Shown here: positions 1 through 38,001 of the stretch, piece by piece
Position numbering within the stretch: the stretch's first letter is position 1
Layout of the letters: each line of letters begins with the position of its first letter
Source: Clostridiaceae bacterium
GTDB lineage: Bacteria > Bacillota > Clostridia > Oscillospirales > Acutalibacteraceae
DNA length: 38,001 nt
Assembly: GCA_016290515.1 (NCBI GenBank)
Contig: JAEEUJ010000001.1
Location: 1 to 38,001, forward strand
Direction of reading: 5' to 3'
Translations under genes and position numbers: made by a program
The notes under the pieces: model-generated
Told to the model about the DNA's origin: nothing
The model's input: the letters and a program-made list of their open reading frames with translations, nothing else
Database searches by the model: none

Positions 1-107
1 TCGCCGTTTTCCGCATAGAGCCACGCCCCATTGAAGCCGTCTTTTTCCTGCAGCGCCCGGGCAAGGTTTTCCATTGTTGTATTCTTATCCATCTTGTTTC
101 TCTCCAT
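1..107 (-). CDS. N-terminal fragment of a CDS that runs off the window start; possibly a serine hydrolase/beta-lactamase-family protein
   Basis: The minus-strand frame is open from the ATG at 105-107 to position 1 and reads MERNKMDKNTTMENLARALQEKDGFNGAWLYAENG. In-frame alternative ATGs lie at 207-209, 90-92 and 72-74. It is absent from the ORF track because it is truncated. The GF.G..L.A.NG pattern resembles N-termini of class-C-like serine hydrolases, but this is weak evidence. Confidence 0.25.
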   Translation of the reverse strand, partial: MERNKMDKNTTMENLARALQEKDGFNGAWLYAENG

Positions 108-284
108 AACCTTCGATTTATCTATTTCTTTGTCATCATTGTCACGCACTCCACATGCCTTGGAGCAGCAGGTCAAATAAAATGGCTTGTATTCGGCCCG
201 CTGGTTCATCCCTATGAAAGAACGGGCAATTTTCCGGTATCGGTCAGGGCTGAGACAGTAAGATGAATATCGGCAAACCAGAAT

Positions 285-836
285 TTATAGATTAAAAGCT
301 TCCTTAATCAATCTTGCAACTTCGGCAGGTTCTTTATCAGAATTATCGATTCTAAGATAGTTGTCAAAAGTGATTTCTCCTTCATAACTTACGCATCTAT
401 AATTCTTATCATCATTTATTAAGCGCTGATTCGATAATTCTATGTCTCTTTTGGATGCTTTGTAATTAAGTCTGTTTTCTGTTGCATTCCTCTGAAGTCT
501 AACCTCTTGAGGAGCTATCAATTCTACATAATAGAATTCCGTATCATATGGCTTAAATATTTCCTTAACATGTTCAACATAATCCCAATCATCTTTACAA
601 TCGAACGCCCACATATAAGTGAAAATCATTCCATAATTATCAGATGCTGCGAAGTTTTTAAAAACTACCTCTCGTATTTGTGAAATAGTTTTGCCATCAT
701 ACTTACCAAAAATCTCTATCACTGGCTCGATGGTCATATGATTATGAAAAAGTCTTAAGTCTGTAATTTTCATTAGTTCCTGACCAACTGTCATTTTTCC
801 AACAGCTGCATCACCGATCAAAAATAATAATTTCAT
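285..836 (-). CDS. Small P-loop NTPase / kinase-like ATP-binding protein
   Basis: 183-aa ORF with an N-terminal Walker A-like motif (LIGDAAVGKMTVGQEL). Its size and layout resemble small nucleotide/shikimate-kinase-like AAA proteins. I recognised no further family-specific motif. Confidence 0.6.
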   Translation of the reverse strand: MKLLFLIGDAAVGKMTVGQELMKITDLRLFHNHMTIEPVIEIFGKYDGKTISQIREVVFKNFAASDNYGMIFTYMWAFDCKDDWDYVEHVKEIFKPYDTEFYYVELIAPQEVRLQRNATENRLNYKASKRDIELSNQRLINDDKNYRCVSYEGEITFDNYLRIDNSDKEPAEVARLIKEAFNL

Positions 837-863
837 TGGCGACCTCTACAAATTCCGATTTAT

Positions 864-2210
864 CTATTTATTTATCATTAATACAACCGTCTCCACATGA
901 ACTGTCCTCGGGAAAAGGTCGACCGCCGTAAGCTTTTCGACTTTGTAACCGAATTCCGAAAAGCGTTTGCAGTCCCTTGCGAGCGTTGCGGGGTCGCAGG
1001 AAACATAAACTATTCTGTCGGGCGACATTTCGCTGACGGTTTTAACAAGGCTCTCTGCGCAGCCCTTTCTCGGCGGGTCGAGAATTACAACGTCGGGTTT
1101 TATCTCCTTTTCGCTTAGCATCTGCGCCGCTTCGGCGGCGTCCATACAGTAAAATTCCGCATTCTCAATGCCGTTGAGTTCAGCGTTGACCTTTGCGTCC
1201 TCTACGGCGGGTTCGACTATCTCAACGCCGATTATCTTTTTCGCGTTTTTCGCCATTGAAAGTCCTATCGTACCCGCACCGCAGTACATATCGACCACGG
1301 TCTCGCTGCCGTCAAGGCCGGCGTATTCGCCCGCCTTTTCATATAGCTTCTCCGCCTGAGCGTGATTAATCTGATAAAACGACAGCGGCGACAGCCTTAT
1401 CTTAACGCCGCACAGCTCGTCGTAAATATAATCCGAGCCGTAAAGCGTTCTGCACACGTCGCCGAGTATGACGTTCGAGTCCTTTTTATTGATATTGAGC
1501 ACTATGCTCTTTATATCGGCAAAGCCGCTCAGCCTCTCAACAAGCTGCTTTTCGGACGGAATTTCGTCACCGTTGATTACAAGGCAGACCATTATTTCCT
1601 TTGTAACGCTTCCCTGCCTTATATAAATATGCCTTATCAGCCCATCTCCCGTTTCTCCGTCATAGACCGACACGCCGAATTCCGCAATCCATTTTCGGAT
1701 TACGGCGACGATATCGGCAAAGGCTTCGGGCTGAAGCAGACAATTCTCACAGTTGACTATACGGTGAGTGTGAAGCGCGTAAAAACCGATTTTCAGCTCC
1801 CTGTCAAAGCCGACGGGATACTGCGCCTTGTTACGGTAGCCGACGGGACTTTCCGCTTCGATAAAGCAGTCAAGATCTTTTTCAATACCGCCGATTCTCT
1901 TAAAGGCGTTTTCAACCTTTTCACGCTTCATTTTAACTTCCGCTTCGTAGGAAATGTGCCTGAAAGCACAGCCGCCGCAGGTTGCGGTCAGCGGGCAGTC
2001 GGGCGCAATTCTGTCCTTCGAAGGATTCAGAACTTTAACGAGCTTGCCGACGGCATAGTTAGGCTTGACCTTGATTATATGCGCCGTAACCGTGTCGCCT
2101 GCCGCGGCGCCGTCAACGAATACAGCCATACCCTCAAAGCGTCCTATACCGCTTCCCTCGGAGGAAAAAGCGTCGATATAAAGTTCAATGTCGTCGTTTT
2201 TCTTAAGCAT
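864..2210 (-). CDS. rlmD: 23S rRNA (uracil-C5)-methyltransferase, RumA/RlmD family (TRAM + Fe-S + SAM-MTase)
   Basis: It has an N-terminal TRAM-like segment and the Cys cluster CPLTATCGGCAFRH plus a downstream Cys. The SAM motif is VVDMYCGAGTIGL and the catalytic region is YVSCDPATLARD. The track ORF starts at a TTG (2225). The ATG at 2208-2210 (MLKKNDD...) is the more likely start. Confidence 0.85.
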   Translation of the reverse strand: MLKKNDDIELYIDAFSSEGSGIGRFEGMAVFVDGAAAGDTVTAHIIKVKPNYAVGKLVKVLNPSKDRIAPDCPLTATCGGCAFRHISYEAEVKMKREKVENAFKRIGGIEKDLDCFIEAESPVGYRNKAQYPVGFDRELKIGFYALHTHRIVNCENCLLQPEAFADIVAVIRKWIAEFGVSVYDGETGDGLIRHIYIRQGSVTKEIMVCLVINGDEIPSEKQLVERLSGFADIKSIVLNINKKDSNVILGDVCRTLYGSDYIYDELCGVKIRLSPLSFYQINHAQAEKLYEKAGEYAGLDGSETVVDMYCGAGTIGLSMAKNAKKIIGVEIVEPAVEDAKVNAELNGIENAEFYCMDAAEAAQMLSEKEIKPDVVILDPPRKGCAESLVKTVSEMSPDRIVYVSCDPATLARDCKRFSEFGYKVEKLTAVDLFPRTVHVETVVLMINK

Positions 2211-2222
2211 TTTTATTCCTAT

Positions 2223-2248
2223 CAAAAACGGGCAGTATTACTGCCCGT
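2223..2248 (-). terminator. Rho-independent terminator downstream of the M23 peptidase gene
   Basis: On the minus strand the sequence is acgggcag-taat-actgcccg followed by TTTTTG. It lies 10-35 nt after the stop at 2258 and directly abuts the rlmD start. Confidence 0.6.
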
Positions 2249-2257
2249 AGTTTTCTG

Positions 2258-3967
2258 TTATCTTCCCAGATACGGCAACGGATTTACACGCCGTCCGTTT
2301 ACATAGACCTCAAAGTGAAGGTGCGGACCGGTTACGTTACCGGATGAGCCGATATTACCCAACTGCTGACCTGCCGAAACGCGCTGGCCGGATGAGACCT
2401 TGAACGAGCCGGGCAGCATATGAGCGTATCTCGTCTGAAGGCCGTTGCCGTGGTCAATAAGCACGTTGTAACCCCACGAAGAGTGGTAGCTCGCCGAAAC
2501 GACTCTGCCCGAAGCAGCCGCAACTATGGGACAGCCCGTACTGTTGCCGCCTGCCTTGACGATATCGATACCGCCGTGGCCGCGTCTGCCGCCGAAGTAC
2601 GACGAGATATTGTACGCGCCGATTGCAGGCCATACGAAGGTGCCGCCGTAGCTCTTGACGGTGCCGTAGCTCGCCGAACCGTAGCCCGAGGACGCATAAG
2701 CCTTGGTGCCGACCTGAACCTTTTCCTCAACGGGTTGTTTGGTCGTAACTCTGCCGATTTCCTTGGCGGAAACTCTTACGCCGTCAATATATGTTACAAG
2801 CTCGGTGACGAGCTGTTCGCCCTTCTGACCGTTCTGAACGGTCTTCTTGACGCCCTTATAAAGATTTGAGGTTTCGATTGTAACAGTCCTGTACGGCAAC
2901 AGCTCCGTGTGCTGTTCGGTCTTGGTAACCTGAACACGTACAAAGTTGACCTCGCTCTTGACGAGTATCTTGTCGCCGACGTGAATTGCATTACCGATTG
3001 ACGGGTTAAGCGCGTAAATCTCGGACGTTGAGATGCCAAACCTCTGGGCAATTCCCGAGGGAGTGTCGCCCGAAGCCACGGTGTAGTATATGGCCTCGCT
3101 CTTTTTAGTGCCGAGCTTGTCCGAAAGCTTGACCGCATCCCATACGGTGTTGTCGTTATCGGGATACATACCCTGACGGTACGAGATATCCTCGACGAAG
3201 CTGACAATCGCATTCGGGTCGTCAACGGTGTAGTTTTCAAGTATGTTGTCAAAGACCGTCATAGCGTCGGTTTCATTCTTGACCGCGCACAGAAATTCGT
3301 TGTCAATATAGATTCCGCAGGCGTTGGTGATATTGCTGTCGGAACGCTCAATAAGCTTGTTCGCGATAGCCTCGGAGTCATTGTAATCCGTAAGGCTGAC
3401 TGTCGCAATCTTATACTGGGCGGTCTTAATAACGTTCTCGCCCTCGTTGGCAACGATGGCAGTCTGAAGTCTCTCCTGCGCCTTGCTCTGGGCGGCGAGA
3501 TAGACCGACTCGGAGCTGACGTAGCCTATATCGGAGTTGTTGTAGGTTATCTTAAGTCCGAGCTGCTGCGAATTCCAGTGATGGACGGTAAACAGCAGTA
3601 TAACGAGTGCAAACGCGGGTGCCACAACATTTGTAAGCACCGAGAAAACCGTGTCGTGCTTGTTGAAAGCTTTTCTGACGTTGAACTTGAACACACTCCA
3701 GCCGCGTTTTTTGTCGCCCTTGAAGATGCTGAAAATCTCCTTGATTGTCGCCCTTGCCTCGCGGTAAAGTTCACCCGTCTCGGCGGCAACGTTGCGGATA
3801 TGGGATATTACGAAACGGTCAACAAGCAGCAATCCCGCCATCACCAAAGCGCCAAGCGCCTTGACGGGCTTAGCTAAGAAGCGTATCAGCCTTCTCGACA
3901 GACGGGAAAGAAATCTCGCCGTGTAAAGACCGAGCAGATATAGCTTTTTGTAAACAAAACCGAACAT
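2258..3967 (-). CDS. Membrane-anchored LysM / G5 / M23-family metallopeptidase (peptidoglycan hydrolase)
   Basis: The N-terminus has hydrophobic segments. The LysM motif is YTVASGDTPSGIAQRFGISTSEIYALNP...GDKILV. A G5-like segment (VTKTEQHTELLPYRTVTIETSNLYKG...VQVGTK) follows. M23 zinc motifs are present (HGGIDI and GPHLHFEV). Confidence 0.85.
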   Translation of the reverse strand: MFGFVYKKLYLLGLYTARFLSRLSRRLIRFLAKPVKALGALVMAGLLLVDRFVISHIRNVAAETGELYREARATIKEIFSIFKGDKKRGWSVFKFNVRKAFNKHDTVFSVLTNVVAPAFALVILLFTVHHWNSQQLGLKITYNNSDIGYVSSESVYLAAQSKAQERLQTAIVANEGENVIKTAQYKIATVSLTDYNDSEAIANKLIERSDSNITNACGIYIDNEFLCAVKNETDAMTVFDNILENYTVDDPNAIVSFVEDISYRQGMYPDNDNTVWDAVKLSDKLGTKKSEAIYYTVASGDTPSGIAQRFGISTSEIYALNPSIGNAIHVGDKILVKSEVNFVRVQVTKTEQHTELLPYRTVTIETSNLYKGVKKTVQNGQKGEQLVTELVTYIDGVRVSAKEIGRVTTKQPVEEKVQVGTKAYASSGYGSASYGTVKSYGGTFVWPAIGAYNISSYFGGRRGHGGIDIVKAGGNSTGCPIVAAASGRVVSASYHSSWGYNVLIDHGNGLQTRYAHMLPGSFKVSSGQRVSAGQQLGNIGSSGNVTGPHLHFEVYVNGRRVNPLPYLGR

Positions 3968-4039
3968 AATATCTCCGAAAAAGATAAAAATCTATAACTT
4001 ATTTATTATATCACAAAACAGTATTTTTTTCAAGTTTTG

Positions 4040-6070
4040 CTATATGCCGTAGCTCTCGCGGAACATATAGTCAACCTGACGGCGCAGCTTGGCGTTTTCG
4101 GGCTTCGACAGATCTCTGTCGTTTTCGATTACCGCGCACGCCTCGCGCTGAGCCTTCATAAGAAGCTCGGTGTCCGTCAGTATGTCTGCCAGCGCAAGCT
4201 TCGGCAGACCGTGCTGACGCTTTCCGAAGAAGTCGCCTGGGCCTCTTAAGCGAAGGTCCTCGTTGGCAATTCTGAAACCGTCGGACGTTTCGCACATAAC
4301 GCGGAAACGTGCGGTCGCCTCCTCATTCTGAGCGTCGGAAACAAGTACGCAGGTGGACTTTCTCTCGCCCCTTCCTATACGCCCGCGAAGCTGATGAAGC
4401 TGAGAAAGGCCGAAGCGCTCTGCATTTTCAATTACCATTATCGCCGCATTGGGCACGTCGACGCCGACCTCGATTACAACGGTCGAGACAAGAAGTTGAA
4501 TTACGCCGTTTGCGAAGTCGCGCATAATTCTTTCCTTATCGGCAGGTTTCATCTGACCGTGCAGAAGTCCGACGCGATAGTCGGCAAACTCGCCCTGCGA
4601 GAGTATTTTGTAGTATTCCTCGGCGGGAGTGATATCAAGTTCGCCCTCCTCGATAAGCGGGCAGACAACGTAGCCCTGCGCGCCGTCGTCAAGATATTTC
4701 TTGATATACGAATAAATCCTTGCGTGGTATTCGCTGCCTACCTGATAGGTTTCGACAGCCTTTCTTCCGGGAGGCAGCTCGTCAAGCACGGAAACGTTCA
4801 GGTCGCCGTACATCATCATCGCCAGCGTACGCGGAATGGGCGTTGCGGACATAACGTAAATGTGCGGATTGTCGCCCTTAGCCGCAAGGCTCGAACGCTG
4901 AGCTACGCCGAAACGGTGCTGCTCGTCGGTTATAACAAGTCCGAGTGAATTGTATTCAACGTCCTGCTGAATTAACGCGTGCGTACCTATTGCAAGTGCC
5001 GCTTCGCCGCTTGCGAGCGCCTGCTTGGCAGCCTTTTTTTCGGCGGCCTTCATACTGCCCGTAAGCAGAACAATCTTTATATCGGTGTCTTTGAACAGCT
5101 TCTGAAATGTTGCGTAATGCTGTTCGGCAAGCACCTCGGTCGGCGCCATCATAGCCGACTGAAAGCCGTTTTTCGCCATAGTATAGATGAGCGCGGCGGC
5201 AACGGCGGTTTTACCCGAGCCTACGTCGCCCTGCAAAAGCCTGTTCATGGGCTCGTCGCGTTTCATATCGCCGAGTGCTTCGCCTATCGACCTCGTCTGA
5301 GCGCCTGTCAGCTTGAACGGAAGACAACGGACAAATTCGTCGGTGAAGTCCTTTTTTATAATGCAACCCGTTTTAAGAGTGTGCGTTCTGTTTTTGATTG
5401 AAAGCAGTCCGAGTTCAAGCGCAAAAAGCTCGTCGAAAATCAGTCTGTCGCGCGCCTTTGCGAGTGCCTGATAGCTTTCGGGAAAATGAATATTGCGTAT
5501 AGTGTAATCAAGCGGGCAAAGCCCGTTGCCGCTAATCATTCTTTCGGGCATATACTCGGGTATTTCGTCTATATTTGCAAACGCGGTTTCAACGCATTTC
5601 TCGATAAATTTTGAATTAATCGCGCTGTTCTGCGGATAAATCGGTCGGATTTTTGCGTCCTTCTGCGCCTTCTGAAATACGGGCGATGCCATCTCCCTGC
5701 CCGCATAACGGTTCATCGTAACCTTGCCGAAGAAGTAGTATTCCTCGCCCTCCTTAAGCATGGTGTTGATGTACTTGTTGTTGAAAAACGTCAGCGTCAT
5801 CAGTCCAACGCCGTCGGTTACGGTAGTTTTTGAAATAAACTTGTTGCCCTTGATTCTCACCTTGCTCGGAGTGTCGCAGACTGTCGCTTTAATACAAATA
5901 TTTTCGTTAAGCGGAGCCTCGCGTATGGTATATACCTTGCTCCAGTCCTCATAGGCACGCGGATAATAGCGCAAAAGAGCACCGACAGTATCGATGCCGA
6001 GCTTGTGTAAGCCCTCTGCCCTGACACTGCCAACGCCCTTTAAGTATCTTATTTCGGTTGAAAAATTCAT
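4040..6070 (-). CDS. recG: ATP-dependent DNA helicase RecG
   Basis: 676 aa with an N-terminal wedge/OB region. Helicase motif I is GDVGSGKT and motif II is DEQHRFG. The C-terminal region LHGQMK...QLRGRIGRG is typical of RecG. Confidence 0.93.
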   Translation of the reverse strand: MNFSTEIRYLKGVGSVRAEGLHKLGIDTVGALLRYYPRAYEDWSKVYTIREAPLNENICIKATVCDTPSKVRIKGNKFISKTTVTDGVGLMTLTFFNNKYINTMLKEGEEYYFFGKVTMNRYAGREMASPVFQKAQKDAKIRPIYPQNSAINSKFIEKCVETAFANIDEIPEYMPERMISGNGLCPLDYTIRNIHFPESYQALAKARDRLIFDELFALELGLLSIKNRTHTLKTGCIIKKDFTDEFVRCLPFKLTGAQTRSIGEALGDMKRDEPMNRLLQGDVGSGKTAVAAALIYTMAKNGFQSAMMAPTEVLAEQHYATFQKLFKDTDIKIVLLTGSMKAAEKKAAKQALASGEAALAIGTHALIQQDVEYNSLGLVITDEQHRFGVAQRSSLAAKGDNPHIYVMSATPIPRTLAMMMYGDLNVSVLDELPPGRKAVETYQVGSEYHARIYSYIKKYLDDGAQGYVVCPLIEEGELDITPAEEYYKILSQGEFADYRVGLLHGQMKPADKERIMRDFANGVIQLLVSTVVIEVGVDVPNAAIMVIENAERFGLSQLHQLRGRIGRGERKSTCVLVSDAQNEEATARFRVMCETSDGFRIANEDLRLRGPGDFFGKRQHGLPKLALADILTDTELLMKAQREACAVIENDRDLSKPENAKLRRQVDYMFRESYGI

Positions 6071-6079
6071 ACTGTCCTC

Positions 6080-7588
6080 TTATTTGGATGCTTCCCAGTT
6101 CTCGATATTGCCGTAAATATTGAACGGTGCGTATGAGAAATCGGGCTTGTATTCGCCCGAGTATGCCGCGAGTCCCATTCTGTAGCAGACGGGCACGAAG
6201 GGCATAGTATCGTAAAAGCTGTCAAGCATCGCGTCCATTGAAGTTGCGCCCTGCTTAAACGAGTTATAAACTCCGAAAAAACTCGACGACTTGTCGATAC
6301 CCGTCGAGGCACTGCCGGACGAAAAGACCGAAAGGTCCATATTCTCAGTCAGCTTGACCTCGCCGAGATACATATCGAAATCGCCCGAAGCTATCTTCTG
6401 GGTGTAGGTGGCAAAATCGACCGCTTCGACGTTTATACCGAAGCCCTGAGCGTTAAGCTCGGAGGCTATCTTATACGCCGCTGCCGTGCGGAAAGCGTTG
6501 TTGTTATTGACAAGCAGCCTGAATTCAAGGCTGTCGGAGGAATTTGTGAGAACGCCCTTTGTGTTTTTATAGTTGTATCCGAGCTTGGAAAGAATGGTCG
6601 CGCACTTGCTTCTGTCGCCCTTTACGTCGGGCGTTTCAACGCCTTCAAGCAGATATAAATCGGGATTAAACGGTACACTCGTAGCCTTCGAATAACCCTG
6701 ATAAGCGGTTGCGGAAACCTCGTCCTTGTCAACGGCATAGTAAACCGCCGTCCTCATAGCCGAAGACGCAAGTACCTTGTTATTGCAGTTAAGCTCAAGG
6801 AATACCAGATTGTTGAGCGTAATCGCCTTGTTGGCGGCAACTATACGCTTATACGCGCCCTCGGAAAAATCGTCAAACAGGAAATTGAAATTCCCTATTT
6901 CAAGCTCGTTTGTAATATATTCAAGCTTGCGCACGTTGTAAAGCTCTACGGTGTTAATCTCGCTTGCAATCTGCGAATTGGGATTAAGAGTCATTTTTTC
7001 GGGCTCGGTGAGTACAAACACACCCGAGCCTATCGGAAGTATGTCGTCGGACCACGCGCTGCCGAATTTAACCACGGGGAAGCACAGAGCATTGACGCCC
7101 AGTACGTCGGGTTCGGTGAGTGTGAACACCACTCTCTCGCCCTTCATATATGCGTCCTCAACGTTTTTAAGTCTTTGCGAAAATGCGGGTGATTGCTTGG
7201 CAAGTTCAAATGAATAAACAACGTCTCTCGGCGTCAAAAGACTCGAATCGCTGAAAGTAACGCTTCTGAGAGTTACGTTTATATTTCTTCCGTCGTATTC
7301 GTAAGCTTCGGCTATAACGGGCTCGACGGAATAGTCGGATTTTATATCAAACAACGGCTGACAGTAAAGATAGCACAGTGCGAGATTCTCGCTGCCCGTC
7401 GCCGTAAAGGGATTGAGCGTGTCCGCGGATGAATACGGAAGCGTAATCTTGACTATCTTCTGCTCAGCCCTGTCCTCATATACGGGTGCAGTTTCGCCTT
7501 CTTCGGGACTGTCCTTGGTGCCGCATGAGCAAAGCATAAGTACGGCTGCCGTAAAAATGCAGAAAATGCTTAATATTCTCTTTTTCAC
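6080..7588 (-). CDS. ABC-transporter substrate-binding lipoprotein, family 5 (peptide/nickel type)
   Basis: It has a signal peptide with a lipobox (VLMLCS|CG), and its length and composition are typical of SBP_bac_5 proteins. The GTG at 7586-7588 sits 9 nt after AAGGAG, giving (M)KKRILSIF. The track ORF starts 9 nt upstream at a TTG (7597). No permease or ATPase genes are adjacent. Confidence 0.7.
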   Translation of the reverse strand: MKKRILSIFCIFTAAVLMLCSCGTKDSPEEGETAPVYEDRAEQKIVKITLPYSSADTLNPFTATGSENLALCYLYCQPLFDIKSDYSVEPVIAEAYEYDGRNINVTLRSVTFSDSSLLTPRDVVYSFELAKQSPAFSQRLKNVEDAYMKGERVVFTLTEPDVLGVNALCFPVVKFGSAWSDDILPIGSGVFVLTEPEKMTLNPNSQIASEINTVELYNVRKLEYITNELEIGNFNFLFDDFSEGAYKRIVAANKAITLNNLVFLELNCNNKVLASSAMRTAVYYAVDKDEVSATAYQGYSKATSVPFNPDLYLLEGVETPDVKGDRSKCATILSKLGYNYKNTKGVLTNSSDSLEFRLLVNNNNAFRTAAAYKIASELNAQGFGINVEAVDFATYTQKIASGDFDMYLGEVKLTENMDLSVFSSGSASTGIDKSSSFFGVYNSFKQGATSMDAMLDSFYDTMPFVPVCYRMGLAAYSGEYKPDFSYAPFNIYGNIENWEASK

Positions 7589-7602
7589 GGCAATCAACTC
7601 CT

Positions 7603-8385
7603 TTATGCGTTTACTCTTTGCACGTCAAGACAGCGCCCCGTCTTTTTATCAATCTCAAACAGTACGCCCTCAAGCACACACTCGCCCTCTGCGGTTTCAA
7701 AGCGTGCGGGCATGTTCGTTTTCATTCTCTCAATAATGATTTCGGGTTTGACGCCGAGCACCGATTGCTTCGGCCCCGTCATACCGGCGTCGGTAATATA
7801 ACCCGTACCGTTCGGCAATATCTGCTCGTCAGCAGTCTGAACATGAGTGTGCGTGCCGAACACCGCCGACACTCTGCCGTCAACGTAGAAGCCGAAGGCT
7901 CTCTTTTCGCTCGTTGCTTCGGCGTGGAAATCAACTATGATTATTTTAACGTCTCTTTCAAGCGCGGCAATTGAAGCGTCAACACAGTCGAGCGGATTTT
8001 TCACCGCCTCCATAAACGCCGTGCCGAGCACGTTGACGACACCTATCCTCACGAAGCCCTTGTCAAGCACGGTATAACCGATTCCCGGACAGTCCTCGGT
8101 ATAATTTGCAGGTCTTATCACACTGATAGCGCCGTCAAGAGTATCGTAAACCTCCCGACGCTTGTAGCTGTGGTTGCCGCCTGTTATTATATCCGCACCT
8201 GCCGAAAACAGCTGCTCAATCGAGAAGGGCGTCATTCCGTTGCCCTGCGCCGAATTCTCACCGTTGACGATAACGGCGTCAATATTCAGTTCCTTTTTCA
8301 GCTTCGGTAACGTCTGCTTAAGCTTTTCGCAACCCGCGGTTGCAACAACGTCGCCGACAGCCAGAATTCTTACGGTATCAGCCAT
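7603..8385 (-). CDS. ymdB: YmdB-family metallophosphoesterase (2',3'-cyclic-nucleotide phosphodiesterase, TIGR00282-like)
   Basis: It carries the motifs ILAVGDVV, NGENSAQGNG, GGNH and DFHAEATSEK. The position directly downstream of rny matches the conserved Firmicute rny-ymdB pair. Confidence 0.9.
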   Translation of the reverse strand: MADTVRILAVGDVVATAGCEKLKQTLPKLKKELNIDAVIVNGENSAQGNGMTPFSIEQLFSAGADIITGGNHSYKRREVYDTLDGAISVIRPANYTEDCPGIGYTVLDKGFVRIGVVNVLGTAFMEAVKNPLDCVDASIAALERDVKIIIVDFHAEATSEKRAFGFYVDGRVSAVFGTHTHVQTADEQILPNGTGYITDAGMTGPKQSVLGVKPEIIIERMKTNMPARFETAEGECVLEGVLFEIDKKTGRCLDVQRVNA

Positions 8386-8414
8386 AATTCACCGTTTCTA
8401 TCATAATTTTTAAC

Positions 8415-8438
8415 GGCCCTGACTGCACAGTCAAGGCC
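8415..8438 (-). other. Intercistronic stem-loop between rny and ymdB with no U-tract on the coding strand
   Basis: Arms ggccctgact (8415-8424) and agtcaaggcc (8429-8438). The single mismatch becomes a G-U wobble only in the minus-strand RNA, so the fold favours the sense transcript. Confidence 0.4.
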
Positions 8439-8445
8439 GCCTGTT

Positions 8446-10002
8446 TTATTTTGCGTAATCGACTATGCGATTTTCACGAACGATATTTACTTTAATCTGG
8501 CCCGGATATTCAAGCTCTTCTTCAATCTTCTTGACTACGTCACGGGCAATAAGTACCATCTTTTCGTCACTGACAACGTCGGGCTTGACCATTATGCGAA
8601 TCTCACGGCCTGCCTGAATTGCAAACGACTTTTCAACGCCCTCGAATGAGGAAGCGATTTCCTCAAGCTTCTCAAGACGCTTGATGTAATTTTCAACGTT
8701 CTCTCTTCTCGCGCCGGGACGTGATGCCGAAACCGCATCAGCCGCCTGAACGAGACACGCAACGACGGTCTTGGCTTCGATGTCGCCGTGATGGGCGGCA
8801 ATCGCGTGAACGACCTGATCGTTTTCCTTGTACTTCTTGGCATATTCAACGCCAAGCTCGATGTGGGTTCCGTCCATCTCGTGGTCGAGCGCCTTACCGA
8901 TATCGTGCAGAAGACCTGCTCTCTTGGCAGTCTTGACATCCGCACCCAGCTCGGCGGCCATAAGACCGGCTATATAGGAAACCTCAAGCGAGTGGTTAAG
9001 TACGTTCTGACCGTAGCTCGTACGGTACTTAAGCTTACCGAGAAGCTTGACAAGCTCGGGATGAACGCCGTTGACGCCCGCGTCAATAACCGCTCTCTCG
9101 CCCGTCTGACGGATGGTCTGCTCAACCTCGCGTCTTGACTTCTCATACATTTCCTCAATGCGCGCGGGATGGATTCTTCCGTCCGCGATAAGCTTTTCGA
9201 TGGTGAGCCTTGCAACCTCACGTCTGACAGGGTCAAAGCTCGATACTGTAATGGCCTCAGGCGTGTCATCAATGATAAGGTCAACACCCGTAATCGTTTC
9301 GAGTGTTCTGACGTTACGTCCCTCACGGCCGATAATTCTGCCCTTCATATCGTCACTGGGCAGTGTGACAACGGAAACCGTAGTCTCCGCAGTGTGGTCA
9401 GCGGCACAGCGCTGAATCGCCGTAGCGATAATCTCCCTTGCAAGGGAATCAGCCTCGTCCTTGGTTCTCTGCTCATAGTCAAGCACCTTGAGCGCCTTTT
9501 CGTGAGTGAGTTCCTCGTCGAGTGTCTGTAAGAGTACTGCCTTTGCCTGCTCCTTGGTGTAGCCCGAAACCTTTTCAAGCATATCAAACTGGCTCTTTTT
9601 AAGCGCCTCAACCTCTTCGAGCTTTGCATCGGCCGCCTTGAGCTTCTGGCTCAAGGTTTCTTCTTTTTTCTCAATGTTCTCGGTTTTCTTATCGAGAGCT
9701 TCTTCTTTTTGAATTATTCTACGCTCTTGCCTCTGTACTTCAGCGCGGCGTTCCTTAATGTCCTTATCGGCCTCGGTTCTCAGAGCGTGGATTTCATCCT
9801 TAGCTTCGAGTATTGACTCTCTTTTCTTATTCTCGGCGGTCTGAACAGCCTGATTGACTATTCTCGTCGCCTCTTCTGTAGCAGAGCCTATTGCCGACTC
9901 GGCAACTCTCTTGCGGTGAAGTCCGCCTAATATAAAACCGATTATTCCGAAGACAACTGCGCTTACTATAACGGCAATCGTCGTTATCAATTTAGGATCC
10001 AA
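8446..10002 (-). CDS. rny: Ribonuclease Y
   Basis: It has an N-terminal TM helix, a long Lys/Glu-rich coiled coil, a KH domain ([15 protein letters not shown]) and an HD domain (HSLEV...LLHDIGK). The start is a TTG at 10002, preceded by AAGGAGGTG. Confidence 0.95.
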
Positions 10003-10160
10003 AAAGCATTACACCTCCTTATAGGTTAGTTCATTCAAGTAGTTAAAAATCTTTAATGTGCGTTCCTTTCGGTAATTAAATATATAAATACCAGAAGGTG
10101 AAAGTTATTAAATTTTATGACAATGTAATATTTTTCGCATTATACTACACTATCTTAGAT

Positions 10161-10189
10161 ATTTTATAACTTTTCGGCCGTAATGTCAA
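10161..10189 (-). promoter_or_regulatory. Sigma-70-type promoter candidate for rny
   Basis: The minus strand reads TTGACA (10184-10189), a 17-nt spacer, then TAAAAT (10161-10166). Confidence 0.45.
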
Positions 10190-10220
10190 GTAAAATGCTT
10201 TACAAATTACAATATATAGT

Positions 10221-10253
10221 ATAAAAAAGAAAAGGACTTCCGTAAGGAAGCCC
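10221..10253 (-). terminator. Rho-independent terminator after the LRR/SLH gene
   Basis: The minus-strand RNA reads gggcuucc-uuac-ggaagucc (with one G-U pair) followed by UUUUCUUUUUU. It starts about 18 nt after the stop at 10271. Confidence 0.8.
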
Positions 10254-10270
10254 TTTTTATTGTGTTTAGA

Positions 10271-13200
10271 TTAACCCCAGTCGATAATTGCGTAATGGCT
10301 GTCGTCGTCATTGCCGGTAATGTTCATACCCTTGCTGAACATATTCTGCTTATCCATACGCATAATGATTGTTGCGATTTCCGCACGGGAAGCGGTTGCC
10401 GTCGGGGCAAGCTTTCCGTTCTTACCGCTGATAATGGAGTTCTGAATCGCCCATGCCATTGCATTCCTTGCAAACGGGCTGACGCTTGCTGCGTCGGGAT
10501 ACGCTGCGAGAATCGAATCTGCATTCGCAACCTCGGGTTCGCCCATATATCTGTAAAGGATTGTCGCAACCTGTTCTCTGGTGATGGTGTCGCCTACGCC
10601 GAATTTGCCGTTGTCATAGCCCTTGATTATGCCCTTTTCAACCGCCCATGCAACTGCGGGAGCATAATACTGACCGACTGCAACATCCTTAAGGCCGCCG
10701 TTCTTATTCTTATAAGAATCAAGGTTAACCTTTGCAATTCTGGCAAGAATTACAACGAAGTCCTGACGCTGAAGTGCGTCTGCGGGGCCGAATCTGCCAT
10801 CCTTGTAACCGCTGATGAAGCCCTTATCCGCGCAGTAATTAGCTGCCTCGTAATACCAGTCGCCTTCCTTGACATCGGGGAACTTGCCGGTGGGATTCGT
10901 CGGATCGGGGTTGACCGGATCGGGATTTACAGGATCGGGGTTGACCGGATCGGGGTTCGAAGGTGCTGTACCGTCGCTGTAAATGTACTTAAGCTTGGGC
11001 TTTTGAGCATTGCAGTACTGCTCTGCATAGGAGCCCTTATCAACCGTTACAACGAGATTGGGACAGCCTGCAAAGGCATAATCGGTAATATCTGTTACCG
11101 TTGCAGGAATTGTTACAGACGTCAGAGTTGTAAGATTTCTGAACGCGTCGTTCTTAATTGTAGTAACCGTGTCGGGTATTACAACTTCCTGAAGCGCCGT
11201 ATTGTAGAATGCCTGCTTGCCGATTGTAGTAACGTTTGCGCCGAAGGTTACGTCGGAAAGGTTGACGTCGTTAACGAAAGCATCCTTCGGAATCTCGGTT
11301 ATACCGTCGCCGACAGTAACCGCACTGAGGTCTGCGCAGTCTGCGAATGCGCCTTCGCCGAGCGAAGTTACGCTGTCGGGTATTACGAGTTCGGTAATAG
11401 CAGTATTTCTGAAAGCGGAAGCACCGATGCTCTCGAGACCGTCGGGCAGCGCTACTTCAGTGAGAGGAAGATTCTCAAATGCACTGTCGCCTATTTCCGT
11501 AACCGATGCAGGAAGCTCAATCTCGGTAATTGAAGTGCCGCAGAAAGCAGAAGCACCGATTGAAACAAGGCCGTCAGCAAAGGTAACCTCTGCAAGGCTT
11601 GCCATATCCTTGAACATTTCGTCGGGTATTTCCGTAATACCTGCGCCGAATGTAAAGCTTGTAAGCTCACAGCCGTCAAATGCATTATTTGCAAATTCTG
11701 TTACGCTGTCGGGAAGGACAACCGCCGTAACGCCCGTATCCGCAAATGCCCTCTCGCCGATTGCAGTAAGAGTTGACGGTAAGCTTACGGCTGTTATGCC
11801 GGTGCCTTCAAATGCGCTCGCTCCGATGGTTTCAAGTCCCTCTGAGAAGGTAACTTCTGCAAGCTGAGCCTGATCCTTGAACAGGCCGTCGGGAATAGCC
11901 TTAATGGCTGTTCCGAAGGTAACATCGGTAAGAGTAAGCGCCGCGAACAAATCCTCGTCAATCTCGGTAAGCGAATTGCCGGTATTGAAGCTGGTGAGGA
12001 GTGCGCAGTCGTCAAAAGCGGTGGAATCTACGCTTTCAACCGCGTCGTGAAGAACAACGGATGTAATCAAAGTGTTTGCAAAGGTTCTTGCGCCGATTTC
12101 GGTAACGGTTGCAGGAATATCAAATTCAGTCTTGCCGCTCGAATCAAATGCGCCGTCGCCTATAGTCTTAACGGTAGCCGGAATTGCATAATCAAGAGCA
12201 GAGCAGTTGAGGAATGCATTGTCGCCGATTGCCGTAATATCAGCCGTAAAAGTAACGCCCGAAAGAGCGGTACAGCCCGAGAACATGTTGTCGGGAATTA
12301 CAGCTATCTGATCGCCTACGGTAACGCTCGTAAGAGCGGTGCAGTCCTTGAACAGGCCTTCGCCGATAGTGTCTATCTGATCGCTCAGGTTGAAGCTCTC
12401 AAGCGAGGTGCAGCCTTCAAATACGCCCTTGCCCATTTTTTCAACGCTGTCGGGTATATTAATAACTTCAAGATTTACACAGCCCTTGAACGCATAGTCG
12501 CCGATTTCGATAACTGTATCTGCAATCGTGATTTCTTTAAGTCCTACGCAGTTAAGGAAAGCGTTTTCCTCAATCTTCGTAGCACCGATACCGGCGGTGA
12601 ACTTTTCAATGGAAACGCAGCCGTCAAAGGCATGCTCGCCGATAAAGGTCACGGTTTGCGGAAGGACTATGTCGCGAAGAGAAGAATCGTTCGCAAAACC
12701 GTAAGCACCGATGGATGTAATATTGTAATCACCCGTGTTGGGATCAACGGTAAACTCAACGGTTTCAAGCGAAGTACAATCCTGGAACGAAGCCTCTCCG
12801 ACCGACTCGACGCCCGCGCCGAGTTTAAGCGTCTTGATGCCCGCATCGCCCTTGAAAGCGGAATTATCGATAACCGTTACGTTGTCGGGAATTGCAACCG
12901 CAGCGAGCGAAGTGCAGTTCTCAAATGCGTTATTGCTGATTTTGGTAAGTCCGTTACCGAGTGTGAGGTCGGTAAGGCGTCCGCACTCTGCAAACGCATA
13001 CGGTCCGACATAGGTAACCGTGTCGGAAATTACAAACGCCTTAATGCTGTCGCAGTTATAGAAGGCCTCGTCGCCGATATAGGTCATTGCGTCGGTACTG
13101 ATAGTCGAAGCGAGCTTCGAGCAGTTCTTGAACGCATTGTTGCCGATAGCGGTGATGGCGGCGCCGAAATCGATAACCGTCAGCGAAGCGCAATCCTCAA

Positions 13201-14881
13201 ATGTGCCCTCTTCAATCTTTGTAAGCGCATTACCGGTTGAAACGCTGACGAGCTTGATGCAGCCCTTGAATGCGTTCTTGCCGATAACGGTAACGTCGTT
13301 TTTAATTTCAATATTTAAAAGGGAAATATCGTTTTCAAATGCGCTTTCGCCGATTTTTGAAAGCTTGTCGTTGAAGTTTACGGTTTTAAGAGAATTGTTG
13401 CCGTAGAACGCCTTGTCTCCGATTGAGAAAACGTTTGCCGGAATGGTAACGCTCGGAAGAGAAGTACAGTTCTCAAATGCGCTCTCACTGATAGTGATAA
13501 GCGAATCGCTGGTTTCGAAATTCTTCAGCTCGTTAAGCTTTGAACAGCCCCTGAAAACGAACTTTCCGATTTCTGCAACGTTTGAATTGAAATCAACGCT
13601 CTTAAGACCGGTACAGCCGTCGAAAGCCGACATGTGAATCACGTAGTCGGATGCTGAAAGAATCTTAACGGTTTCAAGACCGGTGCATCTTGCAAACGAG
13701 CCTGAGCCGACAACCGTAATCGTTGAGGGAAGAACTACGTTCTTAAGTCCCACGTCGCCTTCAAAAGCCGCAAGCGAGATGATTTCAACGCCTTCCTTGA
13801 TTGTAAGGTCGGTAATACCTACGCAGTTTGCGAAAGCTCTGTATTCAATCTCGTCAATACCGGAGCCGACGACTACTTTCTTAAGGCCTGTGCAGTCTGC
13901 AAACGCAGCCTGCCCGATAAAGGTTACGTTATCGGAAAGAATAACGTTCTCAAGACCGATACAGCCGCTGAAAGCCGCATAGCCTATGCTTGTAAGCGAA
14001 TCGGGAAGAACAAAGTCCTCAAGACCGATACAGCCTGAAAAAGCTCTTGCGCCGATTTTCTTAAGGCTTGACGGGAATACAACGTCGATAACCTCCTCAC
14101 GTCCGAAGAAAGCGAAGCTTGAAATATACTCAACGCTGTCATCGAAGGTCAGATGCTTCGAAGCGTCGGACGGCTTGCTGTTACTTGCAATAACAACCTT
14201 GTTAACGCCGCTGACTCTGCCGTAAATATACGCCTCGTCGTAAACCATAGTGCCGGTGTTAACCTTGCCGATATAACCGGCAAGGTTATCGTTGTTTGAG
14301 AAAATGTATTCGGGTTTAGCGCTGTTCTCAAACAGAGTTGCAATCAGCTGTGACTCAGCATCGGCAAGTCTCTGAGCGTAATCGAGCGGATCCTCGCCGT
14401 CCTCGGGTTTGAGGTTGACGGGCGCATGATATGCCTTATCGATAGCAACAAGCTCAAGGGATTCGCAATCTGCAAAGGCCGCCTCGTCAAGGAAAAGCTC
14501 ACTCGGGAAAACGACCGTGGTAAGCTTCTTACAGCCCTTAAACGCATTTTTGCCGATAGTCGCAATCTTGCTGTTGCCCTTAACGGCAATAATGTCCTTG
14601 CTGACAAATGCGTTATCGTCGATTCCCAAGATATCGAGATACACGTTTTGGTTACCTACGGTATAAACAAACTGATCGGGAATCTCAACGTACTCGTCAC
14701 TGCCATTATAACCCGTAATAACGGCATGACCGGTTCCCAGATTCAGGTCCAAGTCAACCGGTTTGCAGGTGAACTCGCTTCCGGCAATCGAAACCTCAGC
14801 AGCAGAAGCGCTGAACGGTATGCCTGAGAAAACGAGAAGCACTGTCAGAATAATGGCAAATGTCTTCTTTAAATTCTTCAT
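10271..14881 (-). CDS. Giant cell-surface protein: signal peptide, ~50 BspA-type leucine-rich repeats, Pro-rich linker and 3 SLH domains
   Basis: The signal peptide is MKNLKKTFAIILTVLLVFSGIPFSASA. Repeats of ~23 aa have the form ..I...AF..C..L..V.IP..V. The linker is PSNPDPVNPDPVNPDPVNPDPTNP. Three SLH-like units follow (FPDVKEGDWYYEA...; LKDVAVGQYYAPAVAWAVEKGIIKGY...; YPDAASVSPFARNAMAWAI...). Confidence 0.88.
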   Translation of the reverse strand: MKNLKKTFAIILTVLLVFSGIPFSASAAEVSIAGSEFTCKPVDLDLNLGTGHAVITGYNGSDEYVEIPDQFVYTVGNQNVYLDILGIDDNAFVSKDIIAVKGNSKIATIGKNAFKGCKKLTTVVFPSELFLDEAAFADCESLELVAIDKAYHAPVNLKPEDGEDPLDYAQRLADAESQLIATLFENSAKPEYIFSNNDNLAGYIGKVNTGTMVYDEAYIYGRVSGVNKVVIASNSKPSDASKHLTFDDSVEYISSFAFFGREEVIDVVFPSSLKKIGARAFSGCIGLEDFVLPDSLTSIGYAAFSGCIGLENVILSDNVTFIGQAAFADCTGLKKVVVGSGIDEIEYRAFANCVGITDLTIKEGVEIISLAAFEGDVGLKNVVLPSTITVVGSGSFARCTGLETVKILSASDYVIHMSAFDGCTGLKSVDFNSNVAEIGKFVFRGCSKLNELKNFETSDSLITISESAFENCTSLPSVTIPANVFSIGDKAFYGNNSLKTVNFNDKLSKIGESAFENDISLLNIEIKNDVTVIGKNAFKGCIKLVSVSTGNALTKIEEGTFEDCASLTVIDFGAAITAIGNNAFKNCSKLASTISTDAMTYIGDEAFYNCDSIKAFVISDTVTYVGPYAFAECGRLTDLTLGNGLTKISNNAFENCTSLAAVAIPDNVTVIDNSAFKGDAGIKTLKLGAGVESVGEASFQDCTSLETVEFTVDPNTGDYNITSIGAYGFANDSSLRDIVLPQTVTFIGEHAFDGCVSIEKFTAGIGATKIEENAFLNCVGLKEITIADTVIEIGDYAFKGCVNLEVINIPDSVEKMGKGVFEGCTSLESFNLSDQIDTIGEGLFKDCTALTSVTVGDQIAVIPDNMFSGCTALSGVTFTADITAIGDNAFLNCSALDYAIPATVKTIGDGAFDSSGKTEFDIPATVTEIGARTFANTLITSVVLHDAVESVDSTAFDDCALLTSFNTGNSLTEIDEDLFAALTLTDVTFGTAIKAIPDGLFKDQAQLAEVTFSEGLETIGASAFEGTGITAVSLPSTLTAIGERAFADTGVTAVVLPDSVTEFANNAFDGCELTSFTFGAGITEIPDEMFKDMASLAEVTFADGLVSIGASAFCGTSITEIELPASVTEIGDSAFENLPLTEVALPDGLESIGASAFRNTAITELVIPDSVTSLGEGAFADCADLSAVTVGDGITEIPKDAFVNDVNLSDVTFGANVTTIGKQAFYNTALQEVVIPDTVTTIKNDAFRNLTTLTSVTIPATVTDITDYAFAGCPNLVVTVDKGSYAEQYCNAQKPKLKYIYSDGTAPSNPDPVNPDPVNPDPVNPDPTNPTGKFPDVKEGDWYYEAANYCADKGFISGYKDGRFGPADALQRQDFVVILARIAKVNLDSYKNKNGGLKDVAVGQYYAPAVAWAVEKGIIKGYDNGKFGVGDTITREQVATILYRYMGEPEVANADSILAAYPDAASVSPFARNAMAWAIQNSIISGKNGKLAPTATASRAEIATIIMRMDKQNMFSKGMNITGNDDDSHYAIIDWG
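10887..10961 (-). repeat. In-frame 15-bp tandem repeat (~5 units) encoding the (NPDPV)n linker
   Basis: The unit ggatcggggttgacc occurs identically at 10902-10916 and 10932-10946. Degenerate copies lie at 10887-10901, 10917-10931 and 10947-10961. Confidence 0.8.
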
Positions 14882-14929
14882 ATATTTCCCTCCAAAGTCT
14901 ATTTTGGCAATATATATTTATACCCAATA

Positions 14930-14958
14930 ATTATAATTCAAAACTGCATAAAAGTCAA
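14930..14958 (-). promoter_or_regulatory. Sigma-70-type promoter for the LRR/SLH gene
   Basis: The minus strand reads TTGACT (14953-14958), a 17-nt spacer, then TATAAT (14930-14935). This lies about 50 nt upstream of the ATG at 14881. Confidence 0.6.
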
Positions 14959-15000
14959 CCGAAAAGCCTTAATAAACACTGTAAAAATAAGCCTTTCGGG

Positions 15001-15031
15001 CAAAACACAAAAAGCAGGGCTTCCGCCCTGC
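15001..15031 (-). terminator. Rho-independent terminator after the yfhO-like gene
   Basis: The hairpin is gcagggc-ggaa-gccctgc, followed on the minus strand by TTTTTGTGTTTT. A T-run is also present on the plus side, so it may act in both directions. Confidence 0.8.
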
Positions 15032-15050
15032 TTTTTTCACAAGATGTTGT

Positions 15051-17990
15051 TTATTCGTTATCGGATTTATCCGTCTTTTCTTTTGCTTCGCCGCCGTCTT
15101 CGGATGCCTTGGCAGCCTCCTCTGCCTCGAAGGCAAGCTTCATTTTGTGTACCCTGCCCAGTAACAGAACGAGAACCAGTCCGAGCACCGCCGCAAGCGA
15201 AACGAAAATGCCCTCCTTAAGTCCCTGCGGGAAGTACGACATCTCAACCTCGTGCTCGCCGACCGAAATCGGGAACATCATTATATGGCTCTCGTGCTCG
15301 TGAAGCTCAACCGGCTCGCCGTCAACGTAAACCGTCCAGCCGAGGTCGTAGGGCATCGGCATCATCATAAAGCCGTCAACAGTCGAGTTGACCGTACCGT
15401 GAATATAGGTGTCGTCGAACTCGTCAACCTTAAGAGTGCCGTTCTTGAGAATCTGATTGTAACCCTCGAGGAACTTCTCCTCGTTTATCGTAGCAACGGA
15501 AACCTGAATAGAGTCTGTCAGAGGATACTTGTCATAATTCTCATATTGCGCTCTAAACTCTTCAAGCGTTCTGTCGGGCTCACAAACGGTAAGAGTGAAC
15601 TTTTCGCCCGCCTCAAAGAAGCCGAGGTCGGTAATATGACGGTCATCAATGTCAAACTCTTTTTCGCTGCCGTCGGCGTGAATAAGTTTAAGAGTCTTAA
15701 AGCTTCCGCTGTAAACGAGCGCCATTATCTCGCCCTGTTCCTTTGCGGTAAAGTCAAACGAAACGTAAAAGCCTTCGGAATCGGCTTTAAGCGAATAAAC
15801 GTCACCGATAAGCTTGGTAAGCTGGCTGACGTTTTCGGCTGTTAAATCATACTCATAATACGATGCATTTGACAAATCGTCCAACGGTGAAACATATCCT
15901 TCATGCTCGTGTTCGTGGTCATGCTCGTGATCATGGTCATCAGCTTCATATTGACTGTTTTCTTCGGTAGCATTATCAATAATATACTTTGAAATCTCGT
16001 CGGCGGAAACCTCATGACAGTTTGTATAGTTTATACCGTCCGGCTTTGTGTAATCCATAACATCTTTTACACCTGTCGAGTATTTCCATAACTGCGATTG
16101 AACCGAAGTGCAAAGATAACTGTAAGGACTCCAGGCCTGAATATCCTCTCTGACGCAATAGCCAATCGGAAGGGTATACTTAACCTTATAAAGTGTGCCA
16201 TCACCAATATCTTCAACCTTTTCATAATAGGTATCATTTTGAGAATCAATCAAGTTGTCGGGATCATAAACATATTCCAGCCCAAACATTGCGTTATAAA
16301 TCGGACTTTGAACAGAGTATGAGTATGAATTTCCGAAATTTCCAAAATTTCCCAGCATCTTCTGCGTACCCGAAAAATCTCCGTCCGAAAGCGATGAAAA
16401 CGTAGAAATACCATTATAACCGTAAAGCGCAGGCGAATTTTGAATTTTGCTCTTATCTTGCGATATCTCAAATCTGTTTATGTTGTTTTTATTGTTTTCA
16501 AGGACACGCTCTTTAATTATTTTTGTTTCTTCATAATAAGCATACTTTTCTTTTATGTCATCGGATGAAACTGTTAAGAAGTTCTGATAATTTCCAATAA
16601 TCAATTCGCAAACAAAGATCATAGCTAGAGCCGGGTAAAGCAATTTCAGGTTGAACTTATCATACTTTGTAAGAATTAATACAAGGATATATGCAACCGC
16701 ACATATTGAACTGATAAGAATTGCCTTCGAAGAAAAATGGTCGGAAAACTGTGAAAAACGTGAATAAACAACGGCAACGGTTATAAACACAGCAGAAACG
16801 CCAAATGACCAGACGGGAAGTTCCCTGACGTTTTTAACGGTTTCATAAGCGAGAGTAAGTATAAACAGAAGATATATGAAAGTGAATCTGTACGGCAGAT
16901 TTGCGGGAGCCGCAAAGCCGTGCCAGAAATAATTCATCTTCGGAACCGCAAACGAGAAATAGAATATCGCAAGCACAACTGCCGAAGCGACCTTCTTGTT
17001 CGGTTTTACGTTCTTAAGGCAGAAGAATGCAGGAACCGCCATCAGAGTCAGCACTGTACTCATATTGTATGGCGCAGTATCTTTAGTCTGCTCAAGCGGG
17101 AACGGGTTTATTCCTGTAATATGGAAAGATAAATAATCAAAAAGATTAAAAAGCATATCTGTCGAATTTAGATCGCTTTTATTCATTCCGTAATTCAACG
17201 CAAAATAAACGGGAAGAATGATAACTGCGGCAAGCATACCCGCAAGCAAAGAGGAAAAGCCGTATTTGAGCAGTACGGTCAAAATCGGCAGCTCGTCCTG
17301 TTCCTTTTCGGCGGCATTTTTCGTAACGTCCTTTGCAAACAGGAGATAGAAGAAGTAAAGCACCGAGAAGATGCATATCATATAGCCGAGATAGAAATTG
17401 ACGAAAATTGCGTATGCAAGCGAAAGGAAATAAAGCGTCGCCTTTTTTCCGTAAACTATATTCTCAATACCGAGCGCTATCAGCGGAAGCATGATCAGCG
17501 CGTCAAGCCACATTGTATTGTAGTAATAGCAAAGATAAAAACCGCCGAAGGTATAGGCAAGCGAGAAAAAGATTGTCAGAAAATTAGTTTCATTGAATTT
17601 CTTCTGGAAGAAATAGCATGAGGTAAGGCCGATAAACATAGTCTTGACGAGTATTATCAGCCAGAAAGCAATATCAATATTTGATTCGTTGAACGGAAGA
17701 GCAAGCAGATTAAACGGACTTAATAAATAATAGGCAATCAAGGCGAACTGATTTACACCCGCACCGACATTCCATGAATAAAGCTGAGATGATCCGTCCT
17801 TTATTCTCTGAATATAATTTGCGAGGAACGGCGCATACTGATGGATTGCATCGTTTCTCAAAACGGTTGCTTCGCCCAACGGAGCAATATGATTTATTGC
17901 AGAAAAGATAATAAATATAATTCCCGCAATTCCCGCCGACAGCAGGCACCACAGAAGGACCTTTCTTTTATCGTTCTTTATCTGATTCAT
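15051..17990 (-). CDS. YfhO-family polytopic membrane protein (GT-C-type glycosyltransferase family)
   Basis: 979 aa with about 13 or more TM segments followed by a large C-terminal extracytoplasmic domain and a terminal TM helix. The N-terminal signature is typical of YfhO proteins (LRNDAIHQYAPF...QLYSWNVGAGVNQFALIAYYLLSPFNLL). It carries an acidic/His-rich insert, EADDHDHEHDHEHEHEG. Confidence 0.85.
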   Translation of the reverse strand: MNQIKNDKRKVLLWCLLSAGIAGIIFIIFSAINHIAPLGEATVLRNDAIHQYAPFLANYIQRIKDGSSQLYSWNVGAGVNQFALIAYYLLSPFNLLALPFNESNIDIAFWLIILVKTMFIGLTSCYFFQKKFNETNFLTIFFSLAYTFGGFYLCYYYNTMWLDALIMLPLIALGIENIVYGKKATLYFLSLAYAIFVNFYLGYMICIFSVLYFFYLLFAKDVTKNAAEKEQDELPILTVLLKYGFSSLLAGMLAAVIILPVYFALNYGMNKSDLNSTDMLFNLFDYLSFHITGINPFPLEQTKDTAPYNMSTVLTLMAVPAFFCLKNVKPNKKVASAVVLAIFYFSFAVPKMNYFWHGFAAPANLPYRFTFIYLLFILTLAYETVKNVRELPVWSFGVSAVFITVAVVYSRFSQFSDHFSSKAILISSICAVAYILVLILTKYDKFNLKLLYPALAMIFVCELIIGNYQNFLTVSSDDIKEKYAYYEETKIIKERVLENNKNNINRFEISQDKSKIQNSPALYGYNGISTFSSLSDGDFSGTQKMLGNFGNFGNSYSYSVQSPIYNAMFGLEYVYDPDNLIDSQNDTYYEKVEDIGDGTLYKVKYTLPIGYCVREDIQAWSPYSYLCTSVQSQLWKYSTGVKDVMDYTKPDGINYTNCHEVSADEISKYIIDNATEENSQYEADDHDHEHDHEHEHEGYVSPLDDLSNASYYEYDLTAENVSQLTKLIGDVYSLKADSEGFYVSFDFTAKEQGEIMALVYSGSFKTLKLIHADGSEKEFDIDDRHITDLGFFEAGEKFTLTVCEPDRTLEEFRAQYENYDKYPLTDSIQVSVATINEEKFLEGYNQILKNGTLKVDEFDDTYIHGTVNSTVDGFMMMPMPYDLGWTVYVDGEPVELHEHESHIMMFPISVGEHEVEMSYFPQGLKEGIFVSLAAVLGLVLVLLLGRVHKMKLAFEAEEAAKASEDGGEAKEKTDKSDNE

Positions 17991-18116
17991 TTTCCGCTCT
18001 CCTTTTCAAAGAGATTTTTAACTTTATAATTATACACCATTTTTGCCGATATTACAATACACTTGTTAACGTTTGCAAATCTAAGTTTGTCGAGGAGAAG
18101 TAGGATAGGACATCAG

Positions 18117-18239
18117 CCTCCCTTGTCAAAGGGAGGGGGACCGCCGTACGGCGGTGGTGGGATTCCTTTTTATTGTTATATCAAGCTTTCTTGAATCCCC
18201 TCGCCAGCGTTCGCTGGCCCTCTCCCCTTTAACAAGGGG
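18117..18239. repeat. Compound imperfect inverted repeat made of four GC-rich tetraloop hairpins (REPIN/MITE-like element)
   Basis: Hairpin H1 is cctccctt-gtca-aagggagg (18117-18136) and H2 is ccgccg-ta-cggcgg (18141-18154). The clamp gggattc (18159-18165) pairs with gaatccc (18193-18199). H4 is gccagc-gttc-gctggc (18203-18218) and H5 is cccctt-taac-aagggg (18224-18239). The reverse complement of the left arm matches the right arm at about 33 of 48 positions. Confidence 0.6.
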
Positions 18240-18291
18240 CGCTGAATGCTCGCCGTCAATCGCATCGATAAACTCCGATTTAGCGAAACAA

Positions 18292-18319
18292 TTAAAAACG
18301 GGCGATTCGTGAATCGCCC
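18292..18319 (-). terminator. Second rho-independent terminator downstream of the major pilin gene
   Basis: The minus strand reads gggcgattc-ac-gaatcgccc followed by GTTTTTAATTGTTT. Confidence 0.7.
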
Positions 18320-18342
18320 GTACAGGCAAACCGTTCTGACTC

Positions 18343-18381
18343 AAAAAAACAAAAAAAGAACAGAGGCGTTAACCTCTGTCC
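18343..18381 (-). terminator. Primary rho-independent terminator of the major pilin gene
   Basis: The minus strand reads gacagagg-ttaacg-cctctgtt followed by CTTTTTTTGTTTTTTT. It begins about 20 nt after the stop at 18402. Confidence 0.88.
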
Positions 18382-18401
18382 TTCTTTTTACTAATTAATT
18401 A

Positions 18402-18815
18402 TTAGCCGTTGTGGTTCTCAGCATCAGTTGTTGCGATTTTGCAAGTTGCAACATAATTAGTGTTGGTACCATCAAATACAACCTGAGCGTTGTAGTTGTT
18501 GGTAGCACTATCAGCTGAGGGGCACTTCGGAAGTGTGCCGCCGTCAAAGAGTTTTGTGAATGAAGACTCGCCAGATACATCATAAGTTGTAGCTGATGTA
18601 AGAGTGATAGCTTCGCCGCCAGTGCCGCCGGTCATCATGAAGGTCTCCATGTTGCCCTTAATAACTCTCTGGTTGGACTTGCAGGACTTAATTCTTGCGT
18701 TCTTAGTAACTGCGCCGAAGATCGGAACTGCTACTGCTACAAGGATACCAAGGATAACAACAACGATCATTAACTCAACGAGTGTGAAACCCTTTTTGCT
18801 CATAAGTTTTCTCAT
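18402..18815 (-). CDS. pilA: Major type IV pilin (PilA-like) with a class III signal peptide
   Basis: The leader and cleavage site are MRKLMSKKG|FTLVELMIVVVILGILVAVAVPIF, with Phe at +1 and Glu at +5. The protein is small (137 aa). A C-terminal Cys pair (KCPSAD...YVATC) could form a D-region-like loop. The SD is AGGGAG, and the gene has its own promoters and two terminators. Confidence 0.9.
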   Translation of the reverse strand: MRKLMSKKGFTLVELMIVVVILGILVAVAVPIFGAVTKNARIKSCKSNQRVIKGNMETFMMTGGTGGEAITLTSATTYDVSGESSFTKLFDGGTLPKCPSADSATNNYNAQVVFDGTNTNYVATCKIATTDAENHNG

Positions 18816-18893
18816 GATAATTTCTCCCTTTATAGAATTTTTAATTTATATGATGGGCCCTGTGCCCATAATATACTCATTAACCTGTTACGT

Positions 18894-18907
18894 GAACTTT
18901 CCGTAAC
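18894..18907 (-). promoter_or_regulatory. Operator-like 14-mer copy 2 (GTTACGGAAAGTTC on the coding strand), just downstream of promoter P2
   Basis: The plus strand reads gaactttccgtaac. It matches 13 of 14 positions of the copy at 19008-19021. It is embedded in the inverted repeat GTTACG-N9-CGTAAC (18887-18907). Confidence 0.45.
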
Positions 18908-18918
18908 CCAGCATAGTA

Positions 18919-18947
18919 ATTATACACCAAAACTTTCCGTCTGTAAA
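18919..18947 (-). promoter_or_regulatory. pilA promoter P2 (sigma-70 type)
   Basis: The minus strand reads TTTACA (18942-18947), a 17-nt spacer, then TATAAT (18919-18924). A third partial motif copy, aactttccgt (18931-18940), lies in the spacer. Confidence 0.55.
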
Positions 18948-19007
18948 GTACTTTTTTGCAAATAATACAGAAATTAGCTTTTTGTATATTTTCTGTGAAC
19001 CAAACGG

Positions 19008-19021
19008 GAACGTTCCGTAAC
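19008..19021 (-). promoter_or_regulatory. Operator-like 14-mer copy 1 (GTTACGGAACGTTC on the coding strand), just downstream of promoter P1
   Basis: The plus strand reads gaacgttccgtaac. It contains the perfect 10-bp palindrome ggaacgttcc (19007-19016). Confidence 0.45.
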
Positions 19022-19034
19022 TCTTTGTGTTTTC

Positions 19035-19063
19035 ATTATAATCTATGCAATTTGCTTTGTCAA
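19035..19063 (-). promoter_or_regulatory. pilA promoter P1 (consensus sigma-70 type)
   Basis: The minus strand reads TTGACA (19058-19063), a 17-nt spacer, then TATAAT (19035-19040). Both hexamers are perfect consensus. Confidence 0.65.
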
Positions 19064-19096
19064 TACTTTTTCGAAAAAATTTTAGAATTGTTGAAA

Positions 19097-20272
19097 CTAA
19101 CCGACAAGCTCCATTACATAAGCCGTACCCTTAACAGCCTCGGCTGCGATATTTCGGAACAGCTCGTGCCTGCTGAGGAATGAAACGACCTCGGGGGATA
19201 CGCCGTAATATACATCAATAATCCTGTCACCTATTGCCGTTCCGCGCAGCGTGTTGTCACGGAAACTTCTCAAGGTATTGAGAACGCCCTCGCCGACATT
19301 TGAGTTGACCATCAGGAACGAGAACGAACAACCGAAATTCGTTCCGGTCGAGCCGCTGTTGCCGGTAACGTCGCCCGTGCTGAAATTCTTGAGCGAGATA
19401 TACTTGATAACGTTTGCTTCGTCGTCAAGATGACCGTACGTAACTCCGCTGTACTCAAAGTCGGTCGGTTTGGATTCTGTATCATTGTTTGTCTTGAGAT
19501 CCGTGCCGTAGGTGTAGCCTGCGCAGTAGGGGCTCGAGAAATAATCACCCATGGAATTGTTGAGGTTGACGTAGTTCTTGCCAACCGCATTCTTCAGCGC
19601 AAACGAGGTGTGAAGGTCATAGTAGAAATCGTAGCCCGGTCCGCTCTCAACGGTAACCGTTACGCCGTCGTTAAGATACTTATGATCCGTAACAGTCGCA
19701 TCGTCCAGACGGTGGGTGCTTTCGTGACCGTTGTCGTCCTTGCCGAAAGCGTCAACGGATACGGAGTACTTGATATTAACCTCAATCTCATCCGTGAAGC
19801 AGAATCTGTAAGCCGTATGCTGTTTTCCGTTAAGAACGTACATATGTCCGTTGTAAACAAACAGATAGGTGTACTGATAGTTGGAAGCATCAAAGCTCGC
19901 ATTGTTCGTATCTCTGGTTGCGAAATACAGTGCGTGTGAATTCTCGTCCTCGGTGAACGTTCCAAGCTCCGGACAGGACTCAAAGCTCTTGTTCGCATCG
20001 AGTGAACTCTGGTCCTCATAAAGAAGGTCAACGTTTGTTGCCGTAGCAAGCGAGCCCTGTGAAGCGTCGGCAGAATACGCGTCCATAATCGCCTTAACCT
20101 CAGTCTGAACGATGTAGAGGTTCTCGACCATTCTGTACTTTTTCCAGATCGGTCCCATAATTAACGCCAAAAGAGCCGCAACGAGAGCCATGATAGCAAC
20201 CGTAATCAACAACTCGGTTATAGTGAATCCGCGCCTGTCGCTTCTCATTTTGCCGATAGCCTTAAAAAACAC
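19097..20272 (-). CDS. Large type IV pilin-like protein (minor pilin) with a C-terminal C-x-F...LRxFRD...YYxxSP module
   Basis: The start is a GTG, 8 nt after AAGGAGG. The leader is MFFKAIGKMRSDRRG|FTITELLITVAIMALVAALLALI, with Phe at +1 and Glu at +5. The last 78 aa read GCSFSFLMVNS...LRSFRDNTLRGTAIGDRIIDVYYGVSPEVVSFLSRHELFRN. Confidence 0.8.
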   Translation of the reverse strand: MFFKAIGKMRSDRRGFTITELLITVAIMALVAALLALIMGPIWKKYRMVENLYIVQTEVKAIMDAYSADASQGSLATATNVDLLYEDQSSLDANKSFESCPELGTFTEDENSHALYFATRDTNNASFDASNYQYTYLFVYNGHMYVLNGKQHTAYRFCFTDEIEVNIKYSVSVDAFGKDDNGHESTHRLDDATVTDHKYLNDGVTVTVESGPGYDFYYDLHTSFALKNAVGKNYVNLNNSMGDYFSSPYCAGYTYGTDLKTNNDTESKPTDFEYSGVTYGHLDDEANVIKYISLKNFSTGDVTGNSGSTGTNFGCSFSFLMVNSNVGEGVLNTLRSFRDNTLRGTAIGDRIIDVYYGVSPEVVSFLSRHELFRNIAAEAVKGTAYVMELVG

Positions 20273-20298
20273 CGTTTCTGCCTCCTTTTTTCTTAATT

Positions 20299-20320
20299 CG
20301 GGGAGGGAGTCCCCTCCCCG
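20299..20320 (-). other. GC-rich 9-bp stem-loop between the giant pilin gene and the next SD, with no U-tract
   Basis: The sequence is cggggaggg-agtc-ccctccccg. On the minus strand it is followed directly by AATTAAGAAAAAAGGAGG, which contains the SD of the 391-aa pilin gene. Confidence 0.5.
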
Positions 20321-20343
20321 TTAATACATTTGCCTGAAATCCG

Positions 20344-23300
20344 TCAGCTCTGGCAGGCCATCTTGTTAACGCCTGTCAATTCAAGATCCTGACATACGCC
20401 GTCATCGTCGAAGTACAGCGCATAGGTCTTGTCATTGTAAGTCTTGCCGGTATAATTGCCGTCGAGATCCGTTCTCGTAGCGCAGCGGAAGAATCCGTCC
20501 TGCGGCTGCCTTGAATAATACATTACGCAGCGGTCGCCGGTGTCCTGAACGCCGTTGTTGTTGATGTCAACATAACCCATAATGTACCAGATGCCCTGAC
20601 AGTTAACAACCGACCTGAAATTGATGTTTGTCTGGTCGGAAACCTTAACGTGAATCCAGCGTGCAATCGGAAGTCCGTCGCTGCCCGTGAGATCCTTGTC
20701 AAGGAACTTGACGTTTACGTACGAGCCTGCCTCGCCGGTTGCGCCAAGTCTGTTGTACGACTTGGGTGCGCTGTAATCCGAGGGCTTCTTGCCGCTCTGA
20801 TCGCCGACTGCTACCCAGACGTCGTCACAGAAGCAGATATCGTTTACATTCTTGAGTACGGAAACGAAGCCATAATCGTTATAAATACTTCTGCTTACCG
20901 TAGTATAGTCGTAATACTGTTTCTTATAAGTATCGGTGTTGGGCTTGATGCCGAACTTGTCGCACCAGGAGTAGTTCTCGAACTCCTTGCATACCGAGTA
21001 AATCTTGGAATCCTTAACAGATTCATAATTGTAGTACCAGCTCAGCAACGTACCGTTCGCCGTACCCCACATAGCCTGAGGCTTCATGTCGGAGGTCGTA
21101 CCCCAGTTAACCGTGGTACACTCCGTATCCATCAGCGGATGGTAGTTAACGCCGTAGTTCTGGTTGCCTGATTCAATTGAAGGCGAATAGCTCATTTGAG
21201 GAGCCTTGTTCGAGTCGGTCGACATATTAAGGTAGCCCTTATGATACGTCGTGTTCCAGCCGAGTACAGCGCTCGTGCCGGCGCCGTCGCCTATGCTGAC
21301 GCCTCTGTACTGGTCAATTCCGAAGAACTGGTGGAAAATGTTAGTTTCCTTCTTCAAGCTCCAGCCCTTGCCGGACGCAAGGTTACCTGCGTTATCGCTC
21401 TCGGTTCCGTCACCGGTTGCCCTGATATAGACAACGCCGTTGTTAAGAACCTGACCGAGTCTCGTAAGATAAGAATAGTCGTTTGCAACATAGCTGAGTG
21501 AATAGCCCGCTGCAAGCGAAATATTATTGCCGGTAAGATCGTCGTGGAAGCTCTTAACGTCGAGCATCGTGACGTTGTCTCTCAGACCGCCCGAAACGAA
21601 CGAGTGGTTGAAAGCGCCGCCCGAAAGTATGCTCGAACCGATGCCGTCGCCGGGCTTCTTGAAGTAGAAGTCGGAACCGCCCGTCAAGCCCGAAAGACCG
21701 GACATCTTGGGAACGGTCGGGTTGTTGACGTCAATCGCATAAGGCTGCGAAAGGTAACCCATCGTGATATCAACCTCATGGCCTGCAGTTACGTAGTAGT
21801 CCGTGCCTTCCTCGGGAAGAGCCGTTCCGAGATAGCTTCTGGCAGAAAGCGAACCGCTTGTTGCATATTCGCCGCCGCTTCCGTTGGGACCGTAATAAAG
21901 CTTCGCATTGGTAACCGAAACCACTACGCCGTCCTGATGCGGTTTACGGTACTGATACTGATAATCATCGGTCTTTGAGATGATAACGGTATTGTCGCTG
22001 CTCGAAATCTCATTACCGAGTACGATTCTGTTACCGTCCTCGACCTTCAGGCGCTTATAATCGTCGGTATCAACCCATCTGTTATTGATATAAACCTGTG
22101 AAGATCTGATATTCGTGATTCGGATATTTCTCGTAGTACCGCCCGTTCCGTCCTTAAGTTCACCGGTTCTGTAACTGCTGTTTGTCTTGCCGACATCACC
22201 GGGCTTGATAAGCTGAATGTTTTCGGCTAATCCTGTCTCATTTTTCCAGCCGCCGAACAGGTAGAAGCATTCATACTCAACATCATAAGTTACTCTTATG
22301 GCGTACTGATTGTCATAGTCCTTATACTTCGGCGTTTCACTCGCGCCGAAGGGATATCTCGTCGGCTCAGTGCCGTAGTTCAACAGCGAGAACCAGTTTG
22401 CATTCGTGCCGAACAACGTACTAGAAAGTTGTCCGGGAACATCACTCGTGGTTGCGGCGGATCTTGTGTCACCGAACTTACCGGTCGGGTACCATTTGTT
22501 ACCGTCGGTCGCAATACCGAGTGTACCGGTATGAAGCCACATACTGTAGTTGTTGTAAAGCAGCGAACCGATATTCTTCGTTTTCCAGCCCCATGTATCA
22601 ATAACAGCGGGAATAGTTCCGCAGTACAGCGTGTAGGACTGGGTAGGATACAGCTGCTGTCCGAGAACAGATGTCTGATTTGACTGATAGTAATTCGGAT
22701 TTGAAGTATTAATCTGAACCGCACCGACAGACGTAATCGTTATAAGCGAGGGATCGTCGGTATATTCATAGTTAGTTGCGGTCTTGTAACCGTCGATATC
22801 AAGCTCTGAACCGTAGCCCGAGTGGTCAAGCCAGGTGTAAAGCTTACTGTTGGCATCCTGACGGAAGCTGACAAATCCTGTGGTTAAGCCTTTTTCCTTA
22901 TCATAAAGCTCAGTACCGCAGCCTGCATAACGTGCCGAATAGCCGTCGCTGTTTTTAATCGCAAGCGCCCTGCCGACGGTTGTGAAATATGTATCGCTGT
23001 TGGTTACATTGGCTGTGTAGTAGTTACTGGTAATCATTCTGTACTCAAAGCCGATTGTAATAAGTTCGTCGGCAGTGAGCTGGTTAGCACCGTCAACACC
23101 GTTATATTTGAAGTAACCCTGACTCGAACGGAAAATGCTCTTGAACTGAGCCTGAGTTGTATTGGTCTGAGTAATTGTTTCATGGCTGCTGCCGTCGGCC
23201 TGATTATTACCTGTAATGTAATAATATCTGTCATACTGACCGAGAACGTCGCCGCCCCAGTAGTAGTTGCCGGTTGTCTCGTTTCTCCAGAAGCGTCTTA

Positions 23301-24282
23301 CCTGACCTGCGTCGCCGCCCATTACATAATAGCCGTACTGGTTTACGCCGCCGTTTCCGTCGTCGCCTCTGCCCTTTGCAACCCACTCAACGTCGTTCAT
23401 TGCCGATATGAGCGGAGCACCGGACATCTTCTTTGCAACAATGTCCATTTTACCGGTCTTAACGTCAACACCCTCTGTTGCGTAGTAATAATAGTTGCCG
23501 TCGTCGGCCTTTTCGCCTACAAGGATGATTTCGGGAGCGCCGATTTCAACCTTTACCTGATAAAGCATGCCGCCGTTGCCGCAATACTGAATCCAAAGCG
23601 GTGAACGCTCAAAGCTGATAACGTTGTTTGCGCCCTTGAAGGTAAAGATTGCAACCTTACCGCCGTCGCCGTCGTTTGCATAGGCAATATCGTAATAATT
23701 GGTCGAAACCTTTTCCTTGGTTCCGTCATCTTTGGTATTGTAAACCTCGAAATGATATCCGGTAACGGCACTCTTGTTTTCTGCGCTCGCGTGGAACTTG
23801 AAGCCCTTGGGTACTACCGTAATATCCTTTGTGATAAAGTCGTCCGTAAGGTTTGCGGGGAAGCAGACCATTGTGCTGCCCGTTGACGGCGTATAGAACG
23901 AAACATAGGACTTTTCATCATTAAGAGACTCCGAAACCATTGTGCCGTGAACATTACCTACAGAATTGGCTCCGGTATTTGAAAAGTCAATCGTAGTTGA
24001 GCCTGCCGAAAGGGTAATCGGCATATTGGCAACAGCAGTCTCATAGCCTGTGTCGTTAGAGCCGTCGGGGTTAGCAATAAGTCGCTCCATTATGCTGGAT
24101 CTCTCATATGTTTTCCGTGTTATCTGACCGGCAGTTCTCGTATTTCTGAAATACGTCATGAACAGCGGTGTGAAAACCATTATGATAAGAACCAGAAGCG
24201 TCATCGCAACCAAAACTTCTACAAGCGTCATACCGTTTTTTGAACGTAAACGCTTAATTCCGTTTTTGGTCTTATTGTTCAT
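20344..24282 (-). CDS. Giant (1312 aa) protein with a type IV prepilin leader; candidate modular minor pilin / tip adhesin
   Basis: The SD AAGGAGG precedes the ATG. The leader is MNNKTKNGIKRLRSKNG|MTLVEVLVAMTLLVLIIMVFTPLF, with Met at +1 and Glu at +5. The remaining ~1270 aa are rich in Tyr, Gly, Asn and Thr. I recognised no known domain by eye. There are several Cys near the C-terminus. Confidence 0.8.
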   Translation of the reverse strand: MNNKTKNGIKRLRSKNGMTLVEVLVAMTLLVLIIMVFTPLFMTYFRNTRTAGQITRKTYERSSIMERLIANPDGSNDTGYETAVANMPITLSAGSTTIDFSNTGANSVGNVHGTMVSESLNDEKSYVSFYTPSTGSTMVCFPANLTDDFITKDITVVPKGFKFHASAENKSAVTGYHFEVYNTKDDGTKEKVSTNYYDIAYANDGDGGKVAIFTFKGANNVISFERSPLWIQYCGNGGMLYQVKVEIGAPEIILVGEKADDGNYYYYATEGVDVKTGKMDIVAKKMSGAPLISAMNDVEWVAKGRGDDGNGGVNQYGYYVMGGDAGQVRRFWRNETTGNYYWGGDVLGQYDRYYYITGNNQADGSSHETITQTNTTQAQFKSIFRSSQGYFKYNGVDGANQLTADELITIGFEYRMITSNYYTANVTNSDTYFTTVGRALAIKNSDGYSARYAGCGTELYDKEKGLTTGFVSFRQDANSKLYTWLDHSGYGSELDIDGYKTATNYEYTDDPSLITITSVGAVQINTSNPNYYQSNQTSVLGQQLYPTQSYTLYCGTIPAVIDTWGWKTKNIGSLLYNNYSMWLHTGTLGIATDGNKWYPTGKFGDTRSAATTSDVPGQLSSTLFGTNANWFSLLNYGTEPTRYPFGASETPKYKDYDNQYAIRVTYDVEYECFYLFGGWKNETGLAENIQLIKPGDVGKTNSSYRTGELKDGTGGTTRNIRITNIRSSQVYINNRWVDTDDYKRLKVEDGNRIVLGNEISSSDNTVIISKTDDYQYQYRKPHQDGVVVSVTNAKLYYGPNGSGGEYATSGSLSARSYLGTALPEEGTDYYVTAGHEVDITMGYLSQPYAIDVNNPTVPKMSGLSGLTGGSDFYFKKPGDGIGSSILSGGAFNHSFVSGGLRDNVTMLDVKSFHDDLTGNNISLAAGYSLSYVANDYSYLTRLGQVLNNGVVYIRATGDGTESDNAGNLASGKGWSLKKETNIFHQFFGIDQYRGVSIGDGAGTSAVLGWNTTYHKGYLNMSTDSNKAPQMSYSPSIESGNQNYGVNYHPLMDTECTTVNWGTTSDMKPQAMWGTANGTLLSWYYNYESVKDSKIYSVCKEFENYSWCDKFGIKPNTDTYKKQYYDYTTVSRSIYNDYGFVSVLKNVNDICFCDDVWVAVGDQSGKKPSDYSAPKSYNRLGATGEAGSYVNVKFLDKDLTGSDGLPIARWIHVKVSDQTNINFRSVVNCQGIWYIMGYVDINNNGVQDTGDRCVMYYSRQPQDGFFRCATRTDLDGNYTGKTYNDKTYALYFDDDGVCQDLELTGVNKMACQS

Positions 24283-24315
24283 AAAAGCTACCTCCTTATC
24301 GTATTCGGCTCCTGT

Positions 24316-26064
24316 TTAACCTAACACCCACGTAAGCGACGAACCGTCTGTCGGATCCGGGGGAACAAGTGATTTGAATGTGTCTGCTAAATAAGTGAAC
24401 GCTCCGCTGTATGGATCGCGTTCTATCTTTCTCATTGCGTTATAGGTGATTACTCCGTCGTCATTGCCGATAACGTATGTTGTCGGTGTCTTGTCGGTTG
24501 TGGAGTAGTACATCGCCATAACCTCGGTAAATCTTGAAAGAACGTTGTCGGAATAGCGCTTGGTTGCTACTGAATAGTCGATGAAATACTTGAAGAGGTC
24601 TATTCCGTATCCTTCCTTGGTGCCGACCGACTGAGGAAGATTGTCATCAAAATAATATGTATCTCCGGCATTGAAAGCCTTGTAACGGTAGTTGCCTACG
24701 TTGGGAATCTGGATGTTAACGAAAACGTTACCGCCGAAGAAAATCTTTCCGCACTTGCCGTAACCGCCCTGTGAAGGCATTGTTACGCCCGAACTTGAAA
24801 TAGTCGGTGCAAGCGTGTAAATTGCCTGATGTACCGGGTCGGTAACCGTTGAGGTCTCGGGATTCGGCGTACCGATAACGACCGTGCTCCAGCAGTAGTT
24901 GCCGGCGATTGCCTGATACATTGAGGTCATATTCTGACCGAACAGTCTGCCCAACAGTGACGAGGACGATCTCGTGAAACCGTAAACATAAATCTCAACG
25001 TCGCCGTTAAGAACTATGGTGTCACCTCTGAGATACATTACATTGAAGCAAGTCTTTGACGGTGTAACGTCAATGTTCGTGTTAATGAAAATGTTCTGCT
25101 TTCCGATGAAGGAAACCATATTGCTCTGGTTCGGCTTAAACTTAATCGTTCCTGCGGTGGGCTGATTCATTATCATATTACCTGTGGTATATGCCATAAG
25201 AATCGGAACGGTCTGCTGGTTGAGCGTAATCGGATATGAGTTTTCGATACCGATATACTTTCCGATGAACGGAATGTTGTTGAACAGGCTTATCTTAATC
25301 ATAAGCGTTGTTCCGGTGCTGTATGTACCGAGAACGTTGAAGTTGTCGTTCTTCGCAATCGGAACCTGAACGCTCTTTTCGGTGCCGTTGTCGTCATATT
25401 TAATTGTCTTTTTCTGATTTGTAACGCCGCCGTCGATTATGCCGTCGTCGTTATAGAACTTGCCGAGCGCCTGAACAGGCTCGGAGAGATACGCCTTTTT
25501 GGTGGCTCCAACAACGCCTGCGCCCGCTCTGCCGACGTGTCCGTGCGCCTCGATAATTCTCTGGCTTTCCTTGATTTCTACCGGATACGACGTGACGCCG
25601 GAAGCTGAAGTTGTATCCTCCTCAAGAAGATTGGCAACGCTGATGTCAACCGCACTTGTAACGGTAACATCATAGTAGCCGATAATCTGATCGTCGGTGT
25701 ACGATCCGATGTTGCCGCCCTGAACATACTTGTAGTGGTTGTTGTCGGGCTCGCTGCGGTCGAAAACGAGGTAAACCTGATTTGACTGCATAGATGCGCC
25801 TTCTGAATTTGTACTTGAAATAAGCGTGTTTGCAGCCGCATTGCTTCCGCTTGCACTGACAGCAAGCTGGTACGCATACGATGCGGATTCAACGCCCGCC
25901 TGTGCGAGATATTCGGCTTTTTTCCTGTCTGAAAGGAATCTTACCGAACGAAGAGACGTTACGGAATACATATACATCGCCGTTCCCATAAGGGAAAGTA
26001 CGAACAGAAGGAATACGACGGAAATTATTGCAAATCCGCCGTTCTGCTTCAATTTGGTTTTCAT
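24316..26064 (-). CDS. PilX/GspK-like large pseudopilin with a PilX_N-type N-terminus and no Glu at +5
   Basis: The likely start is Met21 of the track ORF (MKTKLKQNGG|FAIISVVFLLFVLSLMGTAMY), preceded by GAAAGGGTGG. It contains KKAEYLAQAGVESA, which is typical of PilX N-terminal domains. The 20-codon upstream extension to 26124 overlaps a terminator-like hairpin and has no SD. The start coordinate is approximate, to within a few nt. Confidence 0.7.
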   Translation of the reverse strand: MKTKLKQNGGFAIISVVFLLFVLSLMGTAMYMYSVTSLRSVRFLSDRKKAEYLAQAGVESASYAYQLAVSASGSNAAANTLISSTNSEGASMQSNQVYLVFDRSEPDNNHYKYVQGGNIGSYTDDQIIGYYDVTVTSAVDISVANLLEEDTTSASGVTSYPVEIKESQRIIEAHGHVGRAGAGVVGATKKAYLSEPVQALGKFYNDDGIIDGGVTNQKKTIKYDDNGTEKSVQVPIAKNDNFNVLGTYSTGTTLMIKISLFNNIPFIGKYIGIENSYPITLNQQTVPILMAYTTGNMIMNQPTAGTIKFKPNQSNMVSFIGKQNIFINTNIDVTPSKTCFNVMYLRGDTIVLNGDVEIYVYGFTRSSSSLLGRLFGQNMTSMYQAIAGNYCWSTVVIGTPNPETSTVTDPVHQAIYTLAPTISSSGVTMPSQGGYGKCGKIFFGGNVFVNIQIPNVGNYRYKAFNAGDTYYFDDNLPQSVGTKEGYGIDLFKYFIDYSVATKRYSDNVLSRFTEVMAMYYSTTDKTPTTYVIGNDDGVITYNAMRKIERDPYSGAFTYLADTFKSLVPPDPTDGSSLTWVLG

Positions 26065-26273
26065 ACAGACCACCCTTTCGCCGTCGAAAAGAAAACAGTG
26101 TGAAATAATTGTCGGAAAATACATGTATGCAAAATCGGAAAACGCCGATTTTGCGGCGATTTTCAGTGTAAAAAAGCTAATTCTATATATACTTATTATA
26201 CGGTGAACATATTGTAACAGTTTGTTGAGAAAATGTATGCATTATGAACAAATTGTGAACTAAGCGTAAATAA

Positions 26274-27962
26274 TTATACGATAACACGGGCGATTTCCTC
26301 GAGTGAGGTTCTGCCTTGCATTACCTTATAAATACCCTCGTCCTTCAGGGTATGCATACCCTGCTTGATAGCAAGCTCCTTAACCTCGGCAACAGTAGCG
26401 CGGTCAAGGATGAGACGCTTCATTTCCTCGGAAACCGTAAGGAATTCGAAAACGGCTTCTCTGCCCTTATAACCCGTATGGTTGCAGGTTATACAGCCCT
26501 TAGCTCTGTAGAGTGTGAATTCCTCGTCGGGATACTCCTCGGTATTGAGGTCGGGAATAATCTTGAGAAGGTCTTCCCTGGAAATTTTATATTCCTCCTT
26601 GCACTTGGGGCACAGACGTCTGACAAGACGCTGAGCAAGCACGCCGACAAGCGAGGATGCCGTCAGGAAGGGCTCAACGCCCATTTCGTCAAGACGGGTA
26701 ACCGCACCGGGTGCGTCGTTTGTATGCAGGGTGGAAAGAACCATATGTCCTGTAAGAGCCGCTTCGATAGCGATTTTAGCAGTCTCAGCGTCACGGATTT
26801 CACCGACCATGACGATATCGGGGTCGGAACGGAGAACCGAACGAAGAGCAGCTGCGAAGGTCATACCTGCACGGTTGTTCATCTGAACCTGGTTAATACC
26901 GGACATACGGCGCTCAACGGGGTCCTCAAGTGTAATTGTATTGGTTTCAAGACGGCTTATCTCGTCAAGAACGGCGTAAAGCGTCGTCGACTTACCCGAA
27001 CCGGTAGGTCCGGTAACGAGAACGAAGCCGTAAGGCATATGAATAGCCTTCTGGAATCTGTCAAACTGTCTCTCTGAGAAGTGTAAGTCCTTAAGCTTGA
27101 CAACGCCCTGGCTTCTTTCAAGAAGACGGAGAACTATTTTCTCACCGAAAACAGTGGGCATTGTAGCAATACGCAAGTCAAGTACGCGGTCCTCATATCT
27201 TACGGTAGCACGGCCGTCCTGAGGAATACGCTTTTCGGCGATGTCCATACCGCCGATAACCTTGACACGGGAAACTATGGACGGGAAAAGTCTGATGTTG
27301 TTCTGCAAAATTTCCTGCAAAACGCCGTCGATTCTGAAACGGACTCTCATGTACTTCTCAAGAGCCTCTATATGTACGTCCGATGCGCCCATCTTGATAG
27401 CGTTGTTGATAACCTGATTAACCAGCATAACCGCCGGTTTATCGTCAAGGTCAAGCTCCTCGCTGCCGTTTTGCTCTATGAGTGCGTCATCTTCGTCGTC
27501 AAACGCTTCCATGCTGCTCATATTTGAGAAATTCTCAATAGCGGCAGCAAGCTCCATATCGGGAACGACAACCGGGCATATCTCCATACCTGTCATAAGG
27601 CGGAGATTGTCGATGGTGATAATGTCGTTGGGATTCTTCATCGCAACGTACAGTGTCTTTTCGTCCTTGTAAAGAGGAAGAACGTTGTTGCGCAAAGCCA
27701 TCTCGGGAGTTATGTAATTTGCAACCTCGGCGTTGAAGCCTATTTCGTTAATGGACACATACTTATAGCCTGTCTTTTTAGCAAGGACCTTGGCTATTTC
27801 GTCCTCAGTACAGTAACCCAACTGAGTAAGTATGGTACCCAAGAGGCTTTTACTTGTCTTTTGTATTTCCAGAGCTTCGGCAAGCTGATCCTCTGTGATA
27901 ATGCCCGCTTCGACAAGTCTGTAACCCAGACTGCCCGGAATTACTACGTTTGAATTCAACAT
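26274..27962 (-). CDS. pilB: Type IV pilus assembly (extension) ATPase PilB / GspE family
   Basis: It has an N-terminal T2SSE_N-like domain. Walker A is GPTGSGKSTT, Walker B is DPDIVMVGEIRD and the His box is GHMVLSTLHTN. A tetracysteine motif is present (CPKC...CITC). Confidence 0.93.
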   Translation of the reverse strand: MLNSNVVIPGSLGYRLVEAGIITEDQLAEALEIQKTSKSLLGTILTQLGYCTEDEIAKVLAKKTGYKYVSINEIGFNAEVANYITPEMALRNNVLPLYKDEKTLYVAMKNPNDIITIDNLRLMTGMEICPVVVPDMELAAAIENFSNMSSMEAFDDEDDALIEQNGSEELDLDDKPAVMLVNQVINNAIKMGASDVHIEALEKYMRVRFRIDGVLQEILQNNIRLFPSIVSRVKVIGGMDIAEKRIPQDGRATVRYEDRVLDLRIATMPTVFGEKIVLRLLERSQGVVKLKDLHFSERQFDRFQKAIHMPYGFVLVTGPTGSGKSTTLYAVLDEISRLETNTITLEDPVERRMSGINQVQMNNRAGMTFAAALRSVLRSDPDIVMVGEIRDAETAKIAIEAALTGHMVLSTLHTNDAPGAVTRLDEMGVEPFLTASSLVGVLAQRLVRRLCPKCKEEYKISREDLLKIIPDLNTEEYPDEEFTLYRAKGCITCNHTGYKGREAVFEFLTVSEEMKRLILDRATVAEVKELAIKQGMHTLKDEGIYKVMQGRTSLEEIARVIV

Positions 27963-28002
27963 CTATATAATCTCCCTATAGTGGTTTGTGCTGATAAATC
28001 AA

Positions 28003-28593
28003 TTATTTTGAAAAGAACACAATCACGATTTCGGCGGTCTTTTCTGTACTGGTTCCGCCGGTCATTCTGATGGTATCAATTCTCTTGATTTTAGTATCGC
28101 TGGTAATATCTCTGCAGAAGCTCATAATGTCTCTGAAGTCGCCGCTGATTTTCAAATTAACAACCATCTGGTTAACAAATCCGTTGTTAGACTCTTCACC
28201 GAAAGTAATCTCGCTGAGATTGCAATTGTGCGCCTCAACATTGTTCTCCAGAGCTATCATCATTTCGAGCTGATCGAAGCCTTCGTCGGAAATCATCTCG
28301 TCATAAGCTTCCTTCTGCGCGGAATATTCACCGCTTTTTGCCTGAAGTGCTTTAAGATTGGCTATCTTGTTCTGATTTTCAACTATCTGAGCCTTTACCG
28401 TATCGATTCTGGTACGGGTTTCTTCGATTTTACCGTTATTGTAAACAATCAAAGCGATAAGAGCTATACAGGCGATAGCGATTATAGCGATTACTATTCT
28501 GACGTCGTCAAAAATCTTGGCGGCGGAAAACTGCTTCTTTTCCTTAGCTTCGTTTGTAACTTCTCTTTTTTTAATTACATCGCTCAATGCCAT
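28003..28593 (-). CDS. pilO: PilO-like pilus alignment protein
   Basis: 196 aa with a short cytoplasmic N-terminus, one TM helix (IVIAIIAIACIALIALIV), a coiled coil and a small C-terminal globular part. It sits directly after the pilM and pilN genes. Confidence 0.6.
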   Translation of the reverse strand: MALSDVIKKREVTNEAKEKKQFSAAKIFDDVRIVIAIIAIACIALIALIVYNNGKIEETRTRIDTVKAQIVENQNKIANLKALQAKSGEYSAQKEAYDEMISDEGFDQLEMMIALENNVEAHNCNLSEITFGEESNNGFVNQMVVNLKISGDFRDIMSFCRDITSDTKIKRIDTIRMTGGTSTEKTAEIVIVFFSK

Positions 28594-28605
28594 AATCCTA
28601 CCTCC

Positions 28606-29298
28606 TTATTCAGCGCTCGCAGTGGTGGCCTCAGCGGTAACTGCAGTTGTTGCAACCTCGCCGCTCTCATTGGTAACAGCTTCGCCGTTTTCGTTGGTAA
28701 CGGTTACATACTGCGGAGCCTGCTCAGCAGGTGCAATAGCGTTCTGAGTGCTCAGAACAAGCGTAAAGTTAACTGACTTGTTGTGATTCGAGGAACTCTG
28801 TCTCTGAATGTTTGTAATCTCAACGCCCTTAACGATTTCCTGCATTTCCTCAGTCTTGAAGAGTGCCTCATAGTCCTTCATATCCTGATAATCCTGAACG
28901 GTACAGTTGAGCGTGCAAACACCGCTGTTAAACCATTCTTCGATATCAATCTCATTAATCTGAACGTAATCGGGAGTCTTATTGACGACGGTTGTAAAGA
29001 AATCAACAGACTCGCCGTCAGACGGTAAAATGCTCGAAATCATCTGTCTGGAAGAAATCAGGCTGTCGTAAATGCCTTGGTATTCCTGCAATGCCGGGAA
29101 TTCGCTTTCCAGTCTGGAGTTCTCTCTCTCCAGCTTTTTAAGCTTTGATTCGAGCACAGCGTTCTTGATGGCAAAACCGCCGTAAACAATAAACAGACAA
29201 ATAAGAATAACTGCTGCGAACCTGGAGACTATGTCAACCTTATCTCTGCTTTGCAGATGACGCCTGTAACTGTCAGGCAATAAACTTACTTTGAACAC
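28606..29298 (-). CDS. pilN: PilN-like pilus alignment protein
   Basis: The start is a GTG, 8 nt after GGAGG, and it abuts the pilM stop. The N-terminal KVSLLPDSYRR matches the INLLP-type PilM-binding motif. One TM helix and a coiled coil follow. The C-terminal tail is rich in Thr, Ala and Glu. Confidence 0.68.
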   Translation of the reverse strand: MFKVSLLPDSYRRHLQSRDKVDIVSRFAAVILICLFIVYGGFAIKNAVLESKLKKLERENSRLESEFPALQEYQGIYDSLISSRQMISSILPSDGESVDFFTTVVNKTPDYVQINEIDIEEWFNSGVCTLNCTVQDYQDMKDYEALFKTEEMQEIVKGVEITNIQRQSSSNHNKSVNFTLVLSTQNAIAPAEQAPQYVTVTNENGEAVTNESGEVATTAVTAEATTASAE

Positions 29299-30288
29299 TT
29301 ACTTTACCTCCATTGCCGCGATTGCAAGGCCTATGCAGCCTGCAAATTCGTTAATAACCTTCTGATCAAGTCCGAAATTGTTTGCCTTATAGAAATCGGG
29401 AACAATAACCGGAATTGTTGAAACTATGTCCTTCATCTTGTTTGCAAGTTCGTCATTCTCGGACAGAGTAGACAGGAGGAAGATTTTTTCAATAGGCGAA
29501 TCGCTGTTCTGCATAGAATAGTAGCTTACCGAAGACGAGGTTTCCTGCGCAAGCATAGCTCCTACCTCTTCGATATCCTCTGCTCTCTTGGCAGCGTCGT
29601 CATAGGAGCCTGCGAACAGTCTTTCGACATTCTCCTCAACTCTTTCGGGAATCTGAATTGAACGGACCATTGAAATCTCGTTGCCTTTGATAATAAGGAA
29701 GTTAAGCAAATCCTCGGTTATGTTAAGAACCGCATATTTCTCTTCGCCGACAACGCTGGACTGAAGACCTCTGCACAGCGAAAGAACGCTTGCATCTACA
29801 TCAACAACCAGAAACTTTGATGCGGAAAGAGTGTTTATATACTGCTCTATCATATTCCTTCTCGCAGCTACAAGCATAACATTTGTTACTGCCTGATCCT
29901 CGTCATTTTTACCTTCGCTGGCAATAACATAGTCCAATTCCAGTTCCTGTACGGGAATCGGAATGAATTCCTGAGCCTGCAAGAGAACCATATTGCGAAG
30001 CTTATCTTCGGCAACCTGAGGAAACGTTGCATATCTCATAACGACGTTTTCGTTATTAAAGCCGAGAACGATTTTTACCGACTTGAAACCGCCGTTAGTG
30101 ATAAGCTCGGTAAGAGCAATGTTGAATTTGTCGGCATCTCTTATAAAACCTTCTTCAATTACTCCCTCGGGAAGCGGAATCTTACCGCAGGCGAGTACCG
30201 AGTACTCACCGTTTATACGGCTTACCTCGACCGCTCTTATTTCCCTGGAGCTGACCTCAAGTCCGATTCTGCTTTTAATCTTTGCCAT
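29299..30288 (-). CDS. pilM: PilM, actin-like ATPase of the T4P alignment complex
   Basis: 329 aa with an N-terminal GLEVSSREIRAVEV phosphate-1-like motif. Its size and position immediately upstream of the pilN-like gene support the call. Confidence 0.82.
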   Translation of the reverse strand: MAKIKSRIGLEVSSREIRAVEVSRINGEYSVLACGKIPLPEGVIEEGFIRDADKFNIALTELITNGGFKSVKIVLGFNNENVVMRYATFPQVAEDKLRNMVLLQAQEFIPIPVQELELDYVIASEGKNDEDQAVTNVMLVAARRNMIEQYINTLSASKFLVVDVDASVLSLCRGLQSSVVGEEKYAVLNITEDLLNFLIIKGNEISMVRSIQIPERVEENVERLFAGSYDDAAKRAEDIEEVGAMLAQETSSSVSYYSMQNSDSPIEKIFLLSTLSENDELANKMKDIVSTIPVIVPDFYKANNFGLDQKVINEFAGCIGLAIAAMEVK

Positions 30289-30305
30289 AATAATCTTCTC
30301 CTGTA

Positions 30306-31511
30306 TTAATAGCCTTCAACGTTTGTGGATGCCGTGAATATCGGCAGATAAAGAGCTATGATCATCGCACCGACAATACCGCCGATGCCGATAAGCGCGA
30401 TAGGCTCAATCATAGCCTTAAGGTTTCTGGAAAGCGTCTCAACATCCTCTTCGTAAAACTCCGCGACCTTATCAAGCAACTCGGGAAGCGTACCTGCCTC
30501 CTCACCGATGGCTATCATACCGGTAACCATGGGCGGGAAAAGTCCGCTCTTATCAAGCGAATCGGATATTGATTTACCTTCCTCGATATCGCTGATAGCG
30601 TCCTCAACTGCTTTTGCAATAAGGTCCGAACCCGAGGTGGGGCCTGCGGACTTAAGAGCTTCAACCGCCGTAACACCGCCGGCAAGAAGAGTTGCCAGAG
30701 TACGGCAGAAACGCGCGATAGTCTGCTTGGTCATAAGCTCGCCTATAAGCGGAGCGTGAAGCTTGTGCTGCTCCCAGAGTTTGTGCATCGGGGGGCTCTT
30801 GGCAATGAAGTAAACTACCGTAACAAAAGCCGCAATTGTTCCGAACCAGATGTACCAACGGCTTCTCAAAAAGCCGGAAGCGTCGAAGATGAACTGTGTC
30901 AGTCCGTTAAGCTCAGTAGTTTCGGGAATCATATTCTTGAATATCGGTACCATGAATGCAAGCATCGCATGCAAAAGAACAAGCGCGAAAATACCGATTG
31001 ATCTCGGGTAGGAAATGGCTGACTTGATGTTGTCCTGCAATGCCTTCTGCTTCTGAAGCTGGGTAGCAAGGGAGTTCAGCGTCTGTTCCAGAATACCGCC
31101 GACCTCGCCGGCTGCAATCATGGCAACGAACAGACCGTTGAAAATCTTGGGAAACTGCCCGAAAGCATCCGAAAGGGGCATACCGCCTTCAACGTCGTCC
31201 TTGATCTTATCTATCGCAGAAGCAAGCGAAGCGTTGGTGGTCTGCTTTCCCAGAGTGTCAAGCGCTCTTGTAATCGGAACGCCGGCAGACATCATGGTAG
31301 CCATCTGTCTTGCGAAAACGGCAACGTCCTCGATTTTAACCTTCTTGCCGCCCGCCTTCTTCTTTTCGTTTATCTGTTTTTCTTTAATGTCTGTAACAAT
31401 AATGCCGGCTTCACGGAGTTTATCCATTGCCTCGGACGAACTGCCCGCTACAACTTCGCCGTGAACGTTCTGGCCCTGTTTGTTCAGACCGTCATATGTA
31501 AAGGATGCCAA
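30306..31511 (-). CDS. pilC: PilC / GspF-family inner-membrane platform protein
   Basis: 401 aa with two T2SSF-type repeats, each a cytoplasmic helical domain followed by TM segments. The N-terminus FTYDGLNKQGQNVHGEVVAGSSSEAMDKLREAGI is typical of PilC. The start is a TTG, 8 nt after GGGAG. Confidence 0.9.
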   Translation of the reverse strand: MASFTYDGLNKQGQNVHGEVVAGSSSEAMDKLREAGIIVTDIKEKQINEKKKAGGKKVKIEDVAVFARQMATMMSAGVPITRALDTLGKQTTNASLASAIDKIKDDVEGGMPLSDAFGQFPKIFNGLFVAMIAAGEVGGILEQTLNSLATQLQKQKALQDNIKSAISYPRSIGIFALVLLHAMLAFMVPIFKNMIPETTELNGLTQFIFDASGFLRSRWYIWFGTIAAFVTVVYFIAKSPPMHKLWEQHKLHAPLIGELMTKQTIARFCRTLATLLAGGVTAVEALKSAGPTSGSDLIAKAVEDAISDIEEGKSISDSLDKSGLFPPMVTGMIAIGEEAGTLPELLDKVAEFYEEDVETLSRNLKAMIEPIALIGIGGIVGAMIIALYLPIFTASTNVEGY

Positions 31512-31539
31512 GCTTTTTGCTCCCTTCTCTTATAATCTC

Positions 31540-32640
31540 TTAAAATCCGGCGGACATAAGCAGTCTTCTGACTTCCTTCTCGTCAACGCAGAACTCGATA
31601 ACGGACTCCTTTGAAATCTTCTGCTCTCTGTAAAGCTTAAGAAGAGCCTGGTCCATAGTCTGCATACCCTGCATCTGACCGGTCTGCATCGCCGCATAGA
31701 GCTGATGCTCTTTTTCCTCACGGATAAGGTTCTTAACCGAGGGAGTATCAATCATATATTCAACCGCAACGCATCTGCCCTTGCCGTTAATGGTGGGAAT
31801 GAGCTGCTGAGAAATAACCGCCTTAAGCGTGTTTGAAAGCTGCTGACGTATCTGTCCTTTCTGTCCTTCCGGGAAGGAGTCAATAATTCTCGATACGGTC
31901 ATGGGCGCAGTCTGGGTGTGAAGCGTTGAGAAAACAAGGTGTCCAGTCTCAGCCGCGGTAACGGCAATAGAGATACTTTCCGGGTCTCTCATTTCGCCTA
32001 TCATTATCGTGTCGGGGTCGTGACGCAGCGCAGTCTTAAGCGCATTTGCGAAGCTGTGCGTATCCGTACCGACCTCTCTCTGACGAACCGTTGACTTGAT
32101 ATGGGTGTGTGTAAACTCAATAGGATCCTCAACGGTTACGATATTGGTCTCATATCTCTGGTTAATGTATTTGATCATCGCGGCAAGCGTTGTTGATTTA
32201 CCGCTGCCGGTGGGTCCGGTAACAAGCACCAGACCTCTGGGAAGGTTACAGAGTCTTTTGACATCGGCGGGAAGACCTAACTTGTCAAGATCCGGGACCT
32301 CAAACGGGATTGCTCTGAAAACGGCCGCAAGCGAACCTCTCTGAATGATAACGTTGCCTCTGAAACGTGCGCAGTCGGGGACAGACACAGCAAGGTCCAG
32401 CTCCCAATTCTCCTCAATTTTTTCCCTCTGAGCATCCGACATAATGCTCAAAAGCATTACCTCGACGTCCTCGGGCTTGAGCTTAGGCAGCTGTTCCTGT
32501 CGCTTCAGGTCACCGTTTATTCTTATACAAGGCTCTATTCCGACAACCAGATGAAGGTCGGAACCGCCCATTTCATACGTCATCCTCAGAAGGTCATGCA
32601 ACGTATGAGGATAACTGCTTTGTTTACCGCTGAAAATCAA
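31540..32640 (-). CDS. pilT: PilT retraction ATPase (twitching motility protein)
   Basis: It has GGSDLHL near the N-terminus. Walker A is GPTGSGKSTT, Walker B is DPDTIMIGEMRD and the His box is GHLVFSTLHT. The PilT-specific SVKNLIREEK motif (AIRNLIRE type) is present. The start is uncertain: a TTG at 32640 with a weak SD. Confidence 0.9.
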   Translation of the reverse strand: MIFSGKQSSYPHTLHDLLRMTYEMGGSDLHLVVGIEPCIRINGDLKRQEQLPKLKPEDVEVMLLSIMSDAQREKIEENWELDLAVSVPDCARFRGNVIIQRGSLAAVFRAIPFEVPDLDKLGLPADVKRLCNLPRGLVLVTGPTGSGKSTTLAAMIKYINQRYETNIVTVEDPIEFTHTHIKSTVRQREVGTDTHSFANALKTALRHDPDTIMIGEMRDPESISIAVTAAETGHLVFSTLHTQTAPMTVSRIIDSFPEGQKGQIRQQLSNTLKAVISQQLIPTINGKGRCVAVEYMIDTPSVKNLIREEKEHQLYAAMQTGQMQGMQTMDQALLKLYREQKISKESVIEFCVDEKEVRRLLMSAGF

Positions 32641-32690
32641 TTCTTCTGCAACTCCAAACTAATGAGATATTATTTATAAAAGCCACTATA

Positions 32691-32717
32691 GGGTGCAGGC
32701 TTTTTGAGTCTGCACCC
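32691..32717 (-). other. Stem-loop between the PilQ-N-like gene and pilT; possible partial terminator or attenuator
   Basis: The minus strand reads gggtgcag-actcaaaaagc-ctgcaccc followed by TATAGTGGCTTTTATAAA. The U-tract is displaced from the stem and weak. Confidence 0.35.
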
Positions 32718-32729
32718 GTATATTATTTA

Positions 32730-34496
32730 TCAGTTACCTGTATCCAATTCGTTGAGCAACGCCTTTATGTACTCTGCCGTTTCTGCCGTGCCTCTGACAT
32801 AGGTGGTACAATAAATCGTTCCGCCCGTTCTGTCGGTTGTAGTAACGAACTTGAACTCGGCAGATGCCGGAATCTCCGGATGAACCTCACGCAGAGCTTC
32901 AATTCTGCCGGAACCTACAGCCTCGCTGGCAGCAACCTCAATTGCTCTGTACTCGCTCTCAGACGAGGAAGCAACGTCGAGGGAAGCCAACAAGCTCTTG
33001 ATCTGATCCTGTCTTGAAGGCTCACAGTAAACCATCAACGACTTGGAAACAGTCGGATAAGAATTGGTCTTGAATGTTACGTCGCCGAGGTCGATATTCT
33101 GCAATCTGTCAAGCATTTCCTGAGCAGTGCAGTTTTCAAGGTCATAGACGAAGCACTGATTCTCAAGCTTCTGGCTGTCGGCATAATCCTCGGTGTCGAA
33201 TTCCTTGATCTTGTTCTCAGCCTTGTTAACCTCATCTTCGGTACCCATAAGCCAGATCTTCTTGGTCATCTTTTCGGGACCGTAAACGGTAACGCTGTAG
33301 GGGAAGCTGTTAACAATATCAACTGCCGTAGCTCTGTCGATATATGTGAGTGAAATCTCACGGAGAATCTGGCTGTTGTTTGTCGACGGGGTTGTCGAGC
33401 TGCTGTCAGAGCTTGACGAGCTGCTTGAACTGCTGCTCGAGCTGCTCGAACTGCTGCTTGAATCGCTGTTTGAGCCGCTGTTTGAACCGCCGTTTACGCT
33501 TTCGTCGTTAACGGAGCCGCTGTTGGCAGCTTCAAGATTCTTTCCGGTCAGCGGCTTATCAACGATAGCTTTGATCTTCTGAATATCCGCAAAGGCTGCG
33601 CCTGTTGCAAATGTATATAAAGTGTACGGTCTTGATGCAAGGACAATGCCCGTCTCCAGTCCGAGGTTTCCTAAGAGTCCGGAGAATTCGGTAGCATCTA
33701 TATAGGTAAGATCAATGTATTTGAAGTTCTCGGGTACAAGCGTGCCGCCCGCAGTGATGTTTGAGCTGACATCAAGAATCTTGATGAGTTCCTGAATCTT
33801 TGCGAGCTCCTTAGGATAAGCACTTATATATACAGTGCTGTCATCCTGTTCAAGAAGAACATACTGAACATTCTCAAGGCCGAGAGCCGAAGCCTGACTC
33901 TGCAAAACGCTTACCGGAATGTAGTTGAGCGTAAACTTATGCATAACAACCTTATCGATGAACTTGCTGTTAATCTGATCAGCCGTTCCGACAATCAGAG
34001 TATTGCCGTCCTTAATGAATGAAAGGTCAGCAAGTCTTGTTATGTAGTCAACCGCCTTAAGAGCAGATACCTGTTCAAGCTTGAGCGTAACGGTAGCGTT
34101 GCTGTTGCCGACGAAGATTATGGTATAACCCGCGTTAAGAGCAACCGCAGAAAGCGCATCCTGAACGTTGGCATCCTCAAGTTCAAGCGAGATGGTCGTC
34201 GATGACCAGCCGTTTGCACTCGGAGAATCGGCGCTCAACGGAACCTTAATAACATTGCCCGCGTATATAAGATCCGCGTTCTTGATGTTATTGGCAGCCA
34301 TAATGTCACTGATTGAAACACCGAAGCTGCTTGAGATTCTCGTCAGCGTATCGCCGTACTTGATTACATAGTACTGATACTCACCGTCGTATGAGCTCTT
34401 TCCGAGTACGTTCATCGGAAGGGCAATAACTACGAGCATGGCAAGTGCCAGAACTGCAATCACTGCTGACTTTGTCTTTTTTCTTAAACCGTACAT
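32730..34496 (-). CDS. LysM-domain protein with a secretin N0(STN)-like domain and ~5 Secretin_N(N1)-like repeats, with no secretin pore domain
   Basis: It has a signal/anchor helix and the LysM motif YVIKYGDTLTRISSSFGVSISDIMAANNI...GNVIKVP. The N0-like segment is ISLELEDANVQDALSAVALNAGYTIIFVG..ATVTLKLEQVSALKAVDYITRLADLSFIKDGNTLIVGT. The repeats end in KIQELIKILD, IQKIKAIVD, ENKIKEFD, IKSLLASLD and IKALLNELD. A Ser-rich linker splits the repeats. The protein ends right after the last repeat. Confidence 0.65.
   Translation of the reverse strand: MYGLRKKTKSAVIAVLALAMLVVIALPMNVLGKSSYDGEYQYYVIKYGDTLTRISSSFGVSISDIMAANNIKNADLIYAGNVIKVPLSADSPSANGWSSTTISLELEDANVQDALSAVALNAGYTIIFVGNSNATVTLKLEQVSALKAVDYITRLADLSFIKDGNTLIVGTADQINSKFIDKVVMHKFTLNYIPVSVLQSQASALGLENVQYVLLEQDDSTVYISAYPKELAKIQELIKILDVSSNITAGGTLVPENFKYIDLTYIDATEFSGLLGNLGLETGIVLASRPYTLYTFATGAAFADIQKIKAIVDKPLTGKNLEAANSGSVNDESVNGGSNSGSNSDSSSSSSSSSSSSSSSSSSDSSSTTPSTNNSQILREISLTYIDRATAVDIVNSFPYSVTVYGPEKMTKKIWLMGTEDEVNKAENKIKEFDTEDYADSQKLENQCFVYDLENCTAQEMLDRLQNIDLGDVTFKTNSYPTVSKSLMVYCEPSRQDQIKSLLASLDVASSSESEYRAIEVAASEAVGSGRIEALREVHPEIPASAEFKFVTTTDRTGGTIYCTTYVRGTAETAEYIKALLNELDTGN
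33372..33524 (-). repeat. Low-complexity coding tract: a Ser/Asn/Gly/Asp linker containing 18 consecutive Ser (33408-33461)
   Basis: It translates to NSGSVNDESVNGGSNSGSNSD-S18-DSSSTTPSTNNS. The Ser run uses mixed codons (AGC, TCA, TCG, AGT, TCT) rather than one repeated codon. Confidence 0.85.
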
Positions 34497-34545
34497 GATT
34501 TGTCCCCCTAAGTAAATCTTAGTTTTTGATGTATAGTAATATGAA

Positions 34546-35058
34546 TTATTTGCTTATTGTTCGCGTTTTATCTCCCATGGTAACGGTAACCGTATCGCCG
34601 TCAATTGACTCAACGTACCATTCCGATGAGCCGACATAATCTCCGACCTGAACGGTAAAGCCGTTCTTGTTGTCCTTCGTAGCTATCGTCGCTGTCCAGT
34701 AACCGCCGAAATTGTAAATCATTCCGGTTACACGGGCATTGGCCAGCACATCCTCCTCAAAGGGGTCCGCGCCGTCCGCAATAGTCTCAGGCTCGCCTCT
34801 TTCAAGCTGAGGCAAAACCGCGACCTCCTGTCCCTGAACAGAAACCGGCTCGGGAATGTCCGTATCGGGATTGTTCAGCATGATTACCATAATCATAACA
34901 ACCAACGAAATAAGGACCGCAACTGCAGGTAAAATATATTTCATCTGAGGATTCTTTTCAAAAAAGGCATTGAGCTGTCCGCCTTTTCTGGCGTCCTTCT
35001 TTCCTCCGCCCAATTTAATGTTTTTGAACAGATCCTTAATGTCCATATTTTTATCCAT
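34546..35058 (-). CDS. PilP-like single-pass membrane protein (PilP/GspC-HR-type C-terminal beta domain)
   Basis: 170 aa with one TM helix (MKYILPAVAVLISLVVMIMVIML) and an acidic linker. The C-terminal segment is DPFEEDVLANARVTGMIYNFGGYWTATIATKDNKNGFTVQVGDYVGSSEWYVESIDGDTVTVTMGD, which matches the L..G.......A.I.....V..GD.VG...V..I....V pattern. It is the first gene of the pil operon, with SD GGAGG. Confidence 0.45.
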   Translation of the reverse strand: MDKNMDIKDLFKNIKLGGGKKDARKGGQLNAFFEKNPQMKYILPAVAVLISLVVMIMVIMLNNPDTDIPEPVSVQGQEVAVLPQLERGEPETIADGADPFEEDVLANARVTGMIYNFGGYWTATIATKDNKNGFTVQVGDYVGSSEWYVESIDGDTVTVTMGDKTRTISK

Positions 35059-35167
35059 TAACGCAAACCTCCGTAATGTAAAATAGTCTTAAAAACCGCT
35101 TTGAAAGATTAGGGTATAAAGCCCATTTACTTAAAAAAGGGTGCACTTATACACATATTTACAGTTT

Positions 35168-35196
35168 ATTTTATAATAAATTTAAGTCGTAGTCAA
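35168..35196 (-). promoter_or_regulatory. Sigma-70-type promoter of the pil machinery operon
   Basis: The minus strand reads TTGACT (35191-35196), a 17-nt spacer, then TAAAAT (35168-35173). It lies in an AT-rich gap about 110 nt upstream of the first ATG (35058). Confidence 0.55.
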
Positions 35197-35260
35197 TAAA
35201 AATTTTCTATTTAATCAAAAAAAGTTATTTTTTAACTACGTTTTTGGGTTATTTTGACAA

Positions 35261-35295
35261 CAAAAAAATACTGTCGGTAGTATGACCGACAGTAT
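35261..35295 (-). terminator. Strong rho-independent terminator after the BY-kinase gene
   Basis: The minus strand reads atactgtcgg-tcatacta-ccgacagtat followed by TTTTTTTG. Confidence 0.88.
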
Positions 35296-35321
35296 CAATT
35301 GGCAAATATTGTGTTTTTGGT

Positions 35322-36824
35322 TTATTTTTTCTTCTTTTTCGACGATTCCGAACCGTAGCCGTAACCGTAACCGTATCCATAGCCGTAGCCGTAGCCCTTG
35401 CCGTAGCCGTAACCGTAACCGTATCTCTTGCCGTAGAACTTAACCCTGCCCGAGCCTTCCGAGTGATTGAAAATGCAGCCGATAATTTCGGTGCCTGAAT
35501 TCTCAAAGTTGTCAACGGCTCTCTTGATTCTTCTGGCAGAAGCGAAGTCCTGCTTAACTACGAGAACGATAGTATCTGCATACGCAGCGAGGATAGAAGC
35601 ATCGGCGATAATTCCGCAGGGAGCGGTATCTATAATAACGTAGTCGAACTCCTTCTTGGCGGATTCAATAATCTCCTCCATCTTGGGTGAGGAAAGAATT
35701 TCAGTCGAATTCTCAACCGCAAGGCTAGAGACGAGCACGAAAAGCTGATACTTCTCGGAATACTTGATCGATTCCTTAAGCGTCTTTTTGCCCGAAACGA
35801 TGCCGCAAACGCCCTCGTCGTCCGTTGCGGCAAAGCCGAGAGTCTTCGCAACCGAAGGCTTACGAAGGTCGGCGTCTATGAGGAGAACAGACTTGCCGTT
35901 CTGCGCAAGGGAAAGAGCAATATTGGTAGCACTTGTAGTCTTACCTTCATTGGCAAGAGTACTTGTAACAATAATCGTCTTATAATTCTGTCTTGAAGCG
36001 GCGTGCTCAATCTTTGTTCTGATAAGCTTATACGCCTCAATGAACGCGAAACCGGTCTTTTTATCGGTGATAAGAATGCCCTGCTTTGCCTCGCCCTTCT
36101 TGACTTTCCTGTTAACTCTGTTGAGCGTACCGAGAACCTTCATGCCGAGCTTCGAGGAGATATCGTCTGAGTTCTTGATTGTATCCTTGAATATTACGGC
36201 AGCAATAATTACAAGGCATGTACCGCCGAAACCGACTATAAATCCGAGTAACGAATAAATTATCATGCTGTTATTCGCGTTCGGCTTTTCTGCTTTAAGA
36301 GGAGGGTCGATAACCGTAAGTGCAGTATTGGGAATAGCTGTTTCAATCTCTTCCTGATAATTGTCAACATAAGCCTGAGCTATGGCGTATGCGCTGTCAG
36401 GATTCGTGGTCGTAACCGTAAGATAAACGATAGCAGTGTCCTCAACCGACTTAACCGATACGCAGCGTTTGATATCGTCAGGAGTTGCGTCATATCCGCA
36501 GGAAGCCGCAACCTTGGTAGCAAGCTCGGTCGTAGTAAAAACGTACTTAAACGTTTCGGCCAGTGTAGCCGAAGCTATAAGGTCCGAGTTGGACTGACCG
36601 GCAACAGTGATTGCCGAGGACTTGTTGCTGGCGATAAACATAATCTGCGAAGAATACTTAGGCGTGTAATTAAGCTTCGCAACCGCAAAACCGATTGAAG
36701 CGCAGAGAATTGCAACAAGAGCTATAACAAGCCATTTGTCAAGCAGCTTTTTGCCGTATATCAACAATTTGTCCAGGCTGAGCCCTTCCTCGTAATCTTT
36801 TTTAGATTCAGAACTGTAATTCAT
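35322..36824 (-). CDS. Fused Wzz-domain / BY-family tyrosine autokinase (polysaccharide co-polymerase) with a (YG)n tail
   Basis: The N-terminal Wzz-like segment has TM1 (WLVIALVAILCASIGFAV) and TM2 (IIYSLLGFIVGFGGTCLVIIAAVIF). Walker A is TLANEGKTT, Walker A' is LLIDADLRKPS and Walker B is DYVIIDTAP. The C-terminal tail is FYGKRYGYGYGYGKGYGYGYGYGYGYGYGSESSKKKKK. Confidence 0.88.
   Translation of the reverse strand: MNYSSESKKDYEEGLSLDKLLIYGKKLLDKWLVIALVAILCASIGFAVAKLNYTPKYSSQIMFIASNKSSAITVAGQSNSDLIASATLAETFKYVFTTTELATKVAASCGYDATPDDIKRCVSVKSVEDTAIVYLTVTTTNPDSAYAIAQAYVDNYQEEIETAIPNTALTVIDPPLKAEKPNANNSMIIYSLLGFIVGFGGTCLVIIAAVIFKDTIKNSDDISSKLGMKVLGTLNRVNRKVKKGEAKQGILITDKKTGFAFIEAYKLIRTKIEHAASRQNYKTIIVTSTLANEGKTTSATNIALSLAQNGKSVLLIDADLRKPSVAKTLGFAATDDEGVCGIVSGKKTLKESIKYSEKYQLFVLVSSLAVENSTEILSSPKMEEIIESAKKEFDYVIIDTAPCGIIADASILAAYADTIVLVVKQDFASARRIKRAVDNFENSGTEIIGCIFNHSEGSGRVKFYGKRYGYGYGYGKGYGYGYGYGYGYGYGSESSKKKKK
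35352..35435 (-). repeat. In-frame hexanucleotide (GGYTAC-type) repeat encoding the Tyr-Gly cluster
   Basis: The plus strand reads ccgtagccgtaaccgtaaccgtatccatagccgtagccgtagcc...gccgtagccgtaaccgtaaccgta. This encodes 12 Tyr within 28 residues. Confidence 0.85.
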
Positions 36825-36908
36825 TTTACTCTCCTCTTTTATGAAATCATATAATCACGCATAGTATTTTAACATAAATACAATCAATATACAACAATAA
36901 ATTTGTTT

Positions 36909-38001
36909 TTAGTCCAAATTTCTGAGCGTAATTCCCTTGTCCTCAATCTTCAATTCCTTGTTGCAGATTTCGTACGCAGCGCTCTTGTGTGAAATGATTA
37001 TGCAGGTCTTTTCGTTAAGGCCTCTGATATTCTCGAGCAACTGCTTTTCGGTTGCCTCGTCAAGCGCGCTCGTCGCCTCGTCGAGCAACAGTATCGGCGC
37101 ACCCGTAAGCACGGCACGTGCGATGGCGAGCCGCTGAACCTGACCTTCGGACAGTCCGTGACCGTTTTCGAGAAGCACGGTGTCCAGTCCGTCGGGAAGT
37201 TCTTTAATAAATTCGTCGGCGCAGCTGATAACCGCCGCCTTCATAATCTCCTCATCGCTTGCTGTGTCGTTAACAAATCTGAGATTATCTCTGATGGTAC
37301 CGCTGAAGAGCATATTGCCCTGCGGCACGTAAGCAAACAGCGGACGCGTGTACTTGTCGACTGCGTATTCGCTGCTGCCCGAAATAATACTTATCTTGCC
37401 TTCGTCAACGGGCAGAACTCCGACGAGCAGTTTGAACAGCGTGCTCTTTCCGATGCCGGAAATACCTGAAATCATAATGAAATCGTTTTTCTTTATATCA
37501 AAGCTTCCGTTTTCGAGCACCGTATCTCTGTCATAGCTGAAGCTTACACCGTCAAATCTGATGCAATCGAGCTCATCATAAAGCTTTTTCGTATCAACGT
37601 CGGGTGAGTTGACAGCCTTGCTCTGCTGCATATTTTCAATTTCAATAATTCTCTCAGCCGAGGAAAGCATCGAATAGTACTGCGGTACTATTCCCGACAG
37701 TCCCGTGAAGGGTGTCTGGACCTGACCTATAAGCTGAATGATGGCGGTCAGCGTGCCGAAGGAAATAGTTCCCGCGCAAAGCTTCAGTCCGCCCCATACA
37801 AGGCCGAACAGATAACCGAGTGAAAACGCGGCAGAGAAGCCGAGATTCGCAAAAATTGACCAGCGGTTCTTTCTTATCTTGGCTTTGTAGTTTTCCTGCT
37901 GAAGGCCGTCGGCGTTTTTGCGTATCTTGGAAGCTACGCCGAAAATCTTGACAACCAGCAGGCTCTCTATAGCCTCCTGCATAAACGAGCGCACCTCACC
38001 G
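36909..38001 (-). CDS. ABC exporter (fused permease + ATPase), truncated at the N-terminus by the window edge
   Basis: The frame is open to position 38001. The last ~2 TM helices are followed by an NBD with Walker A GISGIGKST, signature LSEGQVQRLAIARA and Walker B ILLLDEATSALD. Confidence 0.88.
   Translation of the reverse strand, partial: GEVRSFMQEAIESLLVVKIFGVASKIRKNADGLQQENYKAKIRKNRWSIFANLGFSAAFSLGYLFGLVWGGLKLCAGTISFGTLTAIIQLIGQVQTPFTGLSGIVPQYYSMLSSAERIIEIENMQQSKAVNSPDVDTKKLYDELDCIRFDGVSFSYDRDTVLENGSFDIKKNDFIMISGISGIGKSTLFKLLVGVLPVDEGKISIISGSSEYAVDKYTRPLFAYVPQGNMLFSGTIRDNLRFVNDTASDEEIMKAAVISCADEFIKELPDGLDTVLLENGHGLSEGQVQRLAIARAVLTGAPILLLDEATSALDEATEKQLLENIRGLNEKTCIIISHKSAAYEICNKELKIEDKGITLRNLD

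What the first reader, a model, noticed from the sequence alone, without database searches (positions are those of the whole stretch)
19100..19333. Pilin-like protein ending in a C-x-F...LRxFRDxxL...YYxxSP module normally seen as a stand-alone C-terminal domain of secreted proteins
The 391-aa protein has a canonical prepilin leader (RRG|FTITELL). Its last 78 residues read GCSFSFLMVNS...VLNTLRSFRDNTLRGTAIGDRIIDVYYGVSPEVVSFLSRHELFRNIAAEAV.

From memory, this matches a C-terminal module with the pattern CFIATAAYGS...LRxFRDxxL...G....YY..SP..A..I...... I believe it is catalogued as a CFI-box C-terminal domain. It is found at the end of diverse secreted or surface proteins, and its function is unknown.

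I did not expect to find a pilin N-terminal sorting signal combined with a putative C-terminal sorting or docking module in one protein. The C-terminal module could mediate interaction with a partner or with the envelope.
Basis: partly seen in the sequence, partly recalled or inferred. Interest (0 to 1): 0.7.

Follow-up and report, generated by a model that had tools for sequence, protein, structure and literature searches.

The report
Minor pilin carrying a CFI-box module
A type IV pilus subunit from an uncultured gut Clostridium ends in a small, independently folding four-helix domain (the "CFI-box"). That domain is common on thousands of unrelated proteins but has never been studied, so this is a new example of a "modular pilin", not a new kind of system.

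Summary
Window 19097-20272 (-) encodes a 391-aa prepilin with leader MFFKAIGKMRSDRRG|FTITE. Its last 77 residues (19100-19330) are a divergent but full-length CFI-box-CTERM domain. The NCBIfam model NF041770 scores 44.3 bits against a cutoff of 40. A profile built only from non-pilin CFI domains scores 63 bits and aligns Cys315.

The tail has many relatives outside pilins: 5,860 clusters at 50% identity.

With a deep alignment AlphaFold2 predicts a compact four-helix module (pLDDT 88.5). It follows a low-confidence Gly/Ser/Thr/Asn-rich linker. It has no transmembrane helix or basic tail. No relative was found in Pfam, the PDB or BFVD, and no paper mentions the domain.

The gene is a fixed part of a type IV pilus operon in 18 gut-Clostridia genomes. 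It always follows a PilX/GspK-like pilin that lacks Glu5 and a giant pilin of about 1,130-1,350 aa.

CFI-boxes also occur internally (including inside a GspH-like pseudopilin), in tandem, and on nuclease-like proteins that lack signal peptides. The tail is therefore a folded module, not a cleaved sorting signal.

Best reading: a modular minor pilin that displays a generic interaction module at the pilus tip. What the module binds, and what its invariant Cys does, remain unknown.

The parts
19097..20272 (-). Whole gene: 391-aa minor type IV pilin with a C-terminal CFI-box module (the stop codon is 19097-19099)
   Evidence: ORF list. The identical protein sits on NCBI contig JAEEGF012334279.1. 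There are 30 full-length orthologue clusters.
20228..20272 (-). Class III (prepilin) leader peptide, residues 1-15, MFFKAIGKMRSDRRG, ending in Gly
   Evidence: TIGR02532 and PF07963 hits. G15, F16, T17 and E20 are invariant in 20 orthologues.
20057..20227 (-). Mature N-terminus and the long alpha-1 helix (residues 16-72), with Phe+1 and Glu+5
   Evidence: AF2 predicts a helix over residues 18-72. This is the most conserved region, with mean pairwise identity 0.59.
19376..20056 (-). Pilin beta-sheet body (residues 73-299). It includes the near-invariant Cys100 in the SCPELG motif.
   Evidence: AF2 predicts the strands, with pLDDT about 60-88 in 10-residue blocks. The best Foldseek PDB hit is the XcpGHIJK pseudopilus model 9a1f_S, probability 0.94 but TM only 0.2-0.3. 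C100 is at least 90% conserved.
19331..19375 (-). Linker rich in Gly, Ser, Thr and Asn (residues 300-314, GDVTGNSGSTGTNFG)
   Evidence: pLDDT is below 50 over residues 300-327 in the full-length model. This is the least conserved region, with identity 0.35.
19100..19330 (-). CFI-box module (residues 315-391): Cys box CSFSFLMV, the LRSFRDNTL helix, G348, the YYGVSP helix and an amphipathic last helix
   Evidence: NF041770 scores 44.3 bits. The non-pilin profile scores 63 bits over residues 315-388. The AF2 tail-only model has pLDDT 88.5 and pTM 0.72, with helices at 4-8, 15-30, 34-56 and 58-78 of the 79-aa construct.
19328..19330 (-). Codon of Cys315, the family-invariant Cys that opens the domain
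   Evidence: Invariant in A1, A2, A3 and A5. A Cys lies 16-22 residues upstream of RxFRD at 169 of the 181 motif sites scanned.
19247..19273 (-). LRSFRDNTL motif (residues 334-342)
   Evidence: Motif scan. R335, F337, R338, D339 and L342 are invariant in the orthologues.
19193..19210 (-). YYGVSP motif (residues 355-360)
   Evidence: Motif scan. Y355, Y356, S359 and P360 are invariant in the orthologues.
20344..24282 (-). Giant pilin (1,312 aa; leader ...SKNG|MTLVE). It is always the gene immediately upstream.
   Evidence: N_methyl and PilV-type N-terminal hits. Syntenic in all related loci that span the position.
24316..26124 (-). PilX/GspK-like non-canonical pilin (about 582-602 aa; ...NGG|FAIIS, no Glu5). 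It is the first gene of the minor-pilin triad. The true start is probably the internal Met at about 26064.
   Evidence: Translation. Syntenic in the related loci that span it. No family hit.
18402..18815 (-). Major pilin (137 aa; KKG|FTLVE), immediately downstream
   Evidence: N_methyl 34 bits, with partial ComGC and GspG matches. Syntenic.
26274..32640 (-). Pilus machinery: PilB (26274-27962), PilO (28003-28593), a PilN-position ORF (28606-29298), PilM (29299-30288), PilC (30306-31511) and PilT (31540-32640)
   Evidence: Pfam T2SSE, MshEN, PilO, PilM_2 and T2SSF hits.

Best explanation
The gene encodes a modular minor type IV pilin. A pilin module comes first: a class III signal peptide, the alpha-1 helix and a minor-pseudopilin-like beta body. 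A low-complexity linker of about 15-25 residues joins it to a complete but divergent CFI-box domain that folds on its own as a small four-helix module.

The protein is one of a fixed trio of minor pilins. The other two are a PilX/GspK-like subunit without Glu5 and a giant pilin of 1,130-1,350 aa. By analogy with the HIJK and Streptococcus sanguinis PilABC tip complexes, this trio should prime assembly and cap the pilus.

The CFI-box would then be displayed at the tip as an interaction module. The residues conserved in the pilin tail are the same ones conserved in thousands of non-pilin CFI-boxes. What it binds should therefore be generic, such as another CFI-box (self-association) or a common ligand, and not a pilus-specific partner. 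It is not a cleaved sorting signal.

Shown here:
- the pilin identity;
- homology to the CFI-box over the whole domain;
- the predicted autonomous fold;
- the conserved synteny;
- the absence of sorting-signal features.

Inferred, not shown:
- tip location;
- outward display;
- the binding function;
- a possible Cys100-Cys315 staple to the pilin body.
For: Pilin signal.

CFI-box homology: NF041770 above cutoff. An independent non-pilin profile scores 63 bits and includes the Cys. All family-invariant columns are present.

Autonomous fold: the tail-only AF2 model has pLDDT 88.5 and pTM 0.72. In the full-length model the preceding 300-327 segment has pLDDT below 50.

Selection: the tail is more conserved than the body (0.54 against 0.48), and the linker is least conserved (0.35). 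In distant loci the whole pilin is only 21-28% identical to the window protein, while the matched tail stretches are 31-48% identical.

Synteny: the order PilB, PilX-like, giant pilin, CFI pilin, major pilin (and YfhO where the contig extends far enough) holds across the related loci from 18 species genomes. L017 carries two copies of the triad, each with its own CFI pilin.

Independent fusion: P0076 is a GspH-like pseudopilin with a canonical CFIATAAYGS box inserted internally (81 bits). It sits in a separate cluster of T2SSF, a major pilin and minor pilins.

Module character of the CFI-box: it is attached to PKD, TSP3, CarboxypepD_reg, S8, trypsin, reprolysin and LRR passengers. It occurs in tandem (P0044, P0051) and internally (P0097, P0125).

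Precedent: modular pilins and three-pilin tip complexes are described in PMC8179133 and PMC9934059.
Against: There is no direct evidence for tip location or for any binding activity. Nothing is known about the function of any CFI-box: four literature searches found nothing.

The full-length AF2 model is mediocre (pLDDT 65). Coordinates and PAE were not available, so I cannot say whether the tail is free or packed on the body.

The structural match of the body to a pseudopilin is weak (TM 0.2-0.3).

I could not test whether the host genomes encode any other CFI-box protein that could serve as a partner.

The invariant Cys is unexplained by a pure binding role.
Confidence: 0.55

Rival explanations
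1. Structural clamp. The tail faces inward. It packs on its own pilin body, possibly through a Cys100-Cys315 disulfide analogous to the D-region loop of classical pilins, or on the giant or PilX-like pilins. Its job would be to stabilise or chaperone the tip complex, not to bind anything external.
For: The three minor pilins are always inherited together and are duplicated together in L017.

The Cys pattern fits a staple. Many close orthologues have exactly two ectodomain Cys, C99/100 and the box Cys. Subfamilies that lack the body CPELG Cys usually have a second Cys in the last tail helix. P0076 has only the box Cys plus one C-terminal Cys.

In S. sanguinis one minor pilin stabilises another (PMC9934059).
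Against: The conserved tail residues are the family-wide ones, found on proteins that have no pilin partners. Single-Cys CFI proteins exist, such as P0117 and P0151. The linker is poorly conserved and predicted to be disordered. The hosts are gut anaerobes, where extracellular disulfides are uncertain.
Confidence: 0.17
2. Membrane-surface association module. The CFI-box sits at the membrane interface. It would hold the minor pilin or priming complex at the membrane, or re-attach the tip to an envelope.
For: About 13-16 of 38 canonical CFI representatives run straight into a transmembrane helix plus a basic cluster. Distant pilin-type tails end in a hydrophobic helix (FLKPVYKAVLIPVSYVCGFIARL, H17 up to 2.1). 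Zinc-ribbon and nuclease-linked members end in cationic amphipathic helices. The invariant residues Arg and Tyr are typical of membrane interfaces (established knowledge).
Against: The last helix of the window clade is amphipathic with about zero net charge and a maximum 17-residue hydropathy of 0.96. None of its 27 members reaches 1.8. The largest CFI subgroup among the hits is strongly acidic, with median net charge -4. AF2 gives a compact soluble-looking bundle. A second membrane anchor would hinder extraction of a pilin into a fibre.
Confidence: 0.12
3. True C-terminal sorting or processing signal. The tail is recognised by a dedicated enzyme and removed or transferred at or near the invariant Cys, as with LPXTG, PEP-CTERM or MYXO-CTERM signals.
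For: The model's name ends in '-CTERM'. The domain is usually within 0-15 residues of the C-terminus. It has an invariant Cys. A subset is followed by a transmembrane helix plus a basic tail.
Against: - The window tail has no transmembrane helix or basic cluster.
- The motif lies about 60 residues upstream of the transmembrane helix where one exists.
- There are internal copies, including one in the middle of pilin P0076, where cleavage would sever the subunit.
- There are tandem copies and extra helix repeats.
- Full-length copies occur on GIY-YIG and PLD proteins without signal peptides.
- No sortase-like gene is conserved in the pilus loci or next to three stand-alone CFI genes.
Confidence: 0.07
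4. Chance resemblance, or a lineage-specific pilin C-terminus with no real relation to the CFI-box.
For: The NCBIfam alignment skips the first 15 profile positions. Several orthologues score below the 40-bit cutoff, at 31-39 bits.
Against: Two independent profiles give E values of 1e-11 to 1e-21. All invariant columns are shared, including the Cys. The similarity grades continuously through P0045 (profile 1-64 of 69) and P0030 (3-64 of 69).
Confidence: 0.01

Closest known systems
Modular type IV pilins, e.g. Streptococcus sanguinis PilB (vWA module) and PilC (lectin module) (PMC8179133, PMC9934059)
   Same: Both have an N-terminal pilin module joined by a short linker to a C-terminal module that also occurs outside pilus biology. 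Both are minor pilins of a monoderm type IV pilus. Both belong to a set of three minor pilins in which one lacks Glu5 and two are bulky. Tip display is predicted for both.
   Different: The grafted module here is a 77-residue all-helical CFI-box of unknown function, not a known adhesion domain. It has no Pfam entry, so I expect a domain-architecture survey like the published one would have missed it (inference). Binding has not been shown.
NCBIfam NF041770 CFI-box-CTERM domain proteins
   Same: The tail is homologous over the whole domain: the Cys, LRxFRDxxL, G, YYxxSP and the last helix. It sits at the C-terminus after a low-complexity linker.
   Different: The eponymous CFIATAAYG box is replaced by CSFSFLMVNS with a 1-3 residue insertion. 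The score is only just above the cutoff. The N-terminal export signal is a prepilin signal instead of a Sec signal. There is no following transmembrane helix.
T4bP minor pilins CofB and TcpB (as discussed in PMC8179133)
   Same: A minor pilin whose extra C-terminal domains hang on a flexible linker and act at the pilus tip.
   Different: The CofB modules are beta domains that trimerise and bind a secreted partner. Here the module is helical, and its oligomeric state and partner are unknown.
GspH/I/J/K (FimU-PilVWX) tip complex of type IV filaments
   Same: A set of minor pilins encoded together and capped by a Glu5-less GspK/PilX-like subunit. The best structural hit of the body is the Xcp pseudopilus model.
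   Different: There are only three minor pilins, two of them greatly enlarged. Which of H, I or J the CFI pilin corresponds to could not be assigned, because only the N-terminal helix matches the family models.
Tripartite C-terminal sorting signals (LPXTG/sortase, PEP-CTERM/exosortase, MYXO-CTERM and similar)
   Same: C-terminal position, a conserved signature with an invariant Cys, and the '-CTERM' name.
   Different: The tail has no transmembrane helix or basic cluster, it is a folded 70-residue domain, no cognate enzyme is linked, and the domain also occurs internally, in tandem and on apparently cytoplasmic proteins.

Membership tests
NCBIfam NF041770 CFI-box-CTERM domain | Whole-protein score at or above the curated cutoff of 40 bits | tested here: met
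   44.3 bits for the protein and 47.9 bits for the tail alone. The margin is small, and orthologues range from 31 to 48 bits.
NCBIfam NF041770 CFI-box-CTERM domain | Invariant Cys opening the domain, 16-22 residues before RxFRD | tested here: met
   Cys315 lies 20 residues before R335. It aligns to the profile Cys in the non-pilin profile and in A3.
NCBIfam NF041770 CFI-box-CTERM domain | The eponymous CFIATAA(Y/F)G box sequence | tested here: not met
   The window has CSFSFLMVNS. The NCBIfam alignment starts only at profile position 16. Many accepted members also lack the literal box, for example CPxxxxYGE variants scoring 76-88 bits, so this is a subfamily trait and not a family requirement.
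NCBIfam NF041770 CFI-box-CTERM domain | LRxFRDxxL, an invariant Gly and the YYxxSP motifs at family spacing | tested here: met
   LRSFRDNTL, G348 and YYGVSP.
NCBIfam NF041770 CFI-box-CTERM domain | Position at the C-terminus of the protein | tested here: met
   The domain ends 1-3 residues from the C-terminus.
Type IV pilin (class III signal peptide; TIGR02532 / PF07963) | Short basic leader ending in Gly, hydrophobic +1 residue, Glu+5, and about 20 hydrophobic residues | tested here: met
   Both models score above cutoff. The motif RRG|FTITELLITVAIMALVAALLALIMG is conserved in the orthologues.
Type IV pilin (class III signal peptide; TIGR02532 / PF07963) | Encoded with type IV pilus assembly machinery | tested here: met
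   PilB, PilC, PilM, PilO and PilT lie in the same minus-strand gene run, and this arrangement is conserved in the related loci.
Type IV pilin (class III signal peptide; TIGR02532 / PF07963) | Processed by a prepilin peptidase (PilD, peptidase A24) | not testable with these tools
   No A24 gene was found among the window ORFs I annotated. One lies downstream of YfhO in syntenic locus L004. Cleavage itself needs an experiment.
Type IV pilin (class III signal peptide; TIGR02532 / PF07963) | Pilin fold (alpha-1 helix packed on an antiparallel beta-sheet) | tested here: inconclusive
   AF2 predicts a long alpha-1 helix plus beta strands, but at mean pLDDT 65. The top Foldseek hit is a pseudopilus subunit with probability 0.94 but TM only 0.20-0.32.
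Modular pilins (Raynaud et al. 2021, PMC8179133) | A pilin module plus an extra domain that is not specific to pilus biology, joined by a linker | tested here: met
   The CFI-box is found in more than 5,000 clusters, mostly non-pilin. The linker at 300-314 is low-complexity and low-confidence.
Modular pilins (Raynaud et al. 2021, PMC8179133) | The extra module has a direct role in a pilus-mediated function | not testable with these tools
   This needs binding or adhesion assays. No function is known for any CFI-box.
Tripartite C-terminal sorting signals (sortase or exosortase type) | Signature motif immediately followed by a transmembrane helix and a basic cluster | tested here: not met
   The tail ends ...GTAYVMELVG. 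Its maximum 17-residue hydropathy is 0.96 and its net charge is about 0.
Tripartite C-terminal sorting signals (sortase or exosortase type) | A dedicated processing enzyme that co-occurs or is linked | tested here: inconclusive
   None was found among the neighbours in the window or related loci, or next to three stand-alone CFI genes. A genome-wide co-occurrence test was not possible.

The most novel reading that the evidence does not exclude
The CFI-box may be a homotypic or heterotypic docking handle, a helical counterpart of the cohesin-dockerin pair.

Members with a transmembrane helix, and small proteins made only of tandem CFI-boxes, would act as anchors or scaffolds. Members without a transmembrane helix would dock onto them.

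A CFI-box on a tip pilin would then let a retractile pilus do one of two things. It could pick up or display CFI-tagged secreted proteins. Or it could make tip-to-tip contacts between pili that pull cells together.

Two independent insertions of the domain into pilins (the gut-Clostridia family and P0076) would reflect a real functional link between CFI-boxes and type IV filaments.
Probability: 0.1. Interest if true: 0.75.

Novelty: new member of a known kind. Interest (0 to 1): 0.4.

Why it matters
The CFI-box is a large, widespread domain family with 5,860 clusters at 50% identity. It has no Pfam entry, no solved or structurally similar fold, and no literature. Finding it grafted twice, independently, onto pilus subunits places it in a setting where location, partners and the role of its invariant Cys can be tested experimentally.

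For pilus biology, the finding defines a conserved minor-pilin trio in uncultured gut Oscillospirales-type Clostridia: a Glu5-less cap, a giant pilin and the CFI pilin. It also adds an architecture that I expect earlier surveys based on domain signatures would have missed (inference).

It also corrects the implied meaning of the '-CTERM' name. The evidence points to a folded module, not a sorting signal.

Tried and rejected
**Literature.** Searches for 'CFI-box', 'CFIATAAYGS', 'CFIATAA' and 'NF041770' found nothing.

**Solved structures, by sequence.** Profiles A2 and A5 gave only noise. The hits were SteA at E=1.1 and the designed four-helix heme protein m4D2 at E=0.002. I judged the latter to be helical Glu/Lys composition.

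**Fold search.** The confident tail model found nothing in the PDB (best hit EsxA, E=2) or in BFVD.

**Pfam.** The tail has no family even at E<=10. No shared family covers the tail in 61 non-pilin members.

**Failed or limited tool runs.**
- The genome-contig scan with the broad alignment A3 failed because no stretch was conserved enough. The A2 scan then used a pattern specific to pilin tails, so it cannot say whether the same genomes hold other CFI proteins.
- Aligning 98 full-length non-pilin proteins failed. A subset of 61 worked.
- Cluster look-ups and the canonical-profile search gave almost no taxonomy. The only names were Dehalococcoidia and Deltaproteobacteria, and most hits were short metagenome fragments.

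**Neighbourhoods.** Three stand-alone CFI genes on long contigs share no recurring neighbour.

**Ideas considered and dropped.**
- Hedgehog- or intein-like autoprocessing at Gly|Cys. The domain is 70 residues and all-helical, and it sits inside pilin P0076, where cleavage would cut the subunit in two.
- A lipobox-type lipidation site. The Cys is not next to a signal peptide.
- A gene-fusion or frameshift artefact. The ORF is continuous and conserved in 18 species genomes.
Full report
**1. What is in the sequence**

Window 19097-20272 on the minus strand is a 391-aa ORF with a GTG start.

The N-terminus, MFFKAIGKMRSDRRG|FTITELLITVAIMALVAALLALIMG, is a class III (prepilin) signal.
- TIGR02532 scores 24.0 bits (cutoff 16.3) and Pfam N_methyl scores 26.9 bits (cutoff 21.2).
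- Gly-1, Phe+1 and Glu+5 are invariant in 20 aligned orthologues.

The tail hits NCBIfam NF041770 'CFI_box_CTERM' at 44.3 bits, or 47.9 bits for the tail alone (cutoff 40, E about 1e-11). That alignment covers only profile positions 16-62 of 69 and so skips the eponymous box. Pfam has nothing for the tail even at E<=10. The motif occurs only once in the window.

**2. Is the tail really a CFI-box, over its whole length?**

An exhaustive HMMER search with a profile of 14 pilin tails found 5,860 representative clusters (50% identity) at E<=1e-3. Among the best 150:
- Twenty-eight are further prepilins of 257-510 aa. All but P0076 (section 4) carry the tail at the C-terminus.
- The rest are unrelated proteins of 58-2,483 aa, about half with Sec-like N-termini.

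A Cys lies 16-22 residues upstream of RxFRD at 169 of the 181 motif sites scanned. In an alignment of 77 diverse domains the invariant columns are that Cys, R, D and G. The near-invariant columns are R, F, L, Y, Y and P. The window tail has all of them.

To avoid circularity I built a profile from 112 non-pilin domains only. It aligns window residues 315-388 to profile positions 3-73 of 77 at 63 bits, with Cys315 on the family Cys.

More distant pilin-type members bridge the gap to the NCBIfam model. P0045 matches positions 1-64 of 69 at 42 bits, and P0030 matches 3-64 of 69 at 38.7 bits.

The tail is therefore a complete CFI-box in which CFIATAAYGS has drifted to CSFSFLMVNS with a short insertion. 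The pilin subfamily straddles NCBI's cutoff at 31-48 bits. This explains why one orthologue (P0003, 81% identical) is publicly named 'CFI-box-CTERM domain-containing protein', while another (P0021) is called 'type II secretion system protein'.

**3. Anatomy**

AlphaFold2 on the full protein with 20 orthologues gave mean pLDDT 65.
- It predicts alpha-1 over residues 18-72 and a beta body with block pLDDT about 60-88.
- Residues 300-327 fall below pLDDT 50.
- Three C-terminal helices follow.

The best PDB fold match for this model is a subunit of the XcpGHIJK pseudopilus model (9a1f_S). The probability is 0.94 but TM is only 0.20-0.32. This fits a minor pseudopilin but does not say which one.

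The tail alone, predicted with the 77-sequence alignment, gave a confident compact model with pLDDT 88.5 and pTM 0.72. It has a short helix on the Cys box, then helices carrying LRxFRD, YYxxSP and the C-terminal segment.

Foldseek found nothing similar in the PDB or BFVD. Sequence profiles found no solved relative.

Across the orthologues, mean pairwise identity is 0.59 for the leader and alpha-1, 0.48 for the body, 0.35 for the linker and 0.54 for the tail.

In distant syntenic loci the whole pilin is only 21-28% identical to the window protein, while the matched tail stretches are 31-48% identical. The tail is under strong constraint, and no tail-less orthologue was seen.

**4. Context**

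The gene sits in a minus-strand type IV pilus operon. In order of transcription the genes are:
- a LysM plus secretin-N-domain protein;
- PilT;
- PilC;
- PilM;
- an ORF in the PilN position;
- PilO;
- PilB;
- a roughly 600-aa protein with a PilX/GspK-type N-terminus (NGG|FAIIS, no Glu5);
- a 1,312-aa pilin (KNG|MTLVE);
- the CFI pilin;
- a 137-aa major pilin;
- YfhO.

A scan of one genome per species found 18 loci. All are MAGs of gut Clostridia, named Oscillospiraceae, Ruminococcaceae, Ca. Fimenecus or Anaerovoracaceae, from goat, rabbit and human samples.

tblastn shows the same order in the loci that span those genes: PilB, PilX-like, giant pilin, CFI pilin, major pilin, then YfhO where the contig extends. 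In L017 the minor-pilin genes occur twice, in convergent orientation, each set with its own CFI pilin. The three minor pilins therefore behave as one module.

A six-frame search of all these loci found no second CFI tail.

Separately, P0076 is a 257-aa GspH-like pseudopilin with a canonical CFIATAAYGS box inserted internally at residues 79-146 (81 bits). It lies in an unrelated cluster of T2SSF, a major pilin and minor pilins. This is a second, independent pilin-CFI fusion.

**5. What the wider family says about the tail**

The passengers are diverse extracellular domains: PKD, TSP3, CarboxypepD_reg, DUF3108-like, Lcl_C, subtilase, trypsin, reprolysin and LRR. But the family is broader than that:
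- About 13-16 of 38 canonical representatives continue into a transmembrane helix plus a basic cluster. The window clade does not (maximum 17-residue hydropathy 0.96, net charge about 0).
- Some proteins carry two whole domains in tandem with no passenger (P0044, P0051), extra repeats of the YYxxSP helix (P0063, P0071, P0078), or an internal copy (P0097, P0125, P0076).
- Full-length copies at 77-78 bits sit on a GIY-YIG protein and a PLD/NucT-like protein that lack signal peptides, and on zinc-ribbon proteins.
- Three stand-alone CFI genes on long contigs share no neighbour.

Together these points argue that the CFI-box is an autonomous folded module used in many settings, not a tripartite sorting signal.

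**6. Mechanism**

*Shown:*
- It is a prepilin.
- It carries a complete CFI-box.
- The box is predicted to fold alone behind a low-complexity linker.
- It is a fixed member of a three-gene minor-pilin set.
- It lacks sorting-signal features.

*Inferred from established knowledge:* Minor pilins that include a Glu5-less cap form the complex that primes assembly and ends up at the tip. In S. sanguinis one Glu5-less pilin plus two modular pilins form such a tip complex and present their extra modules (PMC8179133, PMC9934059). By analogy the CFI module is presented at the pilus tip.

Because the tail conserves the same residues as thousands of non-pilin CFI-boxes, its activity should be the generic one of the family. 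That activity could be self-association or binding of a common ligand. I put the whole statement at 0.55; the identity and architecture part alone is above 0.9.

*An untested structural detail:* Many close orthologues have exactly two ectodomain Cys, C99/100 (in SCPELG) and the box Cys. Subfamilies that lack the body Cys usually have a second Cys in the last tail helix. The box Cys may therefore be disulfide-stapled, here Cys100-Cys315, which would resemble the D-region loop of classical pilins. Single-Cys CFI proteins exist, so this cannot be the universal role of the Cys.

*Rivals:*
- an inward-facing structural clamp (0.17);
- a membrane-surface association module (0.12);
- a true sorting or processing signal (0.07);
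- chance resemblance (0.01).

**7. Comparison with what is known, and novelty**

The protein works like a modular pilin and meets that class's architectural definition. Whether the module has a direct pilus-related function could not be tested.

It is a member of NF041770 by score and by all conserved positions except the literal CFIATAA box.

It fails the defining transmembrane-plus-basic feature of sortase- or exosortase-type signals.

No paper mentions the domain, and no structure exists. Public annotation already flags the domain on an orthologue. I found no paper on the domain at all, so its presence on pilins, the conserved trio and the independent internal insertion in P0076 appear to be unreported.

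I rate it a new member of a known kind, with moderate interest (0.4). Its main value is as an experimental entry point to an uncharacterised, very widespread domain.

**8. Limits**
- No multimer prediction was possible.
- Only the top 150 of the 5,860 family hits could be examined.

Noticed in passing
window 20344-24282 (-): A 1,312-aa protein with a canonical prepilin leader (KNG|MTLVE) and no recognisable domain in its roughly 1,270-aa remainder. Homologous giant pilins of 1,131-1,354 aa sit at the same position in the related loci examined.
   Followed up: partly
window 24316-26124 (-): A roughly 600-aa protein with a PilX/GspK-type N-terminus (NGG|FAIISVVFLLFVLSLMG, no Glu5) and no family hit. 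The ORF's first ATG is probably 20 codons too early; the likely start is MKTKLKQ at about 26064.
   Followed up: partly
window 32730-34496 (-): A 588-aa protein with a LysM domain followed by Secretin_N/STN-type domains but no secretin C-domain. It heads a pilus operon in what looks like a Firmicute, given that RNase Y and YmdB lie nearby. It may be a peptidoglycan-spanning or gating component.
   Followed up: no
window 15051-17990 (-); also L002, L004, L007-L010, L012-L014, L016, L019-L022: A YfhO-family membrane protein (PF09586, E=1e-140) follows the major pilin gene in the window and in 14 related loci. It is a candidate pilin-modifying glycosyltransferase.
   Followed up: partly
L017 1361-15553: An Oscillospiraceae MAG (SVOB01000001) carries two convergent copies of the minor-pilin set: PilX-like, giant pilin and CFI pilin. 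The CFI pilins are 467 aa and 413 aa.
   Followed up: yes
L024 1834-4480: P0076 is a GspH-like pseudopilin with a canonical CFIATAAYGS CFI-box inserted internally at residues 79-146. It lies in a compact cluster of T2SSF, a 113-aa pilin and three further minor pilins. This is an independent pilin-CFI fusion.
   Followed up: yes
P0134, P0140, P0209 (proteins): Full-length CFI-box domains (77-78 bits for P0134 and P0140) sit at the C-terminus of GIY-YIG, PLD/NucT-like and zinc-ribbon proteins that lack signal peptides. Some use a CY(V/I)ATxVYGS box variant with extra Cys. The family is therefore not restricted to secreted proteins.
   Followed up: partly
P0044, P0051, P0063, P0071, P0078: Some small secreted proteins consist only of two tandem CFI-boxes. 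Others have one CFI-box followed by two extra repeats of the YYxxSP helix unit. These suggest a scaffold- or repeat-like use of the module.
   Followed up: no
window 10271-14881 (-): A 1,536-aa surface protein with 14 BspA-type LRR_5 repeat blocks and three C-terminal SLH domains, preceded by a PNPD-repeat linker.
   Followed up: no
window 19973-19975 (Cys100) and 19328-19330 (Cys315): The pilin-type CFI proteins show a complementary Cys pattern. The box Cys nearly always has one potential partner, either in the pilin body (SCPELG) or in the last tail helix. This suggests a disulfide or a shared ligand site.
   Followed up: partly

What the first reader, a model, noticed from the sequence alone, without database searches (positions are those of the whole stretch)
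20344..24282. A 1312-aa protein carrying a bona fide prepilin leader: giant modular pilin or built-in tip adhesin
The N-terminus (KNG|MTLVEVLVAM..., with Glu at +5 and a 20-residue hydrophobic helix) is a standard class III signal. The mature protein is about ten times the size of an ordinary pilin and about the size of PilY1-type tip proteins. PilY1 proteins themselves lack pilin leaders.

The body is rich in Tyr, Gly, Asn and Thr. Sequence strings resembling propeller blades occur near both ends (for example DVEWVAKGRGDDGNGG near the N-terminal part, and DDVWVAVGDQSGK and GIWYIMGYVD near the C-terminus). These are separated by more than 800 residues of unrecognised sequence.

Modular pilins with grafted adhesion domains are known in Gram-positive T4P, but this size is extreme. 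The protein may act as the pilus adhesin, with the pilin module and a PilY1-like function fused in one polypeptide.
Basis: partly seen in the sequence, partly recalled or inferred. Interest (0 to 1): 0.75.

Follow-up and report, generated by a model that had tools for sequence, protein, structure and literature searches.

The report
Giant propeller-bearing type IV pilin
This is a real gene for a type IV pilus subunit about ten times the usual size, whose large beta-propeller-like body probably sits at the pilus tip as the adhesin in uncultured gut and rumen Clostridia; it pushes the known "modular pilin" design to an extreme rather than being a new kind of system.

Summary
The ORF is real. It lies on the minus strand (20344..24282), encodes 1312 aa and has a strong RBS. 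Its leader MNNKTKNGIKRLRSKNG|MTLVEV has Gly-1, Glu+5, a hydrophobic alpha1N and Pro22. Leu3, Glu5, Leu7, Phe20 and Pro22 are invariant across 75 aligned homologues; Gly-1 is at least 90% conserved.

In 57 species-level MAGs (Ca. Fimenecus, Oscillospiraceae and relatives) the gene holds a fixed slot in a retractile T4aP operon. The order is LysM/secretin-N protein, PilT, PilC, PilM, PilN, PilO, PilB, a GspK/PilX-like protein lacking Glu5, the giant pilin, a 391-aa pilin, PilA, YfhO.

AlphaFold models are confident (pLDDT 88.8 for a 54%-identical full-length homologue; 80.5 for window residues 641-1312). They show a roughly 50-residue N-terminal helix followed by an all-beta body. Foldseek matches only beta-propeller proteins of many unrelated families, all weakly (TM 0.37 or less). 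PilY1 is found neither by sequence nor among the top structural hits.

The C-terminal domain carries a conserved EF-hand-type loop. A roughly 180-aa accessory domain (641-820) is present in only about a third of homologues.

Best reading: a tip-located modular minor pilin that combines carrier and adhesin, analogous to PilY1 but not homologous to it. Processing, tip location and adhesion are inferred. Novelty: a new variant of a known kind.

The parts
20344..24282 (-). Giant prepilin gene: 1312 codons plus a stop at 20344-20346
   Evidence: ORF list and translation. Full-length homologues exist in 57 species genomes. An independent assembly is 95.9% identical at nucleotide level, with synonymous changes far outnumbering non-synonymous ones.
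24291..24297 (-). Shine-Dalgarno AAGGAGG, 8 nt before the ATG. The intergenic gap from the upstream X602 gene is only 33 nt
   Evidence: Sequence read.
24232..24282 (-). Class III leader peptide, residues 1-17 (MNNKTKNGIKRLRSKNG), ending in Gly-1
   Evidence: Direct reading. Gly-1 is at least 90% conserved in the family.
24073..24231 (-). Alpha1 helix of the pilin module, residues 18-70: Met1, Glu5, hydrophobic alpha1N, Pro22
   Evidence: N_methyl and TIGR02532 matches. Leu3, Glu5, Leu7, Phe20, Pro22 and Gly35 are invariant. AlphaFold gives a helix at 16-66 in homologue P0016, which corresponds to about 20-70 here.
23533..24072 (-). Beta-rich remainder of the carrier, residues 71-250 (pilin sheet and/or beta-sandwich). 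Shared with ~650-aa relatives and other giant relatives
   Evidence: Strands follow the helix in the model. Profile positions 13-250 are matched in many ~650-aa pilins. Ig-type two-domain Foldseek hits of about 245 columns appear, but the tool does not say which region they align to.
22363..23532 (-). Conserved N-terminal half of the body, residues 251-640, all-beta and propeller-like. Contains the most conserved stretch of the protein (291-345: L.SAMNDVEWV..G.GDDGNGGVN.YGYYVMGGDAGQVRRFW...GNYYWGGD)
   Evidence: Conservation profile. Model pLDDT is above 90. Residues 6-389 are homologous to a second giant-pilin family (hhalign probability 99.8%).
21823..22362 (-). Optional accessory domain, residues 641-820. 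Present as a 165-252-aa segment in about 30% of homologues and replaced by a 12-50-aa linker in most others. Parts of it are non-homologous even between close relatives
   Evidence: Column occupancy is 0.12-0.49. BLAST segment maps. Insert lengths are bimodal. The model shows long beta-hairpins at pLDDT 55-82, and pLDDT falls below 50 for residues 769-821.
20347..21822 (-). Conserved C-terminal beta-propeller-like domain, residues 821-1312, with a conserved C-terminal strand (G-V-N-x-M-A-x-Q)
   Evidence: Most of the model of the window's own sequence has pLDDT above 90. All Foldseek PDB hits are beta-propellers: DDB1, Mycoplasma P110, Sec13, GH43, LGI1, MET Sema and Sec12, with E 8e-6 to 4e-3 and TM 0.37 or less.
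20533..20568 (-). EF-hand-type loop, residues 1239-1250: D-I-N-N-N-G-V-Q-D-T-G-D. The family consensus is D-x-[ND]-x-[ND]-G-x-x-D-x-x-E
   Evidence: Column counts out of 75: D1 69, position 3 N/D 72, position 5 N/D 74, G6 66, D9 63, E12 63.
24316..26064 (-). X602: upstream partner, about 582 aa from MKTKLKQNGG|FAIIS. GspK/PilX-like minor pilin lacking Glu5
   Evidence: Weak PilX_N hit (E 0.01). The conserved N-terminus K.N.G|[FMAV]A[LI], without Glu5 and followed by KKA.YLA.AG, is seen in the large majority of the ~55 loci examined. It always lies immediately upstream of the giant gene.
19097..20272 (-). P391: downstream partner, a 391-aa pilin (RRG|FTITE) with a CFI-box-CTERM domain
   Evidence: N_methyl 26.9 bits and NF041770 44.3 bits (cutoff 40). 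It follows the giant gene wherever the contig extends that far.
18402..18815 (-). Candidate major pilin (137 aa, KKG|FTLVE), with its own consensus promoter (19063-19035) and terminators (18388-18351, 18321-18298)
26274..34496 (-). T4aP machinery transcribed upstream in the same direction: PilB 26274-27962, PilO 28003-28593, PilN-like 28606-29298, PilM 29299-30288, PilC 30306-31511, PilT 31540-32640, LysM/secretin-N protein 32730-34496
   Evidence: Pfam and NCBIfam matches. The order is identical in 57 loci.

Best explanation
The gene encodes a giant modular minor pilin of a retractile type IVa pilus of a monoderm gut/rumen Clostridium.

Proposed mechanism:
1. The prepilin is inserted in the membrane by its class III signal and cleaved after Gly17 by the prepilin peptidase.
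2. Through its canonical alpha1 helix (Glu5, Pro22) it assembles with the two flanking gene products: X602, a GspK/PilX-like cap subunit without Glu5, and the 391-aa pilin. Together they form a three-subunit priming complex, comparable to GspI-J-K or to PilVWX-PilY1.
3. PilB then polymerises the 137-aa major pilin underneath this complex, so the complex ends up at the pilus tip.
4. The roughly 1,240-residue beta-propeller-like body is far too bulky for the filament shaft. It is therefore displayed at the tip as the ligand-binding (adhesin) head. A conserved EF-hand-type loop probably binds Ca2+.
5. A lineage-variable accessory domain (641-820) and a recombining C-terminal half tune specificity.
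6. PilT-driven retraction then pulls the cell toward whatever the head has bound.

Functionally this merges the 'carrier' minor pilin and the PilY1-type adhesin into one polypeptide.

Shown (computationally): the gene is real, the pilin signal is present and conserved, the operon context is fixed, the fold class is propeller-like, and the loop and variability patterns are as described.
Inferred: cleavage, incorporation into the pilus, tip position, adhesion and calcium binding.
For: Pilin identity:
- Gly-1, Glu+5 and a hydrophobic alpha1N are present, with HMM matches.
- Leu3, Glu5, Leu7, Phe20 and Pro22 are invariant and Gly-1 is at least 90% conserved in 75 aligned homologues. The G|MT[LYF]xE leader is also visible by eye in more distant 600-2100-aa relatives.
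- AlphaFold predicts a roughly 50-residue N-terminal helix followed by beta structure (pLDDT 88.8, pTM 0.84).

Pilus context:
- The order PilT-PilC-PilM-PilN-PilO-PilB-X602-GIANT-P391-PilA is invariant in 57 species.
- The same slot is occupied by a second, very divergent giant-pilin family.
- PilT scores 467 bits against a cutoff of 319.
- X602 has a GspK/PilX-type N-terminus without Glu5. The triad therefore mirrors the K/I/J cap logic.
- No other minor pilin and no PilY1 gene is in the operon.
- Three loci carry a second complete X-GIANT-P391 triad. This resembles the multiple minor-pilin/PilY1 sets of Myxococcus (PMC8833165 abstract).

Head:
- Both models match only beta-propeller proteins.
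- The EF-hand-type loop is conserved. PilY1 also has functional 9-residue Ca sites (PMC3248442).
- pI 5.0 argues against DNA binding.

Exposure and specificity:
- The accessory domain is optional and partly replaced between close relatives.
- In a between-strain comparison, PilB is 99.5% and X602 99.8% identical at nucleotide level. The giant gene diverges from about codon 640 onward (93 of 492 codons differ in 821-1312, against 4 of 260 in 1-260). P391 is 97.5% identical.

Precedent:
- Modular pilins are argued to be tip-exposed adhesins (PMC8179133).
- A propeller-bearing minor pilin, PilX2, mediates host binding in Saccharibacteria (PMC11623550).
Against: - There is no experimental data of any kind; all hosts are uncultured MAGs.
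- No prepilin peptidase gene lies in the window or in the 10-kb flanks examined.
- The PF07963 score for the whole protein (20.2 bits) is just under the gathering cutoff (21.2).
- Structural matches to propellers are weak (TM 0.37 or less, RMSD above 11 A).
- No known adhesion or lectin domain is detected by sequence.
- It is unexplained how a 143-kDa head would cross a Gram-positive wall.
- The between-strain differences are mostly synonymous (68 synonymous, 25 non-synonymous in the C-terminal domain). This indicates recombination under purifying selection, not positive selection for new specificities.
Confidence: 0.6

Rival explanations
1. The class III signal serves only as a membrane anchor or export device. 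The protein stays at the cell surface or in the wall zone, either as a bindosome-like displayed binding protein or as a structural part of the pilus machine (for example a wall-spanning scaffold). It is never polymerised into the filament.
For: - The size (143 kDa) is awkward for passage through peptidoglycan.
- Archaeal bindosome substrate-binding proteins use class III signals without forming long pili (established knowledge).
- The operon also encodes other unusual wall-associated parts, a LysM/secretin-N protein and a weak PilP-like protein.
- Incorporation into pili is untested.
Against: - Glu5 and Pro22 are invariant. These residues matter for filament assembly, not for anchoring.
- The gene sits between a GspK/PilX-like cap subunit and another pilin rather than among the PilMNO genes.
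- The variability of the distal half is that of an exposed ligand-binding part.
Confidence: 0.15
2. The body is an enzyme displayed on the pilus rather than an adhesin, for example a glycoside-hydrolase-type beta-propeller acting on plant or host glycans.
For: - Foldseek hits include GH43 arabinofuranosidase, arabinanase and galactosidase and GH68 levansucrase propellers (probability 0.72-0.96).
- The hosts live in fibre-degrading gut and rumen communities.
- The C-terminal domain has invariant Asp, Glu and two His residues.
- Peptidase-bearing modular pilins have been noted before (PMC8179133).
Against: - TM-scores to GH propellers are only 0.21-0.30 and no better than to non-enzymatic propellers (Sec13, MET Sema, P110).
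- No GH family HMM matches even at E<=10 on sub-fragments.
- Catalytic residues could not be mapped.
Confidence: 0.1
3. It is a true PilY1/PilC homologue that acquired a pilin N-terminus by gene fusion.
For: - Similar overall size (PilY1 is 1,163 aa; PMC3248442).
- A C-terminal propeller-like domain with an EF-hand-type Ca loop.
- No separate PilY1 gene in the operon.
Against: - PF05567 is not matched by the whole protein, nor by four sub-fragments at E<=10.
- A profile of 75 homologues finds no PilY1 or PilC chain among PDB sequences.
- No PilY1/PilC structure is in the top 50 Foldseek hits for either model.
- Dx[DN]xDG loops recur independently in many folds (PMC3123361).
Confidence: 0.05
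4. It is the DNA receptor of a competence-type pilus, a functional analogue of Thermus ComZ.
For: - The system is retractile (PilT present).
- Large minor pilins such as ComZ bind DNA (cited in PMC8179133).
Against: - The mature protein is acidic (pI 5.0).
- The machinery is PilB/PilT/PilMNO-type rather than ComG-type.
- No ComEA, ComEC or similar genes are in the window.
Confidence: 0.04

Closest known systems
Modular minor pilins PilB (vWA) and PilC (lectin) of Streptococcus sanguinis T4P (Raynaud et al. 2021, PMC8179133; Shahin et al. 2023, PMC9934059)
   Same: It comes from a monoderm host. A canonical class III signal and small pilin module act as 'carrier', and a bulky 'effector' module is grafted on. 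The role is predicted to be a tip-exposed adhesin. It is encoded in the T4P operon.
   Different: The body is about 1,240 aa, against about 350-400 aa in PilB/PilC. It is propeller-like and matches no InterPro or Pfam family. It appears to consist of several parts: a beta-rich carrier extension, two conserved beta halves and an optional inserted domain. Function is untested.
PilY1/PilC tip adhesin plus minor-pilin priming complex of diderm T4aP (Pseudomonas, Neisseria, Myxococcus; PMC7541494, PMC3248442)
   Same: Total size is similar. There is a C-terminal beta-propeller-type domain with an EF-hand-like Ca loop. It is encoded next to minor pilins, and some genomes have multiple alternative sets. 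The expected role is priming plus adhesion at the tip.
   Different: PilY1 is not a pilin; it has a Sec signal and docks on minor pilins. Here the pilin helix is part of the same chain. No sequence or top-ranking structural similarity to PilY1 was found. Only two partner minor pilins are present instead of four or five.
PilX2 of Saccharibacteria TM7x (PMC11623550)
   Same: It is a minor pilin carrying a C-terminal beta-propeller. It is implicated experimentally in host binding without being needed for filament extrusion.
   Different: PilX2 is much smaller, has an RCC1-repeat seven-bladed propeller and lacks a predicted PilD signal. The present protein has a canonical signal, gives no RCC1 match and has a far larger body.
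GspI-GspJ-GspK pseudopilus tip complex of type II secretion (described in PMC8179133 and PMC7248040)
   Same: A three-subunit cap in which one subunit lacks Glu5 (GspK; here X602) and carries an inserted extra domain. The three genes are adjacent.
   Different: The T2SS subunits are 120-330 aa and have no adhesin role. Here all three are enlarged (about 582, 1312 and 391 aa) and the system has PilT.
Other large structural minor pilins: ETEC CofB, Vibrio TcpB, Thermus ComZ (discussed in PMC8179133, PMC5207764)
   Same: Each has a pilin module followed by beta-rich extra domains that sequence tools do not recognise. Each has a tip or initiator role.
   Different: They are about 500-550 aa, belong to T4b or competence systems, and have beta-repeat, beta-sandwich or beta-solenoid folds rather than propeller-like ones.

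Membership tests
Type IV pilins (class III signal peptide proteins; PF07963 / TIGR02532 / IPR012902) | Short basic leader ending in Gly(-1), followed by about 21 mostly hydrophobic residues with Glu at +5 | tested here: met
   MNNKTKNGIKRLRSKNG|MTLVEVLVAMTLLVLIIMVFTPLF. Glu5 is invariant and Gly-1 at least 90% conserved in 75 homologues.
Type IV pilins (class III signal peptide proteins; PF07963 / TIGR02532 / IPR012902) | Score above the curated cutoff of the N-terminal methylation-site HMMs | tested here: met
   TIGR02532 scores 16.8 against 16.3. PF07963 scores 22.7 against 21.2 when residues 1-259 are scanned, but 20.2 for the whole protein. The result is borderline but positive.
Type IV pilins (class III signal peptide proteins; PF07963 / TIGR02532 / IPR012902) | Extended alpha1 helix of about 50 residues with a beta-sheet packed on its C-terminal half | tested here: inconclusive
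   The helix at 16-66 followed by strands is predicted in homologue P0016. The N-terminus of the window's own protein was not modelled. Packing of the sheet on the helix could not be inspected because no coordinates were available. pLDDT is 53-74 in this part.
Type IV pilins (class III signal peptide proteins; PF07963 / TIGR02532 / IPR012902) | Encoded with, and dependent on, a type IV filament machinery (PilB/PilC/PilM/PilN/PilO, PilD) | tested here: met
   Operon context is conserved in 57 loci. However, no PilD gene lies in the window or the flanks.
Type IV pilins (class III signal peptide proteins; PF07963 / TIGR02532 / IPR012902) | Cleavage and N-methylation by the prepilin peptidase, and polymerisation into the filament | not testable with these tools
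   Needs biochemistry or proteomics.
Modular pilins sensu Raynaud et al. 2021 (PMC8179133) | An N-terminal pilin module fused to one or more additional structural modules not specific to T4P biology | tested here: met
   About 1,240 residues of confidently folded beta structure follow the helix. The N-terminal 250-390 residues are shared with relatives that carry different bodies.
Modular pilins sensu Raynaud et al. 2021 (PMC8179133) | The extra module has a direct role in a pilus function (adhesion and the like) | not testable with these tools
   Inferred only.
PilY1/PilC family (PF05567, IPR008707) | Sequence match to the PilY1/PilC C-terminal domain model | tested here: not met
   No hit in the Pfam scan of the whole protein at E<=0.01, nor of four sub-fragments at E<=10. 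A profile search against PDB sequences finds no PilY1 or PilC chain.
PilY1/PilC family (PF05567, IPR008707) | Modified seven-bladed beta-propeller structurally similar to PDB 3HX6 | tested here: inconclusive
   The fold class is propeller-like, but no PilY1/PilC entry is among the top 50 Foldseek PDB hits of either model. Weaker similarity beyond the listed hits cannot be excluded.
PilY1/PilC family (PF05567, IPR008707) | EF-hand-like calcium site in the propeller | tested here: met
   The motif D-x-[ND]-x-[ND]-G-x-x-D-x-x-E at 1239-1250 is conserved in about 85-90% of homologues. Calcium binding itself is untested.
PilY1/PilC family (PF05567, IPR008707) | Not a pilin: it has a Sec-type signal and associates non-covalently with minor pilins | tested here: not met
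   This protein has a class III signal.
Verru_Chthon cassette proteins (TIGR02596-TIGR02600) | Match to the cassette protein models | tested here: not met
   The giant protein gives no NCBIfam hit to these models. Only the small pilin weakly matches proteins C and D through its N-terminus.
RCC1-propeller pilin (TM7x PilX2 type) | RCC1 repeats forming the propeller | tested here: not met
   No RCC1 or other repeat family appears in the Pfam scans. hhalign finds no internal repeats.

The most novel reading that the evidence does not exclude
The X602-giant-P391 triad may be a self-contained tip machine specific to a large clade of uncultured Clostridia. In this reading it replaces both the four core minor pilins and PilY1 of classical T4aP. 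One 143-kDa pilin would carry a previously undescribed double propeller-like, calcium-regulated head with an exchangeable specificity domain. This oversized tip would be delivered through the Gram-positive wall by an equally unusual conduit built from the operon's pore-less LysM/secretin-N protein and a PilP-like protein. That would amount to a distinct architectural subtype of type IV pilus.
Probability: 0.3. Interest if true: 0.7.

Novelty: new variant of a known kind. Interest (0 to 1): 0.5.

Why it matters
Standard pilin finders for Gram-positive bacteria assume pilins are shorter than 350 aa. The training set behind one such tool had a median of 144 aa and a maximum of 333 aa (PMC3244431). 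The published survey of modular pilins relied on InterPro-recognisable extra domains (PMC8179133).

This family, and at least one sister family in the same operon slot (1,000-1,500 aa, with one member of 2,109 aa), is invisible to both approaches. It is annotated only as [quoted passage not shown] or "hypothetical".

It shows that gut and rumen Clostridia build pili whose tip subunit alone is as large as PilY1. It gives a concrete candidate for the attachment determinant of abundant uncultured commensals such as Ca. Fimenecus. It raises a mechanistic question: how is a 143-kDa head exported through a thick wall? It also supplies a confidently predicted fold with no close solved relative.

Practically, the conserved carrier (residues 1 to about 390) can serve as a search handle for cataloguing the effector heads of Clostridial pili.

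Tried and rejected
- **Family scans of the body.** Pfam and NCBIfam scans of the whole protein and of four sub-fragments at E<=10 gave nothing beyond the N-terminal pilin motif and sub-threshold noise (Hydant_A_C, DUF5897, SdrD_B, Arch_flagellin).
- **PDB sequence searches.** Searches with the protein and with a 75-sequence profile hit only geopilin N-termini.
- **Internal repeats.** hhalign of the N-half against the C-half, and of each against itself, found no internal repeats or duplication. The 'blade-like strings' are therefore not detectable sequence repeats.
- **Foldseek against BFVD.** The hits were uninformative: scattered phage and herpesvirus beta proteins.
- **C-terminal domain elsewhere.** A profile search with the C-terminal domain alone, looking for it in non-pilin proteins, returned only six hits. 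These look like truncated gene calls from short contigs with no signal peptides. No stand-alone version was found, but the tool's word pre-filter makes this a weak negative.
- **RGD motif.** The RGD at residues 305-307, tempting because PilY1 uses an RGD, is rejected. Arg is present in only 18 of 75 homologues.
- **Riboswitch or other RNA element.** I looked for one in the window, including the 280-nt leader of the major pilin gene. Rfam gave nothing at gathering threshold or at E<=1.
- **Assembly chimera.** Rejected on the independent assembly and on full-length conservation.
- **Antisense ORFs.** The ORFs of 84-173 aa inside the gene on the plus strand were treated as mechanical by-products and not investigated further.
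- **Model coordinates.** I could not inspect them, so blade counts and domain packing are not reported.

Full report
**1. The observation**

The window has an uninterrupted 1312-codon ORF at 20344..24282, on the minus strand. The finding gave the coordinates but not the strand. The plus-strand reading is full of stops.

An AAGGAGG Shine-Dalgarno sequence lies 8 nt upstream of the ATG. The upstream gene ends only 33 nt before it.

The N-terminus reads MNNKTKNGIKRLRSKNG|MTLVEVLVAMTLLVLIIMVFTPLF. It has:
- a basic leader ending in Gly;
- Glu at +5;
- about 21 uncharged residues;
- Pro at +22.

It matches TIGR02532 above cutoff (16.8 against 16.3 bits). It matches PF07963 at 20.2 bits for the whole protein and 22.7 bits for the N-terminal 259 residues, against a cutoff of 21.2.

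The mature protein is 1295 aa, 143 kDa and pI 5.0. It is enriched in Gly, Thr, Tyr and Asn relative to other proteins of the window.

A pattern scan of all six frames finds a class III motif in only three real genes of the window: this one and the two pilin genes downstream.

**2. It is a real, conserved gene, not a chimera**

A protein search returned 270 relatives of 1,100-1,460 aa. In the 120 listed, the G|MTL[VT]E cleavage motif is visible throughout. In a 75-sequence alignment Leu3, Glu5, Leu7, Phe20, Pro22 and Gly35 of the mature protein are invariant, and Gly-1 is at least 90% conserved.

An independent assembly (Logan SRR28201449, L061) carries the same 3939-nt ORF. It has 100 synonymous and 35 non-synonymous codon differences, which indicates purifying selection.

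**3. Context**

All neighbours on the minus strand are type IVa pilus genes. In transcription order they are:

| Coordinates | Product |
|---|---|
| 32730-34496 | LysM plus STN/secretin-N-domain protein |
| 31540-32640 | PilT (TIGR01420, 467 bits against a cutoff of 319) |
| 30306-31511 | PilC |
| 29299-30288 | PilM |
| 28606-29298 | PilN-like protein |
| 28003-28593 | PilO |
| 26274-27962 | PilB |
| 24316-26064 | X602, a protein of about 582 aa |
| 20344-24282 | the giant gene |
| 19097-20272 | P391, a 391-aa pilin (RRG\|FTITE) |
| 18402-18815 | a 137-aa pilin |
| 15051-17990 | YfhO |

The 137-aa pilin has its own consensus promoter and terminators.

A scan of one genome per GTDB species found the giant gene in 57 loci. 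All are uncultured gut, rumen or caecal Clostridia MAGs: Candidatus Fimenecus, Oscillospiraceae/Ruminococcaceae, Acutalibacter and unnamed Clostridia.

tblastn with the window's proteins shows the same gene order in every locus, wherever the contig extends far enough. Three loci (L001, L002, L018) carry a second, inverted X-GIANT-P391 triad. Its giant member is only about 45% identical to the first.

In the large majority of the ~55 loci examined, X602 homologues begin K-x-N-x-G|[FMAV]-A-[LI]. A hydrophobic segment with no Glu at +5 follows, and then KKA-x-YLA-x-AG. That is the PilX_N/GspK signature; the Pfam PilX_N match is weak (E 0.01).

The operon therefore encodes exactly three minor-pilin-like proteins: one cap-type subunit without Glu5 and two with Glu5. 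That is the logic of the GspK-GspI-GspJ tip complex.

**4. Anatomy**

Conservation along the alignment and BLAST segment maps give four regions:

| Residues | Description |
|---|---|
| 1-250 | Leader, alpha1 and a beta-rich region |
| 251-640 | Conserved; includes the most conserved stretch of the protein (291-345) |
| 641-820 | Poorly occupied region |
| 821-1312 | Conserved |

- **Residues 641-820.** Insert lengths are bimodal. Most homologues have a 12-50-aa linker. About 30% have a 165-252-aa domain. Parts of that domain are non-homologous even between proteins whose flanks are 71-81% identical.
- **Relatives sharing only the carrier.** A profile search of 1.84 billion representative proteins found about 32 full-length family representatives. 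It also found many other proteins that share only the N-terminal part of the profile. These are 1,000-1,500 aa (one of 2,109 aa) or about 650 aa, matching profile positions 5-330/430 or 13-250 respectively. Nearly all the near-full-length ones have G|MT[LYF]xE-type leaders on reading their N-termini.
- **A sister family.** One of these sister families (P0170 and about 90 relatives, all 'hypothetical' Clostridia MAG proteins) occupies the same operon slot (L060). Profile-profile comparison shows homology only over residues 6-389 (probability 99.8%).

The N-terminal 250-390 residues therefore behave as a conserved carrier, and the remainder as a lineage-specific head.

**5. Structure**

AlphaFold2 on the 54%-identical full-length short homologue P0016, with the 75-sequence alignment, gave pLDDT 88.8 and pTM 0.84. 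It predicts a helix at 16-66 (mature residues about 3-53) followed by an almost purely beta body. The window's own N-terminal 640 residues were not modelled, so the helix and the N-terminal half are inferred from this homologue.

The window's own residues 641-1312 gave pLDDT 80.5. The C-terminal domain is mostly above 90. The accessory domain scores 55-82 and forms long hairpins. The segment 769-821 is of low confidence.

Foldseek against the PDB returned, for both models, essentially only beta-propeller proteins from unrelated families:
- DDB1, SF3B3, CPSF160 and Elp for the full-length model;
- DDB1, Mycoplasma P110 adhesin, Sec13, GH43 and GH68 enzymes, LGI1, MET Sema and Sec12 for the C-terminal part.

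E-values ran from 8e-6 to a few 1e-3, but TM-scores were 0.37 or less. Some two-Ig-domain (Fab-like) hits also appeared for the full-length model.

The fold class is therefore propeller-like with high consistency, but no solved structure is close. PilY1/PilC structures are not in the top 50 of either search. No blade repeats are detectable at sequence-profile level.

**6. Functional clues**

- **Calcium loop.** The C-terminal domain carries a 12-residue EF-hand-type loop at 1239-1250: D-x-[ND]-x-[ND]-G-x-x-D-x-x-E. Positions 1, 3, 5, 6, 9 and 12 are conserved in 84-99% of 75 homologues, and a small subclade lacks the loop. PilY1 has two functional 9-residue Ca sites that control pilus dynamics and integrin binding (PMC3248442). 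Dx[DN]xDG loops, however, recur independently in many folds (PMC3123361).
- **RGD.** The RGD at 305-307 is not conserved.
- **Charge.** The acidic pI argues against DNA binding.
- **Strain variation.** Between the window and strain L061, PilB and X602 are 99.5-99.8% identical at nucleotide level. The giant gene is almost identical up to about codon 640. It then diverges: 26 of 180 codons differ in 641-820 and 93 of 492 in 821-1312, mostly synonymously. P391 is 97.5% identical. This mosaic is best explained by recombination that replaced the distal half of the gene and its downstream partner.

**7. Mechanism proposed**

The best-supported reading is as follows.
1. The prepilin is processed at Gly17.
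2. Via its alpha1 it nucleates a cap with X602 and P391.
3. PilB assembles the major pilin beneath this cap.
4. The cap is carried to the pilus tip. There the roughly 1,240-residue propeller-like head is the ligand-binding element, probably stabilised or regulated by Ca2+. The optional 641-820 domain and the recombining distal half provide variation.
5. PilT retraction then exerts force on the bound ligand.

Tip location follows from sterics, the argument Raynaud et al. make for modular pilins (PMC8179133), and from the cap-like gene triad. The adhesin role follows from analogy with S. sanguinis PilB/PilC, PilY1 and the propeller-bearing PilX2 of Saccharibacteria (PMC8179133, PMC7541494, PMC11623550).

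None of these steps is demonstrated. I put 0.6 on the full statement and about 0.9 on 'bona fide minor pilin of this T4P'.

**8. Rivals**

- **Surface- or wall-retained protein using the class III signal only as an anchor (0.15).** Invariant Glu5 and Pro22 and the gene's position argue against it, but wall passage of a 143-kDa head is unexplained.
- **Pilus-displayed enzyme (0.10).** GH43 and GH68 propellers are among the hits, but they score no better than non-enzymes.
- **True PilY1 fusion (0.05).** The sequence tests are negative and the structural tests show no specific similarity.
- **DNA receptor (0.04).**
- **Chimera or artefact (below 0.01).**

**9. Comparison with what is known, and novelty**

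It works like a modular minor pilin and like PilY1. It qualifies as a member of the type IV pilins and of 'modular pilins' in the structural sense. It is not a member of the PilY1/PilC family, because the defining sequence model was tested and not met and it is itself a pilin.

What is new:
- **Scale.** Gram-positive pilins used to train PilFind had a median of 144 aa and a maximum of 333 aa, and the tool filters at 350 aa (PMC3244431). The multi-domain extreme highlighted in the InterPro survey was 860 aa (PMC8179133).
- **The head.** The propeller-like head has no family assignment.
- **The triad.** A fixed three-gene cap module replaces the usual four minor pilins plus PilY1.
- **Breadth.** Giant pilins with interchangeable heads occur across a whole clade of uncultured Clostridia.

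I found no paper describing them. I rate it a new variant of a known kind, with interest 0.5. A T4P specialist would find the size and the family's breadth notable and the wall-passage problem intriguing. The concept (carrier pilin plus effector head) is established, and the hosts are uncultured.

Noticed in passing
window 19097-20272 (-): The 391-aa pilin immediately downstream of the giant gene ends in a CFI-box-CTERM domain (NCBIfam NF041770, 44.3 bits against a cutoff of 40; residues 331-377...LRSFRDNTLRGTAIGDRIIDVYYGVSPEV...). A pilin carrying this C-terminal domain is unusual. The paper library contains nothing on the CFI-box. It follows the giant gene wherever the contig extends that far.
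   Followed up: partly
window 32730-34496 (-) and 34546-35058 (-): The first gene of the pilus operon encodes a 588-aa protein with LysM, STN and secretin-N-type domains and a Ser-rich linker. It also aligns to GspD positions 80-246, but has no secretin pore domain. The 170-aa membrane protein just upstream has a weak PilP-like hit (E 0.046). Together they look like a pore-less PilQ(N-domains)/PilP remnant anchored to peptidoglycan in a monoderm. That makes them a possible wall conduit for the pilus. The LysM protein is conserved at this position in nearly all loci.
   Followed up: partly
window 15051-17990 (-): A 979-aa YfhO-family membrane protein (E 1e-140) follows the major pilin gene(s) in most of the 57 loci. 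It may glycosylate the pilin or a wall polymer. This was not tested.
   Followed up: no
window 20344-22362 (-) and 19097-20272 (-), compared with L061: A strain-level mosaic. PilB and X602 are 99.5-99.8% identical at nucleotide level between two assemblies. The giant gene diverges sharply after about codon 640, mostly synonymously, and P391 is 97.5% identical. This suggests a recombination breakpoint inside the giant gene.
   Followed up: partly
L001 15702-23012, L002 15741-22833, L018 15178-22272: Some genomes carry a second, inverted copy of the whole X-GIANT-P391 triad next to the first. Its giant member is only about 45% identical to the first (P0035). These may be alternative tip sets, as in Myxococcus.
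   Followed up: partly
L060 7860-14691; proteins P0170, P0257-P0339, P0138: A second giant-pilin family (G|MTYVE..., 1,100-1,400 aa) occupies the same slot between a 698-aa X-like protein and a 374-aa pilin. It is homologous to the window's protein only over residues 6-389. One relative, P0138, is 2,109 aa. About a dozen ~650-aa relatives share only positions 13-250.
   Followed up: partly
window 26274-27962 (-): PilB carries an N-terminal MshEN-type cyclic-di-GMP-binding motif (NF053729, E 9e-18, residues 12-62; PF05157, E 2e-13). Pilus extension is therefore probably controlled by c-di-GMP. Rfam found no c-di-GMP riboswitch.
   Followed up: partly
window 18816-19096 (-): The major pilin gene has a perfect TTGACA-17-TATAAT promoter (19063-19035), a second near-consensus promoter (18947-18919) and an untranslated leader of about 220 nt. 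Two strong terminators lie downstream (18388-18351, 18321-18298). No known RNA family matches the leader.
   Followed up: partly
window 10271-14881 (-): A 1536-aa surface protein with about 14 BspA-type leucine-rich-repeat units, a PDPVN repeat linker and three SLH domains. It lies just beyond YfhO and is another candidate adhesin of the same organism.
   Followed up: no
window 23362-23370 (-), residues 305-307: The giant pilin contains an RGD tripeptide inside its most conserved loop (KGRGDDGNGG). Arg is present in only 18 of 75 homologues, so it is probably coincidental.
   Followed up: yes
window 35322-36824 (-): A Wzz/tyrosine-kinase-like protein ends in an unusually regular Gly-Tyr repeat tail (YGYGYGYGKGYGYGYGYGYGYGYG) followed by KKKKK.
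   Followed up: no
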